In this document: in pieces, positions 1 through 64,000 of the stretch
How the letters are laid out: each line of letters begins with the position of its first letter
Numbering within the stretch: the stretch's first letter is position 1
Virus record (IMG/VR): IMGVR_UViG_3300043410_001256
Coordinates: 30,880 to 94,879 of that record
Strand: one strand, 5' to 3'
DNA length: 64,000 bases
Source: a virus
Made by a program: the position numbers and the translations under genes
The notes under the pieces: generated by a model
What the model saw: the letters and a program-made list of their open reading frames with translations, nothing else
What the model was told of the DNA's origin: nothing
Database searches by the model: none

Positions 1-781
1 CCCAGTTAGCCGCACCACGACGTGTACGCTGAGCGATCAAGTTTGCACTACGGTTGATTAGAACTGCCAATGCGGCATGCTCGTCACCAACGAAAGTAGC
101 TGTACCAGAAACTGTGGACTGGTCATATGTGAATTCAGTTGCTGCCAATGAACGTAGGCTTGCCAAAATTTCTTGGTCAATTTCAACTGTGATTTCTTGT
201 GCCAAAGCTGCCATGATTTCAGCTTCAACATCTAAACCGTGCATAGCTTGAGCATCTTGAGCTGCCTCAAATGTCCAACGTGCGCTTAGTTTACGTGTCT
301 TAGCTTCGACAACTTGTTTCAAGATTTGAACGTTGATACGGTTACCAGGTGTACCTTCTAGGGTACTAGTAGCGTATGCCTTGCTTGTTGCTGGGTTACC
401 AGAATAAGCAGTTGCAATCTTGAATGGGCTTAGTGCTTCGTCACCAGCTAGTGCGCCATCTGTACCTGTAGTTGCGCTAACAGTGTCAGCATAACGTACA
501 CGTAGAGTATGGATTTGTGCAACTGGGCCAGTCATTGGCTGAACACCAACGATTTCGTTAGCAATAACGGTTGGCATTACACGACGAATCACTGGTAGAA
601 TAACGCGATTCAATGTTGCTACGTTGCTTGAGCTAGTAGCACCAGCAGTTGCGTTTTCTGCCAAGTACTTGCGAGTGTTCTCTAGGATCACACCCATGCT
701 GGTTCTCTTAGAACCTTGTAGGCCTTCTAACAGGGCTTCTTTTGTTTCGCCCCAACGGCTCTCTAATAGTGCGGTTGTCAT
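1..781 (-). CDS. gp23: Major capsid protein, T4 gp23-like (3' end runs off the window)
   Basis: Not in ORF track; translated manually from ATG at 781 (RBS GGAGAAGG): MTTALLESRWGETKE...VIRRVMPTVIANEIVGVQPMTGPVAQIHTLRVRY...VEAKTRKLSARWTFEAAQDAQAMHGLDVEAEIMAALAQEITVEIDQE...TRRGAANW, classic gp23 motifs. Confidence 0.97.
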   Translation of the reverse strand, partial: MTTALLESRWGETKEALLEGLQGSKRTSMGVILENTRKYLAENATAGATSSSNVATLNRVILPVIRRVMPTVIANEIVGVQPMTGPVAQIHTLRVRYADTVSATTGTDGALAGDEALSPFKIATAYSGNPATSKAYATSTLEGTPGNRINVQILKQVVEAKTRKLSARWTFEAAQDAQAMHGLDVEAEIMAALAQEITVEIDQEILASLRSLAATEFTYDQSTVSGTATFVGDEHAALAVLINRSANLIAQRTRRGAANW

Positions 782-806
782 TTTATTTCCTTCTCCTGTT
801 TAGGGT

Positions 807-1904
807 TTACTTTAGCCCTGCTAAACGCTTGATTTCAATCACGTTAGTGGCATCATCAGAGGCGCTGACCTTAGCAGTCTTATCACCAGTTTGTACTGAA
901 CGTCCTTCGCTTAACACAGCCTTTGGAGCTGCCTTAATTGGAGTGTTATTCAACACAGCTGGAAGATACTTATCAAATGCAGTTTGTAATTTGTCTGTCT
1001 GCACTGATTCAAGAAGTTCGCTCATTACTGCGGCCTTCTCTTTGTTCAAAGGTTTCAACAACACAGAAAGAGTTTCTTTACGTGTTGCAGATTCTTTGAT
1101 AATCTTAATTTCTTTTTCTTTCGTTTCTACCAGAGCGGCCTTTTCATCGGCGGCACGAGTAGCCTCGGCTAATTGCTGAGCTTGAGCATCCATCTCTGCA
1201 CGTAGCTTGGCAATTTCACGGTTCTCATTGAGGTGAGTAACTGCAAATTCACTAGCAAATGCCTCAAACAAACGACGACCAAACATGTTCTCACGAGCAC
1301 TTTGGATATCTTCTTTGAGTTGTACGATTTCTGTTTCAAGGTTTTGAGCAATAGACTCTTTAACCAACTTGGCGCTACGTTCTACAAACTGACTCTTTAG
1401 TTGAGTCAAATGTTGTTTAGCTTCTGCAACTAAACGAACGCGAGCTTCTACCACAGCTTTCTTATCTGTTTCAAATTCTTGAATCTCTTCAGCTAACGCT
1501 GTGATAACAAACTTCTCAAGACGACTTACGTTTTCTTGATATTGCTTGCGATCAGCACGTAGTTCCTTCAATTCCTCAGCTAGTTTGCTGATCATGAATT
1601 GATCAAACTTGCTTGCGTTTTCAGACATGCGAGTTTGGAACTTCACACGGTCTTCTGCGAGAGCACGTTTTTCTTCTTGGAACTCACGAATTTCTTCAGA
1701 TAGAGCGTCGGTAACCATGTGGTCTAGGGCTTCAACCATTACACTCTTGTCATGCTCATAGCGTTGTGCAAATTCTTCGCGCAACTCTGCACGTGCAGTT
1801 TCACGTGCCTCATGAAGCTTGGCTTCCCAAGCTTCAGAGATGGCCTGACGAGTGTCTTCGTTGATAATGCCGGCATCCAACAGTGGTTTGATAGCATCAA
1901 ACAT
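807..1904 (-). CDS. gp22: Prohead core/scaffold protein, gp22-like
   Basis: 365 aa Glu/Lys-rich coiled coil between protease and capsid genes; many (L/I)xE sites; GGAG RBS. Confidence 0.85.
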   Translation of the reverse strand: MFDAIKPLLDAGIINEDTRQAISEAWEAKLHEARETARAELREEFAQRYEHDKSVMVEALDHMVTDALSEEIREFQEEKRALAEDRVKFQTRMSENASKFDQFMISKLAEELKELRADRKQYQENVSRLEKFVITALAEEIQEFETDKKAVVEARVRLVAEAKQHLTQLKSQFVERSAKLVKESIAQNLETEIVQLKEDIQSARENMFGRRLFEAFASEFAVTHLNENREIAKLRAEMDAQAQQLAEATRAADEKAALVETKEKEIKIIKESATRKETLSVLLKPLNKEKAAVMSELLESVQTDKLQTAFDKYLPAVLNNTPIKAAPKAVLSEGRSVQTGDKTAKVSASDDATNVIEIKRLAGLK

Positions 1905-1914
1905 TACCTATCTC

Positions 1915-2553
1915 CTATAATTTCAAATCATTGATTAGGCGCACAACAGCCTCTTTCAGATACTTCTGAACTTTTTGATCATGTACTGCGTCACCTGCTG
2001 TGTCCAAAACACGATGTCCATGACGCATGTTCATTAGACCTTCGTAAATTGCTTTTGGATAAGCGTGTGGTGCGCTAGGTTGTGCTACTATGTCCACAGT
2101 GATTATTTCAAAGTCACTGACTTGACCTGAACTCTCGTTAACGTTGCCGCTGCCACGTGAGCTCACTCCTAACTTGACTCCGCTAGTAAGCATGGCTTTC
2201 ACCAGCTCACCCATCGGGGTCGGTAGAATCTTTAGTTTACCTATACCAGCATGTCCGTCCATGTACATTTCTGTAATCATGTGGCTCACACGGTCTAGAT
2301 TAATTTTTAGGTCATCTGGATGGTCTACTTCACCTAGAACGCTGTTACCTTTTCTTAACTGTTCGTTAATTTGGGTAACAGCTTTCTCGATTTCGTGAAT
2401 TGGGTATATGCGCTTGTTTTCGTTCTTGATACCGCCTTCAATGCATATACCTTTCAGATAGAGGTTCTTACCTTTGCCGTCGGGAGCGTCTTCGTTGAGC
2501 AACTCCAACCTAGCGGCATCAAATGTAAGATTCTCTTTTAGGTACATAGCCAT
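1915..2553 (-). CDS. gp21: Prohead protease, gp21-like
   Basis: NENKRIYP, LGEVDHP, INLDRVSH, LGVSSRGSG, DIVAQPSAPHAY motifs (catalytic His/Ser/Asp). Confidence 0.96.
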   Translation of the reverse strand: MAMYLKENLTFDAARLELLNEDAPDGKGKNLYLKGICIEGGIKNENKRIYPIHEIEKAVTQINEQLRKGNSVLGEVDHPDDLKINLDRVSHMITEMYMDGHAGIGKLKILPTPMGELVKAMLTSGVKLGVSSRGSGNVNESSGQVSDFEIITVDIVAQPSAPHAYPKAIYEGLMNMRHGHRVLDTAGDAVHDQKVQKYLKEAVVRLINDLKL

Positions 2554-2566
2554 ATTAACTACCTAA

Positions 2567-3562
2567 TTATTTTGCTTTGAAACCAGATTTGCCACCTGGT
2601 TCAATGCTGTGTTTGTTAACACTCACGCTACCATCAGTTGTGCTGCCTTCTGCAGACTTAGCACTTGCTTTAGTATTGTAATAGTTTTGAGCGCCTTTGT
2701 TGCCACCTGGCTTGTTTACATTGCGTTTAGCAACATCAATTTCCTGTGGAGCTTTCAAAAAGCCGCCTGCTTTACCTTTTGGGGACTGACCGTTAGGATC
2801 TGGAACGTTGTCTTGACGGTTCATGTTTTCATTTGTACCGCCCATGTCGTTAGGCATGTCGTCAACGATGCTGGTCTTGTTTACGCTTACGCTACCGCCT
2901 TTAGCACCAACTTCTTTGCCTTCAGCGTCGCCTTTTTTGTCAGCGCCATGACCACCAGATACTTTTTCTACGTATTCACGAATACGCTCTGCTTCAGTTC
3001 TAGCACGACGTGATTCAGCAACTGAATCTTCTTCGTCATCTGCTTCTTCTTCGTCATCTGCTTCTTCGTCGCCTTCTTCATCACCCTCTTCGTCGCTGCC
3101 GCCAAATGGGTTATCGTCGCCTTCTTCATCACCCATGTCATCGCCGCCGAAGTCGTCACCGCCTTCTTCGTCGCCCATCAAGCGATCAAATTCTGCTTTT
3201 AATTCGTCAATTGCAGACTCTAGGTCCATAATGTCAGACTTGGTAGCTGGAGCTTCGCTGTCGCCAGCACCGCCTAAACCACCCATGTCATCGCCGCCTG
3301 GCATGTCATCGCCGCCTGGCTCGCCGGACATGTCATCACCTGGCATGCCCAATTCATCGTCTTCTTCAGTCATGCCATTTTCGTCCATGGCAACTTCTTG
3401 AGCAAGGTTACCCACGCGATCATGGCTAACTGCTGGTTCTTCGTCCATTAATGATTCATAGATTTCACGGCTGCGCTCTACCACGATTGAGTGGAAAAGA
3501 GCACGAGCTTTGTCTTCGTCATCATTAATGATATGTTCTATAAGCTGTTCGTATTTGTTCAT
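2567..3562 (-). CDS. Acidic low-complexity prohead core/internal head protein
   Basis: 331 aa, D/E/G-rich centre with GGDDM repeats, basic Gly-rich C-terminus; sits between portal and protease like T4 gp67/68; GAGGAG RBS. Confidence 0.65.
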   Translation of the reverse strand: MNKYEQLIEHIINDDEDKARALFHSIVVERSREIYESLMDEEPAVSHDRVGNLAQEVAMDENGMTEEDDELGMPGDDMSGEPGGDDMPGGDDMGGLGGAGDSEAPATKSDIMDLESAIDELKAEFDRLMGDEEGGDDFGGDDMGDEEGDDNPFGGSDEEGDEEGDEEADDEEEADDEEDSVAESRRARTEAERIREYVEKVSGGHGADKKGDAEGKEVGAKGGSVSVNKTSIVDDMPNDMGGTNENMNRQDNVPDPNGQSPKGKAGGFLKAPQEIDVAKRNVNKPGGNKGAQNYYNTKASAKSAEGSTTDGSVSVNKHSIEPGGKSGFKAK

Positions 3563-3595
3563 GAGAACTCCTCTAGTAATATGGCTATGTTATTT

Positions 3596-3603
3596 TATTT
3601 AAG
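3596..3603 (-). promoter_or_regulatory. Late promoter (CTTAAATA) for core/protease/scaffold/capsid genes
   Basis: TAAATA core like T4 late TATAAATA, intergenic, 33 nt upstream of ATG 3562. Confidence 0.7.
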
Positions 3604-3629
3604 ATAACGGCTAAGATTTCGCCAGTTAT
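3604..3629 (-). terminator. Bulged hairpin directly upstream of late promoter (terminator or regulatory stem)
   Basis: - strand ATAAC(T)GGC...GCCGTTAT stem; no clear U-tract. Confidence 0.3.
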
Positions 3630-3657
3630 GTGGATGTTTTTGAGCGATTTGCAAAAT

Positions 3658-3903
3658 TTATAGGCTTGCAGGTGCTCCAACACCGGCTGCACCCTCTTCC
3701 GGAGCTGTTTTATATTGCTTGCTTACCCTCTTGAGCTGTTGCTCATGTTCTACTTTTTTAACGTCATTCATCATACGCAAACGGTTAATCTGCGCTAATG
3801 TGAGTCTAGTTTTGCGTCGATCATCCAGCTTGATGGTGGTATGATCTTCTTGGGGTTCGTAACGTCCGGGCAATACTGGATTAAAAAATTCGTATAAATT
3901 CAT
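3658..3903 (-). CDS. Small head-module protein (hypothetical)
   Basis: 81 aa ORF co-oriented in the head cluster; TAAATA 6 nt upstream of ATG. Confidence 0.75.
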   Translation of the reverse strand: MNLYEFFNPVLPGRYEPQEDHTTIKLDDRRKTRLTLAQINRLRMMNDVKKVEHEQQLKRVSKQYKTAPEEGAAGVGAPASL

Positions 3904-3909
3904 AACTTG

Positions 3910-3917
3910 TATTTACC
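3910..3917 (-). promoter_or_regulatory. Late promoter (GGTAAATA), probably giving a leaderless mRNA
   Basis: GGTAAATA-CAAGTT-ATG; no SD. Confidence 0.6.
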
Positions 3918-3926
3918 CAAAACGGT

Positions 3927-5672
3927 TTATATTGCCGGCGGTATGCCGCTTGCAGGCGTGGATGCTGTGCCTCCTGGGACTGGACTGCCCATGCCTGGAC
4001 CAGCTGGCATTTCACCTGGCATGCCCATTCCTGGCTCTCCTTCAGCAGGGACGTCTGCGGCTTCTAGGTCGCTTTGGATGCCACCTGGGGTTACGCCCAC
4101 TGAACGTAGCTCGGCAGCATCAGCAGGTGCAGTTTCAACATCACCTTGTTCTTCTGCCCACATGCTTTCGTTTTCTGTCATTTCTTGTTCAGTTAAGCCC
4201 AAGAAACGTTGCATTAGGAAACGTTTGGAGAAGTAAGGAAACTGCTCCAACTGTGTAAATGTGTTGATACGTGCCATATCAACGTCAGCTTGACGGTACT
4301 GTGCAAAGTTCTGTGGGGGATTAAACTTAAGATCAAACAGTTGTCCGTCGATACTAATACCGCGCCACTTCATGTACAGCTTGAACTCTTTGTCTAGATA
4401 TTCAGCAACAATCTTTTGTAAACGCAAACAGTATTGGTTAAAGCGCCATTCCTGAATCAGTGCTGTGCCTACTTTACCATCAGTAAAACTGCCCTGTGCG
4501 CCGTCGTCTAGTCCTGTAGGCAAATAGCTACTTGGAATGCGTAAACCACGGAATAATTTGTTGGTAAAGAAGTGTAAATCAGTGATTTCACCTAGGTTCT
4601 GACCGCCTGCTAGTGTCTCTACGCTAGACCCACGGCCGTCTGCTGTAACAGGGAAGAAATAGTCTTCATTTTGGCTCAATGGGTTGTAAGTAGCATCCAT
4701 CATGTTTGTTCCGCCACCTGTTTGTGTGGGGATTCTACGCTGATGCACTTCGTTTTTAATACGCTCAACAAAGGCCATAGCCATGTGACTTGGCATGTTT
4801 CCTACGTCAATTTTGAAGATTCTACGCTCTGGAGCACGTTGTACACGGTAGATAATAATAGCATCTTCCAGCAGTTCTTTCTGCTTAAACACCTTGAAAA
4901 TGTTCTCTAAAACAGAGTTGCCGAACGGCCAATATACGTCCAGGCCCTCTGTTAAACTCATGTGTAAAACGTGTTCTGCGTTGATTGCTACTTCGTTTTT
5001 AGCCTGGCTAAAACGGCTACCACCTGCTGTATAATTGCTGGGTTGTACATAGCTACCAGTGGGTCCACCCACTTGCGGATGGTTAATATATGTGTCTGTT
5101 GCGGCTACTGCGGTTACACTTAGGTTTTGCAGGTTAGGATTAATGTCTTTGATAATGTACTGCTCAGGCTGTTTGCCCTCTGCTTCGTTTACAATAATCT
5201 TAACCACTTTTGACATTTCAACCCAGAACAGTTTGAATGTTTCTGGATCACGCACAAACACTTGATCTCCGTATTTGATAACGCTACGGAAAATACGAAA
5301 GATACGTTTGTTCAGTTCATTGAGACTTACCCACTGATGCAGTTGTTCTTTGATAATTTTAATTTCGTTTTCAGTTGGTTGCTCTTTGAAATCTAGTGTA
5401 AAAGCATTACCATACTCTTCGTTGTCTTGTGTGCTGAATTCTGCTAGAATGTCTAGGGCCGCATTGACTTCGCTGTCCATGTCCATTTGTTCATACTGGT
5501 TGTATCGCTCAACACGATTTGGATGTCCAATATAAATTTCTGGCAGACTGCTTTGCCAGTTGCGATAACCAGGGTTAGTAGGGGTAGAGCTTCCATTGAA
5601 TGTGAATGGACTAACAGCACCTCCCATATTCTGGGGTATGTTAGAGCTCTTAAAATATTTTTTCCAAGACAT
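3927..5672 (-). CDS. gp20: Portal vertex protein, gp20-like
   Basis: LLEDAIIIYRVQRAPERRIFKIDVGNMP, EDYFFP..GRGSSVETLAGGQNLGEITD, LFRGLRIPSSYL motifs. Confidence 0.97.
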   Translation of the reverse strand: MSWKKYFKSSNIPQNMGGAVSPFTFNGSSTPTNPGYRNWQSSLPEIYIGHPNRVERYNQYEQMDMDSEVNAALDILAEFSTQDNEEYGNAFTLDFKEQPTENEIKIIKEQLHQWVSLNELNKRIFRIFRSVIKYGDQVFVRDPETFKLFWVEMSKVVKIIVNEAEGKQPEQYIIKDINPNLQNLSVTAVAATDTYINHPQVGGPTGSYVQPSNYTAGGSRFSQAKNEVAINAEHVLHMSLTEGLDVYWPFGNSVLENIFKVFKQKELLEDAIIIYRVQRAPERRIFKIDVGNMPSHMAMAFVERIKNEVHQRRIPTQTGGGTNMMDATYNPLSQNEDYFFPVTADGRGSSVETLAGGQNLGEITDLHFFTNKLFRGLRIPSSYLPTGLDDGAQGSFTDGKVGTALIQEWRFNQYCLRLQKIVAEYLDKEFKLYMKWRGISIDGQLFDLKFNPPQNFAQYRQADVDMARINTFTQLEQFPYFSKRFLMQRFLGLTEQEMTENESMWAEEQGDVETAPADAAELRSVGVTPGGIQSDLEAADVPAEGEPGMGMPGEMPAGPGMGSPVPGGTASTPASGIPPAI

Positions 5673-5694
5673 GTATAATTGGTTCCGTGTCGTA

Positions 5695-5702
5695 TATTTA
5701 AG
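5695..5702 (-). promoter_or_regulatory. Late promoter (CTTAAATA-TACG) for portal
   Basis: TAAATA in 33-bp intergenic gap. Confidence 0.65.
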
Positions 5703-5705
5703 TGA

Positions 5706-8700
5706 TTAGAAGTTGTTGCCAATCTTCTTGAGGTAGCGTACACTATCGCTATTAGCAGAAACCACTGCCCCCATTTTTGTTGCTAGACTACGCATAACTT
5801 CAACACCCTCGGCTGTTTCTTTGGTTAGCTTACCTAATGCAAAAATAATAGGATCACCTTTACCATATTCAATCAAATCGTTTTCAGTGAACGCTTTGCC
5901 TTTTTTAGCCTTAGGATCATAAAAATCGCCCGGTCTAACAGATGTAGTGCCAAGTGGACCTGCTCCGCCCTGGGCACTTTTTAATGCATCAACAAATGCA
6001 CTAGTTAAGATTCCTTTTGCATTTGCTGTAAACGTAATAGCATTACCAGCCGACGATAGGCTTACAGCAAGAGCGCCATCAAATGCTTTAAGTCCTTCTG
6101 GCAGTTTGCCTGTAACTGTTACAGTTGCACCAGCTGGTGCTGATGGTGCAGAACGTGGCTTACCATTGGTAGTAGTAGGTTTATCGTCACCAAACCAACT
6201 CATTGGATTTAAGTTGCTAAATTTCTGTTTAACTGTTTTCCAACTATCTTCTACCCAGTCGCTTATGGTTGTAAATGTACTACCTAGAGTTTTACCAATT
6301 GAATCCCAAACTCCTTTGAACGTCCAACTCTGCCACCACTTGGAAAAACTTTGTCCAATTTTATTAACCCATTTAGAAGCATCAGTCATATAATACAGCA
6401 CACCTGCACCAATACTACCTAGTAATCCGCCAATGATAGCGCCGGGTCCTGCACCAACACCTCCAAACCATACACCAATTGCGGCACCAACTGCGGCACC
6501 TATCTTTCCGCCAGCCCAGGCAGCGGCAACACCACCTGCAGTCTCTGCTGTTTTACCAGTGTACTCTTCATTTGCTTGTTCTGCTGTTATTTCGCCGCGG
6601 TTTTTCTTTTCACGAATTTGATTCATTTCGTAACCGTACATAAGAGTCTGAACGCCTATGTTGGCACGATTAACATTTTTTAACAGAGGTGCGGCTTTTT
6701 CTAAGGCTGTTGCAATCTTGGCTTGTCTTATTTCCGCGGCAGCGGCTTTGGAGCGCAATTCCATTTCTGCGACGTCTTTTGCACTACCAGTTAGTTCTTT
6801 GCCTTTGAATGGATTCTTTTCTTTGAACCATTCTTTGAATCGTTCTGTGCGAGTCTTGCCTTCTTCTACTTTAGCACCACCCTCTGTTGCAGTTGTTGTT
6901 GTTCCTCCACCAAAACGTCCAGATGTTGCCCAGCGTATGAGTTTCAATGCATCAACTGCTAGTAGTGCGGCAATGGCAATTGGTAACCACTTGTTGATTT
7001 CTCCCATGCCAGGTATATCGCCGCCGCCAAACTTGCGTTGGAATCCGCCGAGACCTTCTTCTATTAATCTGTTTGCTTCTTCTAATGAAGCTTTGATCTT
7101 AGTTCCAATCTCAGGAAGTCTATCAATAATGTGTTGTTGGAACTTGGCTGTTAGATCTCTGCCTGCCGCTTCAATGTCAGTCAACATCTGTGTCATGTTC
7201 TTGGGCTTGCCAGTCTTACCTGCTTCTTCAGCATCTTCCATGGTCTGACGTTGATTTTCTTTTATGTTTTTAACCGCGTCTGCTGTAAACCTAGAGCCTT
7301 CAACCATCATGCTGGACAGAGAATTAATAGCAGGTGCCAGTTTACTATTACTTGCCGCAATAGTACCAAAGGTCTGATCCTTCATGATTGTTTGGTACAC
7401 ACTTGACAGTCGTGTACGAATCTTGATTGCTTCGTCTGGTGTCATGGTACCGTTACGCATTGACTTGGCTGCGTCTCGGAAAATTACCTGTAGCTCTGGG
7501 AATCTGGCAGCTAACAATTTCATGCTGTCACCAGTGGCTACACCAAACTTAGCAGTCTGAACAATTGATCGACGTATCTCGTCATCAAAGGTGTCCATGG
7601 CTTTTGTAACTGTGGCTCTCACACTATCTGGAAGATTAGCCATCTCTTGTTGGTATGCAAAGTCTGCCTGGTTGGCTTTGGCTTTTTCTTTAAGGTCTCT
7701 AATGCTCTTACCAGTCAGTTGATTAATAATACTCAACGACTGTGCATACTCCACAGAGCGTTGTAAAATTTCTGAATCTTTCAAGGACCGACCAAACTGT
7801 CCTTGTTTCATGTATGCCATTTCAGATGCGGCAATGCCCATAAAGTCTTCAACTGACACCCCCATGGCCTGCAACTGTCTGTCTAGTTTTTGTCCTCTGA
7901 GCTGTGCTGCCACGCGACCCATCTGCAAACTGGCTTGACCAATGCCCATACCAGTTCTAACCAATGCGTCTGCGTTTTCTTGCACACCTTGCTTGAACTG
8001 ATCAAAGGTCATCATCATGACGCCATTGAATTGCAATGCCTTGGCTATGTCATCGGCACCACCTGCAACAACAACACCTGCCTTGGTTAAATCTTTGTAG
8101 GCTCTTAACAGTTGATCACCACCAGTCATCAGCACCTGGTTGTAGAGTCTTGCGGCAGCAGTTTTAAGTTCTGATTGTACTTTGTTTGACTCGGCATTCA
8201 ATACCATGCCCAAGCCAAGCAGTTTACTTGCAAATCCTGGAATAGCCGCAACTGCTGTGCCAGCCATTTGTGTGGCAGTGGCCAATTGCTGTGCATGAAC
8301 ATTAGCAATGTTCAGTTCCATTTCCATCTGAGCATTGGCTATGGCAAATCCAGAACCACCGCTCTGGATAGTGCTCATTACCTGTCCAACGCCCTGTATG
8401 GTTGCCATTTGCACAGCACCATAGTAGCCTATTAGAAACTTGCCCCACTTTTCAACACCGCCGGTGAACTTCTGGAATACTTCGCCGCGATCCTGCATAG
8501 ACGAAATTTCTTTGCGTCTAGCTTCAACTTCTTTTAACTGTAACGGTGTTAGTAGTGCGGTGCCAGCACGATGTTTGCGTAGTGCTTCTTCTAGATCATA
8601 GAGTTCATTGTTAGCTTGACGCAGTGCTTCTTTGTGTTCGTATTGTGCTCTGTTGGTTAAACGCAAACTTGCACTTAGACGTTTGTAGCTGTCTGTGGCA

Positions 8701-8852
8701 TCTTTACTGCTTTTCAAAAGATTATCTATACGTTCTTTGTATGTTGCTCCATCAGAATCACCGCTGGAGCTTGATCGGCCCGCAGACGGGTTGCGGTCTC
8801 CCATAACCTCTTGCATTGCCCGTTTGAATGCTTCAATTTGCTCGCGATCCAT
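5706..8852 (-). CDS. Tape measure protein-like
   Basis: 1048 aa, Ala/Gln/Met-rich helical; hydrophobic WLPIAIAALLAV segment and glycine zipper (GGKIGAAVGAAIGVWFGGVGAGPGAIIGGLLG) followed by Trp-spaced repeats; next to a chaperone pair. Confidence 0.8.
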   Translation of the reverse strand: MDREQIEAFKRAMQEVMGDRNPSAGRSSSSGDSDGATYKERIDNLLKSSKDATDSYKRLSASLRLTNRAQYEHKEALRQANNELYDLEEALRKHRAGTALLTPLQLKEVEARRKEISSMQDRGEVFQKFTGGVEKWGKFLIGYYGAVQMATIQGVGQVMSTIQSGGSGFAIANAQMEMELNIANVHAQQLATATQMAGTAVAAIPGFASKLLGLGMVLNAESNKVQSELKTAAARLYNQVLMTGGDQLLRAYKDLTKAGVVVAGGADDIAKALQFNGVMMMTFDQFKQGVQENADALVRTGMGIGQASLQMGRVAAQLRGQKLDRQLQAMGVSVEDFMGIAASEMAYMKQGQFGRSLKDSEILQRSVEYAQSLSIINQLTGKSIRDLKEKAKANQADFAYQQEMANLPDSVRATVTKAMDTFDDEIRRSIVQTAKFGVATGDSMKLLAARFPELQVIFRDAAKSMRNGTMTPDEAIKIRTRLSSVYQTIMKDQTFGTIAASNSKLAPAINSLSSMMVEGSRFTADAVKNIKENQRQTMEDAEEAGKTGKPKNMTQMLTDIEAAGRDLTAKFQQHIIDRLPEIGTKIKASLEEANRLIEEGLGGFQRKFGGGDIPGMGEINKWLPIAIAALLAVDALKLIRWATSGRFGGGTTTTATEGGAKVEEGKTRTERFKEWFKEKNPFKGKELTGSAKDVAEMELRSKAAAAEIRQAKIATALEKAAPLLKNVNRANIGVQTLMYGYEMNQIREKKNRGEITAEQANEEYTGKTAETAGGVAAAWAGGKIGAAVGAAIGVWFGGVGAGPGAIIGGLLGSIGAGVLYYMTDASKWVNKIGQSFSKWWQSWTFKGVWDSIGKTLGSTFTTISDWVEDSWKTVKQKFSNLNPMSWFGDDKPTTTNGKPRSAPSAPAGATVTVTGKLPEGLKAFDGALAVSLSSAGNAITFTANAKGILTSAFVDALKSAQGGAGPLGTTSVRPGDFYDPKAKKGKAFTENDLIEYGKGDPIIFALGKLTKETAEGVEVMRSLATKMGAVVSANSDSVRYLKKIGNNF

Positions 8853-8861
8853 TTTGCTACC

Positions 8862-8891
8862 TATAAATAAACGTATATTTCAATATTTATG
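8862..8891. promoter_or_regulatory. Pair of late promoters: TATAAATA (+, 8862-8869) and CATAAATA (-, 8884-8891)
   Basis: Exact T4 late consensus on +; near match on -; 50-bp gap between divergent genes. Confidence 0.75.
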
Positions 8892-8902
8892 AGGATCAAA
8901 AT

Positions 8903-9778
8903 ATGAGCACAGAACAGACAGCAGTGCCACCAGCAAATAACCCACTGAGCAAGTTTTTCCGCACCCCGGCAATTTATATTGGTTTGCCCAGTGGAGGACG
9001 CTGGTGGAAAGACGGAGCACTGGAATTACCCGAAAACGGGGAATTACCTGTGTATCCTATGACCAATCGTGATGAAATCATGATCAGAACTCCAGATGCG
9101 CTGATCAACGGACAAGGCGTAACCGATGTAATACAAAGCTGTATGCCCAACATCAAAGACGCTTGGAAAATGCCCAGTGTAGACGTAGACACTTGTCTGA
9201 TAGCCATGCGTATTGCCAGCTACGGGCACAAAATGGATTTTACAAACAAATGTCCGCATTGCAAAGCAGAACACGACTATGCAGTGGATCTACGTGTGAT
9301 GTTGGATTCTATCAAATGCCCCGACTACGATAAAGATCTAGACATCGGCGTTATTAAAATCAAGTTCCGCCCACAGATGTACTGGGAAACCAACTTCACA
9401 AACAAAACCAGTTTTGAAGTGCGTAAACTGCAAATGGCTCTGGAAGCATTGCCCGGTGACGAGGAAGATGAAGAAAAGACCAAAGCACTAACAGATCAGC
9501 TGATGCGTGTTAACGAAATCAATCACTCTGTTATGGCCAGCAGTATTGAATACATTGAAATTGTTGAAAGTGGTGAAAGAGTTGGAGATCAAAACTTTAT
9601 TAAAGATTTCTTAAACGAAGTTGATCGTAAAATATTTGATCAGATACAAAATGAAATCACCAAGCTACAAGAACAAGGTGCAGTTAAGCCAGTTAAAGTA
9701 AACTGTAACTCTTGCAATGAACCGCTGGACATTGCTATCCTATTTGATTATTCAAATTTTTTCGTAGTCGGCTCTTGA
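8903..9778 (+). CDS. Baseplate hub / tail assembly chaperone, T4 gp26/gp51-like
   Basis: LPSGGRWW..., PMTNRDEI, DVDTCLIAMRIASYG, two CxxC motifs (CPHC, CNSC), ends ...DYSNFF; GAGGA RBS. Confidence 0.8.
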   Translation: MSTEQTAVPPANNPLSKFFRTPAIYIGLPSGGRWWKDGALELPENGELPVYPMTNRDEIMIRTPDALINGQGVTDVIQSCMPNIKDAWKMPSVDVDTCLIAMRIASYGHKMDFTNKCPHCKAEHDYAVDLRVMLDSIKCPDYDKDLDIGVIKIKFRPQMYWETNFTNKTSFEVRKLQMALEALPGDEEDEEKTKALTDQLMRVNEINHSVMASSIEYIEIVESGERVGDQNFIKDFLNEVDRKIFDQIQNEITKLQEQGAVKPVKVNCNSCNEPLDIAILFDYSNFFVVGS

Positions 9779-9993
9779 CTTTAACCGACGACGAAATTGG
9801 ATTGTTGCTAGAAGAATACGACAAACAGTCAAGAGCCATACGCGAGGAAGTGATTAGATTTACCTGGTGGATGCGCGGAGGAATAGATTATGATTCCGCT
9901 ATGTCCTTGGCTCACACTGACAACGAAATCATCAGGGAAATTATTAAAGAAAATATGGAAACTACTAAGAACAGTGGTTTACCATTCTTCTAA
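9775..9993 (+). CDS. Second chaperone ORF, probably translated as a -1 frameshift extension of 8903..9778
   Basis: TTG start without SD; -1 frame is open from 9748 across slippery A-AAT-TTT-TTC (9754-9763). Confidence 0.7.
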   Translation: MTLTDDEIGLLLEEYDKQSRAIREEVIRFTWWMRGGIDYDSAMSLAHTDNEIIREIIKENMETTKNSGLPFF

Positions 9994-10013
9994 TACTTTT
10001 TCTAACACTTTCA

Positions 10014-10032
10014 AGAACTGCTTCGCAGTTCT
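10014..10032. terminator. Perfect 8-bp hairpin AGAACTGC-TTC-GCAGTTCT (possible bidirectional terminator or DNA mini-hairpin)
   Basis: Seen directly, 20 nt after stop at 9993. Confidence 0.5.
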
Positions 10033-10410
10033 ATTGATTTCGCTATCGCTCATCAATATCTTTCTTCGCTTTAGCGATTTTAAGTATCATCTAGATTAAT
10101 CGGTCAGAATTCGCCCGTTGCCGGGCAAAAAACGTGCATCATCTGAGTAGCACAGTCATCTATTCTAAATGGGATTGTCGTAAGACACGGAGGCGGTTGA
10201 CCTGTACCCCCTACCCAAGCTTCGCATGTCAACGGAACCCTAGTGATCCGGAATAGACCCAAATCCTATAAGCTGTGGTTGCATCTTTTTCGCAGAGCCA
10301 CGACCATTTGAACCTTAAGTTAGTTCTTTTCTTGCAACGCACCAGTATCTAGCGGCACAGCACTACCTGTACAACCTCAAGGTGAGTCTAGCAGCCTAGA
10401 CCAAACAATG
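10014..10410 (-). ncRNA. Large structured non-coding element (unassigned ncRNA and/or origin region)
   Basis: ~425-bp gap between convergent genes in a dense genome; many stems: GTCTAG/CTAGAC, GCCCG-GCAA-CGGGC (GNRA on -), long-range TCTATTC/GAATAGA, GTTGAC/GTCAAC, AGAACTGC-GAA-GCAGTTCT. Confidence 0.6.
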
Positions 10411-10418
10411 TTGCTATG

Positions 10419-10934
10419 TTATGAACACAGAGTACGAACTACTTTAACGTGTTCGTTGTGTTCCCAAAATTTATCGTAATCGTAAATGAGCCAGGAGCCG
10501 TGTTTGTCTGATTGGTAGAGAAGATGTGGTATCGATAGATCCCAATGTGTGCCATGTTGTACCGCTACAAACATGCCTTTGCGGTTGAACTTCATGAACA
10601 GAATATTGAAATCACCTTGGTCGGCTACATCCAATGTTTGCTCAATCCAGTCATCCAGCTGTTTGCAGGAGCCTTGAAAGAGTTGATGAAATGGAAAGTC
10701 TTTGTAACTTTTGCACTCAGCATTGAACTTTGGGAAACTCTGTCCAGGAATAATATCCCCTTTGAAGCTTCTTATTTGTCCCTCGTGCAGTATCTCTTTG
10801 CGATTTGCATTTGACCCGCCAATATAAGCGCCAGAATGCGGAACGCGGATAAAGCGTTCTCCATAGGTAACAGTAAGGTGATCTGCCACCTTGCGTTCCC
10901 ATGCATTTCCTTTTGCTTTTTGTGGACTGGTCAT
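10419..10934 (-). CDS. Holliday junction resolvase, Hjc-type PD-(D/E)xK nuclease
   Basis: KAKGNAWERKVA...GDII...AECKSY; end of recombination operon. Confidence 0.8.
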   Translation of the reverse strand: MTSPQKAKGNAWERKVADHLTVTYGERFIRVPHSGAYIGGSNANRKEILHEGQIRSFKGDIIPGQSFPKFNAECKSYKDFPFHQLFQGSCKQLDDWIEQTLDVADQGDFNILFMKFNRKGMFVAVQHGTHWDLSIPHLLYQSDKHGSWLIYDYDKFWEHNEHVKVVRTLCS

Positions 10935-10986
10935 AGCTTAGTTAATTATCTTGTATTTTGGGTGAGTTAAAAAATCTGTTTTCTGT

Positions 10987-11895
10987 CTATTTTAGAACGG
11001 TTTCTTCTGTAAATTGCCTTGAAAAGTGTGTTTGATTGTTGTGTGTAGAACAGTGCCTTTTGCAAACTTCATGCGGATTTGTGGTCCAGCTGTCTGCGAG
11101 TCCATGATAATTTGGTGCTTGTATCCATTGTTTTAGTTGATCGTCTAGTGTAAAAATTCTGTTGCCTATGAAACAGCAGGGCAGTACTTGCCCCGTTGCT
11201 GACACGTATAAACTTTTTTCGTTTACAGCATGACAGGAAATTGGGCCATCGGGCACGATTGGAACATAGCCTTTGGGCGGAGATAAAAACTCCACAGGAC
11301 GATCTTCAAATCTATTGCTAACCTTGGCACGAAAATGTGTAAAGCCCATCTTTCTAGCATGTTCACGGCAATGGTCAACATGATGCTGATTATGCTCAAA
11401 CACCAGCATGTCCCAGTGTGCTCTCCCGCCTGACATGATAAATGTTTCTGCATTCAGCATCACACGATGCCACATAACACCTCGGCGATAGATGTCATTG
11501 GTACTAGCCATGCCGTCGATGCTGAACACACAATAATCTAGATTGCAATTAAACAGTTCGCCTAGTTCAATCCAAAAACGTGTGTCACGTAATCCACCAT
11601 TGGTATTCATGCCCAGGGTGATGTTGGGATTAACTTCTCTAAACCAACGCAGTATAGGTATACATTCTTTAGCTGCCGCCGGATCGCCAAAGTCTCCACA
11701 GGCAAACACCTTATCCAGCTGGCGTACAAAATCTTCTGAAAACAATTCTTTGCAACGTGCCAGTGTTAAGTCATGATCATCACTGTAGCCTAGACTAGGA
11801 TCCATTCTACTGCATTGAGGACATGATGCTTGACACCTGGTGGTTAACTCAAGATGCAGTACACGTATGCCAGCAGGATCAAACGGTGTCAACAT
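10987..11895 (-). CDS. Radical SAM enzyme with C-terminal twitch-type Fe-S domain
   Basis: CQASCPQC; MNTNGG; FSIDG; C-terminal C...YVSATGQVLPCC...CKRHC. Start placed at ATG 11895 (MLTPFD), overlapping the gp46 stop; track start is 11919. Confidence 0.88.
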   Translation of the reverse strand: MLTPFDPAGIRVLHLELTTRCQASCPQCSRMDPSLGYSDDHDLTLARCKELFSEDFVRQLDKVFACGDFGDPAAAKECIPILRWFREVNPNITLGMNTNGGLRDTRFWIELGELFNCNLDYCVFSIDGMASTNDIYRRGVMWHRVMLNAETFIMSGGRAHWDMLVFEHNQHHVDHCREHARKMGFTHFRAKVSNRFEDRPVEFLSPPKGYVPIVPDGPISCHAVNEKSLYVSATGQVLPCCFIGNRIFTLDDQLKQWIQAPNYHGLADSWTTNPHEVCKRHCSTHNNQTHFSRQFTEETVLK

Positions 11896-13648
11896 CTGTT
11901 CCATAGCTGGTAAATCCATTTTCTTTTGTAACAGTCAACACATTGCTAACACGACTAGTTAACTCATCCTTGTGACTTACCAACCAAACACTCTTGTTTC
12001 TATCACGTGACATCTTCTTGAGAATAGCCAAGGCTGCTTCAACACCTGAACTGTCCATGCCTGAGTCTACAACTTCGTCAATGAACAGCAGGTTAATAGG
12101 TTGATACAGACTTTCCCACACATCACGGAAGCTCCAGCTCAGTGACAGGATAAGTCTATTACGTTCTCCACGTGACAAGTTATCAAAGTCTAGTTCACGT
12201 CCTAGCTCAGTGATGTTAACAGTTAAGTCGTTTTGGAATACCACTGTGTGTGGCAAGCCAATCTTGTCAAGGTAGTAACTTAGTCGTTGATTTAGATAAG
12301 TTAAGTTTTGATCAATGATGCGTTTGCGAACAAAGCTGTCTTTGCTGGTAAGCAGTTTGTGTAAAAAGTCTTGATGATCCAGCAGGTTGGTTAACCTGTT
12401 CATTTCATCATAATCAATTTCTTCCAGCGCCTGCTTTTCCATTTCTACAATTTGATCAGAGTATGGATCTGCTTCTTCCTGTTTAGCAGTAATCTGTCCA
12501 AGTATGGCACCCAGACTGGCACGATGCTCAAATGCATCTGCTTCACGCTCATAGAATGTTTTAGGAACTTCGCCCAGCTCACCTAGTTCTGCTAGTGCAG
12601 TGGTGTTCTCCATGTACTGTGTGTTTGCACTCAGCGCATTCAGTGCGGCTTCCTGCATTTCTGTTTTTTTAGTAGCAAGCAACTGCTCATGATTGTTGTC
12701 GTGTAGTTCTTGTCCACAAGCATGACACTTGTGATCTTCCAAGCTGGCAATTTCTGCTTTGAGCTTTTCCACCACACGATTTTCACGAGCTTCATCGCGC
12801 TCGTTCTGTACAATATATTTTTTAAGTTGATCAATGGCTTGCTTTTTAACAAAGTATTCTGCAAGCTGTTGATGTGCAACCAGTTCTGCTTCAATGTCAA
12901 TTTTGTCCAGCTCTGCGTAGCCTACAGCAAGTTTTTCTAGATCTTCCTGCTTCTTGGTCTGCCACAGAGTTTGTCTGCGACGTAGATTAGCAATCTGATC
13001 TTCCATGCGCTTGTTGGCATCCTGCACAGCCTTGATGCGATATTCCTCTTTGGTAATTGCATCTTTGGTAGCCTTCATTTGCTCTTTGAGAGCTTCGGCT
13101 TTTTCTGATAGCTGTGTAACGCCCAACAACTGTTCAATCATCACACGTTGTTCTGCGGCTTTCAAGCTCAAGAACGGCTCTGTGTAGGTGTTCAATGCAA
13201 CCACGTGCTTGAACATTTCGTGACTCATGCCCAATAGCTGTTCAATGGCATGTTGTGTTTCTCTTGAGTCGCCTTGTGCTTCGTCTTTTTGTTCTTGCTC
13301 TACATCACCCACAAAGAATTTCAGTGTGTTGGGTTTACGCCCACGCTCAATCTTGTAGCTGACTCCGTCTTTGTCAAACTCAATGGTAACCATCATAGCT
13401 TTACCATTGGTTTTGTTAATTAGGTTTTCCTTGCGAATGCGTGTGAGTGCTTCGCCGTACAGCGCATAACTCAGTGCATTGATGATTGTGGTCTTGCCTG
13501 TGCCATTACGTGCGCCTGTGTCGTCCCCGCCTAGGTCTAGGTTTTGCCCCAACACCAGTGTAAGATCACTGCGATCAAATCGAATGGCCTGCGTGGCATT
13601 ACCCACGCTCATAAAGTTTTTTACAGTAAGATTTTTAATTATCATCAT
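11879..13648 (-). CDS. gp46: Recombination ATPase gp46 (Rad50/SbcC-like)
   Basis: KNFMSVGN, Walker A NGTGKTT, coiled coils with Zn-hook CHACG, signature LSRGE, Walker B LLFIDE, H-loop VSHK. Confidence 0.96.
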   Translation of the reverse strand: MMIIKNLTVKNFMSVGNATQAIRFDRSDLTLVLGQNLDLGGDDTGARNGTGKTTIINALSYALYGEALTRIRKENLINKTNGKAMMVTIEFDKDGVSYKIERGRKPNTLKFFVGDVEQEQKDEAQGDSRETQHAIEQLLGMSHEMFKHVVALNTYTEPFLSLKAAEQRVMIEQLLGVTQLSEKAEALKEQMKATKDAITKEEYRIKAVQDANKRMEDQIANLRRRQTLWQTKKQEDLEKLAVGYAELDKIDIEAELVAHQQLAEYFVKKQAIDQLKKYIVQNERDEARENRVVEKLKAEIASLEDHKCHACGQELHDNNHEQLLATKKTEMQEAALNALSANTQYMENTTALAELGELGEVPKTFYEREADAFEHRASLGAILGQITAKQEEADPYSDQIVEMEKQALEEIDYDEMNRLTNLLDHQDFLHKLLTSKDSFVRKRIIDQNLTYLNQRLSYYLDKIGLPHTVVFQNDLTVNITELGRELDFDNLSRGERNRLILSLSWSFRDVWESLYQPINLLFIDEVVDSGMDSSGVEAALAILKKMSRDRNKSVWLVSHKDELTSRVSNVLTVTKENGFTSYGTDVDTV

Positions 13649-14522
13649 GGTTGTCTATACTAGCACATGTACCACAGGAATGTAAACATTTCTGGTGAGG
13701 ATGCTGTTCTAATTCAAGTTTAATATCTGGCAACTGATCAAAGCTGTGGTACTCACGCCTGTGATTGAAAAAACAGCACGGCGACAACTGACCATTGGCA
13801 CTTAGATACACACTGGGATCTGTTAGATGCCTACAGTCTTTTGTGGTTACTGTTCTGTCAGGTTGTTTGTACTTGTTGGTCTTTTGATCTTTGCTCCAAG
13901 GCTTTATTTCAATTGTTTGTCCTGTTTGATAGTGTTTTGCCACATCGGGATATCTAACATTTCTAACTATTTCAAAACGTTTGAATCCCAACTGCTGACT
14001 CAGTGCTATGCATCGAGTTATTTCTGTTTGGTTGTGCTCAAACGGTATAAACTGCCATACCGCTTGTCCGCCTTGATCAATAAACGCAGTGGCATTGTCG
14101 ATAACCTTTTGCCATGCTGTGCCTTGGCGATATATTTCATGTGTTCCTGCTAGTCCGTCTAGTGTAAACCAGACTTCGTGCCTAATAGGAGCGAGCAGTT
14201 CAGCAAGATCACGCCACCAGTCTTGATTGCGTAAACTGCCATTGGTATGAATGTTCACGTGCCCAACACGAGACACAGCGATTTCGATATGTTCAAGAGA
14301 ATCCGGCGAAGCCAGTGCATCACCGTATGTGCCACAAAATTGTATAGTAGACAAGTTAGGAAACATGTCCAGCACTTCTTTGAATCGATTGATATCTAAA
14401 TCCTGTTCTACAAAGTTATCTCTTAATCCATAGCCACCGTTGTTCCTGCCACAAGAGGGACACCAGGCATTGCACCGAGTAGTATTTTCTACTTGTAACC
14501 AGGTGATATCACTGGCCTGCAT
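13635..14522 (-). CDS. Radical SAM enzyme with C-terminal twitch-type Fe-S domain (paralog of 10987..11895)
   Basis: CNAWCPSC; IHTNGSLR; FTLDG; C...YLSANGQLSPCC...CLHSC. Confidence 0.88.
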   Translation of the reverse strand: MQASDITWLQVENTTRCNAWCPSCGRNNGGYGLRDNFVEQDLDINRFKEVLDMFPNLSTIQFCGTYGDALASPDSLEHIEIAVSRVGHVNIHTNGSLRNQDWWRDLAELLAPIRHEVWFTLDGLAGTHEIYRQGTAWQKVIDNATAFIDQGGQAVWQFIPFEHNQTEITRCIALSQQLGFKRFEIVRNVRYPDVAKHYQTGQTIEIKPWSKDQKTNKYKQPDRTVTTKDCRHLTDPSVYLSANGQLSPCCFFNHRREYHSFDQLPDIKLELEQHPHQKCLHSCGTCASIDNHDDN

Positions 14523-15535
14523 TAACAGTTCCTGTAGATGTCTAACAGTAGTTTTGGATCGTAGTGTTCGCTGGAAATAGCATTGATTTGATTTTGTACT
14601 ATGGTATCAATGCTTTCAAATTTGATTTCGCCTGTGGCATCTGCTGTGACTTCAACATCCTTCTTGGGGATTAAACTAAGCTCACGCAGTTTGTAAGTAT
14701 CAATGAATGTTTCTTTAATGAAGTTTGCTTCTTCGTAGCTGAGATCAATGTCAATGTTGATCCTGGCATGCATCTTGGGCTTGAAGATTTTGTCTGCATT
14801 GTTCACCACACTACTCAAACTCAGCACACGATATGTAGGTTGGTCGGGCCAGGCGTGGTAAACAGGGTCTTGACCCCATTCAATAATAGTCAGTCCACGT
14901 TCTTCGTCGCCATCATCGGCGTAGTTGTGTGGAAACGCATTACCAATATAGGTAATGTTGTTGGCGCTTTGACGCTTGTGAAAATGACCAGTAAACACCT
15001 GCTCAAAGCCCAAGAAGTCCTCACGCCTGGCCTCACCCACATCCGGCATTTGAACCATGGCATTCATATAATAGCCAGGCAGTTCAAAGTGCCCAAAACA
15101 ATACTTGCCTTTTTTCTTTAATAGCTTTTTGTGGTCGTCGCCCACAAGCCATGGAGCGATAACAACATCGCCGTCGCTAAACCAATCATTGCAAATATGC
15201 ACGTTTGGTAAGTGACGTGCCCATTCCACGCTTTGTACATCGCGCTTGTCTCTATAGTATAGATCGTGATTACCAGGAATGAAGTAAACAGCTTCAAAGT
15301 TGTCATTCATATGCTCCAGTGCTTTGAGACTGTAGTTTAGAGTGAGAATGTTTAGTGCGGCTCGATTGTTGTGCCAGTCACCAAGGAACAGGCACGTTTC
15401 GCACCCTTCCTCTTTGGCTTTGGCAACTGCCCATTTAACAAACGATAAACAGTCCTCGTTGTGAGTGATACTGTTGCTTTTTAAGCCAAAATGAATATCG
15501 GTGAAGACCGCAGCCTTCTTGAATAGGTTAGACAT
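14522..15535 (-). CDS. gp47: Recombination nuclease gp47 (Mre11/SbcD-like)
   Basis: Metallophosphoesterase motifs DIHFG, LGDW, GNHD, GHFE, GHFH. Confidence 0.95.
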   Translation of the reverse strand: MSNLFKKAAVFTDIHFGLKSNSITHNEDCLSFVKWAVAKAKEEGCETCLFLGDWHNNRAALNILTLNYSLKALEHMNDNFEAVYFIPGNHDLYYRDKRDVQSVEWARHLPNVHICNDWFSDGDVVIAPWLVGDDHKKLLKKKGKYCFGHFELPGYYMNAMVQMPDVGEARREDFLGFEQVFTGHFHKRQSANNITYIGNAFPHNYADDGDEERGLTIIEWGQDPVYHAWPDQPTYRVLSLSSVVNNADKIFKPKMHARINIDIDLSYEEANFIKETFIDTYKLRELSLIPKKDVEVTADATGEIKFESIDTIVQNQINAISSEHYDPKLLLDIYRNC

Positions 15536-15543
15536 AGCATCCT

Positions 15544-15572
15544 AGTATAGACAGTTGTAATGACAAAAGCAA
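15544..15572 (-). promoter_or_regulatory. Sigma70-type promoter for gp47 operon (TTGCTT-17-TATACT)
   Basis: -35 at 15567-15572, -10 at 15544-15549, 17-bp spacer. Confidence 0.7.
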
Positions 15573-15585
15573 GAGATTTGATAAT

Positions 15586-16464
15586 CTACTCTTCGTGCAT
15601 ACCAGAACCACTGTTGGCCATTTGTCTGGTGTAACTTGGGTTCAGGTTGTTCATTTGTAAAATGTCGTCTCTTAGGTTTTGGTTGCGTTTTTCAATATTA
15701 AGCACACGAGTAAAGCTATTGGTAATAGCCGCAGTGTAATACGCAAAAGGATTCTGTGACTTGCTTTCATCGAACTGTAATCCAATCTGACTTAACTGTA
15801 GCAGAGCCTGTGAGCGCATTTCGTCATTGTAGGTGTAACCACGCCAGTTACTACGGGTAGCATAACGTTCACACAGCTTCATAAACATGTGTGCCAGCTT
15901 GTTGGTCATTGCTCCATGCTCACGACTGTAGTGCCCAGTCTCTGGATCGCCCTTCCAATGACTGATACCCACTGTGGTTGGCTCTAACTCGCCTTCTTCG
16001 TTTTTAACAAACTTCACGTGTTTGAAAGGAGGAAAATTAACTTTGACAAATTTAGTTGGCTTGACAACTTCTTCATCGTATTCGGTGTCAACAGACTCGT
16101 CTTCGTCTACAGGTTCGGATTTACTACGCTTTTTTGCAACTTTAACTTCTTCTTGCAGTGGCACATGTTCCCAGGTCATCACACGAAAAACAACATCTTC
16201 CTCGGGAATTTTAGTATGCTTGGGGGTAACTTCTTCTAATTTTACTTTCACACCATTGGCAATGGACTCTTCGTAGGCCAGTTTGCCCAGTCGCTCAGCA
16301 CGATTTTTTCTAGCCTGCAGGATGTCTTTTTTGGTTATTTTCTTGTTGTCAGAAATAATCATGTCGTAATCGGCATCACCAGGCGTCATAAACCAGCAGT
16401 AGGTGTTCTTGCTCTTGTGTATTTCTTTTAATATGTCTTTGTTATTCAGATAGTTGTGTTTCAT
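15586..16464 (-). CDS. gp55: Late transcription sigma factor, gp55-like
   Basis: NYLNNKDILKEI, NWRGYTYNDEM, FDESKSQNPFAYYT motifs; start at ATG 16464 (AAGGA upstream) rather than 16524. Confidence 0.9.
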   Translation of the reverse strand: MKHNYLNNKDILKEIHKSKNTYCWFMTPGDADYDMIISDNKKITKKDILQARKNRAERLGKLAYEESIANGVKVKLEEVTPKHTKIPEEDVVFRVMTWEHVPLQEEVKVAKKRSKSEPVDEDESVDTEYDEEVVKPTKFVKVNFPPFKHVKFVKNEEGELEPTTVGISHWKGDPETGHYSREHGAMTNKLAHMFMKLCERYATRSNWRGYTYNDEMRSQALLQLSQIGLQFDESKSQNPFAYYTAAITNSFTRVLNIEKRNQNLRDDILQMNNLNPSYTRQMANSGSGMHEE

Positions 16465-16487
16465 TTGTAATAAAATCCTTATAAAAC

Positions 16488-16524
16488 TACCTGTTATTTT
16501 AACAGGTAAATAGTAGAAAAGCAA
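16488..16524. promoter_or_regulatory. Overlapping divergent promoters: sigma70-type for gp55 (-; TTGCTT-17-TAAAAT) and late GGTAAATA (+, 16505-16512), with 21-bp palindrome
   Basis: -35 at 16519-16524, -10 at 16496-16501; palindrome TACCTGTTA-TTT-TAACAGGTA at 16488-16508. Confidence 0.7.
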
Positions 16525-16538
16525 GAGGCTAACACATT

Positions 16539-17327
16539 ATGTCAACAAGCAGATTAAATGGGGCTTTACCCGGAGGGTTGCCAGCACGTTCAGACCTGTC
16601 AAACACTCGTCTTAACATGTTTAGATTTGGAGCCTTGGAAAATCTAGACGATGGAAGAAATACAAAACTGGACGCTACCAAAGATTGGCGAGTGCGTATC
16701 AGCTTGCCCCCAAGCTCTAATTTTGCTTTTAGGAGCGGTGTTTTTCCTAGCATCGTCTATCCTTTGATAAGTCAAAGCGGTAAAAGTACAGGCACAGATG
16801 GAGTTGTATTTCCACACACGCCTACTGTTACTATGCAACATAACGCAAGGTATCAAGAGCAAGCTCTGACACACAGCAACTATAAGAATTATTTCTATGA
16901 AGGCAGCGATGTAGCACCAATTACCATTACAGGACTATTTACCTGTCAAAATGGTGCCGAGGCACTTTATCTAATGGCCAGTTTGCAATTCCTTCGTGCT
17001 TGTACAAAAATGTATTTTGGTAAAGGTGATCCAAAAGCAGGCACACCGCCAACTCTGGTTAGACTAAGCGGATACGGAGACCATTATTTGCCATCTATCA
17101 CAGGCGTGGTAACACAGGTGTCACACACCATGCCCGATGATTGTGATTACATCAAGTACAGTTATAAAGACAATGAGGAGTATGGCTGGATGCCAACTTC
17201 TAGTACATTAACTGTAACCATACAGCCAGTACTAAGCAGACAGCGTCAAGCTGAAGAAATGAAGTTGGATGATTATGTACGTGGACTACTGGTCAAAGAC
17301 AGTAGCAACCGAGGAGGTATCATTTAA
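16539..17327 (+). CDS. Baseplate/tail tube initiator-like protein (gp48/gp54 class)
   Basis: VVFPHTP, GTPPTLVRLSGYG, tube-fold C-terminus (WMPTSSTLTVTIQP); directly upstream of gp53-like gene. Confidence 0.6.
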   Translation: MSTSRLNGALPGGLPARSDLSNTRLNMFRFGALENLDDGRNTKLDATKDWRVRISLPPSSNFAFRSGVFPSIVYPLISQSGKSTGTDGVVFPHTPTVTMQHNARYQEQALTHSNYKNYFYEGSDVAPITITGLFTCQNGAEALYLMASLQFLRACTKMYFGKGDPKAGTPPTLVRLSGYGDHYLPSITGVVTQVSHTMPDDCDYIKYSYKDNEEYGWMPTSSTLTVTIQPVLSRQRQAEEMKLDDYVRGLLVKDSSNRGGII

Positions 17328-17626
17328 TGGCAACTTATGCTAAAACAAGTCCATACTATGGTACACCAGTCTATGGTACATTTTTAGACGTACAAAAAAA
17401 GCGTACTATACCTTTTAGAAAAGACGACACGGTGTATGTAATAGAACGAGCTTATCAATATAGGCCTGACCTACTAGCATACGACTTATATGGTGATGCA
17501 GGACTATGGTGGGTGTTTGCCGCACGTAATCCTAATGTAATACAAGACCCTATTGGGGACTTCCTGTCAGGCGTTACCATACGCTTGCCTAAGCAACGGG
17601 ATTTGGTTGCCGCATTGGGACTGTAA
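17327..17626 (+). CDS. gp53: Baseplate wedge protein, gp53/LysM-like
   Basis: YRPDLLAYDLYGDAGLWWVFAARNP...G.TIRLP. Confidence 0.8.
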   Translation: MATYAKTSPYYGTPVYGTFLDVQKKRTIPFRKDDTVYVIERAYQYRPDLLAYDLYGDAGLWWVFAARNPNVIQDPIGDFLSGVTIRLPKQRDLVAALGL

Positions 17627-17629
17627 TCA

Positions 17630-20600
17630 ATGCCTAACACTACCCTCAACGGCCAGTCAGTACAAGTTGGCAAAGATCTTCAATCAACAAAAGACGCGGC
17701 CATACTACAAGCCAAGGTTAGAGCACTTCAAACGATCTACGGTAATACATTCACTGATGTGCAGGCCGGTTTGCTTCTTGTAAATGAATTCACTGAACCA
17801 GAACTAACCATAACACAAAGCCCAGACGGAACCTGGACTGTAGGTGTGTCTCTTAGTGTTGAAGATGTTGAAGTACCAGCCGACTGGGCGCCTGGGGCAA
17901 TAATAGATTATAAAACAGGCAAACTAGCAAACTTGTCTGACGTCAAGGTTTCTGACGTTACCTTGTCTGAAATCAAAGATTCTCAGGCTGTGACACCAGA
18001 GAAGGCTGTGACTACTTTAGTTGCAGACGGATTCTCAATTGAATCTTACCGACAGCAAATTGCCAGTGAACAAGAAGCACAACGACTAAAAGTTGAAGCT
18101 GACAGAACACTAGCAGGGATGGAAGACGCCAAGCGATCAGCTGTGTTGTCAATCTATCTTAAAAATAATTATTTCACTGACGAACATGTTCCTAATATTG
18201 TCAAGGTTGAAGAAAAAGACGGCAAGGTTATAGTATACGAAGGTAACGGAGCATCACGTGAACTAAGACAAGATGATCTTGATTTATACGGAACTCTCAG
18301 GAATAGCAATCTTGCTCTGTTTGAACAGCAGGACAATGAACTAAAAGCATTCAAGAACTGGGCCGCGGAAAATAGCAGACTGACCACAGGTCAAATCGAC
18401 ACGCTCACCACATACGATAGTATTTTGCGTACTGATCAATATGCTGATTTTCAATCGTATGTTGATTCGTATAAAAATGCCAACAATGGTCTTTTACCTT
18501 ATTCTAAGCCATATGATCAACTTGTTGCAATGCAGGCAGCAAAAGCAAATGCCGAAGCCGAAGCTGCCGCAAGAAAAGTTCGAGATGGCGGAGCCGCTGA
18601 TGCAGTGGATTCATCTGCACAAGCCGATGCGTCTACTGTACAAAATTTATCAGCCGAAGAGCGTATTAGAATAAACAACAACGGCAAAAGTCTTGACGAC
18701 TTGAAAAGAGAAGCAATTGGCGGAGGAACAGAATACCAAGCTAAACAGGCAGCAGCCGCTGCCGAAATAGCCAGTCGATTAGCGGCACGAGAAGCTGAAT
18801 CATCAGATGAATCATTCACACCAGTCGATGCTATTAAATCAAGTGCAAGCGATCCTAGTGTAGTAACAGATGCTCAAGCAGGAGAAGGGTTTACCAGCTA
18901 TGTTGTGGACAACCCGCTGGATCAATTTTCCAACTATACATATGGCATAGCCTTGCATGTTCTGACAGAAGAAGAACACAAACAACTGTCACAGAACGCG
19001 GCAGATTGGAAACCTTCGCACACGCTGATTGCAAGTGCAGGCAGATGGGATGAAAACGTATTCAGCACCAGCCCGCTGGATCAAACAGTTGATGGTGATC
19101 CAACTCTGTCAAAAACATTTTTACGCAGAGAGCCTGGTTGGGAACACAATTTCTTTTTTGACGGACTAAAAGTATCACAAGTTGTTGGGCCTAGTTCTAC
19201 TAATAGAACAACCAACACCATTGACATTGAATTCACTATCATTGAGCCATATGGACTCAGCCTGTTGGACAGACTGTTAAAAACATCAAAGAAACTAAAA
19301 CAGCCTACATATATGCAGTTGTGCTATATGTTGCAGATTGATTTCTATGACAGTCAATTTGGCTTATTAATTGAACATAGAAAATACATTCCAATTTCAA
19401 TCTTTGATATGAAAGTCAAAGTGTCGGGCAAAGGCAGCGAATATGTGTGTACAGCCGCACCATTCCATCATAGAAGTTTGTTGCAGTCCATGTCAACCAC
19501 TCCTGCAAACTTTGATGTGTCGTCGATGACATTGCGAGAGTTTTTTGCAGATACTAATGCCAGTGATACAAATTTAATTAACAACTCTATTGACAATCAA
19601 CGCAATGAAATTGCAAACTTGGCCAAGCAACAAAACATTGGCGAAGCAGATGCAGCCGCTAGGATATTAGAACAGAACGGAAGTCTTAAAGACAAGACTT
19701 ATGAAATCAACAGCTACATTGCTGGTGTAAACAGTTGGTACGCTAAACTAAAACAACTGAATGTGGTTGATCAAAACAGTATACCTAATTCTATCAAAGT
19801 GCGATTCCACGATGAAATTATTGCTGGAGAAAAAATGGCACGGCCCAGCGAAGTTGATTCGTCTGCAGGTAGAAGTGCTATGGCCAAGCCAGACATGCCT
19901 CGTGACCGTCCAGTGGCAGATGAAAAGAAACGTGACAGATGGTCTATCCCAGCTGGTATGGCAATTCCTGAAGTAATCAACATGGTGATGTTATCATCAG
20001 ATTATATCCGTGGGCAAGTGTTGGTAGCAAACAAAAATGAAGCTACAACAACATCTAAGAAAGGCATTGTCAAGTGGTGGAAGATTTTGCCTTCGATTTC
20101 AATTACAGGATTTGATGCCGTAATCAATAGATGGACCTACGATGTCACATACTTTGTACTACCTTATTTGGTTTACAATACAAAACATCCTAATCTGCCA
20201 AAGCAATCTCCTAAAAAAGCAGACGTAGTCAAATACTACAAATACTTGTATTCTGGCGAGAACACGTCGATCATTGATTTCCAAATTGACTTTGACATGC
20301 TGTACATTACTACTATTTCAGCATTGAAAGAAGTAAACACAGATGATGATACTCGAGATGCACAGGGCAATGATGCTACCGCAGAACAATCTGGAAAAGA
20401 CTCTAACGATAGATCTAAAAAAACTTCAAATACAATTACACCTGTGTCCTTGCTGGTTGTAAGTCAAGACCTTAGCGCAATCACTGGCAAAAAAGTTGAT
20501 AAAGATCCTGTGTCTGTTGCAATTAGTTCCATGAACGACAGCATCTACAGCAGGTCCACAGGAGACATGTTAACACTAACATTAAAAATTATCGGCGATC

Positions 20601-21214
20601 CTACGCTGATCAAACAAGACGATATATTTTTTAATGTTAACAAGTGGTATGATCCCAACGGACGTACTGCTACATCAGATGGTATAAAAGTAGATCAAGC
20701 CTATAGGTCCAATGGCGATATTACACTAAACAACAATGCATTGATCATGGATGCTGGCGAAGTTCTAGCATGGATTGATGTTGTACTGCCAACAGACATG
20801 GACGATCTTAAAGGTGGCACAGCTTCGGTAAGCACAGACACAACCACATTCAGTGGTGTATACAGAGTACAAGAAGTAGTAAACGAATTCAAAACTGGTA
20901 AGTTTGAACAAACGTTAACACTGATTAGATATCAAGAACAAGATATTGATTTTGAAGTCAAGGATGAAGAAAGAGCCGCATTGACTGATGAACAGCTTGC
21001 AGAAGAAGAAAGAATACTTGGCATACTAAACAACACCGGCGGTACTGACTCTAGCGGAGCAGTTACTACCAGCGGATCAACCAGTTCTGGTCAAGCAGTG
21101 TCTGCCGACGAAAGTGCTGGACCAAAACCTGCAAGTGAAGCACCTGAGATTGTGCCTCTACTTAATTTAGATAGACTACCTCAAAGCGAAGGTAGAATTG
21201 ATGACTTTGCATAA
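17630..21214 (+). CDS. Baseplate hub protein (gp27/gpD class) with long N-terminal extension
   Basis: FTIIEPYG, LKIIGDP, FSGVYRVQEVVNEFKTGKFEQTLTLIR; position between gp53 and gp5. Confidence 0.65.
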   Translation: MPNTTLNGQSVQVGKDLQSTKDAAILQAKVRALQTIYGNTFTDVQAGLLLVNEFTEPELTITQSPDGTWTVGVSLSVEDVEVPADWAPGAIIDYKTGKLANLSDVKVSDVTLSEIKDSQAVTPEKAVTTLVADGFSIESYRQQIASEQEAQRLKVEADRTLAGMEDAKRSAVLSIYLKNNYFTDEHVPNIVKVEEKDGKVIVYEGNGASRELRQDDLDLYGTLRNSNLALFEQQDNELKAFKNWAAENSRLTTGQIDTLTTYDSILRTDQYADFQSYVDSYKNANNGLLPYSKPYDQLVAMQAAKANAEAEAAARKVRDGGAADAVDSSAQADASTVQNLSAEERIRINNNGKSLDDLKREAIGGGTEYQAKQAAAAAEIASRLAAREAESSDESFTPVDAIKSSASDPSVVTDAQAGEGFTSYVVDNPLDQFSNYTYGIALHVLTEEEHKQLSQNAADWKPSHTLIASAGRWDENVFSTSPLDQTVDGDPTLSKTFLRREPGWEHNFFFDGLKVSQVVGPSSTNRTTNTIDIEFTIIEPYGLSLLDRLLKTSKKLKQPTYMQLCYMLQIDFYDSQFGLLIEHRKYIPISIFDMKVKVSGKGSEYVCTAAPFHHRSLLQSMSTTPANFDVSSMTLREFFADTNASDTNLINNSIDNQRNEIANLAKQQNIGEADAAARILEQNGSLKDKTYEINSYIAGVNSWYAKLKQLNVVDQNSIPNSIKVRFHDEIIAGEKMARPSEVDSSAGRSAMAKPDMPRDRPVADEKKRDRWSIPAGMAIPEVINMVMLSSDYIRGQVLVANKNEATTTSKKGIVKWWKILPSISITGFDAVINRWTYDVTYFVLPYLVYNTKHPNLPKQSPKKADVVKYYKYLYSGENTSIIDFQIDFDMLYITTISALKEVNTDDDTRDAQGNDATAEQSGKDSNDRSKKTSNTITPVSLLVVSQDLSAITGKKVDKDPVSVAISSMNDSIYSRSTGDMLTLTLKIIGDPTLIKQDDIFFNVNKWYDPNGRTATSDGIKVDQAYRSNGDITLNNNALIMDAGEVLAWIDVVLPTDMDDLKGGTASVSTDTTTFSGVYRVQEVVNEFKTGKFEQTLTLIRYQEQDIDFEVKDEERAALTDEQLAEEERILGILNNTGGTDSSGAVTTSGSTSSGQAVSADESAGPKPASEAPEIVPLLNLDRLPQSEGRIDDFA

Positions 21215-21232
21215 TCAACTAGGGACATATCA

Positions 21233-23422
21233 ATGAGTGATAAAATAACCGGTAAAAAAATACCAAAACAATATGATGAAACAGCTTCGCATGGTACCAA
21301 GCTCAGTTACGGCACTTACATTGGTGTTGTAAAAAACGTTAATGATCCTGGACGCAACGGAAAGTTAGCTGTATGGATACCGTTACTAGGCGGAGCAGAA
21401 GACGATTCCAGGAATTGGATCACTGTTAGATATGCAAGTCCTTTCCTTGGCAGCACAAATACGCCTGGTGTACAAGGGCAAAAAAGTCTAGCAAAAACTT
21501 TTTCCGCATCTTCACAAACCTACGGATTCTGGGCAGTACCGCCGGACGTTGGCAACCAGGTGCTAATAACTTTTATCAACGGAGATAGAAACAAAGGCTT
21601 TTGGTTTGCTTGTATATTTGATAGAGATGGACACTACATGGTTCCTGGTAACCCAGGCGGTGCACCAGGAACAGACTTTGATGTAAACACAGTCGAAAGT
21701 GCAACACTCAAAGGAACTATTAATCAACTTGACACAGCAAATATTCCACTGTCAGAATTTAACCGTTACGGCAAATATTCCGATCCAGTAGCCACACGTA
21801 AAAAAGCAGTACACGAATTTCTAGCACCTAGCTATATTGAACAAGGACTAGCCGGGGATATTGTAAGAGGTCCAACTCGTAGCAGTAGTCAGCGTGATAT
21901 TCCCAGCGGCGTGTTTGGATGGAGCACACCTGGCAGACCCAAAAATGATCCAGGTTACAACGCCAATCAAAACAAAAACGCTGACCCTACTAAACCAATA
22001 TACGAGCGTGTAGGTGGACACAGTTTTGTCATGGATGACGGCGACTACTACGGCCAAGGTCAGCAGATACGACTACGCAGTGCCGGAGGACATCAACTGT
22101 TAATGGACGATACTACTGGTGCGTTTTATGTAATTAATGCTGCCGGCAGTTGCTGGATTGAATTAAGTCCCACTGGACAAATGAGCGTTTACTCTGGCTC
22201 CAGTATAAACATGAGAACACGTGGCGACTTGAACTTGCACAGTGATCAAAAGGTCAGCATCTACGGACAGTCTGGCATTGAAATGTTCACAGACGGTGAA
22301 ATGATTCTTGAAGGGGCTAAACAAGTTGGCATCACTGGTGGCGACTCACTGTTTTTACACGGATTCAAGCGATGCGTAATGGCCAGTCAGAATGGCCCAA
22401 TACAAATTGATGCCAATGGACAGATTTCACTCAAGACCAAGGGTCTTGGCATCATTGATGCCGCAGGCAAACTACAGTTGCAATCGGGCAAAGCACCAGA
22501 TCTTCCAACACTACCAAAAGGTATTACCACATATGATCACGACGATACCATGGTGGCTGGTAACAACTGGGTAACTAGAAAACGTGCTACAAAGAGTACA
22601 GTTGCAGTTTTGCCAACGCATGAGCCGTGGAACAGAGAAGGATACGATGCTGTTTCTAATCAAAGAATTGGTATTGCAGATGGTCCTGCACCAAAGCAAA
22701 CATTTGTTGGCGGGGACAGAGCTGCATCCGGACGTATAATTCAATCCACAGTTCCTGAAGTAGGCTCTGCATTGCCGGACAATTACCTGGACAGATTTCC
22801 TGGTGTTAAACAAGGCTTAACAACCACGTTGGGTAGTAATTTACTACCAAAAACAAACTCATACACCAGTCGTAGCGCACCCAAAGCCACCGCACCCTGC
22901 GGTACACTGAGTCAAGACAAGCTGAGTTCTCTGCAGGCAGGTATTGCTTACTTAGAGACTCGTGGCGATCCTGAAAAAGATGGGTCTGACTATGAACAAG
23001 TGAACAGACTGCGCTATGCAGGTCGCTATCAACACGGCGCACAATCATTGGAAACGCTGGGCTATTTGAAGCCAGGGTCGTATCAGCAGTACGGAAATGC
23101 CGCCTTTGACCGCCCAGAATGTTGGTCAGGTAAAAACGGGATAAGTAATGGTAGAGACTATTTAGGCAGTCCAGGCGAGCAAGAAAAAGCACAGCAAGAA
23201 CTGACTATTAGAAACTATCGACAGCTGAGTGCCGCAGGAGTAATCACAGCAGACAGTCCACCCGAACACGTTGGCGGAATGTTGGCAGTAGCTCACTTGC
23301 TGGGCGCAGGCGGTGCAACAAGATGGGCAAGAACAGGGGATGGGCGTGATGCTAACGGCACAACAGGTGCAACGTACTATGCAGCCGGCAGCTACGCAAT
23401 ACAGAACAAGATAAGTTACTAA
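21233..23422 (+). CDS. gp5: Central spike gp5/VgrG-like with C-terminal lysozyme-like domain
   Basis: OB-fold (VKNVNDPGRNGKLAVWIP...PPDVGNQV), GHSFVMDD/GHQLLMDD, beta-helix repeats, PTHEPW, then LETRG...YAGRYQHG...AHLLGAGGA. Confidence 0.85.
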   Translation: MSDKITGKKIPKQYDETASHGTKLSYGTYIGVVKNVNDPGRNGKLAVWIPLLGGAEDDSRNWITVRYASPFLGSTNTPGVQGQKSLAKTFSASSQTYGFWAVPPDVGNQVLITFINGDRNKGFWFACIFDRDGHYMVPGNPGGAPGTDFDVNTVESATLKGTINQLDTANIPLSEFNRYGKYSDPVATRKKAVHEFLAPSYIEQGLAGDIVRGPTRSSSQRDIPSGVFGWSTPGRPKNDPGYNANQNKNADPTKPIYERVGGHSFVMDDGDYYGQGQQIRLRSAGGHQLLMDDTTGAFYVINAAGSCWIELSPTGQMSVYSGSSINMRTRGDLNLHSDQKVSIYGQSGIEMFTDGEMILEGAKQVGITGGDSLFLHGFKRCVMASQNGPIQIDANGQISLKTKGLGIIDAAGKLQLQSGKAPDLPTLPKGITTYDHDDTMVAGNNWVTRKRATKSTVAVLPTHEPWNREGYDAVSNQRIGIADGPAPKQTFVGGDRAASGRIIQSTVPEVGSALPDNYLDRFPGVKQGLTTTLGSNLLPKTNSYTSRSAPKATAPCGTLSQDKLSSLQAGIAYLETRGDPEKDGSDYEQVNRLRYAGRYQHGAQSLETLGYLKPGSYQQYGNAAFDRPECWSGKNGISNGRDYLGSPGEQEKAQQELTIRNYRQLSAAGVITADSPPEHVGGMLAVAHLLGAGGATRWARTGDGRDANGTTGATYYAAGSYAIQNKISY

Positions 23423-23430
23423 GGGTTAAC

Positions 23431-23805
23431 ATGGCATTATTCAAAGGTTTCAGCACCTACAACCGCAAAAAACAGTTCAGGCTAACTGACTTTGAATTAG
23501 TCAAACAGGACCTGTTTAACCATTTTAACATTCGCAAAGGCGAAAAACTCATGCGCCCAAACTTTGGAACCAGCGTGTGGGACTACTTGTTTGAGCCGTT
23601 TAGCAGTGAAATAACCGAAGTTATACGTGAAGAAATTGGTATAGTTGTAGGCACCGATCCGCGCTTAAAAGTTGAAAAAATATCAATTAATTCCTATGAT
23701 CAGGGACTTGAAGTTTCAATCAAATTGATCTTTGTGCCGCTGAATCTAGCCGACGTCCTGTATCTAAAATTTGACCGGGACAATCAAAAACTTGTAGCGT
23801 CCTGA
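23431..23805 (+). CDS. gp25: Baseplate wedge / sheath initiator gp25-like
   Basis: IRKGEKLMRPNFGTSVWDYLFEP...DPRL. Confidence 0.92.
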   Translation: MALFKGFSTYNRKKQFRLTDFELVKQDLFNHFNIRKGEKLMRPNFGTSVWDYLFEPFSSEITEVIREEIGIVVGTDPRLKVEKISINSYDQGLEVSIKLIFVPLNLADVLYLKFDRDNQKLVAS

Positions 23806-23811
23806 TTAAAG

Positions 23812-23836
23812 TACCAGATTTTAGATCTGGTAAATA
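23812..23836 (+). promoter_or_regulatory. Late promoter GGTAAATA fused to 21-bp palindrome
   Basis: TACCAGAT-TTTAG-ATCTGGTA (23812-23832) then AATA. Confidence 0.7.
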
Positions 23837-23856
23837 CGTGATACAGGAACAATATA

Positions 23857-26800
23857 ATGGCTGCTACAACCAGACAAACTAATTTGTTAGTACAACAGGA
23901 TTGGAAGAAGATTTACCAAACCTTCCAAAATGCTGACTTCCAAAGCTACGATTTCGAAACATTGCGTAAGACAATGATCGACTACTTACGCACTTACTAT
24001 CCTGAAGACTTCAACGATTTTATTGAAAGCAGTGAGTATGTAGCCCTGATTGACTTGATTGCTTTCCTGGGACAGAGTCTAGCGTTTCGTAATGATCTTA
24101 ACGCAAGAGAAAACTTCATTGACACAGCAGAGCGCAGAGACAGCGTTCTAAACCTGGCTCGTTTGGTTAGTTATGTTCCTAAAAGAAACGTAGCCGCTAC
24201 TGGATTGATGCGTGTTGAAGCAATCAGCACCACTGAAGCATTAATGGACAGCAACAGCATTGAATTGTCCAATGTGCCTGTTAATTGGAACGACCCTGGC
24301 AACGACAACTGGCTAGAGCAATTCAGCTTGGTGTTGAATGCAGCCTTGATTGACAGTCAGGTTGTGGGCAAGCCTGGCAACAGCCAAGCCATTGGCGGTA
24401 TTCAAACAGATGAATACAGCCTTAATATTCTTAACAACGTACTGCCAACTTTCAGCTATGAGAGCAATGTCAATGGAACATTGATGCGCTTTGAAATGGT
24501 TAGCCCTACCAGCTTGAATCAAGAATATGTATACGAGCGTGAGCCACGTCCACGCAGTATTTTCAACTTGTTGTATCGTAATGATAACCTAGGCAACGAC
24601 AGCACCAACAGTGGTTGGTTTATGTATTTCAAGCAAGGAGAACTACGCAACCTTGATTTTACTTTAGATCAAAAGTTACCTAACCGTACAGTGTCAGTTA
24701 ACGTTGACAACATCAACAACGATGACGTATGGTTGTATCAACTAGATGACAATGGCAACTATGTTGAGCTGTGGGAAAAAACTGAAAGCGTAACCGGCGT
24801 TAACATCATTTACAACACTTCAGTTAATCGTAACCTGTACCAGATCAATACTCGCGCAGGCGACCAGGTCGATCTAGTGTTTGGCGACGGTGCGTTTGCA
24901 AACATTCCAAGTGGTAAGTTCCGTTTGTTCTATCGTGTGAGCAACGGCTTGAATTATAAAATTGCGCCAGCAGAAATGCAAAACGTGTTAGTTCCAATTA
25001 CCTATGTAAGCCGCAACGGACGAGCAGAAACCTTAACACTCAGAGCGAGCTTGTATTACACTGTCAACAATGCCAATGCTCGTGAAACACTAACAGAAAT
25101 TAAAAACAAAGCGCCACAGCAGTACTACACACAGAATCGTATGATCACCGGCGAGGATTACAACATCCTGCCATTTACAAAATTCAACAGTATTCTTAAA
25201 ATCAAGAGTACTAACCGTTCCAGCTCTGGTATTAGCCGTTACCTTGACACACTAGATGTTACAGGCAAATATTCCAGCACAAACATTTTTGCTGAAGACG
25301 GAATTTTATATCGCAACGAAAGCATTGACAGTCTTGACTTTGTTCCACAAACGTCTGGAGACATCATCGGACAGTTTAATGAAATTTTGAATAATCAACT
25401 GTTGGTTAACAATTACATTGCCTTCAGTCAGTTTATCTATTCAAAGTTTCGTAGATTCAAAACAACAGACCTGGATGTAAACGGAAGTATCTTCCAATGT
25501 GCTTGGCAACAGATGACTGTTAGCACAAATCAAAGTACAGGATTTTTGTGTACAGCACAAAGTTACAATGCTACACTGAATGCAACCACTGGCAAACAAA
25601 CCACAGGAACCTTGGCACTGCCAGCATTGAAAACTGGTGCCGCAAGTTCTAACAGTCTGAAATATGTTAAGCCAGGCAGCATTATCAAGTTCCGTGCTAC
25701 ATCAGACAATGGATTGTTACCTAAATATTTTAATTCAGCAAACGAGATTGTTGACGGTTCACCAAACGCCACAGGCGATCATTTGTACATATATGCCACA
25801 GTTGTAAACGTACTAGGCGATGGTACAGGCGATGGTGTTTTAACCACAGCAGATGCTGGACCAATTACATTGAGTACATTTGTTCCTACTGGTGCGTACA
25901 TTGATGAAATCATTCCTAAGATTTACAATATTATTCCGCCAGACGTGTTGCGCTCTGCTGTTACTTTGATCAACAGCAAGAAAAACTTTGGTTTAAGATT
26001 TGATCAAATCCAAGCAACCTGGAATATTATTCAGCCGCAGGATTTGAAATTAAAACAAAGCAACAGCGTGTTGATCAACACTGATGGATACAACGCTGAA
26101 TACAGCGGAACTTATGCAGGCGACGAAACCAGTTCGTCATTGGACAGTTCTTGGATCATGGCATTTGTATCTGGTACATTTGGTTATAAAATTTACTATC
26201 GTCAGATAAACTATATCTTTGAAAGCGAACAGGAAACCAAATTCTATTTTGATCCACGTGTGCGTGTGTATGACAGTAAAAGTGCTACAACACTCAGCGA
26301 CCAAGTTAAAGTTTTACGTTCAAACAGTTTGCCTGATGGTAACACAGCTTTGTACGAAGATAAAACTTGGTTTATCTACAAAATGATTGTTGACCCAGAC
26401 GGTCGCGAAAACACAAACAAGATTCTAGTTAAATTTTCTGACAACAACCGCGACGGTGTGCCAGACAATCCTGACATCTTTGAAGAGTTAGTAAATCCTG
26501 CGGTTAACTCAAGTAGCAAGTATGTGTACTTCAAACGTACATATAATAACAACAGCTTTGAACAGTTTACGCCTATTGCCAGCACGTTGGTATCTACGCT
26601 TTATGCTTCTCAAGGCGATATTGTACAGGCTTACAATTTGTACGAAGATGGACAAATTTTTTACGCAACAGAAGAAAACAAATTCTATGACTTGAGCGTT
26701 ACAGCAAGCAGAGGGGTTGAAACTCGTACACTAACACAAAGTGCCAACGGTGAAAAATATCTATGGTTGTATGGACGTCGTGGTTTGTATTTCCAGTATC

Positions 26801-27390
26801 GTCATGCCAGCCCTTCTAATAGAAGAATTGATCCAAGTCCAAACAACATTGTTGACTTGTATATTCTAACCAAGAGTTATGCGTCAGACTATCAGTCCTG
26901 GATCAAAGATACCAGTGGTAAAGTGTCTGAGCCAATCAAAGTTGATGTTGAACAACTGCGATTGGCCTACGGTGAACTTGAGAATTACAAAACCATCAGT
27001 GATACCATTATCTACAACCCTGCTAGATTCAAGCCAATTTTTGGTGCAAAGGCCAATGAAGCACTTCGTGCTACATTCAAGGTAGTTAAAAATCCTGAGA
27101 TTGTTATCAGCGACAATGATGTCAAGGTTGCGGTGATTGCAGCCGTGAACAAATATTTTGATGTTACCAATTGGGATTTTGGTGAAAGTTTTTATTTCAG
27201 TGAGTTGAGTGCGTATTTGCACTCAGAGCTATCAACAAAGATTAGTAGCGTGATTATTGTTCCTAAGAGTACACAGCAAAACTTTGGTAATTTGTATCAA
27301 ATCAACGCTGAACCTGATGAAATAATTATTAGTTGTGCTACGCCAGATGATGTTGAAATTATAACTGCTATTACCGCAGTTCAATTGTAA
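23857..27390 (+). CDS. gp6: Baseplate wedge subunit gp6-like
   Basis: DFETLRKTMIDYL...ARENFIDTAERRDSVLNLARLVSYVPKR, LVFGDG, YYTQNRMITGEDY, WDFGESFYFSEL. Confidence 0.9.
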   Translation: MAATTRQTNLLVQQDWKKIYQTFQNADFQSYDFETLRKTMIDYLRTYYPEDFNDFIESSEYVALIDLIAFLGQSLAFRNDLNARENFIDTAERRDSVLNLARLVSYVPKRNVAATGLMRVEAISTTEALMDSNSIELSNVPVNWNDPGNDNWLEQFSLVLNAALIDSQVVGKPGNSQAIGGIQTDEYSLNILNNVLPTFSYESNVNGTLMRFEMVSPTSLNQEYVYEREPRPRSIFNLLYRNDNLGNDSTNSGWFMYFKQGELRNLDFTLDQKLPNRTVSVNVDNINNDDVWLYQLDDNGNYVELWEKTESVTGVNIIYNTSVNRNLYQINTRAGDQVDLVFGDGAFANIPSGKFRLFYRVSNGLNYKIAPAEMQNVLVPITYVSRNGRAETLTLRASLYYTVNNANARETLTEIKNKAPQQYYTQNRMITGEDYNILPFTKFNSILKIKSTNRSSSGISRYLDTLDVTGKYSSTNIFAEDGILYRNESIDSLDFVPQTSGDIIGQFNEILNNQLLVNNYIAFSQFIYSKFRRFKTTDLDVNGSIFQCAWQQMTVSTNQSTGFLCTAQSYNATLNATTGKQTTGTLALPALKTGAASSNSLKYVKPGSIIKFRATSDNGLLPKYFNSANEIVDGSPNATGDHLYIYATVVNVLGDGTGDGVLTTADAGPITLSTFVPTGAYIDEIIPKIYNIIPPDVLRSAVTLINSKKNFGLRFDQIQATWNIIQPQDLKLKQSNSVLINTDGYNAEYSGTYAGDETSSSLDSSWIMAFVSGTFGYKIYYRQINYIFESEQETKFYFDPRVRVYDSKSATTLSDQVKVLRSNSLPDGNTALYEDKTWFIYKMIVDPDGRENTNKILVKFSDNNRDGVPDNPDIFEELVNPAVNSSSKYVYFKRTYNNNSFEQFTPIASTLVSTLYASQGDIVQAYNLYEDGQIFYATEENKFYDLSVTASRGVETRTLTQSANGEKYLWLYGRRGLYFQYRHASPSNRRIDPSPNNIVDLYILTKSYASDYQSWIKDTSGKVSEPIKVDVEQLRLAYGELENYKTISDTIIYNPARFKPIFGAKANEALRATFKVVKNPEIVISDNDVKVAVIAAVNKYFDVTNWDFGESFYFSELSAYLHSELSTKISSVIIVPKSTQQNFGNLYQINAEPDEIIISCATPDDVEIITAITAVQL

Positions 27391-27402
27391 TGAAGTGATA
27401 GA

Positions 27403-30400
27403 ATGTCTATTAAAAGTATAAATCTTTTACCTGAAGTATTCCGCAGTGAAACTAACAAAAAGTTTCTTGCAGCCACCGTTGATCAATTGATCAGCGAAGC
27501 AGACACCACTGTACGAGTTGATTCTTATATTGGTCGTCAAGATGCACCAGCATGGAGCACTGGCGACACTTATATCAAAGAACCAAACACAGATAGGAAA
27601 AACTATCAACTTGAATCTTCGGTACTAGTAGATGCTGGTCAAGGCCAGACTGACTTTTACAATGGCTATCTAGATCTATTACAACAAATTTCATACTATG
27701 GTGGTTTAACAAATGACCATAGCAGATTGTTCAGCAGTGACAGTTACACATTTGATGGTTGTTTTGACATTGACAAGTTTGTTAACTTTACACAATACCT
27801 ATGGCTACCAAATGGCCCGCCAGAAGTTACTGTAACCGCGAGCAATCTAGATGTTTCGTCTCTGTACAATGTCAGCAGATCACTTGCTGTACAAGGTTAT
27901 CAGTTTACTGAATTTGGTAACGATAAAAACCCTATCATCACATTGATCAAAGGACAAACATATCGTATCAAGGTTAACCAGCCAGGTCATCCATTTTGGA
28001 TCCAAACAAATCTAGGTGCCACTGGAACCTACAGCGAAAGTGCAACCGAACTAAGTCGCCGTGTGCTCGGCGTAAACAACAATGGTATTGATGTTGGCGA
28101 AATTGAATTCAGCGTACCAGCTGGCAATGCACAGGATACTTTCTTAACAGCAAAAACAGCAGCCACAGTTGATTTTGCCACAACTAAAAAATACAGCCAA
28201 ATTCAAGGCGCAATGACTAACCAGCTTGCTCTCATTGGAGGCATTGATGGAGTTAGTCAAGGTTTGAATGGCAAGACTCTAATCTTTTTAACTGATGACA
28301 ACAACAATGATGCCTGGACAGATCCTGGTAACTTTGACGTAGGTACAGAAAACGGTCAGCCGGGTACATTTGATTACGACGGCGAAGGATTTGAAGCAGG
28401 TGATACCGTTGCAGGTGTAAACCGCAAGGGAATTTTTAGAATTCGTTTGGTTTCTGTTGCAGGCGGTCGTCAAATTGTTAAACTGGATCCTATCCAACAA
28501 GTTGCATTGGGAGAAAAAGTCTACGTCAAAGCAGGTACAAAAAATTCCAACGTTGAATATCTATTGAATCAATCAAATCAATATGAAGCAGTTCCTCCTC
28601 TTACTGCTTCGTTGGATACCTTGTACTATCAAGACGGGTCAGACAACAAGTTTGCTGGTATTATTAGACTGGTGAATCCAGGCACAGAAACAATTAACAT
28701 CGACGAAGATATCGTTGGTAAAGTAAACTATACAAGTCCTAACCAGGTGGTGTTTACCAACGGTCTGCATGTTAGATTTGATGATACTGCAATTCCAAGT
28801 TCTTATGCTAACAACAATTACATTGTTGAAGGTGTAGGCGATGCAATTAAATTGATCAGCATTGGTAATTTCAGTTCTCCTGAAAACTATGCACAACTCA
28901 GCAATCTTGCAACTCCTGACTATATTACGATTAATCGCGCCAGCCGCGATCTAAATGCTTGGTCCAGAAGCAACCGTTGGTTCCATATTGAAACAATTGA
29001 ATCAGCAGCCAAGTACAGAGAAGAGCCAGCATTGCTGGACATATCGGGTATACAAAGAGCCAAGCGTCCAATCATTGAATTTGATCCAGACATTTATTTG
29101 TTTGACTATGGTCGCACAGCCAAAAGCCCAGTTGATATAATTGACTTTACTATCACTGATGCTTTCAAAGAAGTTGAAGGACAAACGAACTATGTAATTC
29201 GTATGCCCAACGGCGTTACACGTGCTCTTACTGCTGGTACACGAATTATTTTTGCTGCCGACGAAGATCCAGAAGTAAACAACAAGATCTACAGAGTTGA
29301 TTTTATTACAACCAGCACTGGAACACAGATTCACTTGGTGAGTCAAAACACCAGCACGTTGCCAACATACACAGTAAATTCTGCTGTAATAACATCAAAT
29401 CTAAGCTACAACTTTATACCAAGTGTAACATTCTCTTCTCCACTGCCAGGCATTGGCACAGAAGTTGCTACAGGTAATGTAGTTCTAAAAACATCCGGTG
29501 TTGATTCAATTGGCGTAAACAATTCAGGCATCAGCTATGTTGCTGATCCTTATATTTCTATCAGCAGTGATTACACCACCGCAGTTGAAACCAATATTGT
29601 ATACCAGCCTTACAAGCACGTTGACTACATTAGACTTGTTGCACGTGGTACTGGCTACACAGCAACCAATCCAAATGTACACATCAGTAATCCTAATACC
29701 TACTATGCAGTAATTTCAAATGCCACAGTAGGACAGTTTGGTTTAACTTTTGAAGCCAATGGCATTACAACCAGTCAATGGCTAGGCATACAACCAGGCG
29801 CTCAGGTAATTGGTAACGGTATCATTGGCGGAACAATTATTACAGCAGTAGATCAAACTGCAAACTTGATCACAATCAATGCACCTGCTATTTCAGCTAA
29901 CGTTGATTCAGTGCCACCTATTTCAGGTATTACCACAGTGGCCATTGGTGACCAGTGGGTGTTCAAGACCAATGTAACTGCTGGCACTTATGCAGTTGTA
30001 CAATCTACTGTACAAAATGCCAAGACTGTTACAGTTGATGATACCAGCATGATTGATGTTGGTATGATTGTCAGCGGCGGCGAACGACCAATATCTATAT
30101 CCAGTATAAGAATTGATGTTGTGCCAACTCGTGTAATTACTTCATCACTGCACAATCTCAATGACGGAGACTTGATCTTTATTCGCGATATTGTTGGTAC
30201 AGTTGAATTAAACTTTTCACGTTACTATGTAAAACGAATCAGCGAAACTGCAATTGATTTGTACACAGACTCTAGTTTTTCTACTGCCGCACAACAAGAC
30301 TCACGTAACTTTACAGACTATGTAAGCGGTGGTTTGATCACTGCCTACACCATTGACTATGCTCAAACAAAAGTAGCAAAGGTGTTAAGTTCTACACAGT

Positions 30401-33400
30401 TTGTAACAGACAAGAATGTAACAATTCGTGCTGGCGCAAAACTGGTGTTTGCAGGTGTTCCTGCTACTGCTATTGCACGTAGCGATGGTAACTCCATTTA
30501 TAATATTTCCGTTACCAATGCCGGCTCCGGATATGCATCTGCACCAACTGTTACCATTGAAGACACACAAGGTAACCAGGCCACTGCAACTGCTGTGGTA
30601 AATGATAATCTTATTAGCTATGTTGAAATTGTAAACCCAGGCGCTGGTTACAAAGTTGGTGAAAATGTACAAGCTGAAATTGTAAGTTATGTAGAACTGA
30701 AAACATCGGCTACATCAACTTACGGAACTGATACTTTGTATTTTGCAGAAGGCACAGACCTTAGTGCAATTAAACCAGGTTGGTTGGTATTCTTGGTTTC
30801 TACTATTAACGGCAATGAGTTGTATACAGATTTTGGATTGACTCCGTATGCGGAAACAGATTACACTGGACCAAATCCGGATGACTACATTTCGTTTATG
30901 GATATTGCACTAACACGTGCAGATATTCGTACAGTTGTTACTGTGGACACCGATCGTTTGGTATTAGATGGGCCTATTAGAAGCTTAGACTCAGATGGCG
31001 AAGTAATTGACTTGCCATTGGATTCCAAGATTTTTGTAACTTGCCAAAGCAGATTCTTCACAGAAGACGGTTATGGTTCTAGTGCTAGAGTTCCAGGAAA
31101 TACAAAATCTGGATTCCTTAGTGTTGCAGAAATCGTAACTGGCAATGAAATGGTTCTAGACACCGTTGCAGGTGTACAACCTGGCATGGTAGTTAAAGAT
31201 GTATCTGGATACATTTCCTATACCGTTACTGTATTAAACGTTGATGCTTATACTAGAAGAATTAAACTTTCCGGTGACGTTACTGTTCCAGCACTAACAC
31301 CAGTTTATTTCAACAACAATGCAGACATAACAGCAACCATTGCATCATCTGAAATTGACTACATTGACATTACAAATTCAGGTCGTGGATATGTACATGC
31401 TCCACAAATAACTATTGAATCATTGTATCCTGTTGTTACCAAGGTGGCAGCATGTACTGGCAGCACAAATTTAATCACATACCTTGATCCAACAACTCTA
31501 GCACCAATTCAGTACCAGTCTGGTAAAGTACTAAAAGTTGACACCTACACTGGTGTAGTTGTTGGTGCAAAAGTAACAAGTACCTATGATAACTTTGGTG
31601 TTGGTTTAACCACTGGTGCAAATACACCTAAAGTTGTAGCATTGGTTCTAGAACAAACAGCGTCTGCGGTGTTTGAAAAGAGAATTGTATTAGATATACT
31701 ACAACCTGAGTTCAGTGACATCGAAGTAACATTTACCTATGCCGCCGAAGCAGTGGCATTAATTGATCAGCAGAACTCTGCAATAGATGTCGAAGACACC
31801 ACACCAGAAACATATGATGTTGGCGATACTGTGGTTGTTAATATTCCTACTAACGCTAGACAAACTTCGACTAATATTGTTACATACAATCAATATTATT
31901 TTACAGGCACAGAATGGTTGCCTGCACAACAAAAATCAGACACCAATCAAGAACCACTGTTTGATGCGTTTGATAAAAATGGATACAGTGCCGGCGATGG
32001 TACTACATACCCTGGTACTAAATTCACAGGTACCAAGATCTTTGGATATCGCATAGGCTCGGGTAAAGCAGACACTGTGCTGAATTTCTCACTGACCTAT
32101 AAGAATTTCCAAAACGTTGGTGATATTGAATTCTCTAACTACTTCCAGACCGATACGTTTAGTTACTTGTTAGGGTTTGGCGAAGTTTCAATTCCAATTA
32201 AGAACTTTGTTCTTAAACAAAGCACCAGCGACAGTTATCGTTTAAGAAACATCTGGACTCCAGTTACTGAAAAATCAAAACAGTATCAGGTTATCACACA
32301 TCAATATGATGGTACAACCAACTATTTTGAAGTTGACATTGAACCAGAAACCAGCAACACAATACCTTACTTAAAAGTATTTGTTGGAACTACCCTGCTG
32401 GATTCAACACAGTATGTGCTTACACAGTTTGGCGGTCGCAAGGCTATTGTTATTAACACATCTAACCTTGACACCAACAAACAGGTTATTATTAAAATAT
32501 ACAGCAAGTCACAGTCTACAATTGGACATTATGAAACACCAGTTAACTTTGATTTGAATCCATTGAATAATAACTTTGAGTATTTGACACTGGGACAAAT
32601 TAGAAATCACCTGGTTACCAAAACACAAAATCACTATGGTTTAGTTGGCCCAACACTGGGAAATAATAACCTACGCAACATTTCTAATAAGAGCTGGCAA
32701 GGCTCAATTCTACAACACGCAAGTCCTGTGGCCATGGCAGCTTTGTTTATGACAGACAAAGATTTGAATGTTGTTCAGGCAATCGAATTTGCACAAAAAG
32801 AATATTCTAAGTTCAAGAATCGTTTCTTGGACATGGCAGCTAAGTCACAGATTGACCCATACGATATTCCTGCATCGGTTGATCGTGTATTAGAAAGCAT
32901 CATGGTAGGTAAGAGCTCAATGAGCCCGTGGTACGACAGCGACATGGTTCCATACGGATCAAAGTTCCGTAAAACCACTCGCATACCAGTGTTGAATGTA
33001 AGACAAAAAACATATCTGATTCCAGATACTTTTGATCCTACTGTGCTATCTCGTCGTGCGGTATTGGTATACTTACAAGACACAACCACTAGAACTGTTC
33101 AACAGTTAATAAGAGGAATTGATTTTGATTTCCTAACTGATACTTCTAGTATTCTTGTTAAAGACTCTGTGTCCTTAACCTACACCAGCGTGATTGTTAT
33201 TGTTGACTATTCAACCACGGTAGAAAACTACATTCCAGAAACTCCAACCAAGTTGGGAATGTATCCTAAATTTACACCTACTTTGATAGTTGACGATTCT
33301 TACAGAACTCCTATCAATGTTATTCAAGGACACGATGGTAGCCTAACCCCTGCATTCAATGACTATCGTGATGATATGTTGTTGGAACTAGAGCGTAGAA

Positions 33401-36400
33401 TTTACAATAATATCAAAGTTGAATACGACGATACATTGTTAGAAATCTATGATGATATTCCTGGTAAGTTTAGATCTACAGATTATTCTAGACAAGAATT
33501 TAATCAGCTGATCACAAGAACATTCCTTAGCTGGATTGGCAACAACCGATTAGACTACAGTTCAAATAGTTACTTTGATCCAAACAATTCTTGGACCTGG
33601 AACTATGCACGTTTCAAAGACAGCACAGGAGAATCTTTACCTGGCTACTGGCGCGGTGTTTACAAATATTTCTATGATACTGATCGTCCACACACCATGC
33701 CATGGGAGATGCTTGGCTTTAGTACCAAGCCAGACTGGTGGGAAACATACTATGGTCCAGCACCATACACCAGCGGTAACAAAGTTTTGTGGGAAGACCT
33801 AGAAGCAGGACGCATAGTTGATGGCACACGTGCTGGCATTGATTTGCGTTTTGCCCGTCCTGGACTGTCAAAGATTATTCCAGTGACTGATACAGGAGAG
33901 CTGGTGAGCCCAATTAATCTTGGCGTTACCAATTACAATCCTACGGATACCAGTGCATCGTTTAGCATTGGAGACCACGGACCTGTTGAAACAGCATGGC
34001 GTCGTAGCAGTGACTATCCATATGCTGTACAAATTGCATTGATCCTGGCAAGACCTGGGTTCTATCTAGGCACACAGTTTGATAACAATAGATATCGCTA
34101 TGATTCAGAACTAAAACAAATCACTGATATCACCAGTCGTCAACGTTTGATCTTGGATCAGATTGTTGTACCAGATTCTGGATTAAAAGACAGCGATGTT
34201 GCGCTCACAGCCGGATACAGTAACTGGATAAGAGATTTCCTAGTACAACAAGGTATTGACGGATCAGCACGTATGCGCGATTGGCTCAAACGTTTGGATG
34301 TACGTTTAAGTTACAAGCTGGCTGGCTTCACTGACAAGAACATGATGGAAGTTGTAGCAGAGCAAAGTAGTCCAGGAGGTAGCGGACGCAACATTATTAT
34401 TCCTGACGAAAACTACAGAGTTCATCTGCACAAGAGCACACCAGTAAAGCGTTTAATCTACAGTGCTATTATTGTAGAAGTAACCACCAATGGTTGGAAA
34501 GTCAGCGGATACGATATTCTAAGACCATACTTTACTATTGTACCTAGCGAAATTAACAACAATGCTTATAGTATCAGCGAGCTAGGATTAAGTGTAAGAG
34601 TATACAGAGATTATCAACTGCGTAAGTTGACAATACCATATGGCTTTGAATTCAAAACGCATCAACAGCTTGCAGACTTCTTGACCAGTTATGGTCGCTA
34701 TCTAACAGCCAATGGATTTAACTTTGAAAGAAACAATGATGAGCTAGGTACAGCACAAGACTGGGACTTGGCTATTCGCGAATTCCTAACCTGGAGTAGA
34801 CAAGGTTGGGCACCCGGTAATGTTATTGTATTGAGCCCAGTGGGTAGCAATATTTCTGTGACAGCTGATTACGGTGTAGTTGATCATATTACTAATAGAC
34901 TGATTGGCAACAAACTGCTGGATCAAAACTTTGCATTAATTCGTCAAGGCGATTATACAGTAACTCGCGATCAAGGCGTGTTTACTGCAAATGCATTATA
35001 TGGCAAGATGATTGCGCTGGCCGACTTGAGCTTGGTTGAATACGAACATGTGTTGATATTTGACAACCAGACTGTGTTCAACGATGTAATCTATCAGCCT
35101 GAGATTGGTAACAGACAATATCGGTTGCGTCTAATTGGCTTTAAGTCAGGCAACTGGACTGGTCAATTGAATGCCCCTGGTTATATCTACAACAGCCAGG
35201 AAGTTGACGAATGGCAACCTGGCGGAACTTACAGCATTGGCAGCTTGGTCAGTTACAAGAACCAATATTTTGTAGCATTACAAAAGGTTCCTGAAAGCAC
35301 AACGTTTAATTTCAACTACTGGAAGCCAATCGACAAGAACAGAATTAAAACAGGCCTATTACCAAACTTGTCAAATTCCGCAGGACGCTTGAAACATGTC
35401 TATGACATGGAGTACCAAGACCGCGATGAAAACTTTGACAAATACTCATATGGCTTGATTGGTTTTAGAAACAGAGAATATCTAAATGATTTGGGTATTG
35501 AAAATCGTGCCCAGGTTAAATTCTATCAAGGCTACATTAAACAAAAAGGTACAAAGAACGCAATTGAAAGATTAACATCTGGAAACTTTGATAGAGTTAC
35601 CAGTGAAATCACATTGTACGAAGAATGGGCCTTGCGTGTTGGCGAATACGGTGCCACTGGCAGTGATCAGTACATTGAAGTAGAACTCAGTGACCAATCA
35701 TTTACAGAAGATCCTGCTACTATTAATCTGCTGGACAAAGACGAAGCAGATGTATCAGGCGTAATTAACTTTACTCCATACACAATCTATAGAACCAGTG
35801 AAGAAAACTACAGCAAGAATATTGTAAAAACTAGATCTGACCTAAAGCCAAGAATTGGTGATAACGTCACTGCTGGTTATCCACGCTTGGATGACGTAGA
35901 CGGTACAATCTATAACATTGAAAATTATCAAAACTACTATCAGTTGGTAAACACACTGGGCGCAGGATACAAACTGTGGGTAGCTGTTGATTTCAACAAG
36001 AGTTGGAATATGTATCGTGCTACAGAAACAGATGTATTGTTGAATTCTATTACTAGAACCAGTGGAACAGATTTACTGTTTACATTTGATAAGCCTCATG
36101 GCGCAAGTGTAAAAGAATTAATTGTAATCAAGAACTTTAACAACAATGAATTTGATGGTTTCTACATTGTTAAAACAATCGAAGACAACTTGAGTGTTCT
36201 TGTTACAGGCTATCGTGGACTAGAAACATTTGCTCAAGTGCAAAGTGTTGAAAGTGAAGGCGTATACTTTAGAATGATCAGTGTACGATTCAACTTGGTA
36301 AGTGAAATTATTGAATTTACACCACCACATGGATGGAGAGATCAGGACCGTGTCTGGGTAGACAACGATCAAGCAGAAAATGTTTGGGGTGTGTTCCAAA

Positions 36401-39400
36401 AGATTGACGGTTGGCAGTTTGATCAATTGTTACCATTGCGTCAAGGTGAAGATCGTTACCAAGAGGGATATGGTAGTGAAGTTAGATTAAGTTCCGACAA
36501 TCAGATTATTTTAGCAGGTACACCATACTTTACCAATGGATCATTAACTGGACTACGAATTATTGATCCAGGTGCTAACTATTCAAACCCTGTGGTTAGA
36601 ATCACTGCTCCTACTGGATTAAATGGCGAACAAGCAAGTTTCTCTGTTACCAAAGACAACGGTACTTTAACCAAGGCCAACGTGCTTACAACTGGCGCTG
36701 GTTATACTATTTCTCCAAACGTTACCTTGCTAGACGAGTGGAATACTATAACCACAGCAGAAACATTAAACACAGATTGGTTGTATGTTAGCACAGCTGA
36801 CTTGGATCACATCTATCTAGGCGATTATGTAATCGGCGATGGTATCCCGGCTGATTATCAAGTAACTGATACTGACTTAGCCGGACATCGTGTTAAGATT
36901 GAAGGACCAGCATACGCCGGATTGATCAGTGCTACACCTATTCCTGTAGCCACAGGCACAGTAACATTTACAACCAATTTGCCAGCCACATTAACACCAA
37001 TTGTACCAGGTGCTGGTATTCGTGCGTACAAGACTGGTGACCTTTCTACGTACATTGAAGGTTATGTAATTGATTTTACTGGTACAACATTAACAGCACA
37101 AATTGAAATAGTTCAAGGTACTGGCTCAGCAACCAGCTGGGTAATCACAACCAGCCTAAGTGTACGCAGTGGCAAAGATGTTAAATTCTATAGAGGCACT
37201 GGTGGCCGCGTAGTATCAAAACTAAGTCCTACAGGTGTAGACTACATAGAAATTGTCAACGGCGGCAGTGGATTTATTATCACTCCAACTGTTGAAATTG
37301 TTGGCGGTGGTGGCTTTGGTGCAACTGCACGTGCAGTACTAACAGGTGGTCGTATCACCGAAGTTGTTATTACTAACCAAGGTTCTGGATATACAGAAGA
37401 ACCTGAAGTGATTTTGTTAACCAACAACCCAACTCCTGTTACACTAAGAGCTAGATTAAAACTAACATCAGTTGACCAATTTGTTATTACTGACAAAGGA
37501 CAAGATTACAGAGAACCAACCATTACAATCTCAACACACTCAAGCGATTATGCAAATAACGCACGTGCAGATTTAAGTTTTTACAGTAATGGTGGTATAC
37601 AATCAGTTGGATTTACTGGTGCTACAGCCAGCCGTGGAAGAAGTTACGGATCTGGTACAATCATTACCATGGCAAACAGCGCCACTGGTAGCGGATTCTC
37701 TGGCACCGTGACAACTTTTGCCAATGGTGCAATTAACACTATTACCATATTGAATCCAGGCAGTGATTACGATACTCAATACACTTATGCTAATTTGTAC
37801 TACGGTGGCGGCACTGGTGCAACGGGTAATATTGGACGTACCATTGACGGTATTTCTAACTTTACTGGAACCAGTGTTATCAGCTATGGTCAAGGTTATT
37901 TAGAAATTCCAACAGTTGAAATTGTTGACCTGTCAGGAACAGGTAGTGGTGCTATTGTTGAAGCAGTATTGCCAATTGGACAAGTTAAGACATTCTTACG
38001 CCCTGACCAAAACAAAACAACAATCGAAGAAACACAGTTGATCAAGCCGTTTAACAGCTATGCTAGAGAATTTGGCTACAGCGTTGACATTGGCACAATT
38101 CTTGCTGCCATTGGTGCACCAGGATCTTATAACGACACTGGTGGTGTTTTCATAAGCCAGACGCTAGGATCACAGTGGATCAGCTATCAATTGCTATACC
38201 CAGCAGATCTAATGGCAGGCGATAGATTTGGTCATAGCGTTGCAATGAGCCCAGATCAACAGTGGATCTACATTGGTGCACCAGGTGCTAACAAAGTATA
38301 TGCATATGGTAAGAAAACACAGAACTATTCTCGTGTTACTTTAACACCTGTGACAAATCAGTTATCCTATGCAACGAACTTGTTTAATTTGAAATCAGCA
38401 AGCGAATTGAAAGTATTAGGTAGCAACGGTAAACTATACGAACCAAACTTTGACTACACAGTTGACAACGCTGGTGGTATCTATTTTGCTGATTATGATC
38501 GTATTGCGACACAAGAAAAGATTTACATCAACCGTTTGCGCTTGCAGACAACTATTACACCAACTATTATTAGAAATCTAGTTACTAGAAGTTATGCGCT
38601 GGAAAGCCGCCCTGAAACCATTGACCAACTGTTGGTGTATGGCGCAACAGGCCGTGTGTTTGTGCCCAACAGAGAATACACTGTTATCGGCGGCAACATT
38701 GTATTCTTAACAGACGACTTCTTGAGTGAGCCAACTATTGTTGTGGTGCAGAAAGACGTATTCTATCAATTGGTAGACGTAATTGAACCGCCTGATTCTA
38801 TCAACAGCGACGCTAACTTTGGTTGGAGCGTCAAGTGTGACCAAGGAGGCTATAGAATAATTGTTGGCGCTCCAGACGTTGACGACATGGATGTAGATAT
38901 GAACACAATACCTAGTGCAGGTAGAGTGTACACATTCAGTCGCAGTTACGAAGTATTGCTAAGTTTGGGCGACACCAACATCTACACACTAGATGCATTG
39001 CGTAACGTGGTAGCGGTAACCATCGACAACATTCTACTAACCAACCTGGTTGACTATAATGTTGAAGGTAACTCTATTGTTCTTTCTGTTATTCCTCGTA
39101 ACGGTGCCCGCATCAAGATCGATACAAACTTCTTCAACATAATTCAAATCTTGCCTTGCCCAACAGTGGTTAACCTAGGACGTTTTGGATACACAGTTGA
39201 TATCAGCCCTGACAACAAGAGCCTTGTAGTTGGTAGTCCGGGGTATCGCGATGAAGTTTACTACAACGGCCAAGTGTATCGTTATGTAAACAAAGGCTTG
39301 TACTACGGAACAGTTACAACAGAAAAGACTTATCTTGAAGTTGGCGTTACACTAGGCGACACTATTAAGATCAACGACAAGAATGCATCATTGAGTCAGA

Positions 39401-42400
39401 TTGTTCCTGGCGTTACATCAAATGTAAATGCCATGTTCAGTACCATTGCTAACGAGATTTCTCTTGCATCCAACGTTGGATTGGCAATTGGTGACAGCGT
39501 GATTGGTCCAGACATCAAGAAAACTGACCGCATTCAGATCACTGGATGGGCAGGTGCGTCTCCTGGTTATTATTCTAACGTTATTGTTAATTTGCCTGTT
39601 ACTGTGAGTGCAGGCGACAGCTTGCAATTTATTCGCTATGGTGATAACCTTGACAAGATCAAGAAAAACTTGGATGCGGCAAACGCAGTTGCGGTAGAAA
39701 CCACAGTTGATGAAAGTGGATACTTGACCATTGCTGTTAAGACAGACAGTAATCTTGGTGCATTGGATATTTTACCTGGTGCAAGCGGAACTGCATTAGA
39801 TGGCATTGGACTTAAAATATATGAACTAACACAGGTATTGCAACACCCACGTTATGGCGTGCCAGAAAAGTTTGGTACAAGAGTTGCAATTGATGACACA
39901 GGTAACACAGTGGCAGTTGCCAGCGAAGGCGGTAACACTCTGAAGACCAGTACCTTTGACGGCAAGCTAACCTTGTTTGACACAGACACCACACGATTCA
40001 TTGACAGTTTGAATGCATCTGGTGCAGTATACTTGTATGACTATTTGAACCCTCCGGGCGAAACACTAGCAAATCCTGGCAAACTGTTGTACAACCAAGT
40101 TCTACAAAACGCCTTTGTTCTAACAGGCGACAACTTTGGTAGTTCAGTTGATGTTAACAGAGGCTGGGCGCTGGTTGGTGCGGACCGCAGTGATTATCAC
40201 AGTCCTGACGCAGGTGCGGTACACATGTTTGTTAACGAAAAGAATGTCAAGGGTTGGAGCAGACTGCGTGAACGTGGCGACCAAATTGACATTGACTATA
40301 TTAACAAAGCCTTGTTGTACGATAAAGTAAAACAAGTGTCTATCATTGACCTAGACTATTTTGATCCTGTCAAAGGCAAGATCCTGGGTATTGTTGATCA
40401 GGACCTGGACTACAAGAGCAGTTACGATCCTGCACAATACAATCGTGGTGTAAGAACAACCGTAAACATTGCAGAAGACAGCAGTTGGAATGCATCGCAA
40501 GTTGGACAAACCTGGTGGGACTTATCCTTGTGCCGTTATATTGATTACGAACAAGGTCCATTGAATTATCGTAGCACCAATTGGGGTACACTATTCCCAG
40601 ACAGCCAGATTCAGGTTGCTGAATGGGTATCAAGTCCTGTGTTGCCAAGTCAATACGCAGAATTCTCAGGCGACGGACAAGCCAAGTATCCCGACAACAG
40701 TGCCTATGTTGAAGAAGCATACTACGAAAGCACATCGGGGTTGATCAAAACACAGTACTACTTCTGGGTAGTAAACAAGCAGTTGTTTGATAGAACCAAA
40801 ACATCTCGTGTGTCCAGCGTGGTAACACTGGAATCATTGATCAGCGATCCAGCGGCACAAGGAGTTCCTTATGTCGCGGCTATTGCATCAAATGCTTTCA
40901 ACATCTATAACTTCAAGGAATATCTAAAAGCCAGCGACACTGTGTTCCGTTTAGAATACAGTCGCAAGCTAGGCGATATTATCAGTCATAATGAATACGA
41001 ATTGATTCAGCAAGGTGATGAAAATGCTCGCATACCGCAAAAGCTAATCAGCAAACTAATTGATAGTTTGAGTGGAGAAAACTCAACTGGTGCAGTTGTT
41101 CCTGATTTGAAGCTGACCACAGCAGATGCATATGGTATCAGTAATCTACCAAGACAGAGTATGATTATTGATAATCTGTCTGCTGCCAAGGTATTTGTAT
41201 CTTTTGTTAATAACATACTGTTGAAGAAGCAGATAAACAATAAACGTAATCTAGCTCGTTTCTATGCCGCAGAAGAAATACCAGCAGCTGGAGTTGGATT
41301 CTATGATGCTGCCGTTGATACAGTAGATCAGTTGTTGTACATTCCAGCAAGCGAATTGTTTGACGGATTCAAAGTACTAGTCAAAGTAGACTCAGACTTC
41401 TTCAACTACTGGACCATTTACGAATACAATCAGTATGTTGGATTCCGTATGATTCGAATCCAAAGTTATGATACATCACGTTGGTGGAACTTTGCTGATT
41501 GGTATGCTGATGGCTATGACCAGTATACCAACATAGATTATATTGTTAATCGTTATAACGACATTGCCAAACTAAGTTTGAATGTTGGCAATACTGTTAA
41601 AGTGCTTGACCTAGGCAAAGGCTTGTATTCTGTATACGAATATCAAGTTGATGGATCACTGATTGAAGTAATTGCAGAAAAAGGAACTATACAACTCAGT
41701 TCTGGATTGTACAATACTGATATAAGCAGAACAGGTTTTGATAATTCAGCGTTTGACCAAGTTGGATTCTCAACCACACAAAGTATTGAACTGCGTAATA
41801 TCTTTGAAGGTCTAGTATACGATATCTTTGTTAACGAAGATCAAGTTGAAATCAACAACTTGTTCTTTACATTGTTGAACTATATCTTGAGCGAACAGGT
41901 AGTTGTTGACTGGGCTATTAAAACCAGCTTGGTTACTGTGCTACACAAAATTCGTAAACTTGAACAGTTTACAAACTACATCAAAGATAACCAAACTTAC
42001 TACGAGTCTTATATCAATGAAGTTAAACCTTATAGAACACAAATACGCGAGTATCTACTAGACTATAATGGTATAGAAAACCTCAATCCTGGTGTAAGCG
42101 ACTTTGACTTCCCGTCATACTATGACAAGTCAATTGGCAATTACAAAGTGCTTGATCCTGCTAACGCAAGAGATTTGATCTTGATTAACGGCAGCAACAG
42201 ACGCGACTGGATTGAAAATTACAAGTATCGAATTCAAAGTCTAGCACTAAATTCTGGCGGAGCAGGATATACTATTGCTCCACGTGTGTCAATCACAGGT
42301 GGCGGCGGCACTGGTGCTACTGCACGTGCGGTTCTTGGTATCCCAGTCGCAGACGGTACCGCATCAGTTGTTGAAGTAATTCTTACAAACCCTGGATCAG

Positions 42401-45400
42401 GGTACACCAGTGTTCCTACAGTTACTTTCAACGGTGGCAATGGAACTGGAGCAAGCGCAGCCGTACAATTAGTACAAGACCCAACAGCTCCTATTACTTC
42501 AACCACACTGAATAAGAAAATACGCAGTGTGTTAACCAAGATCAAATTTGATCGTATCAGTTATACCAGTGAATTAAAATTCTGGAAGCCTTACGAAATT
42601 TATCATCCAGGCGACCTGCTGGTACTAGACGATGTACGCGAACAGTATTTTGCCAATTACACAGAACGTACCTTGCCAAGATTTAGTTTTGTTTACAGAG
42701 TACTCAAGACACTAACTGGTAGAAGTTCAATTGACTTGAACCTGTTTGAAGATGCAACTGTTGTTGAAAAAATTAACGGATCAGATATTGAAAACGCCAA
42801 CGATAGAATTGCCGCTTACTTGCAACCTGGTAGTCCTGAAGTTGCTCAGATTTACAGTTCACCAAACACAATTCGTTTGGTCCCGGGCGCAATTAACGAT
42901 CAAATTATTTCCGTTGCTAAACAATGGAACTCTGTACGTCACAGTGTATTCTATCCTGTACAACACGGTTATCAATATGCCGCAGTTGGTGATGCTAGTT
43001 TGATTGGATTGAGCAAAGACGGTATTGAGTGGACAACAAATCGTATCACTGACACAGGTATTAATGCACGTGATGTGATTTTGTATCGTAACTATACCTG
43101 GGTGGTGGTTGCTAACCAAGGTACAATTTACACCAATGACGACGGCGAAAACTGGGTAAGTGAAAAAGTTAACACTTATAGATTCAGTCCTACCAACGAT
43201 AACGTAAACGGATTGATTCAAGAAAACATTGCACAAACTTTGGACATCACAGGTGGTGCAAGTGCAATGACCACTTATGCAGACTATCTGGTAATAGCTG
43301 GTAACAACGGTTTGATTCTAGCTAATGCACGAGGCAACTCATACTTTGATACAGCATTCAATGGCTGGTACAATGTTAAAGTACAAAATCAATTGATCAT
43401 TCAGAACTATCTGAAATTGATATCTATTGATTTTGGTTATCTAACTGACATTGACGGAACCACATACAAGGTTGAAATTCAACCAGTCAGCGGATACTTT
43501 ACAGAATCTATTTCTGTTGCGGCTCGCACCATGAAGGCAGGTTTTGTAATGACGCTGGGTATCAACGGTGCAATCAATGTGATTACATACAATGCGCTGG
43601 ATGATTACATGCAGGGTTACTTGTATGGCTACAACTATAACAATGGCAAAGCAGGCAACGTTAACTATCCATGGAAGCCACTGAGTGTTCCAATCGACGT
43701 TAAAGGCCTCAATGATGGCTACTCTGGACAGCAGTTAGCCAGTGTTGCAACCAGTGGCACAGACAGCAACTGGATTGTGGTAGTAGGCTCGGGCGGTACG
43801 CTGATATGGAACCAGTTTGGATTGGTCATTGAAGAACAAGAAGGTCGTGCTGAACTGGCACCAGATACAATTGATAAAACTGTAATCAACTATAAGTTTA
43901 ACTCATATGAAAACTTTAGAAAGTTTGATGCAGACAATTTTGTTGCACCATTAACTACTGCATACTTAGAAAACATTGACTTCAATGACATCACCTGGGA
44001 CGGTGAAAAGTTTGTAGTTGTTGGTAACAAGAGTATTATTCTGTGGGGCTACCCAGGATACATGAGCGAAGCCTACATTGAGATGGGCTTCTTAAGTCCT
44101 ACGCTGAGTGTAGCAACACTACGTGAGGCAGCAAGCTGGACTGGTGGATCAGGAATTACTTCACTGGTTATTCAAATTTCAGCTATTGACATTGATGCAA
44201 GATCCATAATGGTTGGCATGAATGCATCTGGTACAGGAATCCCAGCTGATGCAGTGGTGTCTAATGTTGTAGTAGGATTAACTACACATCTAATTACCAT
44301 AAGTTTTGCAGCCACAACTGTTGCTACTGCGTCTGAGCGCAATGTTCTATTCACCACTGGATTGAATTCAGGATTAGCCATTGGAGATAAGATCACAGTA
44401 TCCAACGGATCAACTACATCTCAACTAACAGTTTCACGTGCCGCAGTAAGGGGCGATAGAAAAATCTATGTTAGCGACTACAATCAAAACGTAGATGTTA
44501 ACTGGGCAATTTCTGGCACAGGTGTTCCTGTTAATATACGTGTAAGATTTGTTGGTAAGAAAGCTTCGTTCTCTTGGCAGTTTGCTCCTGGCGTAGAAGA
44601 AAACGTAAACTTGGACTACAGAACAGTTTCAGTTAATACCAAGACTATCACATTGAGCAAGCCATTGTTGACACACGGCGGAAACGTAACAGGTGTGTAC
44701 ACTGGCAACGTGGTTACATTCTACGATCCAACTGGCACAGTGATTTCATTGACTGCAACACAAAACTTGCCAGGCAATGCACAGATCCTGACATTTGATT
44801 CTATTAGAAATCTTGAAGTTGGATACGATCTACAGGCCAATACCAGCTTGGGTATCCAAGAAGGAACAAAGATTACCAGCGTGGTTAACTATAACATTGC
44901 TGGTGTTCTGAGTGGACTGCAAAAGGATATTCCAGCACTGGTGCCAGGAACTGGCTACACAGGAAGTCAAGTACAAGGCAAGAAATTCACCGACACAGTA
45001 GAAGATGCACTGGGCATGGACACAGTTATAACCAGTGAATTCACAGACGATTTATTGGGTGTAAGACCTGAGGACATTACTATTGATGGTGGTAAGTTTA
45101 TTGATACATACTCTAGCCATGCACCAGAAGAACTAGTTCCAGGGCAAGTTATTGACAGCTTGCAAATGAACGTGTTCACAGCCAATATTGTAAATGGACA
45201 ACCAGATTATGGTAATGTAATTGCCTACAAGATCTTCACCGATTACAAGTTGTCAACTACTTACTATCGTTTGGGTGCAAGCAGTACAACCATGTTAACA
45301 CAAGATTTGCGCTTTGACGATACACAAATTGCCGTTGATGATATCAGCAAGTTGCCAGACTCTGGTAGCGTGTGGATCAACGCAGAAAAGATAGTTTATC

Positions 45401-45663
45401 AATCAGTTGATCGTGTAAATGGACTACTACTAGATCTGCGTCGCGGAAGCCTAAGAACCAGTGTTGCTCCTATACATGAAATGGGCAGTCTGATCACTGA
45501 TGCGTCACCAAGTCAACTGGTTAACGAAGACTTTACAACACCAATCACCGAAGATGTAATAGTTGAAAACGGTATTGTCGGCGGTGCTAATACTTCAACT
45601 TATTTGAGCTCTGAAGTTACCAGCATACCGCAGGGCAGAATTTGGTTAGATTTGGACACATAA
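27403..45663 (+). CDS. Giant (6086 aa) multidomain baseplate/adhesion virion protein in the gp7 position
   Basis: Single uninterrupted ORF after gp6; GxGY..P.V.I modules, 7 FG-GAP blades, CBM-like and Asp-box-like segments. Confidence 0.85.
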   Translation: MSIKSINLLPEVFRSETNKKFLAATVDQLISEADTTVRVDSYIGRQDAPAWSTGDTYIKEPNTDRKNYQLESSVLVDAGQGQTDFYNGYLDLLQQISYYGGLTNDHSRLFSSDSYTFDGCFDIDKFVNFTQYLWLPNGPPEVTVTASNLDVSSLYNVSRSLAVQGYQFTEFGNDKNPIITLIKGQTYRIKVNQPGHPFWIQTNLGATGTYSESATELSRRVLGVNNNGIDVGEIEFSVPAGNAQDTFLTAKTAATVDFATTKKYSQIQGAMTNQLALIGGIDGVSQGLNGKTLIFLTDDNNNDAWTDPGNFDVGTENGQPGTFDYDGEGFEAGDTVAGVNRKGIFRIRLVSVAGGRQIVKLDPIQQVALGEKVYVKAGTKNSNVEYLLNQSNQYEAVPPLTASLDTLYYQDGSDNKFAGIIRLVNPGTETINIDEDIVGKVNYTSPNQVVFTNGLHVRFDDTAIPSSYANNNYIVEGVGDAIKLISIGNFSSPENYAQLSNLATPDYITINRASRDLNAWSRSNRWFHIETIESAAKYREEPALLDISGIQRAKRPIIEFDPDIYLFDYGRTAKSPVDIIDFTITDAFKEVEGQTNYVIRMPNGVTRALTAGTRIIFAADEDPEVNNKIYRVDFITTSTGTQIHLVSQNTSTLPTYTVNSAVITSNLSYNFIPSVTFSSPLPGIGTEVATGNVVLKTSGVDSIGVNNSGISYVADPYISISSDYTTAVETNIVYQPYKHVDYIRLVARGTGYTATNPNVHISNPNTYYAVISNATVGQFGLTFEANGITTSQWLGIQPGAQVIGNGIIGGTIITAVDQTANLITINAPAISANVDSVPPISGITTVAIGDQWVFKTNVTAGTYAVVQSTVQNAKTVTVDDTSMIDVGMIVSGGERPISISSIRIDVVPTRVITSSLHNLNDGDLIFIRDIVGTVELNFSRYYVKRISETAIDLYTDSSFSTAAQQDSRNFTDYVSGGLITAYTIDYAQTKVAKVLSSTQFVTDKNVTIRAGAKLVFAGVPATAIARSDGNSIYNISVTNAGSGYASAPTVTIEDTQGNQATATAVVNDNLISYVEIVNPGAGYKVGENVQAEIVSYVELKTSATSTYGTDTLYFAEGTDLSAIKPGWLVFLVSTINGNELYTDFGLTPYAETDYTGPNPDDYISFMDIALTRADIRTVVTVDTDRLVLDGPIRSLDSDGEVIDLPLDSKIFVTCQSRFFTEDGYGSSARVPGNTKSGFLSVAEIVTGNEMVLDTVAGVQPGMVVKDVSGYISYTVTVLNVDAYTRRIKLSGDVTVPALTPVYFNNNADITATIASSEIDYIDITNSGRGYVHAPQITIESLYPVVTKVAACTGSTNLITYLDPTTLAPIQYQSGKVLKVDTYTGVVVGAKVTSTYDNFGVGLTTGANTPKVVALVLEQTASAVFEKRIVLDILQPEFSDIEVTFTYAAEAVALIDQQNSAIDVEDTTPETYDVGDTVVVNIPTNARQTSTNIVTYNQYYFTGTEWLPAQQKSDTNQEPLFDAFDKNGYSAGDGTTYPGTKFTGTKIFGYRIGSGKADTVLNFSLTYKNFQNVGDIEFSNYFQTDTFSYLLGFGEVSIPIKNFVLKQSTSDSYRLRNIWTPVTEKSKQYQVITHQYDGTTNYFEVDIEPETSNTIPYLKVFVGTTLLDSTQYVLTQFGGRKAIVINTSNLDTNKQVIIKIYSKSQSTIGHYETPVNFDLNPLNNNFEYLTLGQIRNHLVTKTQNHYGLVGPTLGNNNLRNISNKSWQGSILQHASPVAMAALFMTDKDLNVVQAIEFAQKEYSKFKNRFLDMAAKSQIDPYDIPASVDRVLESIMVGKSSMSPWYDSDMVPYGSKFRKTTRIPVLNVRQKTYLIPDTFDPTVLSRRAVLVYLQDTTTRTVQQLIRGIDFDFLTDTSSILVKDSVSLTYTSVIVIVDYSTTVENYIPETPTKLGMYPKFTPTLIVDDSYRTPINVIQGHDGSLTPAFNDYRDDMLLELERRIYNNIKVEYDDTLLEIYDDIPGKFRSTDYSRQEFNQLITRTFLSWIGNNRLDYSSNSYFDPNNSWTWNYARFKDSTGESLPGYWRGVYKYFYDTDRPHTMPWEMLGFSTKPDWWETYYGPAPYTSGNKVLWEDLEAGRIVDGTRAGIDLRFARPGLSKIIPVTDTGELVSPINLGVTNYNPTDTSASFSIGDHGPVETAWRRSSDYPYAVQIALILARPGFYLGTQFDNNRYRYDSELKQITDITSRQRLILDQIVVPDSGLKDSDVALTAGYSNWIRDFLVQQGIDGSARMRDWLKRLDVRLSYKLAGFTDKNMMEVVAEQSSPGGSGRNIIIPDENYRVHLHKSTPVKRLIYSAIIVEVTTNGWKVSGYDILRPYFTIVPSEINNNAYSISELGLSVRVYRDYQLRKLTIPYGFEFKTHQQLADFLTSYGRYLTANGFNFERNNDELGTAQDWDLAIREFLTWSRQGWAPGNVIVLSPVGSNISVTADYGVVDHITNRLIGNKLLDQNFALIRQGDYTVTRDQGVFTANALYGKMIALADLSLVEYEHVLIFDNQTVFNDVIYQPEIGNRQYRLRLIGFKSGNWTGQLNAPGYIYNSQEVDEWQPGGTYSIGSLVSYKNQYFVALQKVPESTTFNFNYWKPIDKNRIKTGLLPNLSNSAGRLKHVYDMEYQDRDENFDKYSYGLIGFRNREYLNDLGIENRAQVKFYQGYIKQKGTKNAIERLTSGNFDRVTSEITLYEEWALRVGEYGATGSDQYIEVELSDQSFTEDPATINLLDKDEADVSGVINFTPYTIYRTSEENYSKNIVKTRSDLKPRIGDNVTAGYPRLDDVDGTIYNIENYQNYYQLVNTLGAGYKLWVAVDFNKSWNMYRATETDVLLNSITRTSGTDLLFTFDKPHGASVKELIVIKNFNNNEFDGFYIVKTIEDNLSVLVTGYRGLETFAQVQSVESEGVYFRMISVRFNLVSEIIEFTPPHGWRDQDRVWVDNDQAENVWGVFQKIDGWQFDQLLPLRQGEDRYQEGYGSEVRLSSDNQIILAGTPYFTNGSLTGLRIIDPGANYSNPVVRITAPTGLNGEQASFSVTKDNGTLTKANVLTTGAGYTISPNVTLLDEWNTITTAETLNTDWLYVSTADLDHIYLGDYVIGDGIPADYQVTDTDLAGHRVKIEGPAYAGLISATPIPVATGTVTFTTNLPATLTPIVPGAGIRAYKTGDLSTYIEGYVIDFTGTTLTAQIEIVQGTGSATSWVITTSLSVRSGKDVKFYRGTGGRVVSKLSPTGVDYIEIVNGGSGFIITPTVEIVGGGGFGATARAVLTGGRITEVVITNQGSGYTEEPEVILLTNNPTPVTLRARLKLTSVDQFVITDKGQDYREPTITISTHSSDYANNARADLSFYSNGGIQSVGFTGATASRGRSYGSGTIITMANSATGSGFSGTVTTFANGAINTITILNPGSDYDTQYTYANLYYGGGTGATGNIGRTIDGISNFTGTSVISYGQGYLEIPTVEIVDLSGTGSGAIVEAVLPIGQVKTFLRPDQNKTTIEETQLIKPFNSYAREFGYSVDIGTILAAIGAPGSYNDTGGVFISQTLGSQWISYQLLYPADLMAGDRFGHSVAMSPDQQWIYIGAPGANKVYAYGKKTQNYSRVTLTPVTNQLSYATNLFNLKSASELKVLGSNGKLYEPNFDYTVDNAGGIYFADYDRIATQEKIYINRLRLQTTITPTIIRNLVTRSYALESRPETIDQLLVYGATGRVFVPNREYTVIGGNIVFLTDDFLSEPTIVVVQKDVFYQLVDVIEPPDSINSDANFGWSVKCDQGGYRIIVGAPDVDDMDVDMNTIPSAGRVYTFSRSYEVLLSLGDTNIYTLDALRNVVAVTIDNILLTNLVDYNVEGNSIVLSVIPRNGARIKIDTNFFNIIQILPCPTVVNLGRFGYTVDISPDNKSLVVGSPGYRDEVYYNGQVYRYVNKGLYYGTVTTEKTYLEVGVTLGDTIKINDKNASLSQIVPGVTSNVNAMFSTIANEISLASNVGLAIGDSVIGPDIKKTDRIQITGWAGASPGYYSNVIVNLPVTVSAGDSLQFIRYGDNLDKIKKNLDAANAVAVETTVDESGYLTIAVKTDSNLGALDILPGASGTALDGIGLKIYELTQVLQHPRYGVPEKFGTRVAIDDTGNTVAVASEGGNTLKTSTFDGKLTLFDTDTTRFIDSLNASGAVYLYDYLNPPGETLANPGKLLYNQVLQNAFVLTGDNFGSSVDVNRGWALVGADRSDYHSPDAGAVHMFVNEKNVKGWSRLRERGDQIDIDYINKALLYDKVKQVSIIDLDYFDPVKGKILGIVDQDLDYKSSYDPAQYNRGVRTTVNIAEDSSWNASQVGQTWWDLSLCRYIDYEQGPLNYRSTNWGTLFPDSQIQVAEWVSSPVLPSQYAEFSGDGQAKYPDNSAYVEEAYYESTSGLIKTQYYFWVVNKQLFDRTKTSRVSSVVTLESLISDPAAQGVPYVAAIASNAFNIYNFKEYLKASDTVFRLEYSRKLGDIISHNEYELIQQGDENARIPQKLISKLIDSLSGENSTGAVVPDLKLTTADAYGISNLPRQSMIIDNLSAAKVFVSFVNNILLKKQINNKRNLARFYAAEEIPAAGVGFYDAAVDTVDQLLYIPASELFDGFKVLVKVDSDFFNYWTIYEYNQYVGFRMIRIQSYDTSRWWNFADWYADGYDQYTNIDYIVNRYNDIAKLSLNVGNTVKVLDLGKGLYSVYEYQVDGSLIEVIAEKGTIQLSSGLYNTDISRTGFDNSAFDQVGFSTTQSIELRNIFEGLVYDIFVNEDQVEINNLFFTLLNYILSEQVVVDWAIKTSLVTVLHKIRKLEQFTNYIKDNQTYYESYINEVKPYRTQIREYLLDYNGIENLNPGVSDFDFPSYYDKSIGNYKVLDPANARDLILINGSNRRDWIENYKYRIQSLALNSGGAGYTIAPRVSITGGGGTGATARAVLGIPVADGTASVVEVILTNPGSGYTSVPTVTFNGGNGTGASAAVQLVQDPTAPITSTTLNKKIRSVLTKIKFDRISYTSELKFWKPYEIYHPGDLLVLDDVREQYFANYTERTLPRFSFVYRVLKTLTGRSSIDLNLFEDATVVEKINGSDIENANDRIAAYLQPGSPEVAQIYSSPNTIRLVPGAINDQIISVAKQWNSVRHSVFYPVQHGYQYAAVGDASLIGLSKDGIEWTTNRITDTGINARDVILYRNYTWVVVANQGTIYTNDDGENWVSEKVNTYRFSPTNDNVNGLIQENIAQTLDITGGASAMTTYADYLVIAGNNGLILANARGNSYFDTAFNGWYNVKVQNQLIIQNYLKLISIDFGYLTDIDGTTYKVEIQPVSGYFTESISVAARTMKAGFVMTLGINGAINVITYNALDDYMQGYLYGYNYNNGKAGNVNYPWKPLSVPIDVKGLNDGYSGQQLASVATSGTDSNWIVVVGSGGTLIWNQFGLVIEEQEGRAELAPDTIDKTVINYKFNSYENFRKFDADNFVAPLTTAYLENIDFNDITWDGEKFVVVGNKSIILWGYPGYMSEAYIEMGFLSPTLSVATLREAASWTGGSGITSLVIQISAIDIDARSIMVGMNASGTGIPADAVVSNVVVGLTTHLITISFAATTVATASERNVLFTTGLNSGLAIGDKITVSNGSTTSQLTVSRAAVRGDRKIYVSDYNQNVDVNWAISGTGVPVNIRVRFVGKKASFSWQFAPGVEENVNLDYRTVSVNTKTITLSKPLLTHGGNVTGVYTGNVVTFYDPTGTVISLTATQNLPGNAQILTFDSIRNLEVGYDLQANTSLGIQEGTKITSVVNYNIAGVLSGLQKDIPALVPGTGYTGSQVQGKKFTDTVEDALGMDTVITSEFTDDLLGVRPEDITIDGGKFIDTYSSHAPEELVPGQVIDSLQMNVFTANIVNGQPDYGNVIAYKIFTDYKLSTTYYRLGASSTTMLTQDLRFDDTQIAVDDISKLPDSGSVWINAEKIVYQSVDRVNGLLLDLRRGSLRTSVAPIHEMGSLITDASPSQLVNEDFTTPITEDVIVENGIVGGANTSTYLSSEVTSIPQGRIWLDLDT

Positions 45664-46061
45664 TGGAAATATTATCAAATGTTCTTACGCTAGGCACAGG
45701 CCTGTATCGAGCTCAAACGCTACAGGCCGAATTCCTACGAGGCAACAAAGCCTATGACCCTGGCATTGATCCCCGCCTGCCCAAGCATGATACCCTAGCA
45801 GGCAATCTTACAATCTGGGCCAACGCTGAAATCAAGGTTTCAAACATCAGTTTGTATTCAGCACCCGATGCAGAAAATGGAATTTATGGGGTAGTACGCA
45901 TACGTGAAGAAGTTATACGCTACGCAGATAGGTTTGTTGCAAACAGTACACTGACCACGCTGACCAGAAATGTAGCAAACACTTTGAACTGCACGATTTC
46001 GGGCAACTTAACCAGCGGGAATTTGGTTTCCGTGTTGGGTTTACAAACAGTTACAGACTAG
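45663..46061 (+). CDS. Small virion protein related to the last domain of the giant protein
   Basis: ATG overlaps giant ORF stop (TAATG); GVVRIREEVIRY...LTTLTR resembles GSVWINAEKIVY...LLDLRR. Confidence 0.7.
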   Translation: MEILSNVLTLGTGLYRAQTLQAEFLRGNKAYDPGIDPRLPKHDTLAGNLTIWANAEIKVSNISLYSAPDAENGIYGVVRIREEVIRYADRFVANSTLTTLTRNVANTLNCTISGNLTSGNLVSVLGLQTVTD

Positions 46062-46073
46062 GATTCAAGTTAT

Positions 46074-46081
46074 GCTAAATA
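46074..46081 (+). promoter_or_regulatory. Late promoter GCTAAATA
   Basis: TAAATA 5 nt before ATG 46087. Confidence 0.6.
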
Positions 46082-46086
46082 AGGAT

Positions 46087-46779
46087 ATGGACAAAAATAC
46101 GGATAAAAACATGCAAGATCAGTCTGGAAATCCTTTTGAAAAACAAGATCAAGCCAAATTGCCAGATGTCACAGCTGGAATTTATGTGCGTGGTCACATC
46201 AAAATACACGACCCAACCACCGGCGAAGTTTTCATTGACAAGCCAAATGCTATTCACTACGAAAACATGAGTGAAGCTATTGCTTATGCGTTGAGTCACA
46301 GAGACCAGCAGTATATGTATGAAATGCACTTTGGCAATGGCGGTACCGCTGTTGACAGCACAGGTGTAATTACATATCTTGCCCCAAACACTACAAACCA
46401 ATCAGCTGATTTGTACAACCCAACGTACTACAAAATCATTGATGACACAGACACAAACAACAATGCAGACGTAGCTCACAACAAAATGCAGGTGCGTCAT
46501 ATTGCAGGTAACCCCTACTCAGACATTATTATTACTTGTTTGCTAGACTACGGCGAGCCTGCAACACAAGCAGTATTTGATAACAGTACAACACTAAATG
46601 ATACCTATACGTTTGATGAACTAGGTATCAAAGCACGTGCTATTGATGGCACCGCAGGCGCAGGCAAATTGCTTACACACGTAATTTTCCACCCAGTGCA
46701 GAAGTCACTGAACCGCTTGATTCAAATTGATTATACCGTGAGGATCCAGACACTAACCAATCTCAGTGCAATAGGATAA
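46087..46779 (+). CDS. Baseplate/fibre attachment protein
   Basis: FGNGGT, FDELGI, LLTHVIFHPVQKSLNRLIQIDY resemble fibre-collar/baseplate domains; precedes fibre genes; start moved from 46072 because of the promoter position. Confidence 0.6.
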   Translation: MDKNTDKNMQDQSGNPFEKQDQAKLPDVTAGIYVRGHIKIHDPTTGEVFIDKPNAIHYENMSEAIAYALSHRDQQYMYEMHFGNGGTAVDSTGVITYLAPNTTNQSADLYNPTYYKIIDDTDTNNNADVAHNKMQVRHIAGNPYSDIIITCLLDYGEPATQAVFDNSTTLNDTYTFDELGIKARAIDGTAGAGKLLTHVIFHPVQKSLNRLIQIDYTVRIQTLTNLSAIG

Positions 46780-46784
46780 AGTAA

Positions 46785-49367
46785 ATGGCTTATACGATAA
46801 CTAAAACCAACGGTGACACACTAACTACAATTCCCGATACAGAATTGAACAGGGATTACGGGCTCACCTTGGTTGGCCGTAATTACGCAGGTTATGGTAT
46901 CTACCTAAATGACAATTTTATTTCCTTGATGGAAAACTTTGCCAAAGATACAGCGCCAGCAACTCCACTAGAAGGCCAGTTGTGGTGGAACACCAGCGAA
47001 ATGAGTTTGCAGGTCTGGGAAGGATCTGTTTGGAAAAAACTAAGTTTCCTAACAACAAATTCTGTAGCTCCTTCCGCAACAGGCCGCACAGTAGGTGACC
47101 TATGGTGGGACACAGCCAACCAACAGTTAAAGGCCTGGGCAGGAGAAGTAACCAGTAATGTACTAGCGCAGTATTCTACTACCAGCTATATTGTTGCGCT
47201 GGCCAGCACTGACAATGTTAGAATTGGTGATATCCTTACCACTGGCAATGTGTTGTCTGCAAATGCTGTGACTGTGACACAGATACTCAGCAGTGGCAAC
47301 GTTAGAATAAACACTCCTGCTACAATCTATGCAACTGAAACTGTAAGATTCACTAGAAATTCTGGCTGGAACGTTATTGGTCCAGGGTATACAAAAGATC
47401 AACAGATCACTGGTATCTATCCTAGAACCATTACAGACGTCAACGGCACTGTAAGAACATTAGGTTTGATCTACCAAAAAGGTCAAATTGTTGGAACCAT
47501 AAGCAGAGACAACGAGTACACACCAAGAGATGCAGATGCAATTGAAAGACTGCCAATTATCAAACCTGGTATTACTTTAATTGAAACAGCCGGTCCTCAA
47601 TATGTTAAGAGCGTGGCAGCAAATGCCGCTGGCGCAGGCGGTACAACTGTCGTAACATTGTCTAGTACCAGCGACCTAGCAGTTGGCGACATTGTAATTG
47701 CGGCAAACATTGCGTACAGCGCAAACAAAACAATTCAAGAAATCTATGCCAACAACGCAATACGTGTCAATGTAACAGATTTCTTTACAGAAAACGAAGT
47801 ACTAACATTCCAACGTGGATCCGACGAAAGCGTATTGTTCCATGGAACAGCAACAGATGCACAAAGATTAAACGGCAAAACGTCAGACCTATTTGCCACA
47901 CTATCAACTGAACAATGGTTCCGCGATAACCTAGCAGTTGAAGGCAACATCTATCTTGGCGCCAACTCAACTCCAGCAGTTAACAAAACAGTGTTCTGGC
48001 AACAGAATGCCAACCTAAACATTACCAATACTCAGAACTTAGGTAACATTAATCTAAGCACACGTATTTCTGGTATTGCTAATCCTGTAACAGTTTTATC
48101 TATCAGTGGTTTAACTGGACTAAGCAGTGTTCGCGGAGACCCAACGACAGCCAATGGTATTGCTACAAAAAATTATGTAGACACAACCAGCGGAGTGGTA
48201 CTTGGCGCATTGTCTGCTAATATTGATGCAATTATTAATAATGCACCAGTCAGCAAGAGAGACTTTGGTAATGTAGCCACAATACTTACTAGTTTTGAAA
48301 ATACATTTGTCACAGTTAATGCAACACTGGATGCCAAAGCAGATGTTGATAGTCCTGCTTTGACAGGAACACCGACTGCACCTACAGCGGCATTTGGTTC
48401 AAATTCCACAGCGATAGCAACCACTGCGTTTGCAACCAATTTGATTTCTTATACATCGTCATTGATCAATGCAAACATTGCGGCAGCTAATTCTCAAATT
48501 TCGCTACGTGCAACAATAAACAGTCCTGCGTTCACAGGCGTACCAACTGCACCTACACCAGCATCTAACACAAACACAACACAAATTGCTACTACTGCAT
48601 TTGTACAAGATCTATTAGAAACTGCAACATCTGACATTAGCGGGTCAGTGTCGGGTAAAGCTCCTATTAACAGTCCTACATTCACAGGATCTCCAGCGGC
48701 ACCTACACAAACATCAACAGACAGCAGTACCAAGTTAGCTACTACTGCTTTCGTGCAAGCTCAGAAAGTAGCACCGGCATTTACAGGGATACCAACTGCA
48801 CCAACAGCGGCAGCAGGTACAAACACAACACAACTTGCTACCACTGCATTTGTTCAAGGCGAAAAAGCATCGCCAGTGTTTACAGGTGTACCAACTGCAC
48901 CAACAGCGGCAGCAGGTACAAACACAAATCAGTTGGCAACAACCAGATTCGTAAACGAGTCTAGTCCTGTGTTGTCAGTAAATGGCAAAAACGGAGCAAT
49001 AACCCTTGGTGTTGCTGACATCACTGGCGCCGCACCAATTAACAATCCAGCATTCACTGGAACACCAACACTAACAACTATTCCTATCGCAGGAGATGAT
49101 TCGGCTGCTATCCCATCAACATCGTGGGTTAAAGATATCACAGATCTTTTAGCACCAATGTCCAGCCCAACATTCATTGGCACTGTAACAGTTCCAAATC
49201 CAAGCAGTAGCAGTGACACCACTGTGGCTGCAACTACTTCTTGGGTTAGAGCAAGAATAGCCAGTGCAGACGTTCCAAAGTGGGGCGGGTCAACCAAATA
49301 CATATCGCAAAACGAACCAGGTACTGGTGATGGGGCAAATGGCGATATTTGGTTCAAGTATCTCTAA
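46785..49367 (+). CDS. Tail fibre protein 1 (gp9/gp10-like N-terminus, PxFTGxPTAPT repeats)
   Basis: MAYTITKTNG...LTLVGRNYAGYG...LMENFA...GQLWW; seven collar-type repeats. Confidence 0.85.
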   Translation: MAYTITKTNGDTLTTIPDTELNRDYGLTLVGRNYAGYGIYLNDNFISLMENFAKDTAPATPLEGQLWWNTSEMSLQVWEGSVWKKLSFLTTNSVAPSATGRTVGDLWWDTANQQLKAWAGEVTSNVLAQYSTTSYIVALASTDNVRIGDILTTGNVLSANAVTVTQILSSGNVRINTPATIYATETVRFTRNSGWNVIGPGYTKDQQITGIYPRTITDVNGTVRTLGLIYQKGQIVGTISRDNEYTPRDADAIERLPIIKPGITLIETAGPQYVKSVAANAAGAGGTTVVTLSSTSDLAVGDIVIAANIAYSANKTIQEIYANNAIRVNVTDFFTENEVLTFQRGSDESVLFHGTATDAQRLNGKTSDLFATLSTEQWFRDNLAVEGNIYLGANSTPAVNKTVFWQQNANLNITNTQNLGNINLSTRISGIANPVTVLSISGLTGLSSVRGDPTTANGIATKNYVDTTSGVVLGALSANIDAIINNAPVSKRDFGNVATILTSFENTFVTVNATLDAKADVDSPALTGTPTAPTAAFGSNSTAIATTAFATNLISYTSSLINANIAAANSQISLRATINSPAFTGVPTAPTPASNTNTTQIATTAFVQDLLETATSDISGSVSGKAPINSPTFTGSPAAPTQTSTDSSTKLATTAFVQAQKVAPAFTGIPTAPTAAAGTNTTQLATTAFVQGEKASPVFTGVPTAPTAAAGTNTNQLATTRFVNESSPVLSVNGKNGAITLGVADITGAAPINNPAFTGTPTLTTIPIAGDDSAAIPSTSWVKDITDLLAPMSSPTFIGTVTVPNPSSSSDTTVAATTSWVRARIASADVPKWGGSTKYISQNEPGTGDGANGDIWFKYL
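48340..49250 (+). repeat. Seven coding repeats (S/N/A)PxFTGxPTAPT...ATTAFV, including a 39-bp exact duplication (48790-48828 = 48889-48927)
   Basis: Read directly in DNA and protein. Confidence 0.85.
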
Positions 49368-49386
49368 TTATAGGGTTATAACTTTG

Positions 49387-49394
49387 CATAAATA
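49387..49394 (+). promoter_or_regulatory. Late promoter CATAAATA(TACG)
   Basis: Intergenic; GGAG SD follows. Confidence 0.7.
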
Positions 49395-49415
49395 TACGAA
49401 ATCGGAGTCCAGATA

Positions 49416-51992
49416 ATGGCATATAACATAGTAAAATCAGATAACACACCGTTGGCTACAATCAACGATGGTCAAACCAATACCACAGCCACTAGTTTAA
49501 CCTTGGTTGGTAAAAACTTTGCTGGGTATGGTACATTCTTAAATGAGAATTTTGTTAAACTATTAGAACATTTTGCTAGTGCTAACGAACCTGCTCATAA
49601 GATCACTGGACAACTTTGGTACCAAACTTCTACAAAAGTGTTGCAGGTATACAATGGTAGTGCATGGAAATCAATCTCCGGCGCACAATCTGTAGCAGAC
49701 GAGCCCACATACAAAGTTGCAGGCGACTTGTGGTTTGACTCAGTTAACCAACAGTTGAAAGTTTGGTCAGGTGCGGGCTGGGTCGTTATTGGACCAAGCT
49801 TCACATCCACAACTGGTACATCTGGTGCTGTTGCTGATACTGTTATTGACTCCAGTCAGTTCAGTCACGTGGTTGTTAAATTCTTTGTACAGAACCAATT
49901 GGTTGCTGTTCTAAGCAAAGACGCCGCATTCCAACCAGCTACAACCATTCCTGGATTCCCAACAATCAAGCCTGGTTTGAATTTGGCACGTGGTACCAGC
50001 CCTGAACTGATATTCTATGAAAACGCCAACAACGCCAGCTATCTGGGTAGTTTGGCAGCTGATCAGTATTTGACAAAAGACAATGCGTTACTAACCAGTA
50101 AATTGGTTATTCGTAACAACGATGGTATTGAATTAGAAGAACCTTCTGGTACAGTTACCAACTTCCAATTGAACATTAACAACAACAACATTCAATTGCT
50201 AAGTTTGATTCGTGGTAACGGTTTTATTATCCGTACCAAACCAGACAACGCTGGTGGTGCATATCAAACAGTTTTAGCAGTTGACAAGATCACTGGCTTG
50301 ATTACAGTTCTAAACGATCCTACTCAATCAGCTGGTATTGCCACAAAGAACTATGTTGACAACCGCGACGACAACACACGTACAATGTTGTTGAACAACG
50401 TAACTGCTATTAACAGTAACGTCAGTACATTGAAGTCAAACACAGATGTTGTCTACGGTAACGTTCGTACACTACAAAACCACCTAGGATTTAGAAAAGG
50501 TGGAGCAAATAGTCCTGACGATCAGAAGTATACAGAATTGTTTATTACCAACAACGAAAGTCTGGTTGGTAACTTATACACACTATGGAGCAACGTAGCT
50601 ACTATTGTTTCCAACGTATTAACACGCACCGGTGATGGTGGCCCTGGTGGTACAGTTGGATCATCAATGTATGCTAACGTCAGATCAATTCAAGGCCGTG
50701 TGTCTAACTTGGAAAACGATGCTTTCCGACGTGATGGTACATTGACACTAACTGGTTCTATTATTCCATCATCAGAAGACGCTAGAGATGTTGGTAGCAC
50801 TGGTTTCCGTATGCGCGAAGTGTTTGCAACAAAAGCAAACATTGGTGCAATCACAAACTTGGCAAGTATTAACTTAACAGGTGCTCGCGGCGCAACAGAC
50901 AGTTTCACTATTCGTGCTAACCCAGTTACACTCAGCGGTAACCTAGTGTTTGACGATTTGGACGGTGGCACAGCAAGCAATCCTCAGTTGGGTGTGCTAG
51001 GTGATGTTCGTATCACCGGTAGACTACAAACAGTTGGACATATTACTATTCCAAACGAAGCAGGATTTAATGAACAATATAACATTGGATCGTCTAATAC
51101 TTTCCGTTATAACAACATCTATGTTAAAACAGTTAACGCAGACGCAATCACACTAACAGGTACAGGTGGTTTGAGTTCTAGTGCAGATGCTAGTTTTGGT
51201 TCATTAACAATTAATAACCTATTCCCGTCAGCTGACATCACATACGATCTAGGTAAAGGTTCTCCAGCTGGTACTGAGAAACGCTGGTTGAATGTGTATG
51301 CAAGAAACTTTATCAGTGATACTGGTGTAACTTTAACCGCAACTGGTGCTAACAAAGGTATTCGTTGGTATTCAAGCGGCACCAGCGGCGAAGCAGACAT
51401 TGGCACAAGCTCAATGAGATTTGGTGTTGCCTATGTAGGTGGATACAGCAGTCCTCATTTGGTTATGGACAGCAGTGGTATTAAATATCAAACAGTTGGT
51501 GCAAGTCCTCCAAACGATGGCACACAAGATATTGGTACAAGCAGTAGAAAATTTGGTACCGCTTATATCAACAACGTGATTGGTACAGCATCATCAGCAA
51601 AATACGCTGACTTGGCAGAACGCTTTGCAGCCGATGCGGCTTATCCTCCAGGCACATTGTTGAAGATTGGTGGCGAGCATGAAGTTACTCTTGAAGACGC
51701 AATTTGCAGTGCTGAAGTACTAGGTGTGGTAAGTACTCAACCAGCTTATCTAATGAACAGAGAAGCAGGCGATGACAGTACTCATCCTGCTATTGCATTG
51801 TCTGGACGAGTACCGGTTAGAGTTGTTGGCCCAATTAGAAAAGGTCAACGCCTGGTTAGTGCAGGCAATGGATGTGCTAAAGCGGCAAATCCAATGGAAG
51901 CATCTTGGGAAACTGTGATTGGTAGAGCTTTGGAAACAAATGAGTATTCCGAAGAAAAACTAGTCATGTCAATTATTAAGGTAAGTTTATAA
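49416..51992 (+). CDS. Tail fibre/spike protein 2 with C-terminal intramolecular chaperone-like domain
   Basis: N-terminus paralogous to fibre 1; five D(I/L/V)G(S/T)...R(W/F/Y) shaft repeats; C-terminal YADLAERF...GVVSTQPAYLMN...IALSGRVPVRVVGPIRKGQRL (peptidase G2/IMC-like). Confidence 0.85.
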   Translation: MAYNIVKSDNTPLATINDGQTNTTATSLTLVGKNFAGYGTFLNENFVKLLEHFASANEPAHKITGQLWYQTSTKVLQVYNGSAWKSISGAQSVADEPTYKVAGDLWFDSVNQQLKVWSGAGWVVIGPSFTSTTGTSGAVADTVIDSSQFSHVVVKFFVQNQLVAVLSKDAAFQPATTIPGFPTIKPGLNLARGTSPELIFYENANNASYLGSLAADQYLTKDNALLTSKLVIRNNDGIELEEPSGTVTNFQLNINNNNIQLLSLIRGNGFIIRTKPDNAGGAYQTVLAVDKITGLITVLNDPTQSAGIATKNYVDNRDDNTRTMLLNNVTAINSNVSTLKSNTDVVYGNVRTLQNHLGFRKGGANSPDDQKYTELFITNNESLVGNLYTLWSNVATIVSNVLTRTGDGGPGGTVGSSMYANVRSIQGRVSNLENDAFRRDGTLTLTGSIIPSSEDARDVGSTGFRMREVFATKANIGAITNLASINLTGARGATDSFTIRANPVTLSGNLVFDDLDGGTASNPQLGVLGDVRITGRLQTVGHITIPNEAGFNEQYNIGSSNTFRYNNIYVKTVNADAITLTGTGGLSSSADASFGSLTINNLFPSADITYDLGKGSPAGTEKRWLNVYARNFISDTGVTLTATGANKGIRWYSSGTSGEADIGTSSMRFGVAYVGGYSSPHLVMDSSGIKYQTVGASPPNDGTQDIGTSSRKFGTAYINNVIGTASSAKYADLAERFAADAAYPPGTLLKIGGEHEVTLEDAICSAEVLGVVSTQPAYLMNREAGDDSTHPAIALSGRVPVRVVGPIRKGQRLVSAGNGCAKAANPMEASWETVIGRALETNEYSEEKLVMSIIKVSL

Positions 51993-51993
51993 A

Positions 51994-53052
51994 ATGGCAT
52001 ACAGCACCGGCGGCCTCATTGAAGCGCAACACTACAACCAATTGGTTTGGGGTAGTACCACTGGTGGTACATTGGTTACCACCAATAACAACCTAAACTA
52101 TGTATGGGGTCCTGGCTACGGTAACCGCGGGCTTAACCAAGACATGTCTAGCATTGTTGGATTGCCAAATGCCCACCTACTGGTTAACCCAATCAGCGGA
52201 ACAGATGCAGTTACTGGTACAAACTACAACGACGGAGTAGGAACGCTAACACAAGTTGACTCTACGCTTAATGTTAAGAGTCAACAGTGGATTGGTTTGA
52301 TGTCGGCTATCAACAGAGGATTGTATCATCAGAATCAATCAAATGTTGCACTGAGTCCTGCACCTGCATACGGTGGAACAATCAAGGTTATCAGCGGACT
52401 TCAAACTGCTGTTAATAACATTGCTGGTCAAACTGGTACTGCTAGAAACTCAGTGGTTAGAGCAGTTGCTGGTGGTAGTAAGACTTTTAGCTGGATCAGA
52501 GCAACCAGCGCAACCAATGCATCAACTAGTTTCACACGAAGCGTAAGTTGGTCCAATGGTAACAATGCACGTTGGTTTTTTAATGCAGGTGGCAAAATCA
52601 GAATCACAGCATCTGCATCCACTGCAAGTGGCGATAGAAGTGCCGCTATTGTTACAGTAATCAATGACCTCGGTGCTTGCGATTTTGGCTTTAACACCAA
52701 CAGTGGATTTGTTGGTGCTGATCCTGGGACCACAAACACAAACAAGGGTTATTGGAACATAGGCACCAGTTATGTACAGCTAGGAAAAAATCAATCAGTG
52801 TCAGGCTCAACATATCCAGGCACTTATGTAGCTATTTCGGCCAGACTAACAGGTGACACCAGCGATGGCGCAGTTGGATCATTATTAGAAGTTAAAATGG
52901 ACCTGTTTAGTGACTACGGCGGCACAGGTGCAGACCCTCGTTGGGGAACAGATAATATCAACGTGTCAGTTGGATTCAACATAGATGTATTTGATCCTTC
53001 CTATACTGGCGGCATGTTAACACGCAATTGGGCTGATCCAGATTTATTGTAA
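51994..53052 (+). CDS. Virion structural protein (fibre-associated)
   Basis: 352 aa G/S/T/N-rich beta protein; GYGNRG, ARWFFNAGGKIRI; follows fibres. Confidence 0.65.
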   Translation: MAYSTGGLIEAQHYNQLVWGSTTGGTLVTTNNNLNYVWGPGYGNRGLNQDMSSIVGLPNAHLLVNPISGTDAVTGTNYNDGVGTLTQVDSTLNVKSQQWIGLMSAINRGLYHQNQSNVALSPAPAYGGTIKVISGLQTAVNNIAGQTGTARNSVVRAVAGGSKTFSWIRATSATNASTSFTRSVSWSNGNNARWFFNAGGKIRITASASTASGDRSAAIVTVINDLGACDFGFNTNSGFVGADPGTTNTNKGYWNIGTSYVQLGKNQSVSGSTYPGTYVAISARLTGDTSDGAVGSLLEVKMDLFSDYGGTGADPRWGTDNINVSVGFNIDVFDPSYTGGMLTRNWADPDLL

Positions 53053-53069
53053 TATCGCAGTGATTTCCT

Positions 53070-53077
53070 GCTAAGTA
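53070..53077 (+). promoter_or_regulatory. Variant late promoter GCTAAGTA heading the GT/radical SAM operon
   Basis: One mismatch to TAAATA; same 5-nt spacing to ATG as 46074; no SD. Confidence 0.5.
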
Positions 53078-53082
53078 TTTGC

Positions 53083-53394
53083 ATGGAAATTCATAGTCTA
53101 GTTGCAGAAATACGTCAGTCCACTGACATTCAAAGAAACAAGTTAAAACTAAGAGAACAAATCATGGGTGACCTCATGGTTACTCATAATGACGGCCTTT
53201 TCAAAGTCACTCCAGAATTAATTGCTTTCTTATCAGCCTGGGACAGCGATGAACTGTATCTTGAAGATCATTACGGCAATCCTGTTGAAGTAGACAGAGC
53301 TGTGTTACTAGACAGTTGCAAACGTCGATATCAAAAAGTCATGAATCAATGGCATAATCAATATGAACAACTACGCCAAGTTAGAAAAATCTAG
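53083..53394 (+). CDS. Hypothetical protein, possibly fibre assembly chaperone
   Basis: 103 aa, follows fibre genes; weak resemblance to DUF4376-type proteins. Confidence 0.5.
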   Translation: MEIHSLVAEIRQSTDIQRNKLKLREQIMGDLMVTHNDGLFKVTPELIAFLSAWDSDELYLEDHYGNPVEVDRAVLLDSCKRRYQKVMNQWHNQYEQLRQVRKI

Positions 53395-54133
53395 AGGAGT
53401 ATTGGTTTTTGCTAACAACACAGACACCATTGATTACATAGGTATTGCTAACAAAACAATACAATTAGCAAAGCATCATTTGGGTATTGAAACACTAGTT
53501 GTTACACAAGATTACCAAACCACATACACCAATGCCAGAACTGACATAGACACAGAAAAGTCTGTGCAATGGAATAACTTTGGCCGACATCGTGCATGGG
53601 AAGTCACTCCCTGGGATGAAACGCTGGTGATTGATGCCGACTATTTGGTTACAACACCTCGGCTGCTAACACTATTTGACTCACCGAGCGACTTGGTGCT
53701 GTGCCATCAAAACAACTACCTCTACGAAGATCCAGATCCAAAGTGTTATCTTCCCCCTGTGTGGGCCACAGTGTTCTTTTTTAGGCGCACTGAGCGCAAC
53801 AAACTATTCTTTGATCTAGTTGGCAAAATTGAACGCAACTGGATTTACTACAGAATTTTGTTTGGACTACCATATCGCAACTTTCGTAATGATCTTGCAT
53901 TTGCCATGGCTGAAAGAATCATGCATGGATACCAACTGCCACAGCACACACAGATGCCCTGGGCAATAACCACAATAGAAAAACCCTTGTTGGATATCAA
54001 TATCAACACAGACTGGATGGTGGTGCGAACCAAAGAACGTGCTGACGTATTACCAAGACAAGACCTGCATGTGATGAGCAAGCAGTGGCTACAAAGCGAA
54101 AAGCTAGACCATTTTATTGAGCAGGCATTATGA
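53363..54133 (+). CDS. Glycosyltransferase, GT-A fold (GT8-like)
   Basis: RGVLVFA...DYIGIA, TPWDETLVIDADYL (DxD), RNDLAF, HVMSK. Confidence 0.75.
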   Translation: MNNYAKLEKSRGVLVFANNTDTIDYIGIANKTIQLAKHHLGIETLVVTQDYQTTYTNARTDIDTEKSVQWNNFGRHRAWEVTPWDETLVIDADYLVTTPRLLTLFDSPSDLVLCHQNNYLYEDPDPKCYLPPVWATVFFFRRTERNKLFFDLVGKIERNWIYYRILFGLPYRNFRNDLAFAMAERIMHGYQLPQHTQMPWAITTIEKPLLDININTDWMVVRTKERADVLPRQDLHVMSKQWLQSEKLDHFIEQAL

Positions 54134-54963
54134 CAGTTGGCGTAATATCCATGGCACAGAACAACAGCACAACCAATTATTTGAGGTTGGCATATCTACA
54201 GCGGTTAAGTCTAAAACTGGTTTCACCTGACATTCCTTATGCTGTGGTAACAGACCAAGCAAGTCTTGACAGCATACCGCAGGAACATGCACAGATGTTT
54301 GATCATGTGATACTGTTAACCACAGACTGGGCACAGGATCAAGAATGGAAACAAAGAAACGATTGGCAACTGGCAGCACTAACACCATTCAATGAAACTA
54401 TAAAAGTAGAAACTGATCTATTGTTCACACGTGCAATTGATCACTGGTTTACAATGTTAAGACACAGAGATGTTGTACTAAGTCTAGGATGTAGAAATTA
54501 CCTAGGTGACCCAGCCGCCAGTAGAAAATATAGACAAGTGTTTGACAGCAACAATTTACCAGACACATACTCTGGATTAATGTACTGGCGCAACACAGTA
54601 ACCGCAAACAACTTCTTTCAATTGTGCAAAAGAATTTATAAATTTTGGGATCTAGTAAAGCAGGATCTTGCTTACTGCGATGATCCTGGCAGTAACGATT
54701 TAGTTTTTTCTATAGCCGCAAGATGCATTGGAGAAGAGTTAGTCACACTACCGGCAGCAGACTTTTTCAACATCACGCACATGAAGCCTGCTATAAATGG
54801 AAAAGTAGAACGCAAGAACTGGTTGAACGAACTGCACATAGAATTAGATCCACCTTATATTAGAGTAAACGGACAAGACCAAACTTACCCATTTCATTAT
54901 CAAAATAAAAATTGGGTCACAGACGAAATGATTAGAAAATATGAACACGCCATCAGAACTTGA
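54130..54963 (+). CDS. Glycosyltransferase-like, GT-A fold (GT8-like paralog)
   Basis: TPFNETIKVETDLLF (ExD), YSGLMYW, NDLVF, FHYQNK. Confidence 0.7.
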   Translation: MTVGVISMAQNNSTTNYLRLAYLQRLSLKLVSPDIPYAVVTDQASLDSIPQEHAQMFDHVILLTTDWAQDQEWKQRNDWQLAALTPFNETIKVETDLLFTRAIDHWFTMLRHRDVVLSLGCRNYLGDPAASRKYRQVFDSNNLPDTYSGLMYWRNTVTANNFFQLCKRIYKFWDLVKQDLAYCDDPGSNDLVFSIAARCIGEELVTLPAADFFNITHMKPAINGKVERKNWLNELHIELDPPYIRVNGQDQTYPFHYQNKNWVTDEMIRKYEHAIRT

Positions 54964-55324
54964 AATTGCCATTGCTGAGTTTTTTCAAATACAGGAAAAT
55001 CTCAAGCAACACCCTGTGGCCAATCAATATAGATGTTACTATCGAAAAGATGGATCTATAATGGATATAGTAATAGGTCCACCTTGGCCAGAACTAGATT
55101 TTGACTACATAGACATAACCAAATCACAAGCAGACCAGTGTACCAATACCACTACTGTTGTGAACAAAGAATTGGTTTTTGTTGACTTCTCGGAAGGATA
55201 TGTAGTAAAATTGCTTGAGGATTCAGATGGCGAACATACTGCCGTTACCAATCACATGGCCATTATTGTAGAACCCAACGAAGCATATAACGATGTCACA
55301 AGATACACAAAAAAATATACTTGA
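54941..55324 (+). CDS. Hypothetical protein
   Basis: 127 aa ORF overlapping both neighbours. Confidence 0.7.
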   Translation: MNTPSELEIAIAEFFQIQENLKQHPVANQYRCYYRKDGSIMDIVIGPPWPELDFDYIDITKSQADQCTNTTTVVNKELVFVDFSEGYVVKLLEDSDGEHTAVTNHMAIIVEPNEAYNDVTRYTKKYT

Positions 55325-56207
55325 TATTGCAGATCTTGATGTGATCTTCTTAACCTATGACGAGCCTAAAAAAGATGAGTTTTGGATTAAAGTTAAAAAC
55401 ATGGTACCGTGGGCCAAACGTGTGGATGGCGTCAAGGGCTCGGATGCGGCGCATAAAGCGGCAGCAGATGCAAGTGATACCGACCGTTTCATCTTGGTGG
55501 ATGGTGACAATATACCGGATCCAGGATTTTTTAATCTACAGCTGGCGCTGGATGATACTAATCGCGACTGTGTTTTTCGTTGGCGGGCTCGTAATCATAT
55601 CAATGGATTGATGTATGGCAATGGCGGTCTTAGTTGCTGGACCAAGAAGTTTGTACAAGAAATGCGTACACACGAAAACACAGATGGACGCAATGAGACC
55701 TTGGTAGAGTTTTGTTTTGCTCCTAACTACTGGAGCATGTATGATTGCTATTCTGTAACATATCCTAATCAAACACCATTCCAGGCCTGGAGAGCAGGAT
55801 TCCGTGAAGGAGTTAAGATGTGTTTGGATCGTGGCGCACGACCAAGTCTGAGCGAATTCAAACAAAGGGTACACAACAGGAATCTAGACAATCTCAGCAT
55901 CTGGCAAAATGTAGGAATGGATGTTGACAATGGAGCATGGGCCATTGCTGGCGCTAAACAAGGCACATGGAAAACCATGCTTGCAGATTGGGATTATACT
56001 CTGGTGCAAGACTTTGCTGAACTAGAACATCTATGGAACACAGAAGTAAAAACACGTGACCCGTTGGAAATGATTGACCATATGGGACAGGATCTGCACT
56101 ATCAACTGGATCTACCAATGGCATGTATGACAGTTGCACAGAGCAAGTTTTTCAAACATCATTATCGCAGTAATTTTGTAAACAAAGGAATAATGGTTCG
56201 TGACTAG
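55293..56207 (+). CDS. Glycosyltransferase, GT-A fold (GT2-like)
   Basis: DVIFLTYDE, AHKAAA, FILVDGDN (DxD), YGNGG, AWRAGFREGVK. Confidence 0.75.
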   Translation: MSQDTQKNILDIADLDVIFLTYDEPKKDEFWIKVKNMVPWAKRVDGVKGSDAAHKAAADASDTDRFILVDGDNIPDPGFFNLQLALDDTNRDCVFRWRARNHINGLMYGNGGLSCWTKKFVQEMRTHENTDGRNETLVEFCFAPNYWSMYDCYSVTYPNQTPFQAWRAGFREGVKMCLDRGARPSLSEFKQRVHNRNLDNLSIWQNVGMDVDNGAWAIAGAKQGTWKTMLADWDYTLVQDFAELEHLWNTEVKTRDPLEMIDHMGQDLHYQLDLPMACMTVAQSKFFKHHYRSNFVNKGIMVRD

Positions 56208-57570
56208 TGATTTCAAAGCCGCCGCAGAGGAAATGCAGGCCCGACTAGGCCCTGCACTCTGCCTGGCTAAATGGCAACAGGTTAGTTTACACCTGGGCAC
56301 TGGCATGACCAATAGTTGTTATCATCCACCACTGCACAAGATTCCCGTGGAGTTACTTGCAGACAATCCCAGTGCGCTACACAACACACCTCACAAGAAA
56401 CAACAGCGTGTGTTCATGTTAAAGAATGAACGTCCTAAAGAATGCTCCTACTGCTGGAGTGCAGAAAACAACCAACAACTCAGTGATAGACACTATCGCT
56501 CAGGCGAGCCATGGGCCGCTGAATATTATGACAAGATTGTAAATAGTACTGGAGAAGAAGATGTTGTCCCCTCTTATGTTGAAGTTAATTTTAGCAATGT
56601 TTGCAATCTTAAATGTAGTTATTGTAGTCCTCAGTTTTCCAGCCAGTGGGCGGCAGAGGTTAACGTACACGGTGCTTACCCTACTAGCAATCGCCATAAT
56701 GACCCTGAGTACTTTACAGGCACTAGACGCAATATTCGACACAGAGAAGACAACCCCTATGTTGACGCCTTCTGGGCCTGGTGGCCCGAACTCTACCCGC
56801 GTCTACAACATCTAAGACTCACTGGTGGTGAACCATTACTAGACTACAACACCTACAGAGTGTTTGAGTACGTGCTTGCACTACCCAAGCCAGATCTACA
56901 TCTAGACGTAACCAGCAACTTCAGCGTAGACTACAAGACCTTTGACAAATACATTGACTATGTTCAACGATTGTGCAAAACACAGATTGAACATTTCATG
57001 CAGTATGTTAGCCTTGACACAGGCGTGCCACATCAAGCTGAATATATTCGTTCTGGTCTTAACTGGCACACACTCACCAGAAACGTAGATCGTTATCTAA
57101 CTGACGTGCCAGAAAAAAACAGCCTTACCTTTATTGTAACAATAAACAACCTGAGCATTGTAGGGCTACAAGATCTATTGGACTACATACTGGAACTACG
57201 TTCCAAACACAGTCATACCTATCAGCGTGTGTGGTTTGATACACCATTGTTGCGTCAACCCGCCTGGCAGAGCATACAAACACTTACGCCTGCTTACCAA
57301 TTAAAAATGGAACAGGTAATTGACTTCATGCGCGAAAACGAATCCAATGACAGCTTTGTTGGCTTTAGAGATTATGAAATACAGCGCATGGAACGTAATC
57401 TTGTCTGGATGAAAGAACCACAAACACCTGAACGTCTAGCACGTGACCGTGCAGACTTTTATAGATTTTTCAATGAACATGATCGCAGACGTGAAACAGA
57501 TTTCTTAACAACGTTTCCTGAAATGCGTGAGTTCTGGAGCATGTGCAAATACTATGCCGAAACAGAATAA
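56200..57570 (+). CDS. Radical SAM enzyme 1 with N-terminal twitch-like domain
   Basis: CLAKW...SCYHP...ECSYCW; core CNLKCSYC; TGGEP; EYIRSG. Confidence 0.92.
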   Translation: MTSDFKAAAEEMQARLGPALCLAKWQQVSLHLGTGMTNSCYHPPLHKIPVELLADNPSALHNTPHKKQQRVFMLKNERPKECSYCWSAENNQQLSDRHYRSGEPWAAEYYDKIVNSTGEEDVVPSYVEVNFSNVCNLKCSYCSPQFSSQWAAEVNVHGAYPTSNRHNDPEYFTGTRRNIRHREDNPYVDAFWAWWPELYPRLQHLRLTGGEPLLDYNTYRVFEYVLALPKPDLHLDVTSNFSVDYKTFDKYIDYVQRLCKTQIEHFMQYVSLDTGVPHQAEYIRSGLNWHTLTRNVDRYLTDVPEKNSLTFIVTINNLSIVGLQDLLDYILELRSKHSHTYQRVWFDTPLLRQPAWQSIQTLTPAYQLKMEQVIDFMRENESNDSFVGFRDYEIQRMERNLVWMKEPQTPERLARDRADFYRFFNEHDRRRETDFLTTFPEMREFWSMCKYYAETE

Positions 57571-58891
57571 CGAAACAGACTTAGAATACAAACGCAGAGT
57601 GATTGACATCAAGAGTGAATCATTCTGTGGTGCCAAGTGGTACAATGCTACCATCTGGCTAGGCAGTGGACAGACAACCAGTTGTCACCATCCATTGCCA
57701 CATGCAATTGATCCGGAAGAGATCAAAACAAATCCCAGTGCTATTCACAACACGCCCAGAAAGAAATTTGAGCGTGAGCAAATGCAACGGGGCGAACGAC
57801 CAGCAGGCTGTGACTACTGCTGGAAGATTGAAGACATGGACAAGGATGCAATATCCGACCGTGTGTACAAAACAGTAATACACTCAGATGAGGATTTAGA
57901 AAATGCTTACACAAAACCAGCCACAGACAATGTCAACCTTCGCACGTTGGAAATTGCTTTTGACAGAACTTGTCAGTTTGCTTGCAGTTATTGTAACCCT
58001 GCTTTTAGTAGTACTTGGGTTAATGACATACGTAAAAACGGACCCTACACTAACTTGGTATCAGACGGGCGCAATCATTACACTCACCCTCATGATCATA
58101 GTCAACTTTATAAATTCGGTGAGACTAATCCGTATGTGGAGGCTTTTTTCCAGTGGTGGGAATCAGACCTCCACAAGAGTCTTAAAGAACTCCGAATCAC
58201 TGGAGGAGAACCACTCATGTCAGGACACACCTGGCAACTCATTGACTGGTTCAAACAAAACCAAGGACAAAGCCAAACACGGCTAGCCATTAACACAAAC
58301 CTTGGCAAGGAAGTGGACGTTGACCGTTTGTTAGCGTCAACACAGGGCATTGAGCTAGATATCTATACTAGTTGCGAATCAATTGGCCTACACGCAGAGT
58401 ACATACGTGATGGCCTAGATTGGAAAGCATGGCTAGACAATGTAGAAAAGATTGCACAAAGCGGCATACGTGGTCTCCATGTTATGTGTACCATCAACGC
58501 ATTGTGCTTGCCTGGATTACCTGTGTTCTTGTCTTACATGATGGCATTGAAGAAAACATATGGTAGAGACTTTCCTAGCATGAGTTTCAATATCTTGCGC
58601 TTTCCGAGTTTCCAGAGTGTGTATGTATTACCACTAGAAGACCGCAAGTGGTATGCAAAAAGCATTGCAGGATTCATAGTTGATTACAAAGGCGATAGCC
58701 TGCTACACGAGCATGAAATCAATCAGCTGACTCGCTTGCATGACTATTTGCAAGAGCCAGTTGTGGGGCCTGACTTGGCAAGAATGCGTAACGATTTCAA
58801 ACAGTTTTACACACAATACGATCAACGCAGAGGAAAGAACTTTATAGATACTTTCCCTGAGTTTAAGGAATTCTATGAGCAAATACCCTAA
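57554..58891 (+). CDS. Radical SAM enzyme 2 with N-terminal twitch-like domain
   Basis: CGAKW...SCHHP...GCDYCW; CQFACSYC; TGGEP; ATG 57554 preferred over 57527. Confidence 0.92.
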   Translation: MPKQNNETDLEYKRRVIDIKSESFCGAKWYNATIWLGSGQTTSCHHPLPHAIDPEEIKTNPSAIHNTPRKKFEREQMQRGERPAGCDYCWKIEDMDKDAISDRVYKTVIHSDEDLENAYTKPATDNVNLRTLEIAFDRTCQFACSYCNPAFSSTWVNDIRKNGPYTNLVSDGRNHYTHPHDHSQLYKFGETNPYVEAFFQWWESDLHKSLKELRITGGEPLMSGHTWQLIDWFKQNQGQSQTRLAINTNLGKEVDVDRLLASTQGIELDIYTSCESIGLHAEYIRDGLDWKAWLDNVEKIAQSGIRGLHVMCTINALCLPGLPVFLSYMMALKKTYGRDFPSMSFNILRFPSFQSVYVLPLEDRKWYAKSIAGFIVDYKGDSLLHEHEINQLTRLHDYLQEPVVGPDLARMRNDFKQFYTQYDQRRGKNFIDTFPEFKEFYEQIP

Positions 58892-60182
58892 GGACTACAC
58901 ATACAACACACGAATTCCTATTCGTGGAGACTTTCACAACATGCCGGAACGGCATCAAGACCTGCTGACTACAGACAAACACTTTTGCATGATACCATGG
59001 TTGCACATGCACGCCTTTCCTGATGGTCGTGCGTATCCTTGCTGTATGGGCGAGTACAATATGCCTATTGGCAACCTAAAAGAACACACAATGAAGGAAG
59101 TCTGGAATAGCGAAGGCATGCGAAAGATGCGTGTAAACATGCTTAATGGCAAACCCAGCAGAGAGTGTGGTCGTTGCTATGAGCAGGAAAAAGCAGGCTT
59201 TGTTAGTATGCGTCACAGTAGCAGTCAAAACTTTGGACACAACATTGGCCTTGTAGATACTACAAATGAAGATGGTAGTTTGGATTGGTTTGAACTGCGC
59301 TACTATGATATACGTTTTTCTAATGTGTGCAATTTCCGTTGCCGCAGTTGTGGTAGCATTTTCAGCAGTAACTGGTACAACGATGAAGTAAAGTTGTTTG
59401 GACCAAAGCGCCAGCCAAGAATCATGTATGCTGGTCGCCATGAAGAAGACATGTGGGAACAGATGCAAGAGCATATTCCGCATCTAGAACAAATCTACTT
59501 TGCTGGTGGCGAACCCTTGATCATGGAAGAACACTATCGCTTGCTCAATGAGCTGGTCAAACGTGAAATGTTTCATGTGCGATTGATCTACAATTCAAAT
59601 TTTAGCAAACTGGCCTATAAAGACCAAGACGTACTTGAACTGTGGAAGAAGTTTAGATCAGTCAGCGTTGGTGCAAGTCTTGATGCCAGCGGCAGTCGTG
59701 CAGAGTACATTCGCAAAGGTACAGACTGGGAAGAAATTGTAGAAAACAGAAAACGCATGTTGGCCGTGTGTCCAAACGTGGACTTTTACATCAGTGCCAC
59801 AGTTAGTATTTTTAATGCATTTCACGTTGTAGACTTTCATCGCGAATGGATTGATTTAGGATTGATCAAACCACAGGATATCAACATCAACATTCTACAA
59901 AGCCCAGAGTGGTATCGTGTGGATGTGTTGCCCAAAGAAATCAAAGACCAGATACGACAAAAAGTCAAAGAGCATGTGGAGTGGCTAACACCACAGGACA
60001 AACTCACACGTGCTACCAGCGGATTCAATGGACTGATAAGTTTTATGGATGCCGAGGACCAGACTGAAAAATACATCAAAGAATTTTTCAAACGCACACA
60101 CGAGTTAGATAACCTGCGTGGAGAAAACTTTTACGATACATTCCCTGAGCTTGCAGGTTTGAGAAAATATGACATTACCTAA
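58875..60182 (+). CDS. Radical SAM enzyme 3 with N-terminal twitch domain
   Basis: CMIPW...YPCC...ECGRCY; CNFRCRSC; AGGEP. Confidence 0.92.
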   Translation: MSKYPKDYTYNTRIPIRGDFHNMPERHQDLLTTDKHFCMIPWLHMHAFPDGRAYPCCMGEYNMPIGNLKEHTMKEVWNSEGMRKMRVNMLNGKPSRECGRCYEQEKAGFVSMRHSSSQNFGHNIGLVDTTNEDGSLDWFELRYYDIRFSNVCNFRCRSCGSIFSSNWYNDEVKLFGPKRQPRIMYAGRHEEDMWEQMQEHIPHLEQIYFAGGEPLIMEEHYRLLNELVKREMFHVRLIYNSNFSKLAYKDQDVLELWKKFRSVSVGASLDASGSRAEYIRKGTDWEEIVENRKRMLAVCPNVDFYISATVSIFNAFHVVDFHREWIDLGLIKPQDININILQSPEWYRVDVLPKEIKDQIRQKVKEHVEWLTPQDKLTRATSGFNGLISFMDAEDQTEKYIKEFFKRTHELDNLRGENFYDTFPELAGLRKYDIT

Positions 60183-61386
60183 AACCATATGCATGTTGCC
60201 TTGGATCAGCATTGAAGCCAGTCCAATTGGAACAATACGTCCGTGCTGTCTTGCACAGGATGAAATCGTTGATGATGATGGTACTAGGTACGACCTGCTG
60301 ACCTCCACACTGGAAGATGCTTACAACAGTCAGTACATGCAAAACCTACGCAAACAGTTTCTCGCAGGAGAACAACCTGCTACTTGCAGTAGATGCTGGA
60401 CCGAGGAACGTGCAGGCAAAGACAGCAAACGCATTCACAGTCAGCGTAGACTGCACCACTTAGAAAGCAAGATTGATTGGTACAATGAAAAACCCAATCA
60501 ACTATGGTTCTTGGATCTCAAGCTGGGCAACATCTGTAATCTAAAATGTCGTATATGCGGCAGTTGGAGCAGTAGTAAATGGGCTGAAGAAGATATGAAA
60601 ACTTCAGCTCACGGAGACAAGAAACAGCACAGCGCATATCGTTGGCTCAAACAAGGTGCATGGCCACGCACCACACTGACATTTTGGGATAACTTAAAAA
60701 GTCTATTGCCCAACATCAAGTATATAGAATTCACAGGCGGTGAGCCCTGGCTCATACAAGAGCATTGGGAGTTGCTGAAGTTTGCAGTTGAAGAAGGTCA
60801 CAGCAATCACATAGACATACACTACAACACCAATGCTACGGTAGAGCTAGGTGAGCACACACTGGTATGGAATCATTTTGGTCGTGTGGATATTGCTTTC
60901 AGTATAGACAACGTGCATGATCGTTTTGAAGTTGAAAGATACGGTGCCAAGTGGAGTCTAGCAAACAAGATCATTGACGATGTGCATTCTGCTAAACAGT
61001 CTCATGCACCCAACATTACCACGCAACTGTGTTTTACTATCAACATTCAAAATGTTTACTATATAGATGAGCTACTGACCTGGGCAGATACCAAACCCTT
61101 TGGCAGTATCTATTTTAACATGTTGCACAGTCCAGACCATATGAACATTCAGTACATGACACCCAATGCAAAAGCACTGGTGCTGGATAAACTAAAGTCT
61201 GTTGACTGGAGAACTAACTTTTATAAAAATGAAATACAAAACGTGATTAATTTTATAGAACAAGGTCCTGGCAGTGATGGACAAGAGTTTGTGTCACGTA
61301 TGAAAAAAATGGATGCATACAGAAAACAGAACTTTGTAGATACACATCCAGAAATAGCCAAGGCAATGGGTTATGGACAAGCCTAA
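60169..61386 (+). CDS. Radical SAM enzyme 4 with N-terminal twitch domain
   Basis: CMLPW...RPCC...TCSRCW; CNLKCRIC; TGGEP. Confidence 0.92.
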   Translation: MTLPKTICMLPWISIEASPIGTIRPCCLAQDEIVDDDGTRYDLLTSTLEDAYNSQYMQNLRKQFLAGEQPATCSRCWTEERAGKDSKRIHSQRRLHHLESKIDWYNEKPNQLWFLDLKLGNICNLKCRICGSWSSSKWAEEDMKTSAHGDKKQHSAYRWLKQGAWPRTTLTFWDNLKSLLPNIKYIEFTGGEPWLIQEHWELLKFAVEEGHSNHIDIHYNTNATVELGEHTLVWNHFGRVDIAFSIDNVHDRFEVERYGAKWSLANKIIDDVHSAKQSHAPNITTQLCFTINIQNVYYIDELLTWADTKPFGSIYFNMLHSPDHMNIQYMTPNAKALVLDKLKSVDWRTNFYKNEIQNVINFIEQGPGSDGQEFVSRMKKMDAYRKQNFVDTHPEIAKAMGYGQA

Positions 61387-62668
61387 GAATCTTTGCATGG
61401 CACCATGGGTACACACATACCTAAGTCCTCAGACTGAACGTAGAATGTGTTGTGCAAGTCGCGAACCTGCACAGAACTTTCAACAGTATATTGACACCAG
61501 TGCCGGCACTGGCCGATACATACCTATCACACTGGACGAACACTGGAACGGTGAGCACATGCAATCCGTTAGACGTAGAATGATGGCCGGCGAAACACTA
61601 CCAGAGTGCGAAGTATGCAATGACAAACTGTTGAATACATCTGTGTATAGAGATTACTTTAATCAATTGTTTAGTCACAAATGGGATGAAGTAATTGAAT
61701 CCACCGCCGCAGACGGCACAACAACCATGTTGCCTGTAAGCTGGGACTATCGTTTTAGTAACCTTTGCAATTTCAAATGTCGCATGTGTGGCGACATGTT
61801 GAGCAGTGCCTGGGAAAGTGAACAGCGCCAGCACAACATGATTGATCATACTAATCCTAAAAATGCATGGATGCAACCAGCAGTGAGAAAAGAAATATCA
61901 CAGTTTCAAGATACCATTGTTGAACAAGAATTTGCACGTGCAGTTGAAGAACATCGTGTAGAAGAAGTCTATTGGGTTGGTGGCGAACCATTGATGTACG
62001 AACAACATTGGAAATACATGCGCCGTATCATTGAACTAGGAGATGGACACAAAGTTTATGCTAGATATAATACTAATCTTAGCCGTGTTTCTTATCACGG
62101 TTGGAATCTCTATAAAGATATTTTGTCTGGGTTACGAGATTGGCAGATATGTGCGAGTATCGACGGAACCGGCGCCATTGGCGAATACATCCGCACAGGA
62201 TTAAACTACGAACAATGGTTAGACAACTTCAAACAAGGACTGGAAATAAAACAGCACCGCAGACAAATGAGATTGGATTTTACTCTTACTTTGCCTGGCA
62301 TGTTTGAAGTAGAAAATATACAACGTCTAGCACGAGAACTAGACGTAGATGTTTTAGCAAAGGTTGTGTTTAGTTTTAGCCCGGACATTGTTATGTCACC
62401 GCTGGCACTACCCAGACATCTATTGGATGAATGGGTAGATGAAATCTTGCACGTCATTGATAAAGGCGCACTACGTGACACGATGGTCCAGTTAAAAACT
62501 AGACCAACCTTTGCTGAACAATGGCCTGACTCATACAACGAAGCCATTGTAAAAGGAAAACAACGTATGTTACAATTAGAAAGCATACGCACACAGCCAA
62601 TCACAATGGACAAGATATTAGAGCAAAGACCAGAAGTACACAAATGGTGGAGAAGCATTGATGCATGA
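61373..62668 (+). CDS. Radical SAM enzyme 5 with N-terminal twitch domain
   Basis: CMAPW...RMCC...ECEVCN; CNFKCRMC; VGGEP. Confidence 0.92.
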   Translation: MDKPKNLCMAPWVHTYLSPQTERRMCCASREPAQNFQQYIDTSAGTGRYIPITLDEHWNGEHMQSVRRRMMAGETLPECEVCNDKLLNTSVYRDYFNQLFSHKWDEVIESTAADGTTTMLPVSWDYRFSNLCNFKCRMCGDMLSSAWESEQRQHNMIDHTNPKNAWMQPAVRKEISQFQDTIVEQEFARAVEEHRVEEVYWVGGEPLMYEQHWKYMRRIIELGDGHKVYARYNTNLSRVSYHGWNLYKDILSGLRDWQICASIDGTGAIGEYIRTGLNYEQWLDNFKQGLEIKQHRRQMRLDFTLTLPGMFEVENIQRLARELDVDVLAKVVFSFSPDIVMSPLALPRHLLDEWVDEILHVIDKGALRDTMVQLKTRPTFAEQWPDSYNEAIVKGKQRMLQLESIRTQPITMDKILEQRPEVHKWWRSIDA

Positions 62669-63725
62669 TGTTAGAATAGTTTTAAGTAGCGACACCGGCA
62701 CCATTGACTACACCATAAAAGCGCATGACAATCAGCTTGCACGTGACTGGCTGGTTGCATTAGAAAACATACTCAAAGCTGGGCTCACGCTTAACAAGAA
62801 CTTTTGTTTCTTGGGTTTTCCCAACACACCAAGAGACCTAGACTTTTTGTGTAATAAACTAAACCATGCCATTAGAGAAATAAACCTACACGACTGGCAA
62901 CAATACGGACTAGAACCTTATGTGATTGAAGAACACTTTGTTCCAGACGCAGTAAGATTTGGACCTGAGTACCCAAAGCCTCCGGGCATGAGTGACAGCA
63001 GTTTGTTTTTAAGCGTCAAGCACGATATACTGAATCGCATACACAATCACTTTGAAAGGCTGCAGGGCACAGTTGAAAATGAAAGTGCATATCACAAACA
63101 CGCTCCTTTCAATGTACGCAGAGCCATTGGACATCTTAACACAGTATGTCATGAGATTGAAAGTTTAATACTAAGCTATAGAAAACACGTGCTATTGCCT
63201 GAATGGACACGCCCAAGTCAGATTACAACATTTCACAGCGCACCTCGTTATGAACTAACATCACAGCACAAGCAGTTGTTCAAACAGAATGCGTACAATA
63301 AAAGATTCGGCGAAGTCTACATGCACTGGGCACAAATAGGCAAAACTCTGTTTGAAGTGTTTCGCGACGAACACGCACCCAAGCTGGATACTGCCACCTG
63401 CGAAGCTATTACACATCTCAAATACTACAGTGGCGAGTTTGATATTGAATGGGGACGAGATCTACTTGAAGGACAGTTTCCCTGGCATGACAAACAGATG
63501 CAGGATTTCCGTCAATGGTTGGCTGATAACCAGTTTGATATCAATGACGAAAATCTATGTTTAGGTTACGCACCAATTGGACAAGTGGAAATATTAAAAT
63601 CCTTTGGCACAGAAAATCCTGCAGAAGTCTGGCGAATACTGGAACAGCACCTAAACATTCAATCAATTGAATGCGGTAGCACAAAGATCGACTACAACTA
63701 TACCTGGAGAGATCAAGATGTATGA
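62661..63725 (+). CDS. Hypothetical protein with His/Glu helical motifs (possible metalloenzyme)
   Basis: LNRIHNHFE, LNTVCHEIE, YMHWAQIGKTLFEVFRDE; GGAG SD before ATG 62661. Confidence 0.7.
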   Translation: MHDVRIVLSSDTGTIDYTIKAHDNQLARDWLVALENILKAGLTLNKNFCFLGFPNTPRDLDFLCNKLNHAIREINLHDWQQYGLEPYVIEEHFVPDAVRFGPEYPKPPGMSDSSLFLSVKHDILNRIHNHFERLQGTVENESAYHKHAPFNVRRAIGHLNTVCHEIESLILSYRKHVLLPEWTRPSQITTFHSAPRYELTSQHKQLFKQNAYNKRFGEVYMHWAQIGKTLFEVFRDEHAPKLDTATCEAITHLKYYSGEFDIEWGRDLLEGQFPWHDKQMQDFRQWLADNQFDINDENLCLGYAPIGQVEILKSFGTENPAEVWRILEQHLNIQSIECGSTKIDYNYTWRDQDV

Positions 63726-64000
63726 TATGTGTATAGTATCTCTTGGCAGTGACGAACATCTTGTAGAGCAGTTGAATACACAGTATCCTCATGCTCGCAC
63801 AACTCGTTTCTATAGAAGCATGTTTTCCACAGTGATACGTTGTATTGAATACGCACGTACCAGTCATGTATGGATTGTGTTGTCCTGTAGCGATTGTAAA
63901 AACTTTGACTTTAACTATGTGCCTGCCCCTTGGGAAGAAAACCAAATACACGTATGGGCGGCAGGAACTCAAAAGTACGGAGACATACTGCTGGTGCCCA
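63718..64000 (+). CDS. Partial CDS, degenerate GT-A-like domain related to 55293..56207
   Basis: Not in ORF track; manual translation MYDMCIVSLG...ARTSHVWIVLSCSDCKNFDFNYVPAPWEENQIHVW...KYGDILLVP, open to window end; GGAG SD; overlaps previous stop. Confidence 0.65.
   Translation, partial: MYDMCIVSLGSDEHLVEQLNTQYPHARTTRFYRSMFSTVIRCIEYARTSHVWIVLSCSDCKNFDFNYVPAPWEENQIHVWAAGTQKYGDILLVP

What the first reader, a model, noticed from the sequence alone, without database searches (positions are those of the whole stretch)
10080..10418. Unassigned ~340-nt structured RNA candidate downstream of the resolvase
Seen: the only large gap in the window. On the - strand it has stems GGUCUAG/CUAGACU, GUGG/CCAC, a long-range UCUAUUC/GAAUAGA enclosing GGGGGU/GCCUCC with competing or pseudoknotted GUUGAC/GUCAAC, and GCCCG-GCAA-CGGGC (GNRA). 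AGAUGA occurs three times (+ strand TCATCT near 10087, 10139, 10156) and there is a G-run GGGUAGGGGG. I see no tRNA, tmRNA, RNase P, SRP or intron signatures. Inference: a large phage ncRNA co-transcribed with the recombination operon; the G-run recalls R-loop-forming replication pre-primers such as ColE1 RNA II.
Basis: partly seen in the sequence, partly recalled or inferred. Interest (0 to 1): 0.78.

Follow-up and report, generated by a model that had tools for sequence, protein, structure and literature searches.

The report
Twin-box knotted RNA of jumbo phages
The gene-free gap encodes a real, roughly 405-base, doubly knotted non-coding RNA found in hundreds of giant T4-like phages; it carries the same 7-letter word twice, the two copies always change together, and its job is unknown.

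Summary
On 20 full-length homologues, 85% of cells pair against 71% in shuffles, 56 of 79 pairs change on both sides, and both pseudoknots are confirmed. G-U far outnumbers A-C, so the RNA is on the minus strand. It runs from about 10414 to 10010, some 70 nt further than reported. Free energy alone is not above chance (z -0.5).

Rfam has no match in the window. In a sister branch, the front domain at the same genomic spot is the orphan motif Polynucleobacter-1 (RF01718).

Two units about 54 nt apart carry the same 7-mer (AGAUGAU here). The two copies are identical in 104 of 109 relatives, with 14 alleles and at least 35 changes each.

Probable distant relatives occur in cultured Escherichia, Cronobacter, Salmonella, Erwinia and Klebsiella jumbo phages, at 4-5 copies per genome. 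There the two words agree inside each copy but can differ between copies.

I found no partner sequence in cis, in phage genomes or among phage tRNAs. The best guess is a stand-alone RNA that grips two copies of one partner; this is inferred. The R-loop primer idea is not supported.

This scan had already found the family on other DNA.

The parts
10010..10414 (-). Whole conserved ncRNA gene (about 405 nt), 5' end at about 10414 and 3' end at about 10010
   Evidence: nhmmer and blastn conservation in more than 150 related loci. Identity reaches 83% nt where the neighbouring protein is only 68% aa identical.
10336..10412 (-). Front domain base. Pa is AAC 10412-10410 with GUU 10338-10336. It encloses P1 (10402-10396/10391-10385), Pb (CACC 10384-10381/GGUG 10343-10340) and P2 (10372-10367/10360-10355).
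   Evidence: helices 1-5. Pb is 100% paired with 3 of 4 pairs compensatory. Pa has 3 of 3 pairs compensatory.
10275..10326 (-). P3 hairpin (GAAC 10326-10323/GUUC 10313-10310), with its largely conserved loop (UAACUUAAG in the window), and P4 (GUGG 10301-10298/CCAC 10278-10275; UGC 10294-10292/GCA 10282-10280), with an A-rich loop
   Evidence: helices 6-8; for conservation.
10239..10271 (-). P5 hairpin. Its loop (UCUAUUC, 10257-10251) is the 5' strand of pseudoknot PK2.
   Evidence: RNAalifold pairs at columns 172-209 with compensatory changes. PK2 counts are, helix 9.
10189..10233 (-). Pseudoknot core. PK1 is GUUGAC 10233-10228 with GUCAAC 10201-10196, and the GUCAAC strand lies in the loop of Pd (GGGGG 10211-10207/CCUCC 10193-10189).
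   Evidence: helices 10 and 12 (100% and 98% paired). G-U makes up 12-18% of cells against 0.2% for A-C, which fixes the strand.
10159..10217 (-). Pc (UGGG 10217-10214/CCCA 10173-10170), which encloses Pd, and the 3' strand of PK2 (GAAUAGA 10165-10159)
   Evidence: helices 9 and 11.
10134..10158 (-). Unit 1: UGAC 10158-10155, stem GUGC 10153-10150/GCAC 10137-10134, and a loop holding ACUC 10148-10145 plus box 1 AGAUGAU 10144-10138
   Evidence: Local folds in relatives place box 1 in a hairpin loop.
10111..10128 (-). H3 hairpin between the boxes (UUGCCCG 10128-10122/CGGGCGA 10117-10111, loop GCAA)
   Evidence: helix 14. The central C-G pairs are conserved; covariation is weaker here.
10086..10106 (-). 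Unit 2: UGAC 10106-10103, AUCU 10096-10093 and box 2 AGAUGAU 10092-10086
   Evidence: Box 2 is identical to box 1 in 104 of 109 relatives.
10014..10056 (-). 3' hairpins. Ha is 10056-10048/10043-10034, with a conserved GA/GAA internal loop and a GNNA-type tip. Hb is AGAACUGC 10032-10025/GCAGUUCU 10021-10014.
   Evidence: helices 15-17 (90-100% paired, 10 of 15 pairs compensatory). On the + strand, Hb was scored as terminator-like for the convergent gene.

Best explanation
Shown: window 10414-10010 (- strand) is the gene of a roughly 405-nt structured non-coding RNA. It belongs to a large family in uncultured aquatic T4-like jumbo phages.

Its architecture is:
- a front domain (Pa, P1-P5);
- a doubly pseudoknotted core (PK1, PK2, Pc, Pd);
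- two similar units (UGAC, 6-7 nt, A-YCU, then a 7-mer) that flank a G+C hairpin;
- two 3' hairpins.

The 7-mer of unit 1 sits in a hairpin loop. Unit 2 is less clear. The two 7-mers are the same within a molecule and differ between phages.

Inferred: the RNA works on its own, not as a leader of a gene. The knotted core is a rigid scaffold that holds the two identical words so that they bind two copies, or the two halves of a dimer, of a single sequence-specific partner.

The word can change at every position but the sixth (always A in this family). Cultured relatives carry several copies with different words in one genome. For both reasons I favour a nucleic-acid partner read by base pairing over a protein. 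The partner itself is not identified.
For: - Structure: 85.4% of cells pair against 70.9% in shuffles (0 of 500 reach it), and 56 of 79 pairs change on both sides. Slid controls give about 42%.
- Strand: G-U far exceeds A-C in PK1 and Pd.
- Non-coding: stop-free stretches are no longer than in shuffles.
- Spread: more than 150 IMG/VR loci carry it, one copy per genome in five phage genomes.
- Twin words: identical in 104 of 109 relatives, with 14 alleles and 36 and 35 parsimony changes.
- Independent contrasts: at position 1 there are 12 contrasts and box 2 follows in 11.7 (p about 5e-4). At position 5 it follows in 6 of 6.
- One local haplotype carries all four A/G x G/A alleles, each in both boxes.
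- Stand-alone: the next gene in the window is convergent. Neighbours differ between loci.
- Loop display of box 1.
- Cultured relatives keep the rule 'two words agree inside each copy' while copies within one genome can differ.
Against: - No partner was found.
- No complementary word occurs in the RNA or within 4-10 kb.
- The word and its complement are not enriched in five phage genomes.
- No third covarying site appears in whole-genome alignments, including 147 kb shared by two phages that differ at box position 1.
- No phage tRNA anticodon loop matches more than 4 of 7 positions.
- Expression, RNA ends and loop accessibility are not shown. The metatranscriptome contigs were uninformative.
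- A-to-G changes opposite a U would be tolerated in simple pairing, so strict identity of the two words is not fully explained.
- Unit 2 folds less consistently than unit 1.
Confidence: 0.45

Rival explanations
1. Protein scaffold or sponge: the two identical words are binding sites for a homodimeric, sequence-specific RNA-binding protein of the phage or the host. The RNA titrates or assembles that protein.
For: - Positions 2, 3, 4 and 6 of the word are nearly fixed in the aquatic family (G, A, U, A), and most change is at positions 1, 5 and 7. This looks like a protein site with a few free positions.
- There are two sites about 54 nt apart.
- No nucleic-acid partner was found.
Against: - Wholly different words exist: GUCGGAA, AUAGCAG, ACAGAAU, and CGUCAG or CUUCAAG in cultured phages.
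- Different words coexist in copies within one genome.
- At least 35 changes in a shallow tree would each need a matching change in the protein.
Confidence: 0.2
2. Cis-acting leader or attenuator: the RNA controls transcription or translation of a gene downstream, and the boxes are sensor or switch elements.
For: - RF01718 was listed by its discoverers as probably cis-regulatory (PMC2864571).
- In cultured enterobacterial jumbo phages, the six copies whose annotation I inspected lie in gaps upstream of a co-oriented gene.
- Several of those copies hold a hairpin plus U-run between box 1 and H3.
Against: - In this window nothing co-oriented follows. The next gene is convergent and ends at 9993.
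- In relatives the downstream neighbour varies.
- A core of about 400 nt with two pseudoknots is far larger than known leaders.
- I found no alternative pairing of the boxes.
Confidence: 0.12
3. The two words touch each other, like with like, as part of the RNA's own tertiary or quaternary fold, so identity is a structural rule and there is no outside partner.
For: - Identity is a within-molecule rule, even where copies in one genome differ.
- No external partner was found.
- Large phage RNAs such as ROOL and GOLLD are reported to self-assemble.
Against: - I know of no natural RNA with a 7-position like-with-like contact.
- The words are not palindromic.
- Two cultured copies, in Cronobacter phage GAP32 and Pectobacterium phage CBB, show a third copy of the word about 65-70 nt downstream.
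Confidence: 0.08
4. Replication-origin RNA or DNA element: an R-loop pre-primer, or directly repeated protein sites in DNA such as iterons or recombination cores.
For: - It lies beside recombination and replication genes: SbcC/SbcD-like and a resolvase-like PDDEXK.
- It holds direct repeats of a short word.
Against: - Seventeen helices covary as RNA pairs, with a G-U excess on one strand.
- The G-run is paired.
- Only two repeats are present, and their flanks differ consistently.
- 54 bp is too short for recombination between the sites (my own knowledge).
- Cultured relatives have 4-5 dispersed copies.
Confidence: 0.04

Closest known systems
Polynucleobacter-1 RNA motif (Rfam RF01718; Weinberg et al. 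2010, PMC2864571)
   Same: In 11 sister loci, including those with the closest PDDEXK proteins, RF01718 scores 96-120 bits directly behind the same gene. It is followed by the same pseudoknot and twin-box 3' domain as in the window. Both are orphan RNAs from fresh water. The P3-P4 stretch of the window (CUAACUUAAGG...GAUCGC) looks like model positions 89-112.
   Different: The window's front domain gives no RF01718 match, even at E up to 10. The Rfam model covers 141 nt and none of the knotted core or the boxes. Rfam files it as an sRNA, and its discoverers listed it for Burkholderiales and fresh water or estuary; I found no described link to phages. Homology of the two front domains is not shown.
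GOLLD (RF01998) and ROOL (RF03087), large ornate RNAs of phages and prophages
   Same: These too are several-hundred-nt, multi-pseudoknot, phage-borne RNAs of unknown function that were found by comparative genomics.
   Different: There is no sequence or structure match in Rfam. As far as I know, neither has a pair of co-varying identical words.
T-box leader RNAs (RF00230)
   Same: This is a working analogy only. A structured RNA shows a short, family-member-specific word followed by a conserved purine in a loop. In the twin-box RNA, position 6 of the word is always A. The cultured-phage core GUCA(A/G) is complementary to positions 32-36 (UUGAC) of the anticodon loop UUGACAU of E. coli tRNA-Val(GAC).
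   Different: There is no Rfam hit. There are two words instead of one. No antiterminator or NCCA-binding bulge was identified. In the window there is no downstream gene. The fit to tRNA loops is poor in the aquatic family: position 2 is G and position 7 is mostly U.
CsrB/RsmZ-type sponge RNAs
   Same: One short motif is displayed several times in loops of a single RNA so as to bind a dimeric partner.
   Different: In those RNAs the motif (GGA) is fixed across bacteria and repeated many times. Here the word changes freely, occurs twice, and is set in a rigid knotted core.

Membership tests
Polynucleobacter-1 RNA (RF01718) | Covariance-model score at or above the gathering score of 37 bits | tested here: not met
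   There is no match in the window at the gathering threshold, or at E up to 10 over 9900-10600. Sister loci L002, L003, L004, L006, L013, L029, L030, L042, L045, L046 and L051 score 96-120 bits.
Polynucleobacter-1 RNA (RF01718) | Same genomic position and same downstream RNA domain as bona fide members | tested here: met
   RF01718 hits begin 10-20 nt after the PDDEXK gene (or, in L042, about 1.1 kb after it), as the window's RNA does. They are followed by the conserved 3' half (hmm positions 226-526).
Twin-box RNA (informal name used in this scan; not in the literature I could search) | Pseudoknot core: GUUGNN pairs with NNCAAC inside the loop of a GGGGG/CCUCC helix | tested here: met
   Present at 10233-10189. 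PK1 is 100% paired with 5 of 6 pairs compensatory; Pd is 98% paired.
Twin-box RNA (informal name used in this scan; not in the literature I could search) | Two identical 7-mers about 50-60 nt apart, each after UGAC-N6-7-A-YCU, with a G+C hairpin between them | tested here: met
   AGAUGAU is at 10144-10138 and at 10092-10086, with H3 at 10128-10111.
Twin-box RNA (informal name used in this scan; not in the literature I could search) | Concerted change of the two 7-mers across relatives | tested here: met
   104 of 109 relatives have identical boxes. Changes number 36 and 35. Independent contrasts give p about 5e-4 at position 1 and 6 of 6 at position 5.
GOLLD / ROOL / other large Rfam RNAs, RNase P, tmRNA, group I and II introns | Match to the family covariance model | tested here: not met
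   cmscan against 4227 families found nothing at the gathering threshold. Only chance-level hits with E of 7-10 appeared in the gap. ARAGORN found no tRNA or tmRNA.
ColE1 RNA II-like replication pre-primer | A G-rich stretch free to form a persistent hybrid with template DNA at an origin | tested here: not met
   The G-run is the 5' strand of helix Pd and covaries with CCUCC. Origin activity itself cannot be tested with these tools.

The most novel reading that the evidence does not exclude
Twin-box RNAs are programmable, bivalent readers. The word is a codon-like triplet (positions 3-5) followed by an A that pairs with the universal U33. Each RNA would then seize two molecules of one particular tRNA by their anticodon loops, to shield, sense or deliver it during infection. 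Jumbo phages of enterobacteria carry sets of 4-5 such RNAs.

Leads, not tests:
- Position 6 is A in 109 of 109 aquatic members.
- All copies I read in cultured phages share the core GUCA, with UUCA in RaK2.
- GUCA(A/G) is complementary to positions 32-36 (UUGAC) of the loop UUGACAU of E. coli tRNA-Val(GAC). The variant GUGUCAA pairs with all seven loop bases, counting one G-U.
- GAP32 encodes 26 tRNAs but none for Val.

Against:
- Position 2 is G and position 7 is mostly U in the aquatic family, which fits tRNA loops badly.
- A match of this kind is expected by chance about one time in three.
Probability: 0.08. Interest if true: 0.92.

Novelty: new variant of a known kind. Interest (0 to 1): 0.72.

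Why it matters
- **Scale.** This is a large, intricately folded RNA kept by hundreds of giant phages. Probable distant relatives sit at 4-5 copies per genome in cultured Escherichia, Salmonella, Klebsiella, Erwinia and Cronobacter phages. Rfam lists only a 141-nt piece of one branch, as an orphan motif, and I found no described link to phages.
- **The rule itself.** I know of no described RNA class in which two identical words mutate together. It points to a way of working that has not been described, such as bivalent recognition of an unknown partner.
- **Testability.** Because E. coli phages such as 121Q appear to carry relatives, the question can be tested with ordinary phage genetics and pull-downs.

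Tried and rejected
- **Free energy.** Single-sequence folding energy is not above shuffles on either strand.
- **Nucleotide search of cultured phages.** Searching with the window's gap, or with a sister RNA, gave no match.
- **Model R1 (3' domain) against cultured phages.** There was no significant hit in PA5oct, SCTP-2, Phosso, Atu_ph07, 121Q or RaK2. The GAP32 hit was weak (17 bits) and is accepted only because the architecture and the twin word are there.
- **PA5oct ncRNAs.** The four RNA-seq-defined ncRNAs of PA5oct (PMC7318152) show no core motif.
- **Metatranscriptome and metagenome contigs laid on the window.** Only fragments of relatives aligned, over both the genes and the RNA. They say nothing about expression or RNA ends.
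- **Partner searches.** All were negative:
  - reverse complement of the word inside the RNA or the locus;
  - genome-wide counts of the word;
  - covarying third sites in whole-genome alignments;
  - phage tRNA anticodon loops.
- **Host hint.** A pattern scan of 185,579 bacterial and archaeal species genomes returned 100 stretches, about the number expected by chance. Of the 80 stretches held as loci and screened, only two are real members. Both sit on large contigs of a Haliscomenobacter MAG, probably phage DNA in the bin, and they carry different alleles.
- **Literature.** The IMG/VR catalogue of structured RNAs (PMC10690425) does not mention this RNA in its main text.
- **Kink-turn or C/D-box reading of GAUGA.** Rejected, because the supposed G-A pairs are not kept in other alleles.
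- **Coding, bypass or small-ORF readings.** Rejected.

Full report
**Setting.**
- The window is part of a 94.9-kb IMG/VR virus record, estimated 27% complete, which makes it a jumbo phage.
- The gap lies between two convergent genes. One is the last gene of a minus-strand block. That block holds SbcD-like and SbcC-like genes, two radical-SAM genes and a PDDEXK_15 gene at 10419-10934, which related cultured phages annotate as a resolvase. The other is a plus-strand 72-aa ORF that follows a T4-type baseplate gene.
- The window holds no tRNA or tmRNA gene and no Rfam match at the gathering threshold. Only chance-level hits (E of 7-10) appear in the gap.

- The folding energy of the 339-nt stretch alone is ordinary: z = -0.51 on the minus strand and +1.66 on the plus strand.
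- Comparison with relatives settles the question. The PDDEXK protein fetched 80 related loci, and a conserved 20-nt pattern fetched 120 more.
- More than 150 of these loci hold the gap sequence. Identity reaches 83% where the neighbouring protein is only 68% identical.
- On 20 full-length homologues (A1), RNAalifold found 38 of 62 pairs with compensatory changes.
- I then wrote a structure of 17 helices from the window's own pairings. It has 85.4% of cells paired, against 70.9% in shuffles (0 of 500 reach it) and about 42% when partners are slid. Changes on both sides occur in 56 of 79 pairs.
GUUGAC/GUCAAC is 100% paired with 5 of 6 pairs compensatory. UCUAUUC/GAAUAGA is 86% paired with 7 of 7 pairs compensatory.
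- G-U makes up 12-18% of cells in PK1 and Pd, against 0.2% for A-C. So the molecule is an RNA read from the minus strand.
- Stop-free stretches are no longer than in shuffles.
- Conservation runs from about 10414 to about 10010. Two further covarying hairpins (10056-10034 and 10032-10014) therefore belong to the RNA.

**The twin words.**
- Mutual information on 109 non-redundant members showed three column pairs that covary by identity, not by complementarity.
- These columns belong to two 7-mers about 54 nt apart, at window 10144-10138 and 10092-10086. Both read AGAUGAU. Each follows a UGAC-N6-7-A-YCU motif.
- Other genomes carry GGAUGAU, GGAUAAU, AGAUAAU, AGACGAA, AGAUCAA, GUCGGAA, AUAGCAG, ACAGAAU and more. 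Almost always the same word appears in both places.
- I built a tree without the box columns. The two boxes agree in 104 of 109 members and need 36 and 35 changes. Where box 1 differs between independent pairs, box 2 follows: 11.7 of 12 at position 1 (p about 5e-4) and 6 of 6 at position 5. Position 6 is always A.
- One local haplotype carries all four A/G x G/A combinations, each in both boxes. So linkage plus recombination cannot explain the pattern.
- Local folds put box 1 in the loop of a hairpin whose stem starts at the UGAC motif. Unit 2 is less regular.
- I found the boxes before consulting earlier notes. Those notes show that this scan has met the same family many times on other DNA and calls it the twin-box RNA.

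**Relation to known families.**
- In 11 sister loci, including those with the closest PDDEXK proteins, Rfam's Polynucleobacter-1 model (RF01718, 141 nt) scores 96-120 bits directly behind the same gene. It is followed by the same knotted twin-box domain.
- The window's front domain does not match that model at all, although its P3-P4 stretch looks similar by eye.
- RF01718 is an orphan motif. Its discoverers listed it for Burkholderiales and fresh water or estuary, and as probably cis-regulatory (PMC2864571).
- A scan of 185,579 bacterial and archaeal species genomes for the core pattern gave about the number of hits expected by chance. Of the 80 stretches held as loci and screened, only two are real members. 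Both are on large contigs of one Haliscomenobacter MAG.

**Cultured relatives.**
- A covariance model of the 3' domain (R1) gave a weak hit in Cronobacter phage GAP32, in a 660-nt gene-free gap.
- That locus has the same core: CCGUUGU/ACAACC inside GGGAG/CUUCC, a G+C hairpin, and AAAUCU before the second word. It also has a twin word, CGUCAG.
- Its sequence matches 71 cultured jumbo phages of Escherichia, Klebsiella, Erwinia, Salmonella, Yersinia, Pectobacterium, Serratia and Xanthomonas, at 198 places. That is 4-5 dispersed copies per genome. Rfam has no match to them.
- I read the copies in twelve phages and the one matching place in Klebsiella phage RaK2:
  - GAP32, CBB and two Erwinia phages carry UCGUCAG in most copies. 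GAP32 and CBB carry CCGUCAG in one copy.
  - 121Q carries CGUCAA.
  - RaK2's matching place carries an 18-nt shared word that begins CUUCAAG.
  - In Munch and Hallingskeid the copies differ from one another (CGUCAA, CGUCAAG, CGUCAG, GUGUCA).
- In every copy read, the two words inside it share the same six letters; where they differ it is only at the seventh. Identity is thus a within-molecule rule, and one genome can hold several words.
- Homology of this enterobacterial clade with the window's family rests on shared architecture and a weak model score. I call it probable, not proven.

**What does it do?** I looked for a partner and found none.
- The complement of the word is absent from the RNA and its surroundings.
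- Neither the word nor its complement is enriched in five phage genomes, one of them complete.
- In whole-genome alignments, only the boxes themselves covary with the allele. This includes 147 kb shared by two phages that differ at box position 1.
- The extended motif occurs only in the RNA copies of GAP32 and 121Q.
- No phage tRNA has an anticodon loop complementary at more than 4 of 7 positions.
- Metatranscriptome contigs gave no information on expression or ends.

**My reading.**
- I commit to this as an inference: a stand-alone RNA whose knotted core presents two copies of one word to bind two copies of one partner.
- I favour a nucleic-acid partner, because the word can be rewritten completely and can differ between copies in one genome.
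- Rivals are a dimeric protein partner, a cis-acting leader, a direct like-with-like contact between the boxes, and an origin or DNA-repeat function.
- The leader reading fits the cultured copies that lie upstream of genes and hold internal terminator-like hairpins. It does not fit this window, where the next gene is convergent.
- The origin reading is contradicted by one-stranded covariation and by the paired G-run.

**A lead worth testing.**
- The invariant A at position 6 and the core GUCA of the cultured copies fit a codon-plus-A word that pairs with U33 and the anticodon of a tRNA.
- GUCA(A/G) is complementary to positions 32-36 (UUGAC) of the loop UUGACAU of E. coli tRNA-Val(GAC), read here from valV and valW.
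- The variant GUGUCAA pairs with all seven loop bases, counting one G-U.
- The fit is poor in the aquatic family, and a match of this kind is expected by chance about one time in three. I give this reading 8%.

**Verdict.**
- The finding is real and unusual.
Its R-loop idea is not supported.
- The RNA belongs to a widespread family of which only a fragment is catalogued. Its function is open, and it can now be tested in E. coli phages.

Noticed in passing
window 27403-45663 (+): A single open reading frame of 6086 aa in a block of very large plus-strand ORFs (1194, 729, 1177, 860 and 858 aa). It is probably a giant virion or fibre protein of this jumbo phage.
   Followed up: no
window 10987-11919 and 13635-14522 (-): Two radical-SAM-like genes are interleaved with the SbcC/SbcD-like recombination nuclease genes. 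One is below the Pfam cut-off (19.8 against 29.5 bits) and the other just above it (30.8 bits).
   Followed up: no
window 9745-9993 (+): The 72-aa ORF after the baseplate gene starts with TTG and overlaps the end of the 291-aa gene. Another first-reader note proposes a -1 frameshift here. I did not examine it.
   Followed up: no
G003:C1 and G004:C1 (contigs of L012 and L015); GAP32 293273-293345: ARAGORN calls a tRNA with anticodon CUA (an amber suppressor type) in two related aquatic jumbo phages and in Cronobacter phage GAP32. This hints at stop-codon read-through or recoding.
   Followed up: no
L339 640-807 and L351 4075-4239 (Haliscomenobacter sp. MAG EUL_031, contigs of 148 and 183 kb): Two large contigs in one Bacteroidota MAG each hold a full twin-box RNA, with different alleles (AGAUGAU and GGAUGAU). 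They are probably jumbo-phage contigs binned with the MAG, and give a weak hint at the host.
   Followed up: partly
GAP32 261,9xx and 177,9xx; 121Q 247,9xx and 327,0xx; RaK2 7,2xx-7,4xx: Some copies in cultured jumbo phages carry a strong hairpin followed by six or seven U between box 1 and the G+C hairpin H3. This could be an internal terminator that splits or regulates the RNA.
   Followed up: partly
GAP32 (NC_019401), whole genome: GAP32 encodes 26 tRNAs covering 18 amino acids, but none for Val or His. All five of its twin-box copies carry the core GUCA.
   Followed up: partly
L022, L015, L019, L034 and others, between the PDDEXK gene and the RNA: In many relatives an extra 0.8-1 kb, probably one gene, sits between the resolvase-like gene and the RNA. 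Further inserts of 1-3 kb separate the RNA from the convergent gene. Earlier notes report a small GIY-YIG nuclease upstream of the RNA in other genomes; I did not identify these inserts.
   Followed up: no

What the first reader, a model, noticed from the sequence alone, without database searches (positions are those of the whole stretch)
53070..64000. Late-expressed glycosyltransferase plus five-radical-SAM operon attached to the fibre genes: candidate virion decoration pathway
Seen: more than 10.9 kb of genes that all overlap their neighbours (4-32 nt), i.e. one coupled operon. It holds 2 small proteins, 3 GT-A enzymes, 5 tandem radical SAM paralogs, a His/Glu protein and a further GT-like ORF. 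It starts immediately after the fibre genes at a variant late promoter (GCTAAGTA). Known: DNA hypermodification enzymes of T4-like phages are expressed before or during replication; twitch-domain radical SAMs such as BtrN oxidise sugar-like substrates; virion glycosylation exists in some phages and giant viruses. Inference: late timing and position point to building and radical tailoring of a glycan (or other PTM) on virion proteins rather than DNA. The Ser/Thr-rich fibres and the 6086-aa protein are obvious acceptors. I know of no characterised phage pathway with this architecture.
Basis: partly seen in the sequence, partly recalled or inferred. Interest (0 to 1): 0.88.

Follow-up and report, generated by a model that had tools for sequence, protein, structure and literature searches.

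The report
Phage glycosyltransferase plus radical-SAM operon
Right behind its tail-fibre genes, an uncultured giant freshwater phage carries a tightly packed operon of sugar-transferring enzymes and five iron-sulfur "radical SAM" enzymes of a catalogued but apparently never-tested family; it probably builds and chemically edits a sugar decoration, and a cultured Ralstonia phage with a mini-version makes this testable.

Summary
Window 53083-64000 is a chain of 12 overlapping + strand genes, cut by the contig end. It starts 30 nt after the last fibre gene.

- **Radical SAM genes:** all five are NCBIfam NF033640 members, with the twitch domain at the N-terminus (293-426 bits, cut-off 170).
- **Sugar transferases:** O2 and O3 are paralogs with GT8/glycogenin-like similarity. 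O5 models confidently as a GT-A fold with an invariant DGD motif.
- **O11:** a cyclophilin-like barrel with a His/Glu-bearing helical insert.

Gene order and the link to fibre genes are kept in four related IMG/VR phage lineages. A minimal form sits in cultured Ralstonia phage RsoM2USA, beside virion proteins verified by mass spectrometry. Relatives add sugar aminotransferase, acetyl-, carbamoyl- and methyltransferases. Bdellovibrionota chromosomes carry all five radical SAM subtypes, and one Oligoflexia protein fuses a radical SAM to an O5-type domain.

Most likely this is a pathway that builds a glycan and edits it by radical chemistry. The target is unproven. Virion proteins are favoured on position, and known entry enzymes for DNA modification were not found in a 90%-complete relative.

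GCTAAGTA is unique in the window, but TAAGTA is conserved before O1 in relatives. Timing is untested.

This scan noted the same architecture on at least five other phage genomes.

The parts
46785..53052 (+). Three tail-fibre-type genes directly upstream: F1 46785-49367, F2 49416-51992, F3 51994-53052. A late-promoter-like CATAAATA lies at 49387-49394.
   Evidence: PHROG tail-fibre and virion-structural hits. S+T content is 18-24%. TAAATA motifs sit upstream of structural genes. F2 homologs lie directly upstream of the operon in four relatives.
53070..53077 (+). GCTAAGTA. Its core TAAGTA (53072-53077) is a conserved element 5 nt before the O1 start codon.
   Evidence: Unique in the window and at chance level. 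TAAGTA is conserved upstream of O1 in L011, L009, L050 and RsoM2USA. Its function is untested.
53083..53394 (+). O1, a 103-aa conserved small soluble protein of unknown role.
   Evidence: No family hit. Orthologs head every copy of the operon, including RsoM2USA gp354.
53363..54133 (+). O2, a GT8-like glycosyltransferase with IDADYL as its DxD motif.
   Evidence: Paralog of O3. The joint O2/O3 profile hits glycogenin-1 at E 1.2e-4.
54130..54963 (+). O3, a GT8-like glycosyltransferase with ExD (VETDLL) and a conserved C-terminal His.
54941..55324 (+). O4, a 127-aa acidic small protein that evolves fast.
   Evidence: 38% identity to L011, 29% to L008, marginal beyond that. No family hits.
55293..56207 (+). 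O5, a GT-A-fold transferase (residues about 8-160, invariant DGD) plus a C-terminal helical domain. It is the founding member of a very large family with no Pfam model.
   Evidence: AF2 model with pLDDT 93. Foldseek top hit is PBCV-1 A64R at E 2.7e-4, followed by TarS, TarP and SunS. VIA-align gives Z 8-9.5 to GT-A enzymes. More than 8000 metagenome homologs. DGD is conserved.
56200..57570 (+). R1, an N-terminal-twitch radical SAM of subtype 1.
   Evidence: NF033640 at 316 bits. Forms its own orthologous clade.
57527..58891 (+). R2, an N-terminal-twitch radical SAM of subtype 2.
   Evidence: NF033640 at 293 bits. Clade includes RsoM2USA gp202.
58875..60182 (+). R3, an N-terminal-twitch radical SAM of subtype 3.
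   Evidence: NF033640 at 426 bits. Pfam SPASM at residues 38-102, ahead of Radical_SAM at 147-303.
60169..61386 (+). R4, an N-terminal-twitch radical SAM of subtype 4.
   Evidence: NF033640 at 339 bits. SPASM at residues 8-77.
61373..62668 (+). R5, an N-terminal-twitch radical SAM of subtype 5.
   Evidence: NF033640 at 297 bits.
62658..63725 (+). O11, a cyclophilin-like beta-barrel with an inserted four-helix bundle that carries conserved His, Glu and Cys residues. Possibly a metal site.
   Evidence: AF2 model with pLDDT 77.5. VIA-align Z 8-9.4 to cyclophilins. Invariant residues. More than 5000 homologs, none with a Pfam domain.
63667..64000 (+). O12, N-terminal part only because the contig ends here; the likely start is 63718. 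The full protein in L011 is 459 aa, with a C-terminal half that resembles O5 but has lost DGD.
   Evidence: The N-terminal module gives only E 0.23 to SpsA.

Best explanation
This is a conserved cytoplasmic pathway, probably co-transcribed with the tail-fibre genes, that assembles a sugar-containing structure and then edits it by radical chemistry.

Proposed steps:
- Two GT8-like retaining transferases (O2, O3) and the O5-type GT-A transferase use host nucleotide sugars to build a short glycan.
- The five non-interchangeable N-terminal-twitch radical SAM enzymes each abstract a hydrogen from a sugar or sugar-linked position. This could perform epimerisation, oxidation, dehydration or cross-linking.
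- The single auxiliary Fe-S cluster of the twitch domain would help bind or oxidise the substrate.
- O11 and O12 are accessory factors of unknown chemistry.
- The acceptor favoured by gene position is a virion protein: the Ser/Thr-rich fibres or the giant structural protein.

Shown: the gene set, the folds and motifs, the family membership, the synteny, and the fusion.

Inferred: sugar as substrate, late timing, and virion proteins as acceptor.
For: - **Enzyme identities:** five intact NF033640 enzymes; GT8-like O2 and O3; GT-A fold with an invariant DGD in O5.
- **Viral glycosyltransferase matches for O5:** the capsid-glycosylating PBCV-1 A64R and the glycosyltransferase of mycobacteriophage Che8.
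- **Conserved order:** O1-O2-O3-(O4)-O5-R1..R5-O11-O12 is fixed in L011, L009, L008 and L014. Each R subtype forms its own orthologous clade.
- **Fibre linkage:** fibre homologs lie directly upstream in all four IMG/VR relatives.
- **RsoM2USA:** gp355 (fibre-like) through gp348 forms a mini-operon next to an NDP-sugar epimerase/dehydratase (gp358) and to virion proteins ORF356, 359 and 361, which were verified by mass spectrometry.
- **Added sugar-tailoring genes in relatives:** DegT aminotransferase, hexapeptide acetyltransferase, carbamoyltransferase and O-methyltransferase.
- **Fusion:** an Oligoflexia protein joins radical SAM + SPASM to an O5-type domain, and O5-type genes sit beside radical SAM arrays in Bdellovibrionota.
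- **Transcription context:** a 30-nt gap, no terminator, a conserved TAAGTA, and a late-like CATAAATA before F2.
- **Solubility:** all 12 proteins are soluble.
- **DNA entry enzymes:** no ThyA-family or TGT gene was found in the 90%-complete relative; the Tet/JBP search gave no answer because nothing matched in any control genome.
Against: - No expression data exist for this phage.
- No member of NF033640 has a tested activity, and none has a solved-structure relative.
- The glycosyltransferase assignments are at fold or weak-profile level, with no Pfam hit.
- The window's own operon has no nucleotide-sugar synthesis gene.
- Bdellovibrionota carry the same modules without virions. Their 116 neighbouring genes show no sugar-pathway enrichment: GT2 appears in 2 of 116, other radical SAMs in 14.
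- SPASM/twitch enzymes more often modify peptides. One Elusimicrobia homolog is fused to Sel1 protein-binding repeats.
- A position next to fibre genes is also where T4-like phages keep hypervariable accessory cassettes (PMC7029224).
Confidence: 0.4

Rival explanations
1. Protein or peptide modification without sugar chemistry. The radical SAM enzymes would install cross-links, epimerisations or oxidations directly on a protein: a fibre, the giant protein, or the small proteins O1 and O4. The transferases would act separately.
For: Most characterised SPASM/twitch enzymes mature peptides or proteins (established knowledge). Weak NCBIfam side-hits point to sactipeptide, WgkB and DynA maturases. 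A Sel1-repeat fusion exists in Elusimicrobia. O11 has a cyclophilin-like fold. Two small conserved ORFs lie in the operon.
Against: There is no RRE/PqqD, protease or exporter, and no leader-and-core-like peptide. The auxiliary domain is a 4-Cys N-terminal twitch, not a C-terminal 7-Cys SPASM. The radical SAM genes are tightly fused or linked to GT-A domains. Sugar-tailoring genes are inserted in relatives.
Confidence: 0.15
2. Remodelling of the host envelope (LPS, capsule or a surface glycoprotein) during infection, to block superinfection or to aid release.
For: This is the published reading for GT8 genes and radical SAM cassettes in the fibre-adjacent hypervariable region of pelagimyophages (PMC7029224). 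It is also the reading for glycosyltransferase clusters of jumbo cyanophages (PMC7824862). GT8 includes LPS core transferases (established knowledge).
Against: All 12 proteins are soluble, with no Gtr-, Wzx- or Wzy-like membrane component. The block is a conserved core, not hypervariable: O5 and R1-R3 are 74-85% identical to L011, against 39-63% for the fibres F2 and F3. It spans phages of very different hosts and habitats, from freshwater to soil Ralstonia.
Confidence: 0.12
3. Synthesis of a soluble modified nucleotide-sugar or other small molecule, for example a metabolic or anti-defence effector, rather than a decoration on a macromolecule.
For: The radical SAM genes give weak side-hits to nucleotide-acting enzymes: viperin, MoaA and QueE. 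In Paenibacillus, single homologs sit in clusters with ketoacyl synthases and short-chain dehydrogenases, which look like natural-product clusters. L014 inserts purine-pathway genes.
Against: Three to four transferase-type enzymes imply an acceptor. The block is strictly linked to fibre genes.
Confidence: 0.12
4. Hypermodification (glycosylation plus tailoring) of the phage DNA.
For: Phage DNA hypermodification pathways use glycosyltransferases, and at least one uses a radical SAM enzyme (established knowledge). RsoM2USA has two ThyA-family genes, one of them divergent. A TET-associated glycosyltransferase appears as a weak fold hit.
Against: No ThyA-family or TGT/DpdA gene was found in the 90%-complete relative G001, which has the full operon; the Tet/JBP search was uninformative because its control also found nothing. 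The block sits behind fibre genes on the late-gene strand. Bdellovibrionota chromosomes carry the modules.
Confidence: 0.08

Closest known systems
NCBIfam NF033640, N_Twi_rSAM (twitch domain-containing radical SAM protein)
   Same: All five R proteins match end to end, far above the curated cut-off. They share the N-terminal Cys cluster, CX3CX2C, GGEP and a C-terminal FPE motif.
   Different: The family is only catalogued. No paper, assay or solved structure was found. Here five ancient subtypes sit in a fixed order in a phage.
BtrN and related twitch radical SAM enzymes that act on sugar-like substrates (established knowledge)
   Same: A radical SAM core with one auxiliary [4Fe-4S] domain of the twitch type, in a sugar-pathway context.
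   Different: The domain order is reversed, with the twitch first. No significant sequence match to solved structures was found. The substrate is unknown.
Virus-encoded virion glycosylation: chlorovirus PBCV-1 A64R, and mycobacteriophage Che8-type virion glycosylation (Freeman et al. 2023, cited in PMC12582341)
   Same: Soluble virus-encoded GT-A transferases lie next to structural genes. The O5 model matches A64R (2p6w) and the Che8 glycosyltransferase at fold level.
   Different: Those systems have no radical SAM enzymes. The similarity is of fold only (9-14% identity). Glycans on this phage's virion have not been shown.
GT8 family (glycogenin, LgtC, LPS and adhesin glycan-extending transferases)
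   Same: The O2/O3 profile aligns with glycogenin across the nucleotide-binding half and the DxD motif. A C-terminal His is conserved.
   Different: No Pfam PF01501 hit. Only about 100 residues align.
Fibre-adjacent glycosyltransferase and radical SAM cassettes of pelagimyophages and cyanomyophages (PMC7029224)
   Same: T4-like phages with GT8 genes and radical SAM cassettes beside the tail-fibre genes.
   Different: Those were described only as variable cassettes, presumed to alter host LPS. Here the block is a conserved, ordered core.
Phage thymidine or cytosine DNA hypermodification clusters
   Same: Several transferases plus a radical enzyme in one phage operon.
   Different: No base-activating enzyme was found in the near-complete relative. 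The position is among late structural genes.

Membership tests
NF033640 N_Twi_rSAM | Whole-protein score above NCBI's curated cut-off (170 bits), matched end to end | tested here: met
   R1-R5 score 316, 293, 426, 339 and 297 bits, covering about positions 1-398 of the model.
NF033640 N_Twi_rSAM | CX3CX2C radical SAM cluster motif and a GGE-type SAM-binding motif | tested here: met
   C152, C156 and C159 are invariant and G211 is invariant; G212-E213 are near-invariant in 12 sequences. The motif is visible in all five translations.
NF033640 N_Twi_rSAM | Twitch/SPASM-like Cys cluster placed N-terminal to the core | tested here: met
   Pfam SPASM lies at residues 38-102 (R3) and 8-77 (R4), with a weak match at 8-83 (R5), all ahead of Radical_SAM. 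C38, C57, C98 and C101 are conserved.
NF033640 N_Twi_rSAM | Reductive SAM cleavage and a defined substrate | not testable with these tools
   No assay is reported in the papers searched.
GT8 retaining glycosyltransferases (O2, O3) | Sequence membership (Pfam PF01501 or a clear profile match) | tested here: inconclusive
   No Pfam hit at E 0.01. The profile hits glycogenin-1 and -2 at E 1.2e-4 to 6e-3 over about 100 residues.
GT8 retaining glycosyltransferases (O2, O3) | DxD metal and nucleotide-sugar motif, plus a distal His | tested here: met
   The second Asp (D96) and H256 are invariant in 10 sequences. O2 has DAD and O3 has ETD.
GT-A fold glycosyltransferase (O5) | Alpha/beta/alpha GT-A nucleotide-binding fold | tested here: met
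   The model has pLDDT 93. Foldseek gives E 2.7e-4 to 2p6w. VIA-align gives Z 9.5 to 8.1, rmsd 3.1-3.9, 134-149 residues aligned, to B4GALNT1, WrtF, SunS, SpsA and A64R. Nucleotidyltransferases of the same fold score Z about 8.
GT-A fold glycosyltransferase (O5) | DxD motif after the fourth strand | tested here: met
   DGD is conserved in all O5 orthologs and in bacterial homologs. It is lost in the O12 C-terminal copy of L011, L008 and L009.
GT-A fold glycosyltransferase (O5) | Membership of a described GT family (Pfam/CAZy-type model) | tested here: not met
   No Pfam, PHROG or NCBIfam hit. None of more than 8000 homologs carries a Pfam domain. O5 therefore works like a GT-A enzyme but is not filed in a known family.
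Phage virion glycosylation system | Transferase genes linked to, and expressed with, virion structural genes | tested here: inconclusive
   Linkage is met in five lineages. Expression could not be tested because no RNA run holds the sequence.
Phage virion glycosylation system | Glycan found on virion proteins | not testable with these tools
   This needs mass spectrometry or glycan staining. RsoM2USA virion mass spectrometry covered only the most abundant bands (PMC8504454).
Phage DNA hypermodification pathway | A base-activating entry enzyme (ThyA-type hydroxymethylase, TGT/DpdA or TET/JBP) in the same genome | tested here: not met
   No ThyA-family or TGT gene was found in G000 (27% complete) or G001 (90% complete). 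The TET/JBP search was uninformative because nothing matched in any control genome. RsoM2USA does have two ThyA-family genes.
RiPP radical SAM/SPASM maturase system | Adjacent precursor peptide, an RRE/PqqD-like recognition domain, and a protease or exporter | tested here: not met
   No such Pfam or NCBIfam hits were found in O1-O12. O1 and O4 are 103-127-aa proteins without leader-and-core features.
O-antigen/LPS modification (Gtr-type) module | Membrane-embedded components (flippase, bactoprenol GT, integral GT) | tested here: not met
   No 19-residue window exceeds Kyte-Doolittle 1.71 in any of the 12 proteins.

The most novel reading that the evidence does not exclude
Jumbo phages, and Bdellovibrionota, use a fixed set of five N-terminal-twitch radical SAM enzymes to edit a protein-linked glycan after it is assembled. 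In the phage that glycan would sit on tail fibres or other virion proteins. This would be the first radical-SAM-tailored structural glycan of a virus, and the first assigned chemistry for NF033640 and for the very large O5-type transferase family.
Probability: 0.3. Interest if true: 0.85.

Novelty: new variant of a known kind. Interest (0 to 1): 0.7.

Why it matters
- **Untested families:** the radical SAM family (NF033640), the O5-type transferase family (more than 8000 metagenome clusters) and the O11 family (more than 5000) are abundant in freshwater and marine viromes. I found no experimental work on the radical SAM family, and none of the listed O5 or O11 homologs carries a name or a Pfam domain.
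- **New viral chemistry:** a fixed five-enzyme radical pathway joined to glycosyltransferases and to tail-fibre genes would be a new kind of viral post-translational or glycan chemistry. It could affect host recognition, virion stability or evasion of host defences.
- **Evolutionary link:** the shared module connects jumbo phages with predatory Bdellovibrionota.
- **Testability:** cultured phage RsoM2USA carries a minimal version (gp354-gp348, plus gp202). The question can therefore be answered with ordinary phage genetics, virion mass spectrometry and anaerobic enzymology.

Tried and rejected
- **Close phage relatives:** megablast of the block against 50,697 phage records found no match.
- **Family scans:** Pfam, PHROG and NCBIfam gave nothing for O1-O5, O11 and O12.
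- **PDB profile searches:** nothing significant for O5, O11, the O12 N-terminal part (E 0.23 to SpsA) or R3.
- **ESM Atlas:** only a sub-threshold GT2 lead for O5, and nothing for O11.
- **O11 fold:** Foldseek found no match. The cyclophilin-like reading rests on VIA-align Z 8-9.4, which is near the background level for unmatched models.
- **GCTAAGTA as a recurrent promoter:** rejected, with 1 site against 1.9 expected. Sigma-70 and terminator scans were at chance level.
- **Bacterial neighbourhoods:** the Pfam tally of 116 genes gave no pathway signal.
- **Expression:** no RNA holder is listed for the stretch.
- **Tet_JBP search:** uninformative, because nothing matched in any control genome.
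- **Literature:** Freeman et al. 2023 is not held in the library. Searches for the family name and for jumbo phage + radical SAM + glycosyltransferase found nothing relevant.
- **Discarded ideas:** that each N-terminal twitch is really the C-terminal domain of the preceding gene. The first paralog has one too, and NF033640 matches each ORF end to end. The possibility that O1 is a fibre chaperone was considered and is not excluded.

Full report
**Setting.** The window is the last 64 kb of a 94.9-kb linear IMG/VR contig with an estimated completeness of 27%. It comes from an uncultured T4-like jumbo myovirus. The window holds portal, prohead protease and baseplate genes and gp46/gp47 homologs. 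The gp46 homolog's best matches, at about 50% identity, are in Pseudomonas phage PA5oct and in Sinorhizobium and Agrobacterium jumbo phages. The only sequencing runs that hold the stretch are freshwater metagenomes.

**Anatomy.** From 53083 to the contig end, twelve + strand ORFs overlap one another at every junction.
- The chain begins 30 nt after the third of three fibre-type genes, F1-F3. These have PHROG tail-fibre hits and 18-24% Ser+Thr.
- No terminator-like hairpin lies in that gap.
- All twelve products are soluble.
- In the closest relative, L011, the twelfth gene is 459 aa and the next genes are on the opposite strand. The operon therefore has 12 genes, and the window lacks only about 350 codons of O12.

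**The radical SAM genes.**
- R1-R5 each match NCBIfam NF033640, 'N_Twi_rSAM', over its whole length at 293-426 bits, against a cut-off of 170.
- Pfam places a SPASM-type domain before the radical SAM core.
- The alignment shows a conserved four-Cys N-terminal cluster, CX3CX2C, GGEP and a C-terminal FPE motif.
- The paralogs are only 20-28% identical to each other.
- Each one forms its own well-supported clade with its positional orthologs in other phages. Each clade also has Bdellovibrionota sisters (FastTree; a quick tree, so deep branches are uncertain).
- The five are therefore old, non-redundant subtypes, not recent duplicates.
- No paper, assay or solved structure for the family was found.

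**The transferases.**
- O2 and O3 are paralogs (hhalign 98.5%).
- Their joint profile hits glycogenin-1 and -2 (GT8) at E 1.2e-4 across the nucleotide-binding half and the DxD motif. A distal His is invariant.
- O5 has no family hit, but more than 8000 metagenome homologs, the listed ones at 68% identity or more. All that carry a name are called 'hypothetical'.
- Its AlphaFold model has pLDDT 93. Residues about 8-160 form a GT-A fold. The Foldseek top hit is the chlorovirus capsid glycosyltransferase A64R, followed by TarS, TarP, SunS and ThuS. VIA-align gives Z 8-9.5.
- Among viral models it matches many annotated glycosyltransferases, including that of mycobacteriophage Che8.
- A DGD motif is invariant in O5 orthologs and in bacterial homologs.
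- The C-terminal helical half of O5 has no match.
- The C-terminal half of O12 is O5-like (hhalign 99.3%), but it has lost DGD in L011, L008 and L009.
- The N-terminal module of O12, the only part in the window, remains unassigned.

**O11, O1 and O4.**
- O11 has more than 5000 homologs, none with a Pfam domain. It models at pLDDT 77.5 as a cyclophilin-like barrel with Z 8-9.4, which is close to background.
- An inserted four-helix bundle carries the conserved residues H122, N126, H129, E133, C164, H165, E166 and E168, all invariant except H122, which is nearly so. This may be a metal site.
- O1 is conserved at the head of every copy of the operon.
- O4 evolves fast.

**Conservation.**
- The order O1-O2-O3-(O4)-O5-R1..R5-O11-O12 recurs in IMG/VR contigs L011, L009, L008 and L014/L010/L015.
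- In all four genomes a homolog of fibre F2 lies directly upstream.
- Contigs filed as bacterial MAGs (Haliscomenobacter EUL_031, Rickettsiales MED657) carry the same operon. These genomes also hold a phage portal at 60-65% identity, so the contigs are almost certainly mis-binned phage. A Verrucomicrobia TMED56 contig carries the operon too, but no portal was found in that genome.
- Cultured Ralstonia jumbo phage RsoM2USA holds a minimal version:

| RsoM2USA gene | Counterpart in the window |
|---|---|
| gp355 | fibre-like, N-terminus resembles F1/F2 |
| gp354 | O1 |
| gp353 | O2 |
| gp352 | O3 |
| gp351 | O4 position |
| gp350 | O5 (38% identity) |
| gp349 | R1-type radical SAM |
| gp348 | O5-like domain with DGD |
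| gp358 | NDP-sugar epimerase/dehydratase, just upstream |
| gp202 | R2-type radical SAM, elsewhere in the genome |

- ORF356, ORF359 and ORF361, immediately upstream in RsoM2USA, were identified in virions by mass spectrometry (PMC8504454).
- Relatives insert typical sugar-tailoring genes: DegT/EryC1 aminotransferase, hexapeptide acetyltransferase, carbamoyltransferases, an O-methyltransferase and DUF6071. L014 also has purine-pathway genes and extra radical SAM genes.

**Cellular relatives.**
- NF033640 genes form tandem arrays of 2-9 in Bdellovibrionota chromosomes.
- One Bacteriovoracaceae contig has members of all five phage subtypes. It has Obg next door, and no portal was found in its genome.
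- O5-type genes sit beside such arrays in several loci.
- An Oligoflexia protein fuses a radical SAM core and a SPASM domain, in the usual order, to an O5-type domain. This is the strongest indication that the two enzyme types act on one substrate.
- The wider bacterial neighbourhoods show no pathway enrichment.
- One Elusimicrobia homolog carries Sel1 repeats.

**Promoter claim.**
- GCTAAGTA is unique in the window and expected by chance.
- Structural genes here are preceded by NNTAAATA 20-35 nt upstream. One such motif stands before F2.
- The hexamer TAAGTA is nevertheless conserved just before O1 in L011, L009, L050 and RsoM2USA, within spacers that otherwise cannot be aligned. It is therefore a real element.
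- Whether it is a promoter is untested; it lies only 5 nt from the ATG. Read-through from the fibre promoter is equally possible.
- No RNA data exist for this stretch.

**Interpretation.** A pathway that builds a glycan and then tailors it by radical chemistry fits best. The evidence is three to four GT-A-type enzymes, the radical SAM-transferase fusion, and the sugar-tailoring insertions.

The target is not established. The evidence on each candidate is:
- **Virion proteins:** favoured by the conserved position behind fibre genes, by solubility, and by analogy with virus-encoded virion glycosylation (Freeman et al. 2023, cited in PMC12582341; PBCV-1 A64R).
- **DNA modification:** made less likely because no ThyA-type or TGT gene was found in a 90%-complete relative. 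The Tet/JBP search had no working control. RsoM2USA does have two ThyA-family genes.
- **Host-envelope remodelling:** this is the published guess for similar cassettes in pelagimyophages (PMC7029224). It fits poorly with an all-soluble, strongly conserved block.
- **Direct protein modification or a small-molecule product:** both remain open.

**Earlier notes of this scan.** The same architecture was reported on at least five other phage genomes, with the same conclusion of a sugar-tailoring pathway with an unknown target. What I add here:
- the RsoM2USA mini-operon
- the conserved TAAGTA element
- the radical SAM-O5 fusion
- the five-subtype match to a Bdellovibrionota chromosome
- the O5 and O11 models

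Noticed in passing
window 10987-11919 (-) and 13635-14522 (-): Two further radical SAM genes of a different type flank the gp46 (SbcC-like) gene. They have no N-terminal twitch and give weak hits to W_rSAM_matur and phrog_21308. With these the window holds seven radical SAM genes.
   Followed up: partly
window 27403-45663 (+): A single 6086-aa ORF lies among the structural genes. It is strongly acidic (net charge about -196) and has 17% Ser+Thr. RsoM2USA has a counterpart of more than 288 kDa, verified in virions (ORF361).
   Followed up: no
L072:11362-13269 (-), Oligoflexia MAG JAALKR010000004.1: A 635-aa fusion protein. It has a radical SAM core (CX3CX2C at residues 22-29), a C-terminal-type SPASM (about 281-371), and an O5-type GT-A domain with DGD (400-629). 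It sits beside N-twitch radical SAM genes.
   Followed up: yes
L096 (RsoM2USA MG752970.1, record 215949-223553): This cultured Ralstonia jumbo phage carries a minimal fibre-O1-O2-O3-x-O5-rSAM-O5' operon (gp355-gp348). All its genes are annotated as hypothetical. An NDP-sugar epimerase/dehydratase (gp358) lies between virion genes verified by mass spectrometry.
   Followed up: yes
L017/L018 (NZ_JBBAKG010000003.1 and ...001.1), L050/L052/L064 (NZHE01...), L016 (NHDJ01000025.1): Contigs filed under bacterial MAGs (Haliscomenobacter sp. EUL_031, Rickettsiales MED657, Verrucomicrobia TMED56) carry the phage operon. The first two genomes also hold phage portal genes at 60-65% identity, so they are probably mis-binned jumbo-phage contigs.
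   Followed up: partly
P0260, P0272, P0301 (Tara/ENA marine proteins, 890-1215 aa): Marine metagenome proteins hold two tandem O5-type modules. These are followed by many copies of an approximately 20-residue repeat (consensus roughly LRKAV.E.N.HSLFRL) and a C-terminal domain with methyltransferase-like motifs. A few carry Pfam GT2.
   Followed up: no
L020:7221-9227 (+), Elusimicrobiota MAG: An N-twitch radical SAM fused to N-terminal Sel1 repeats, which are a protein-interaction module.
   Followed up: no
L008:9950-12466 (+) and L050:6906-9113 (+): Two N-twitch radical SAM units fused into single proteins of 838 aa and 735 aa in related phage contigs.
   Followed up: no
L014:15821-18303 (+): A relative inserts a glutamine-synthetase-like gene, SAICAR synthetase and AIR carboxylase inside the operon, between the R5 and O11 orthologs.
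   Followed up: no
L009:16720-18753 (+): The O12 counterpart in this relative repeats the N-terminal O12 module several times in tandem (motif FW.LD...DFDF.W.P.PWE..H.H.F).
   Followed up: no
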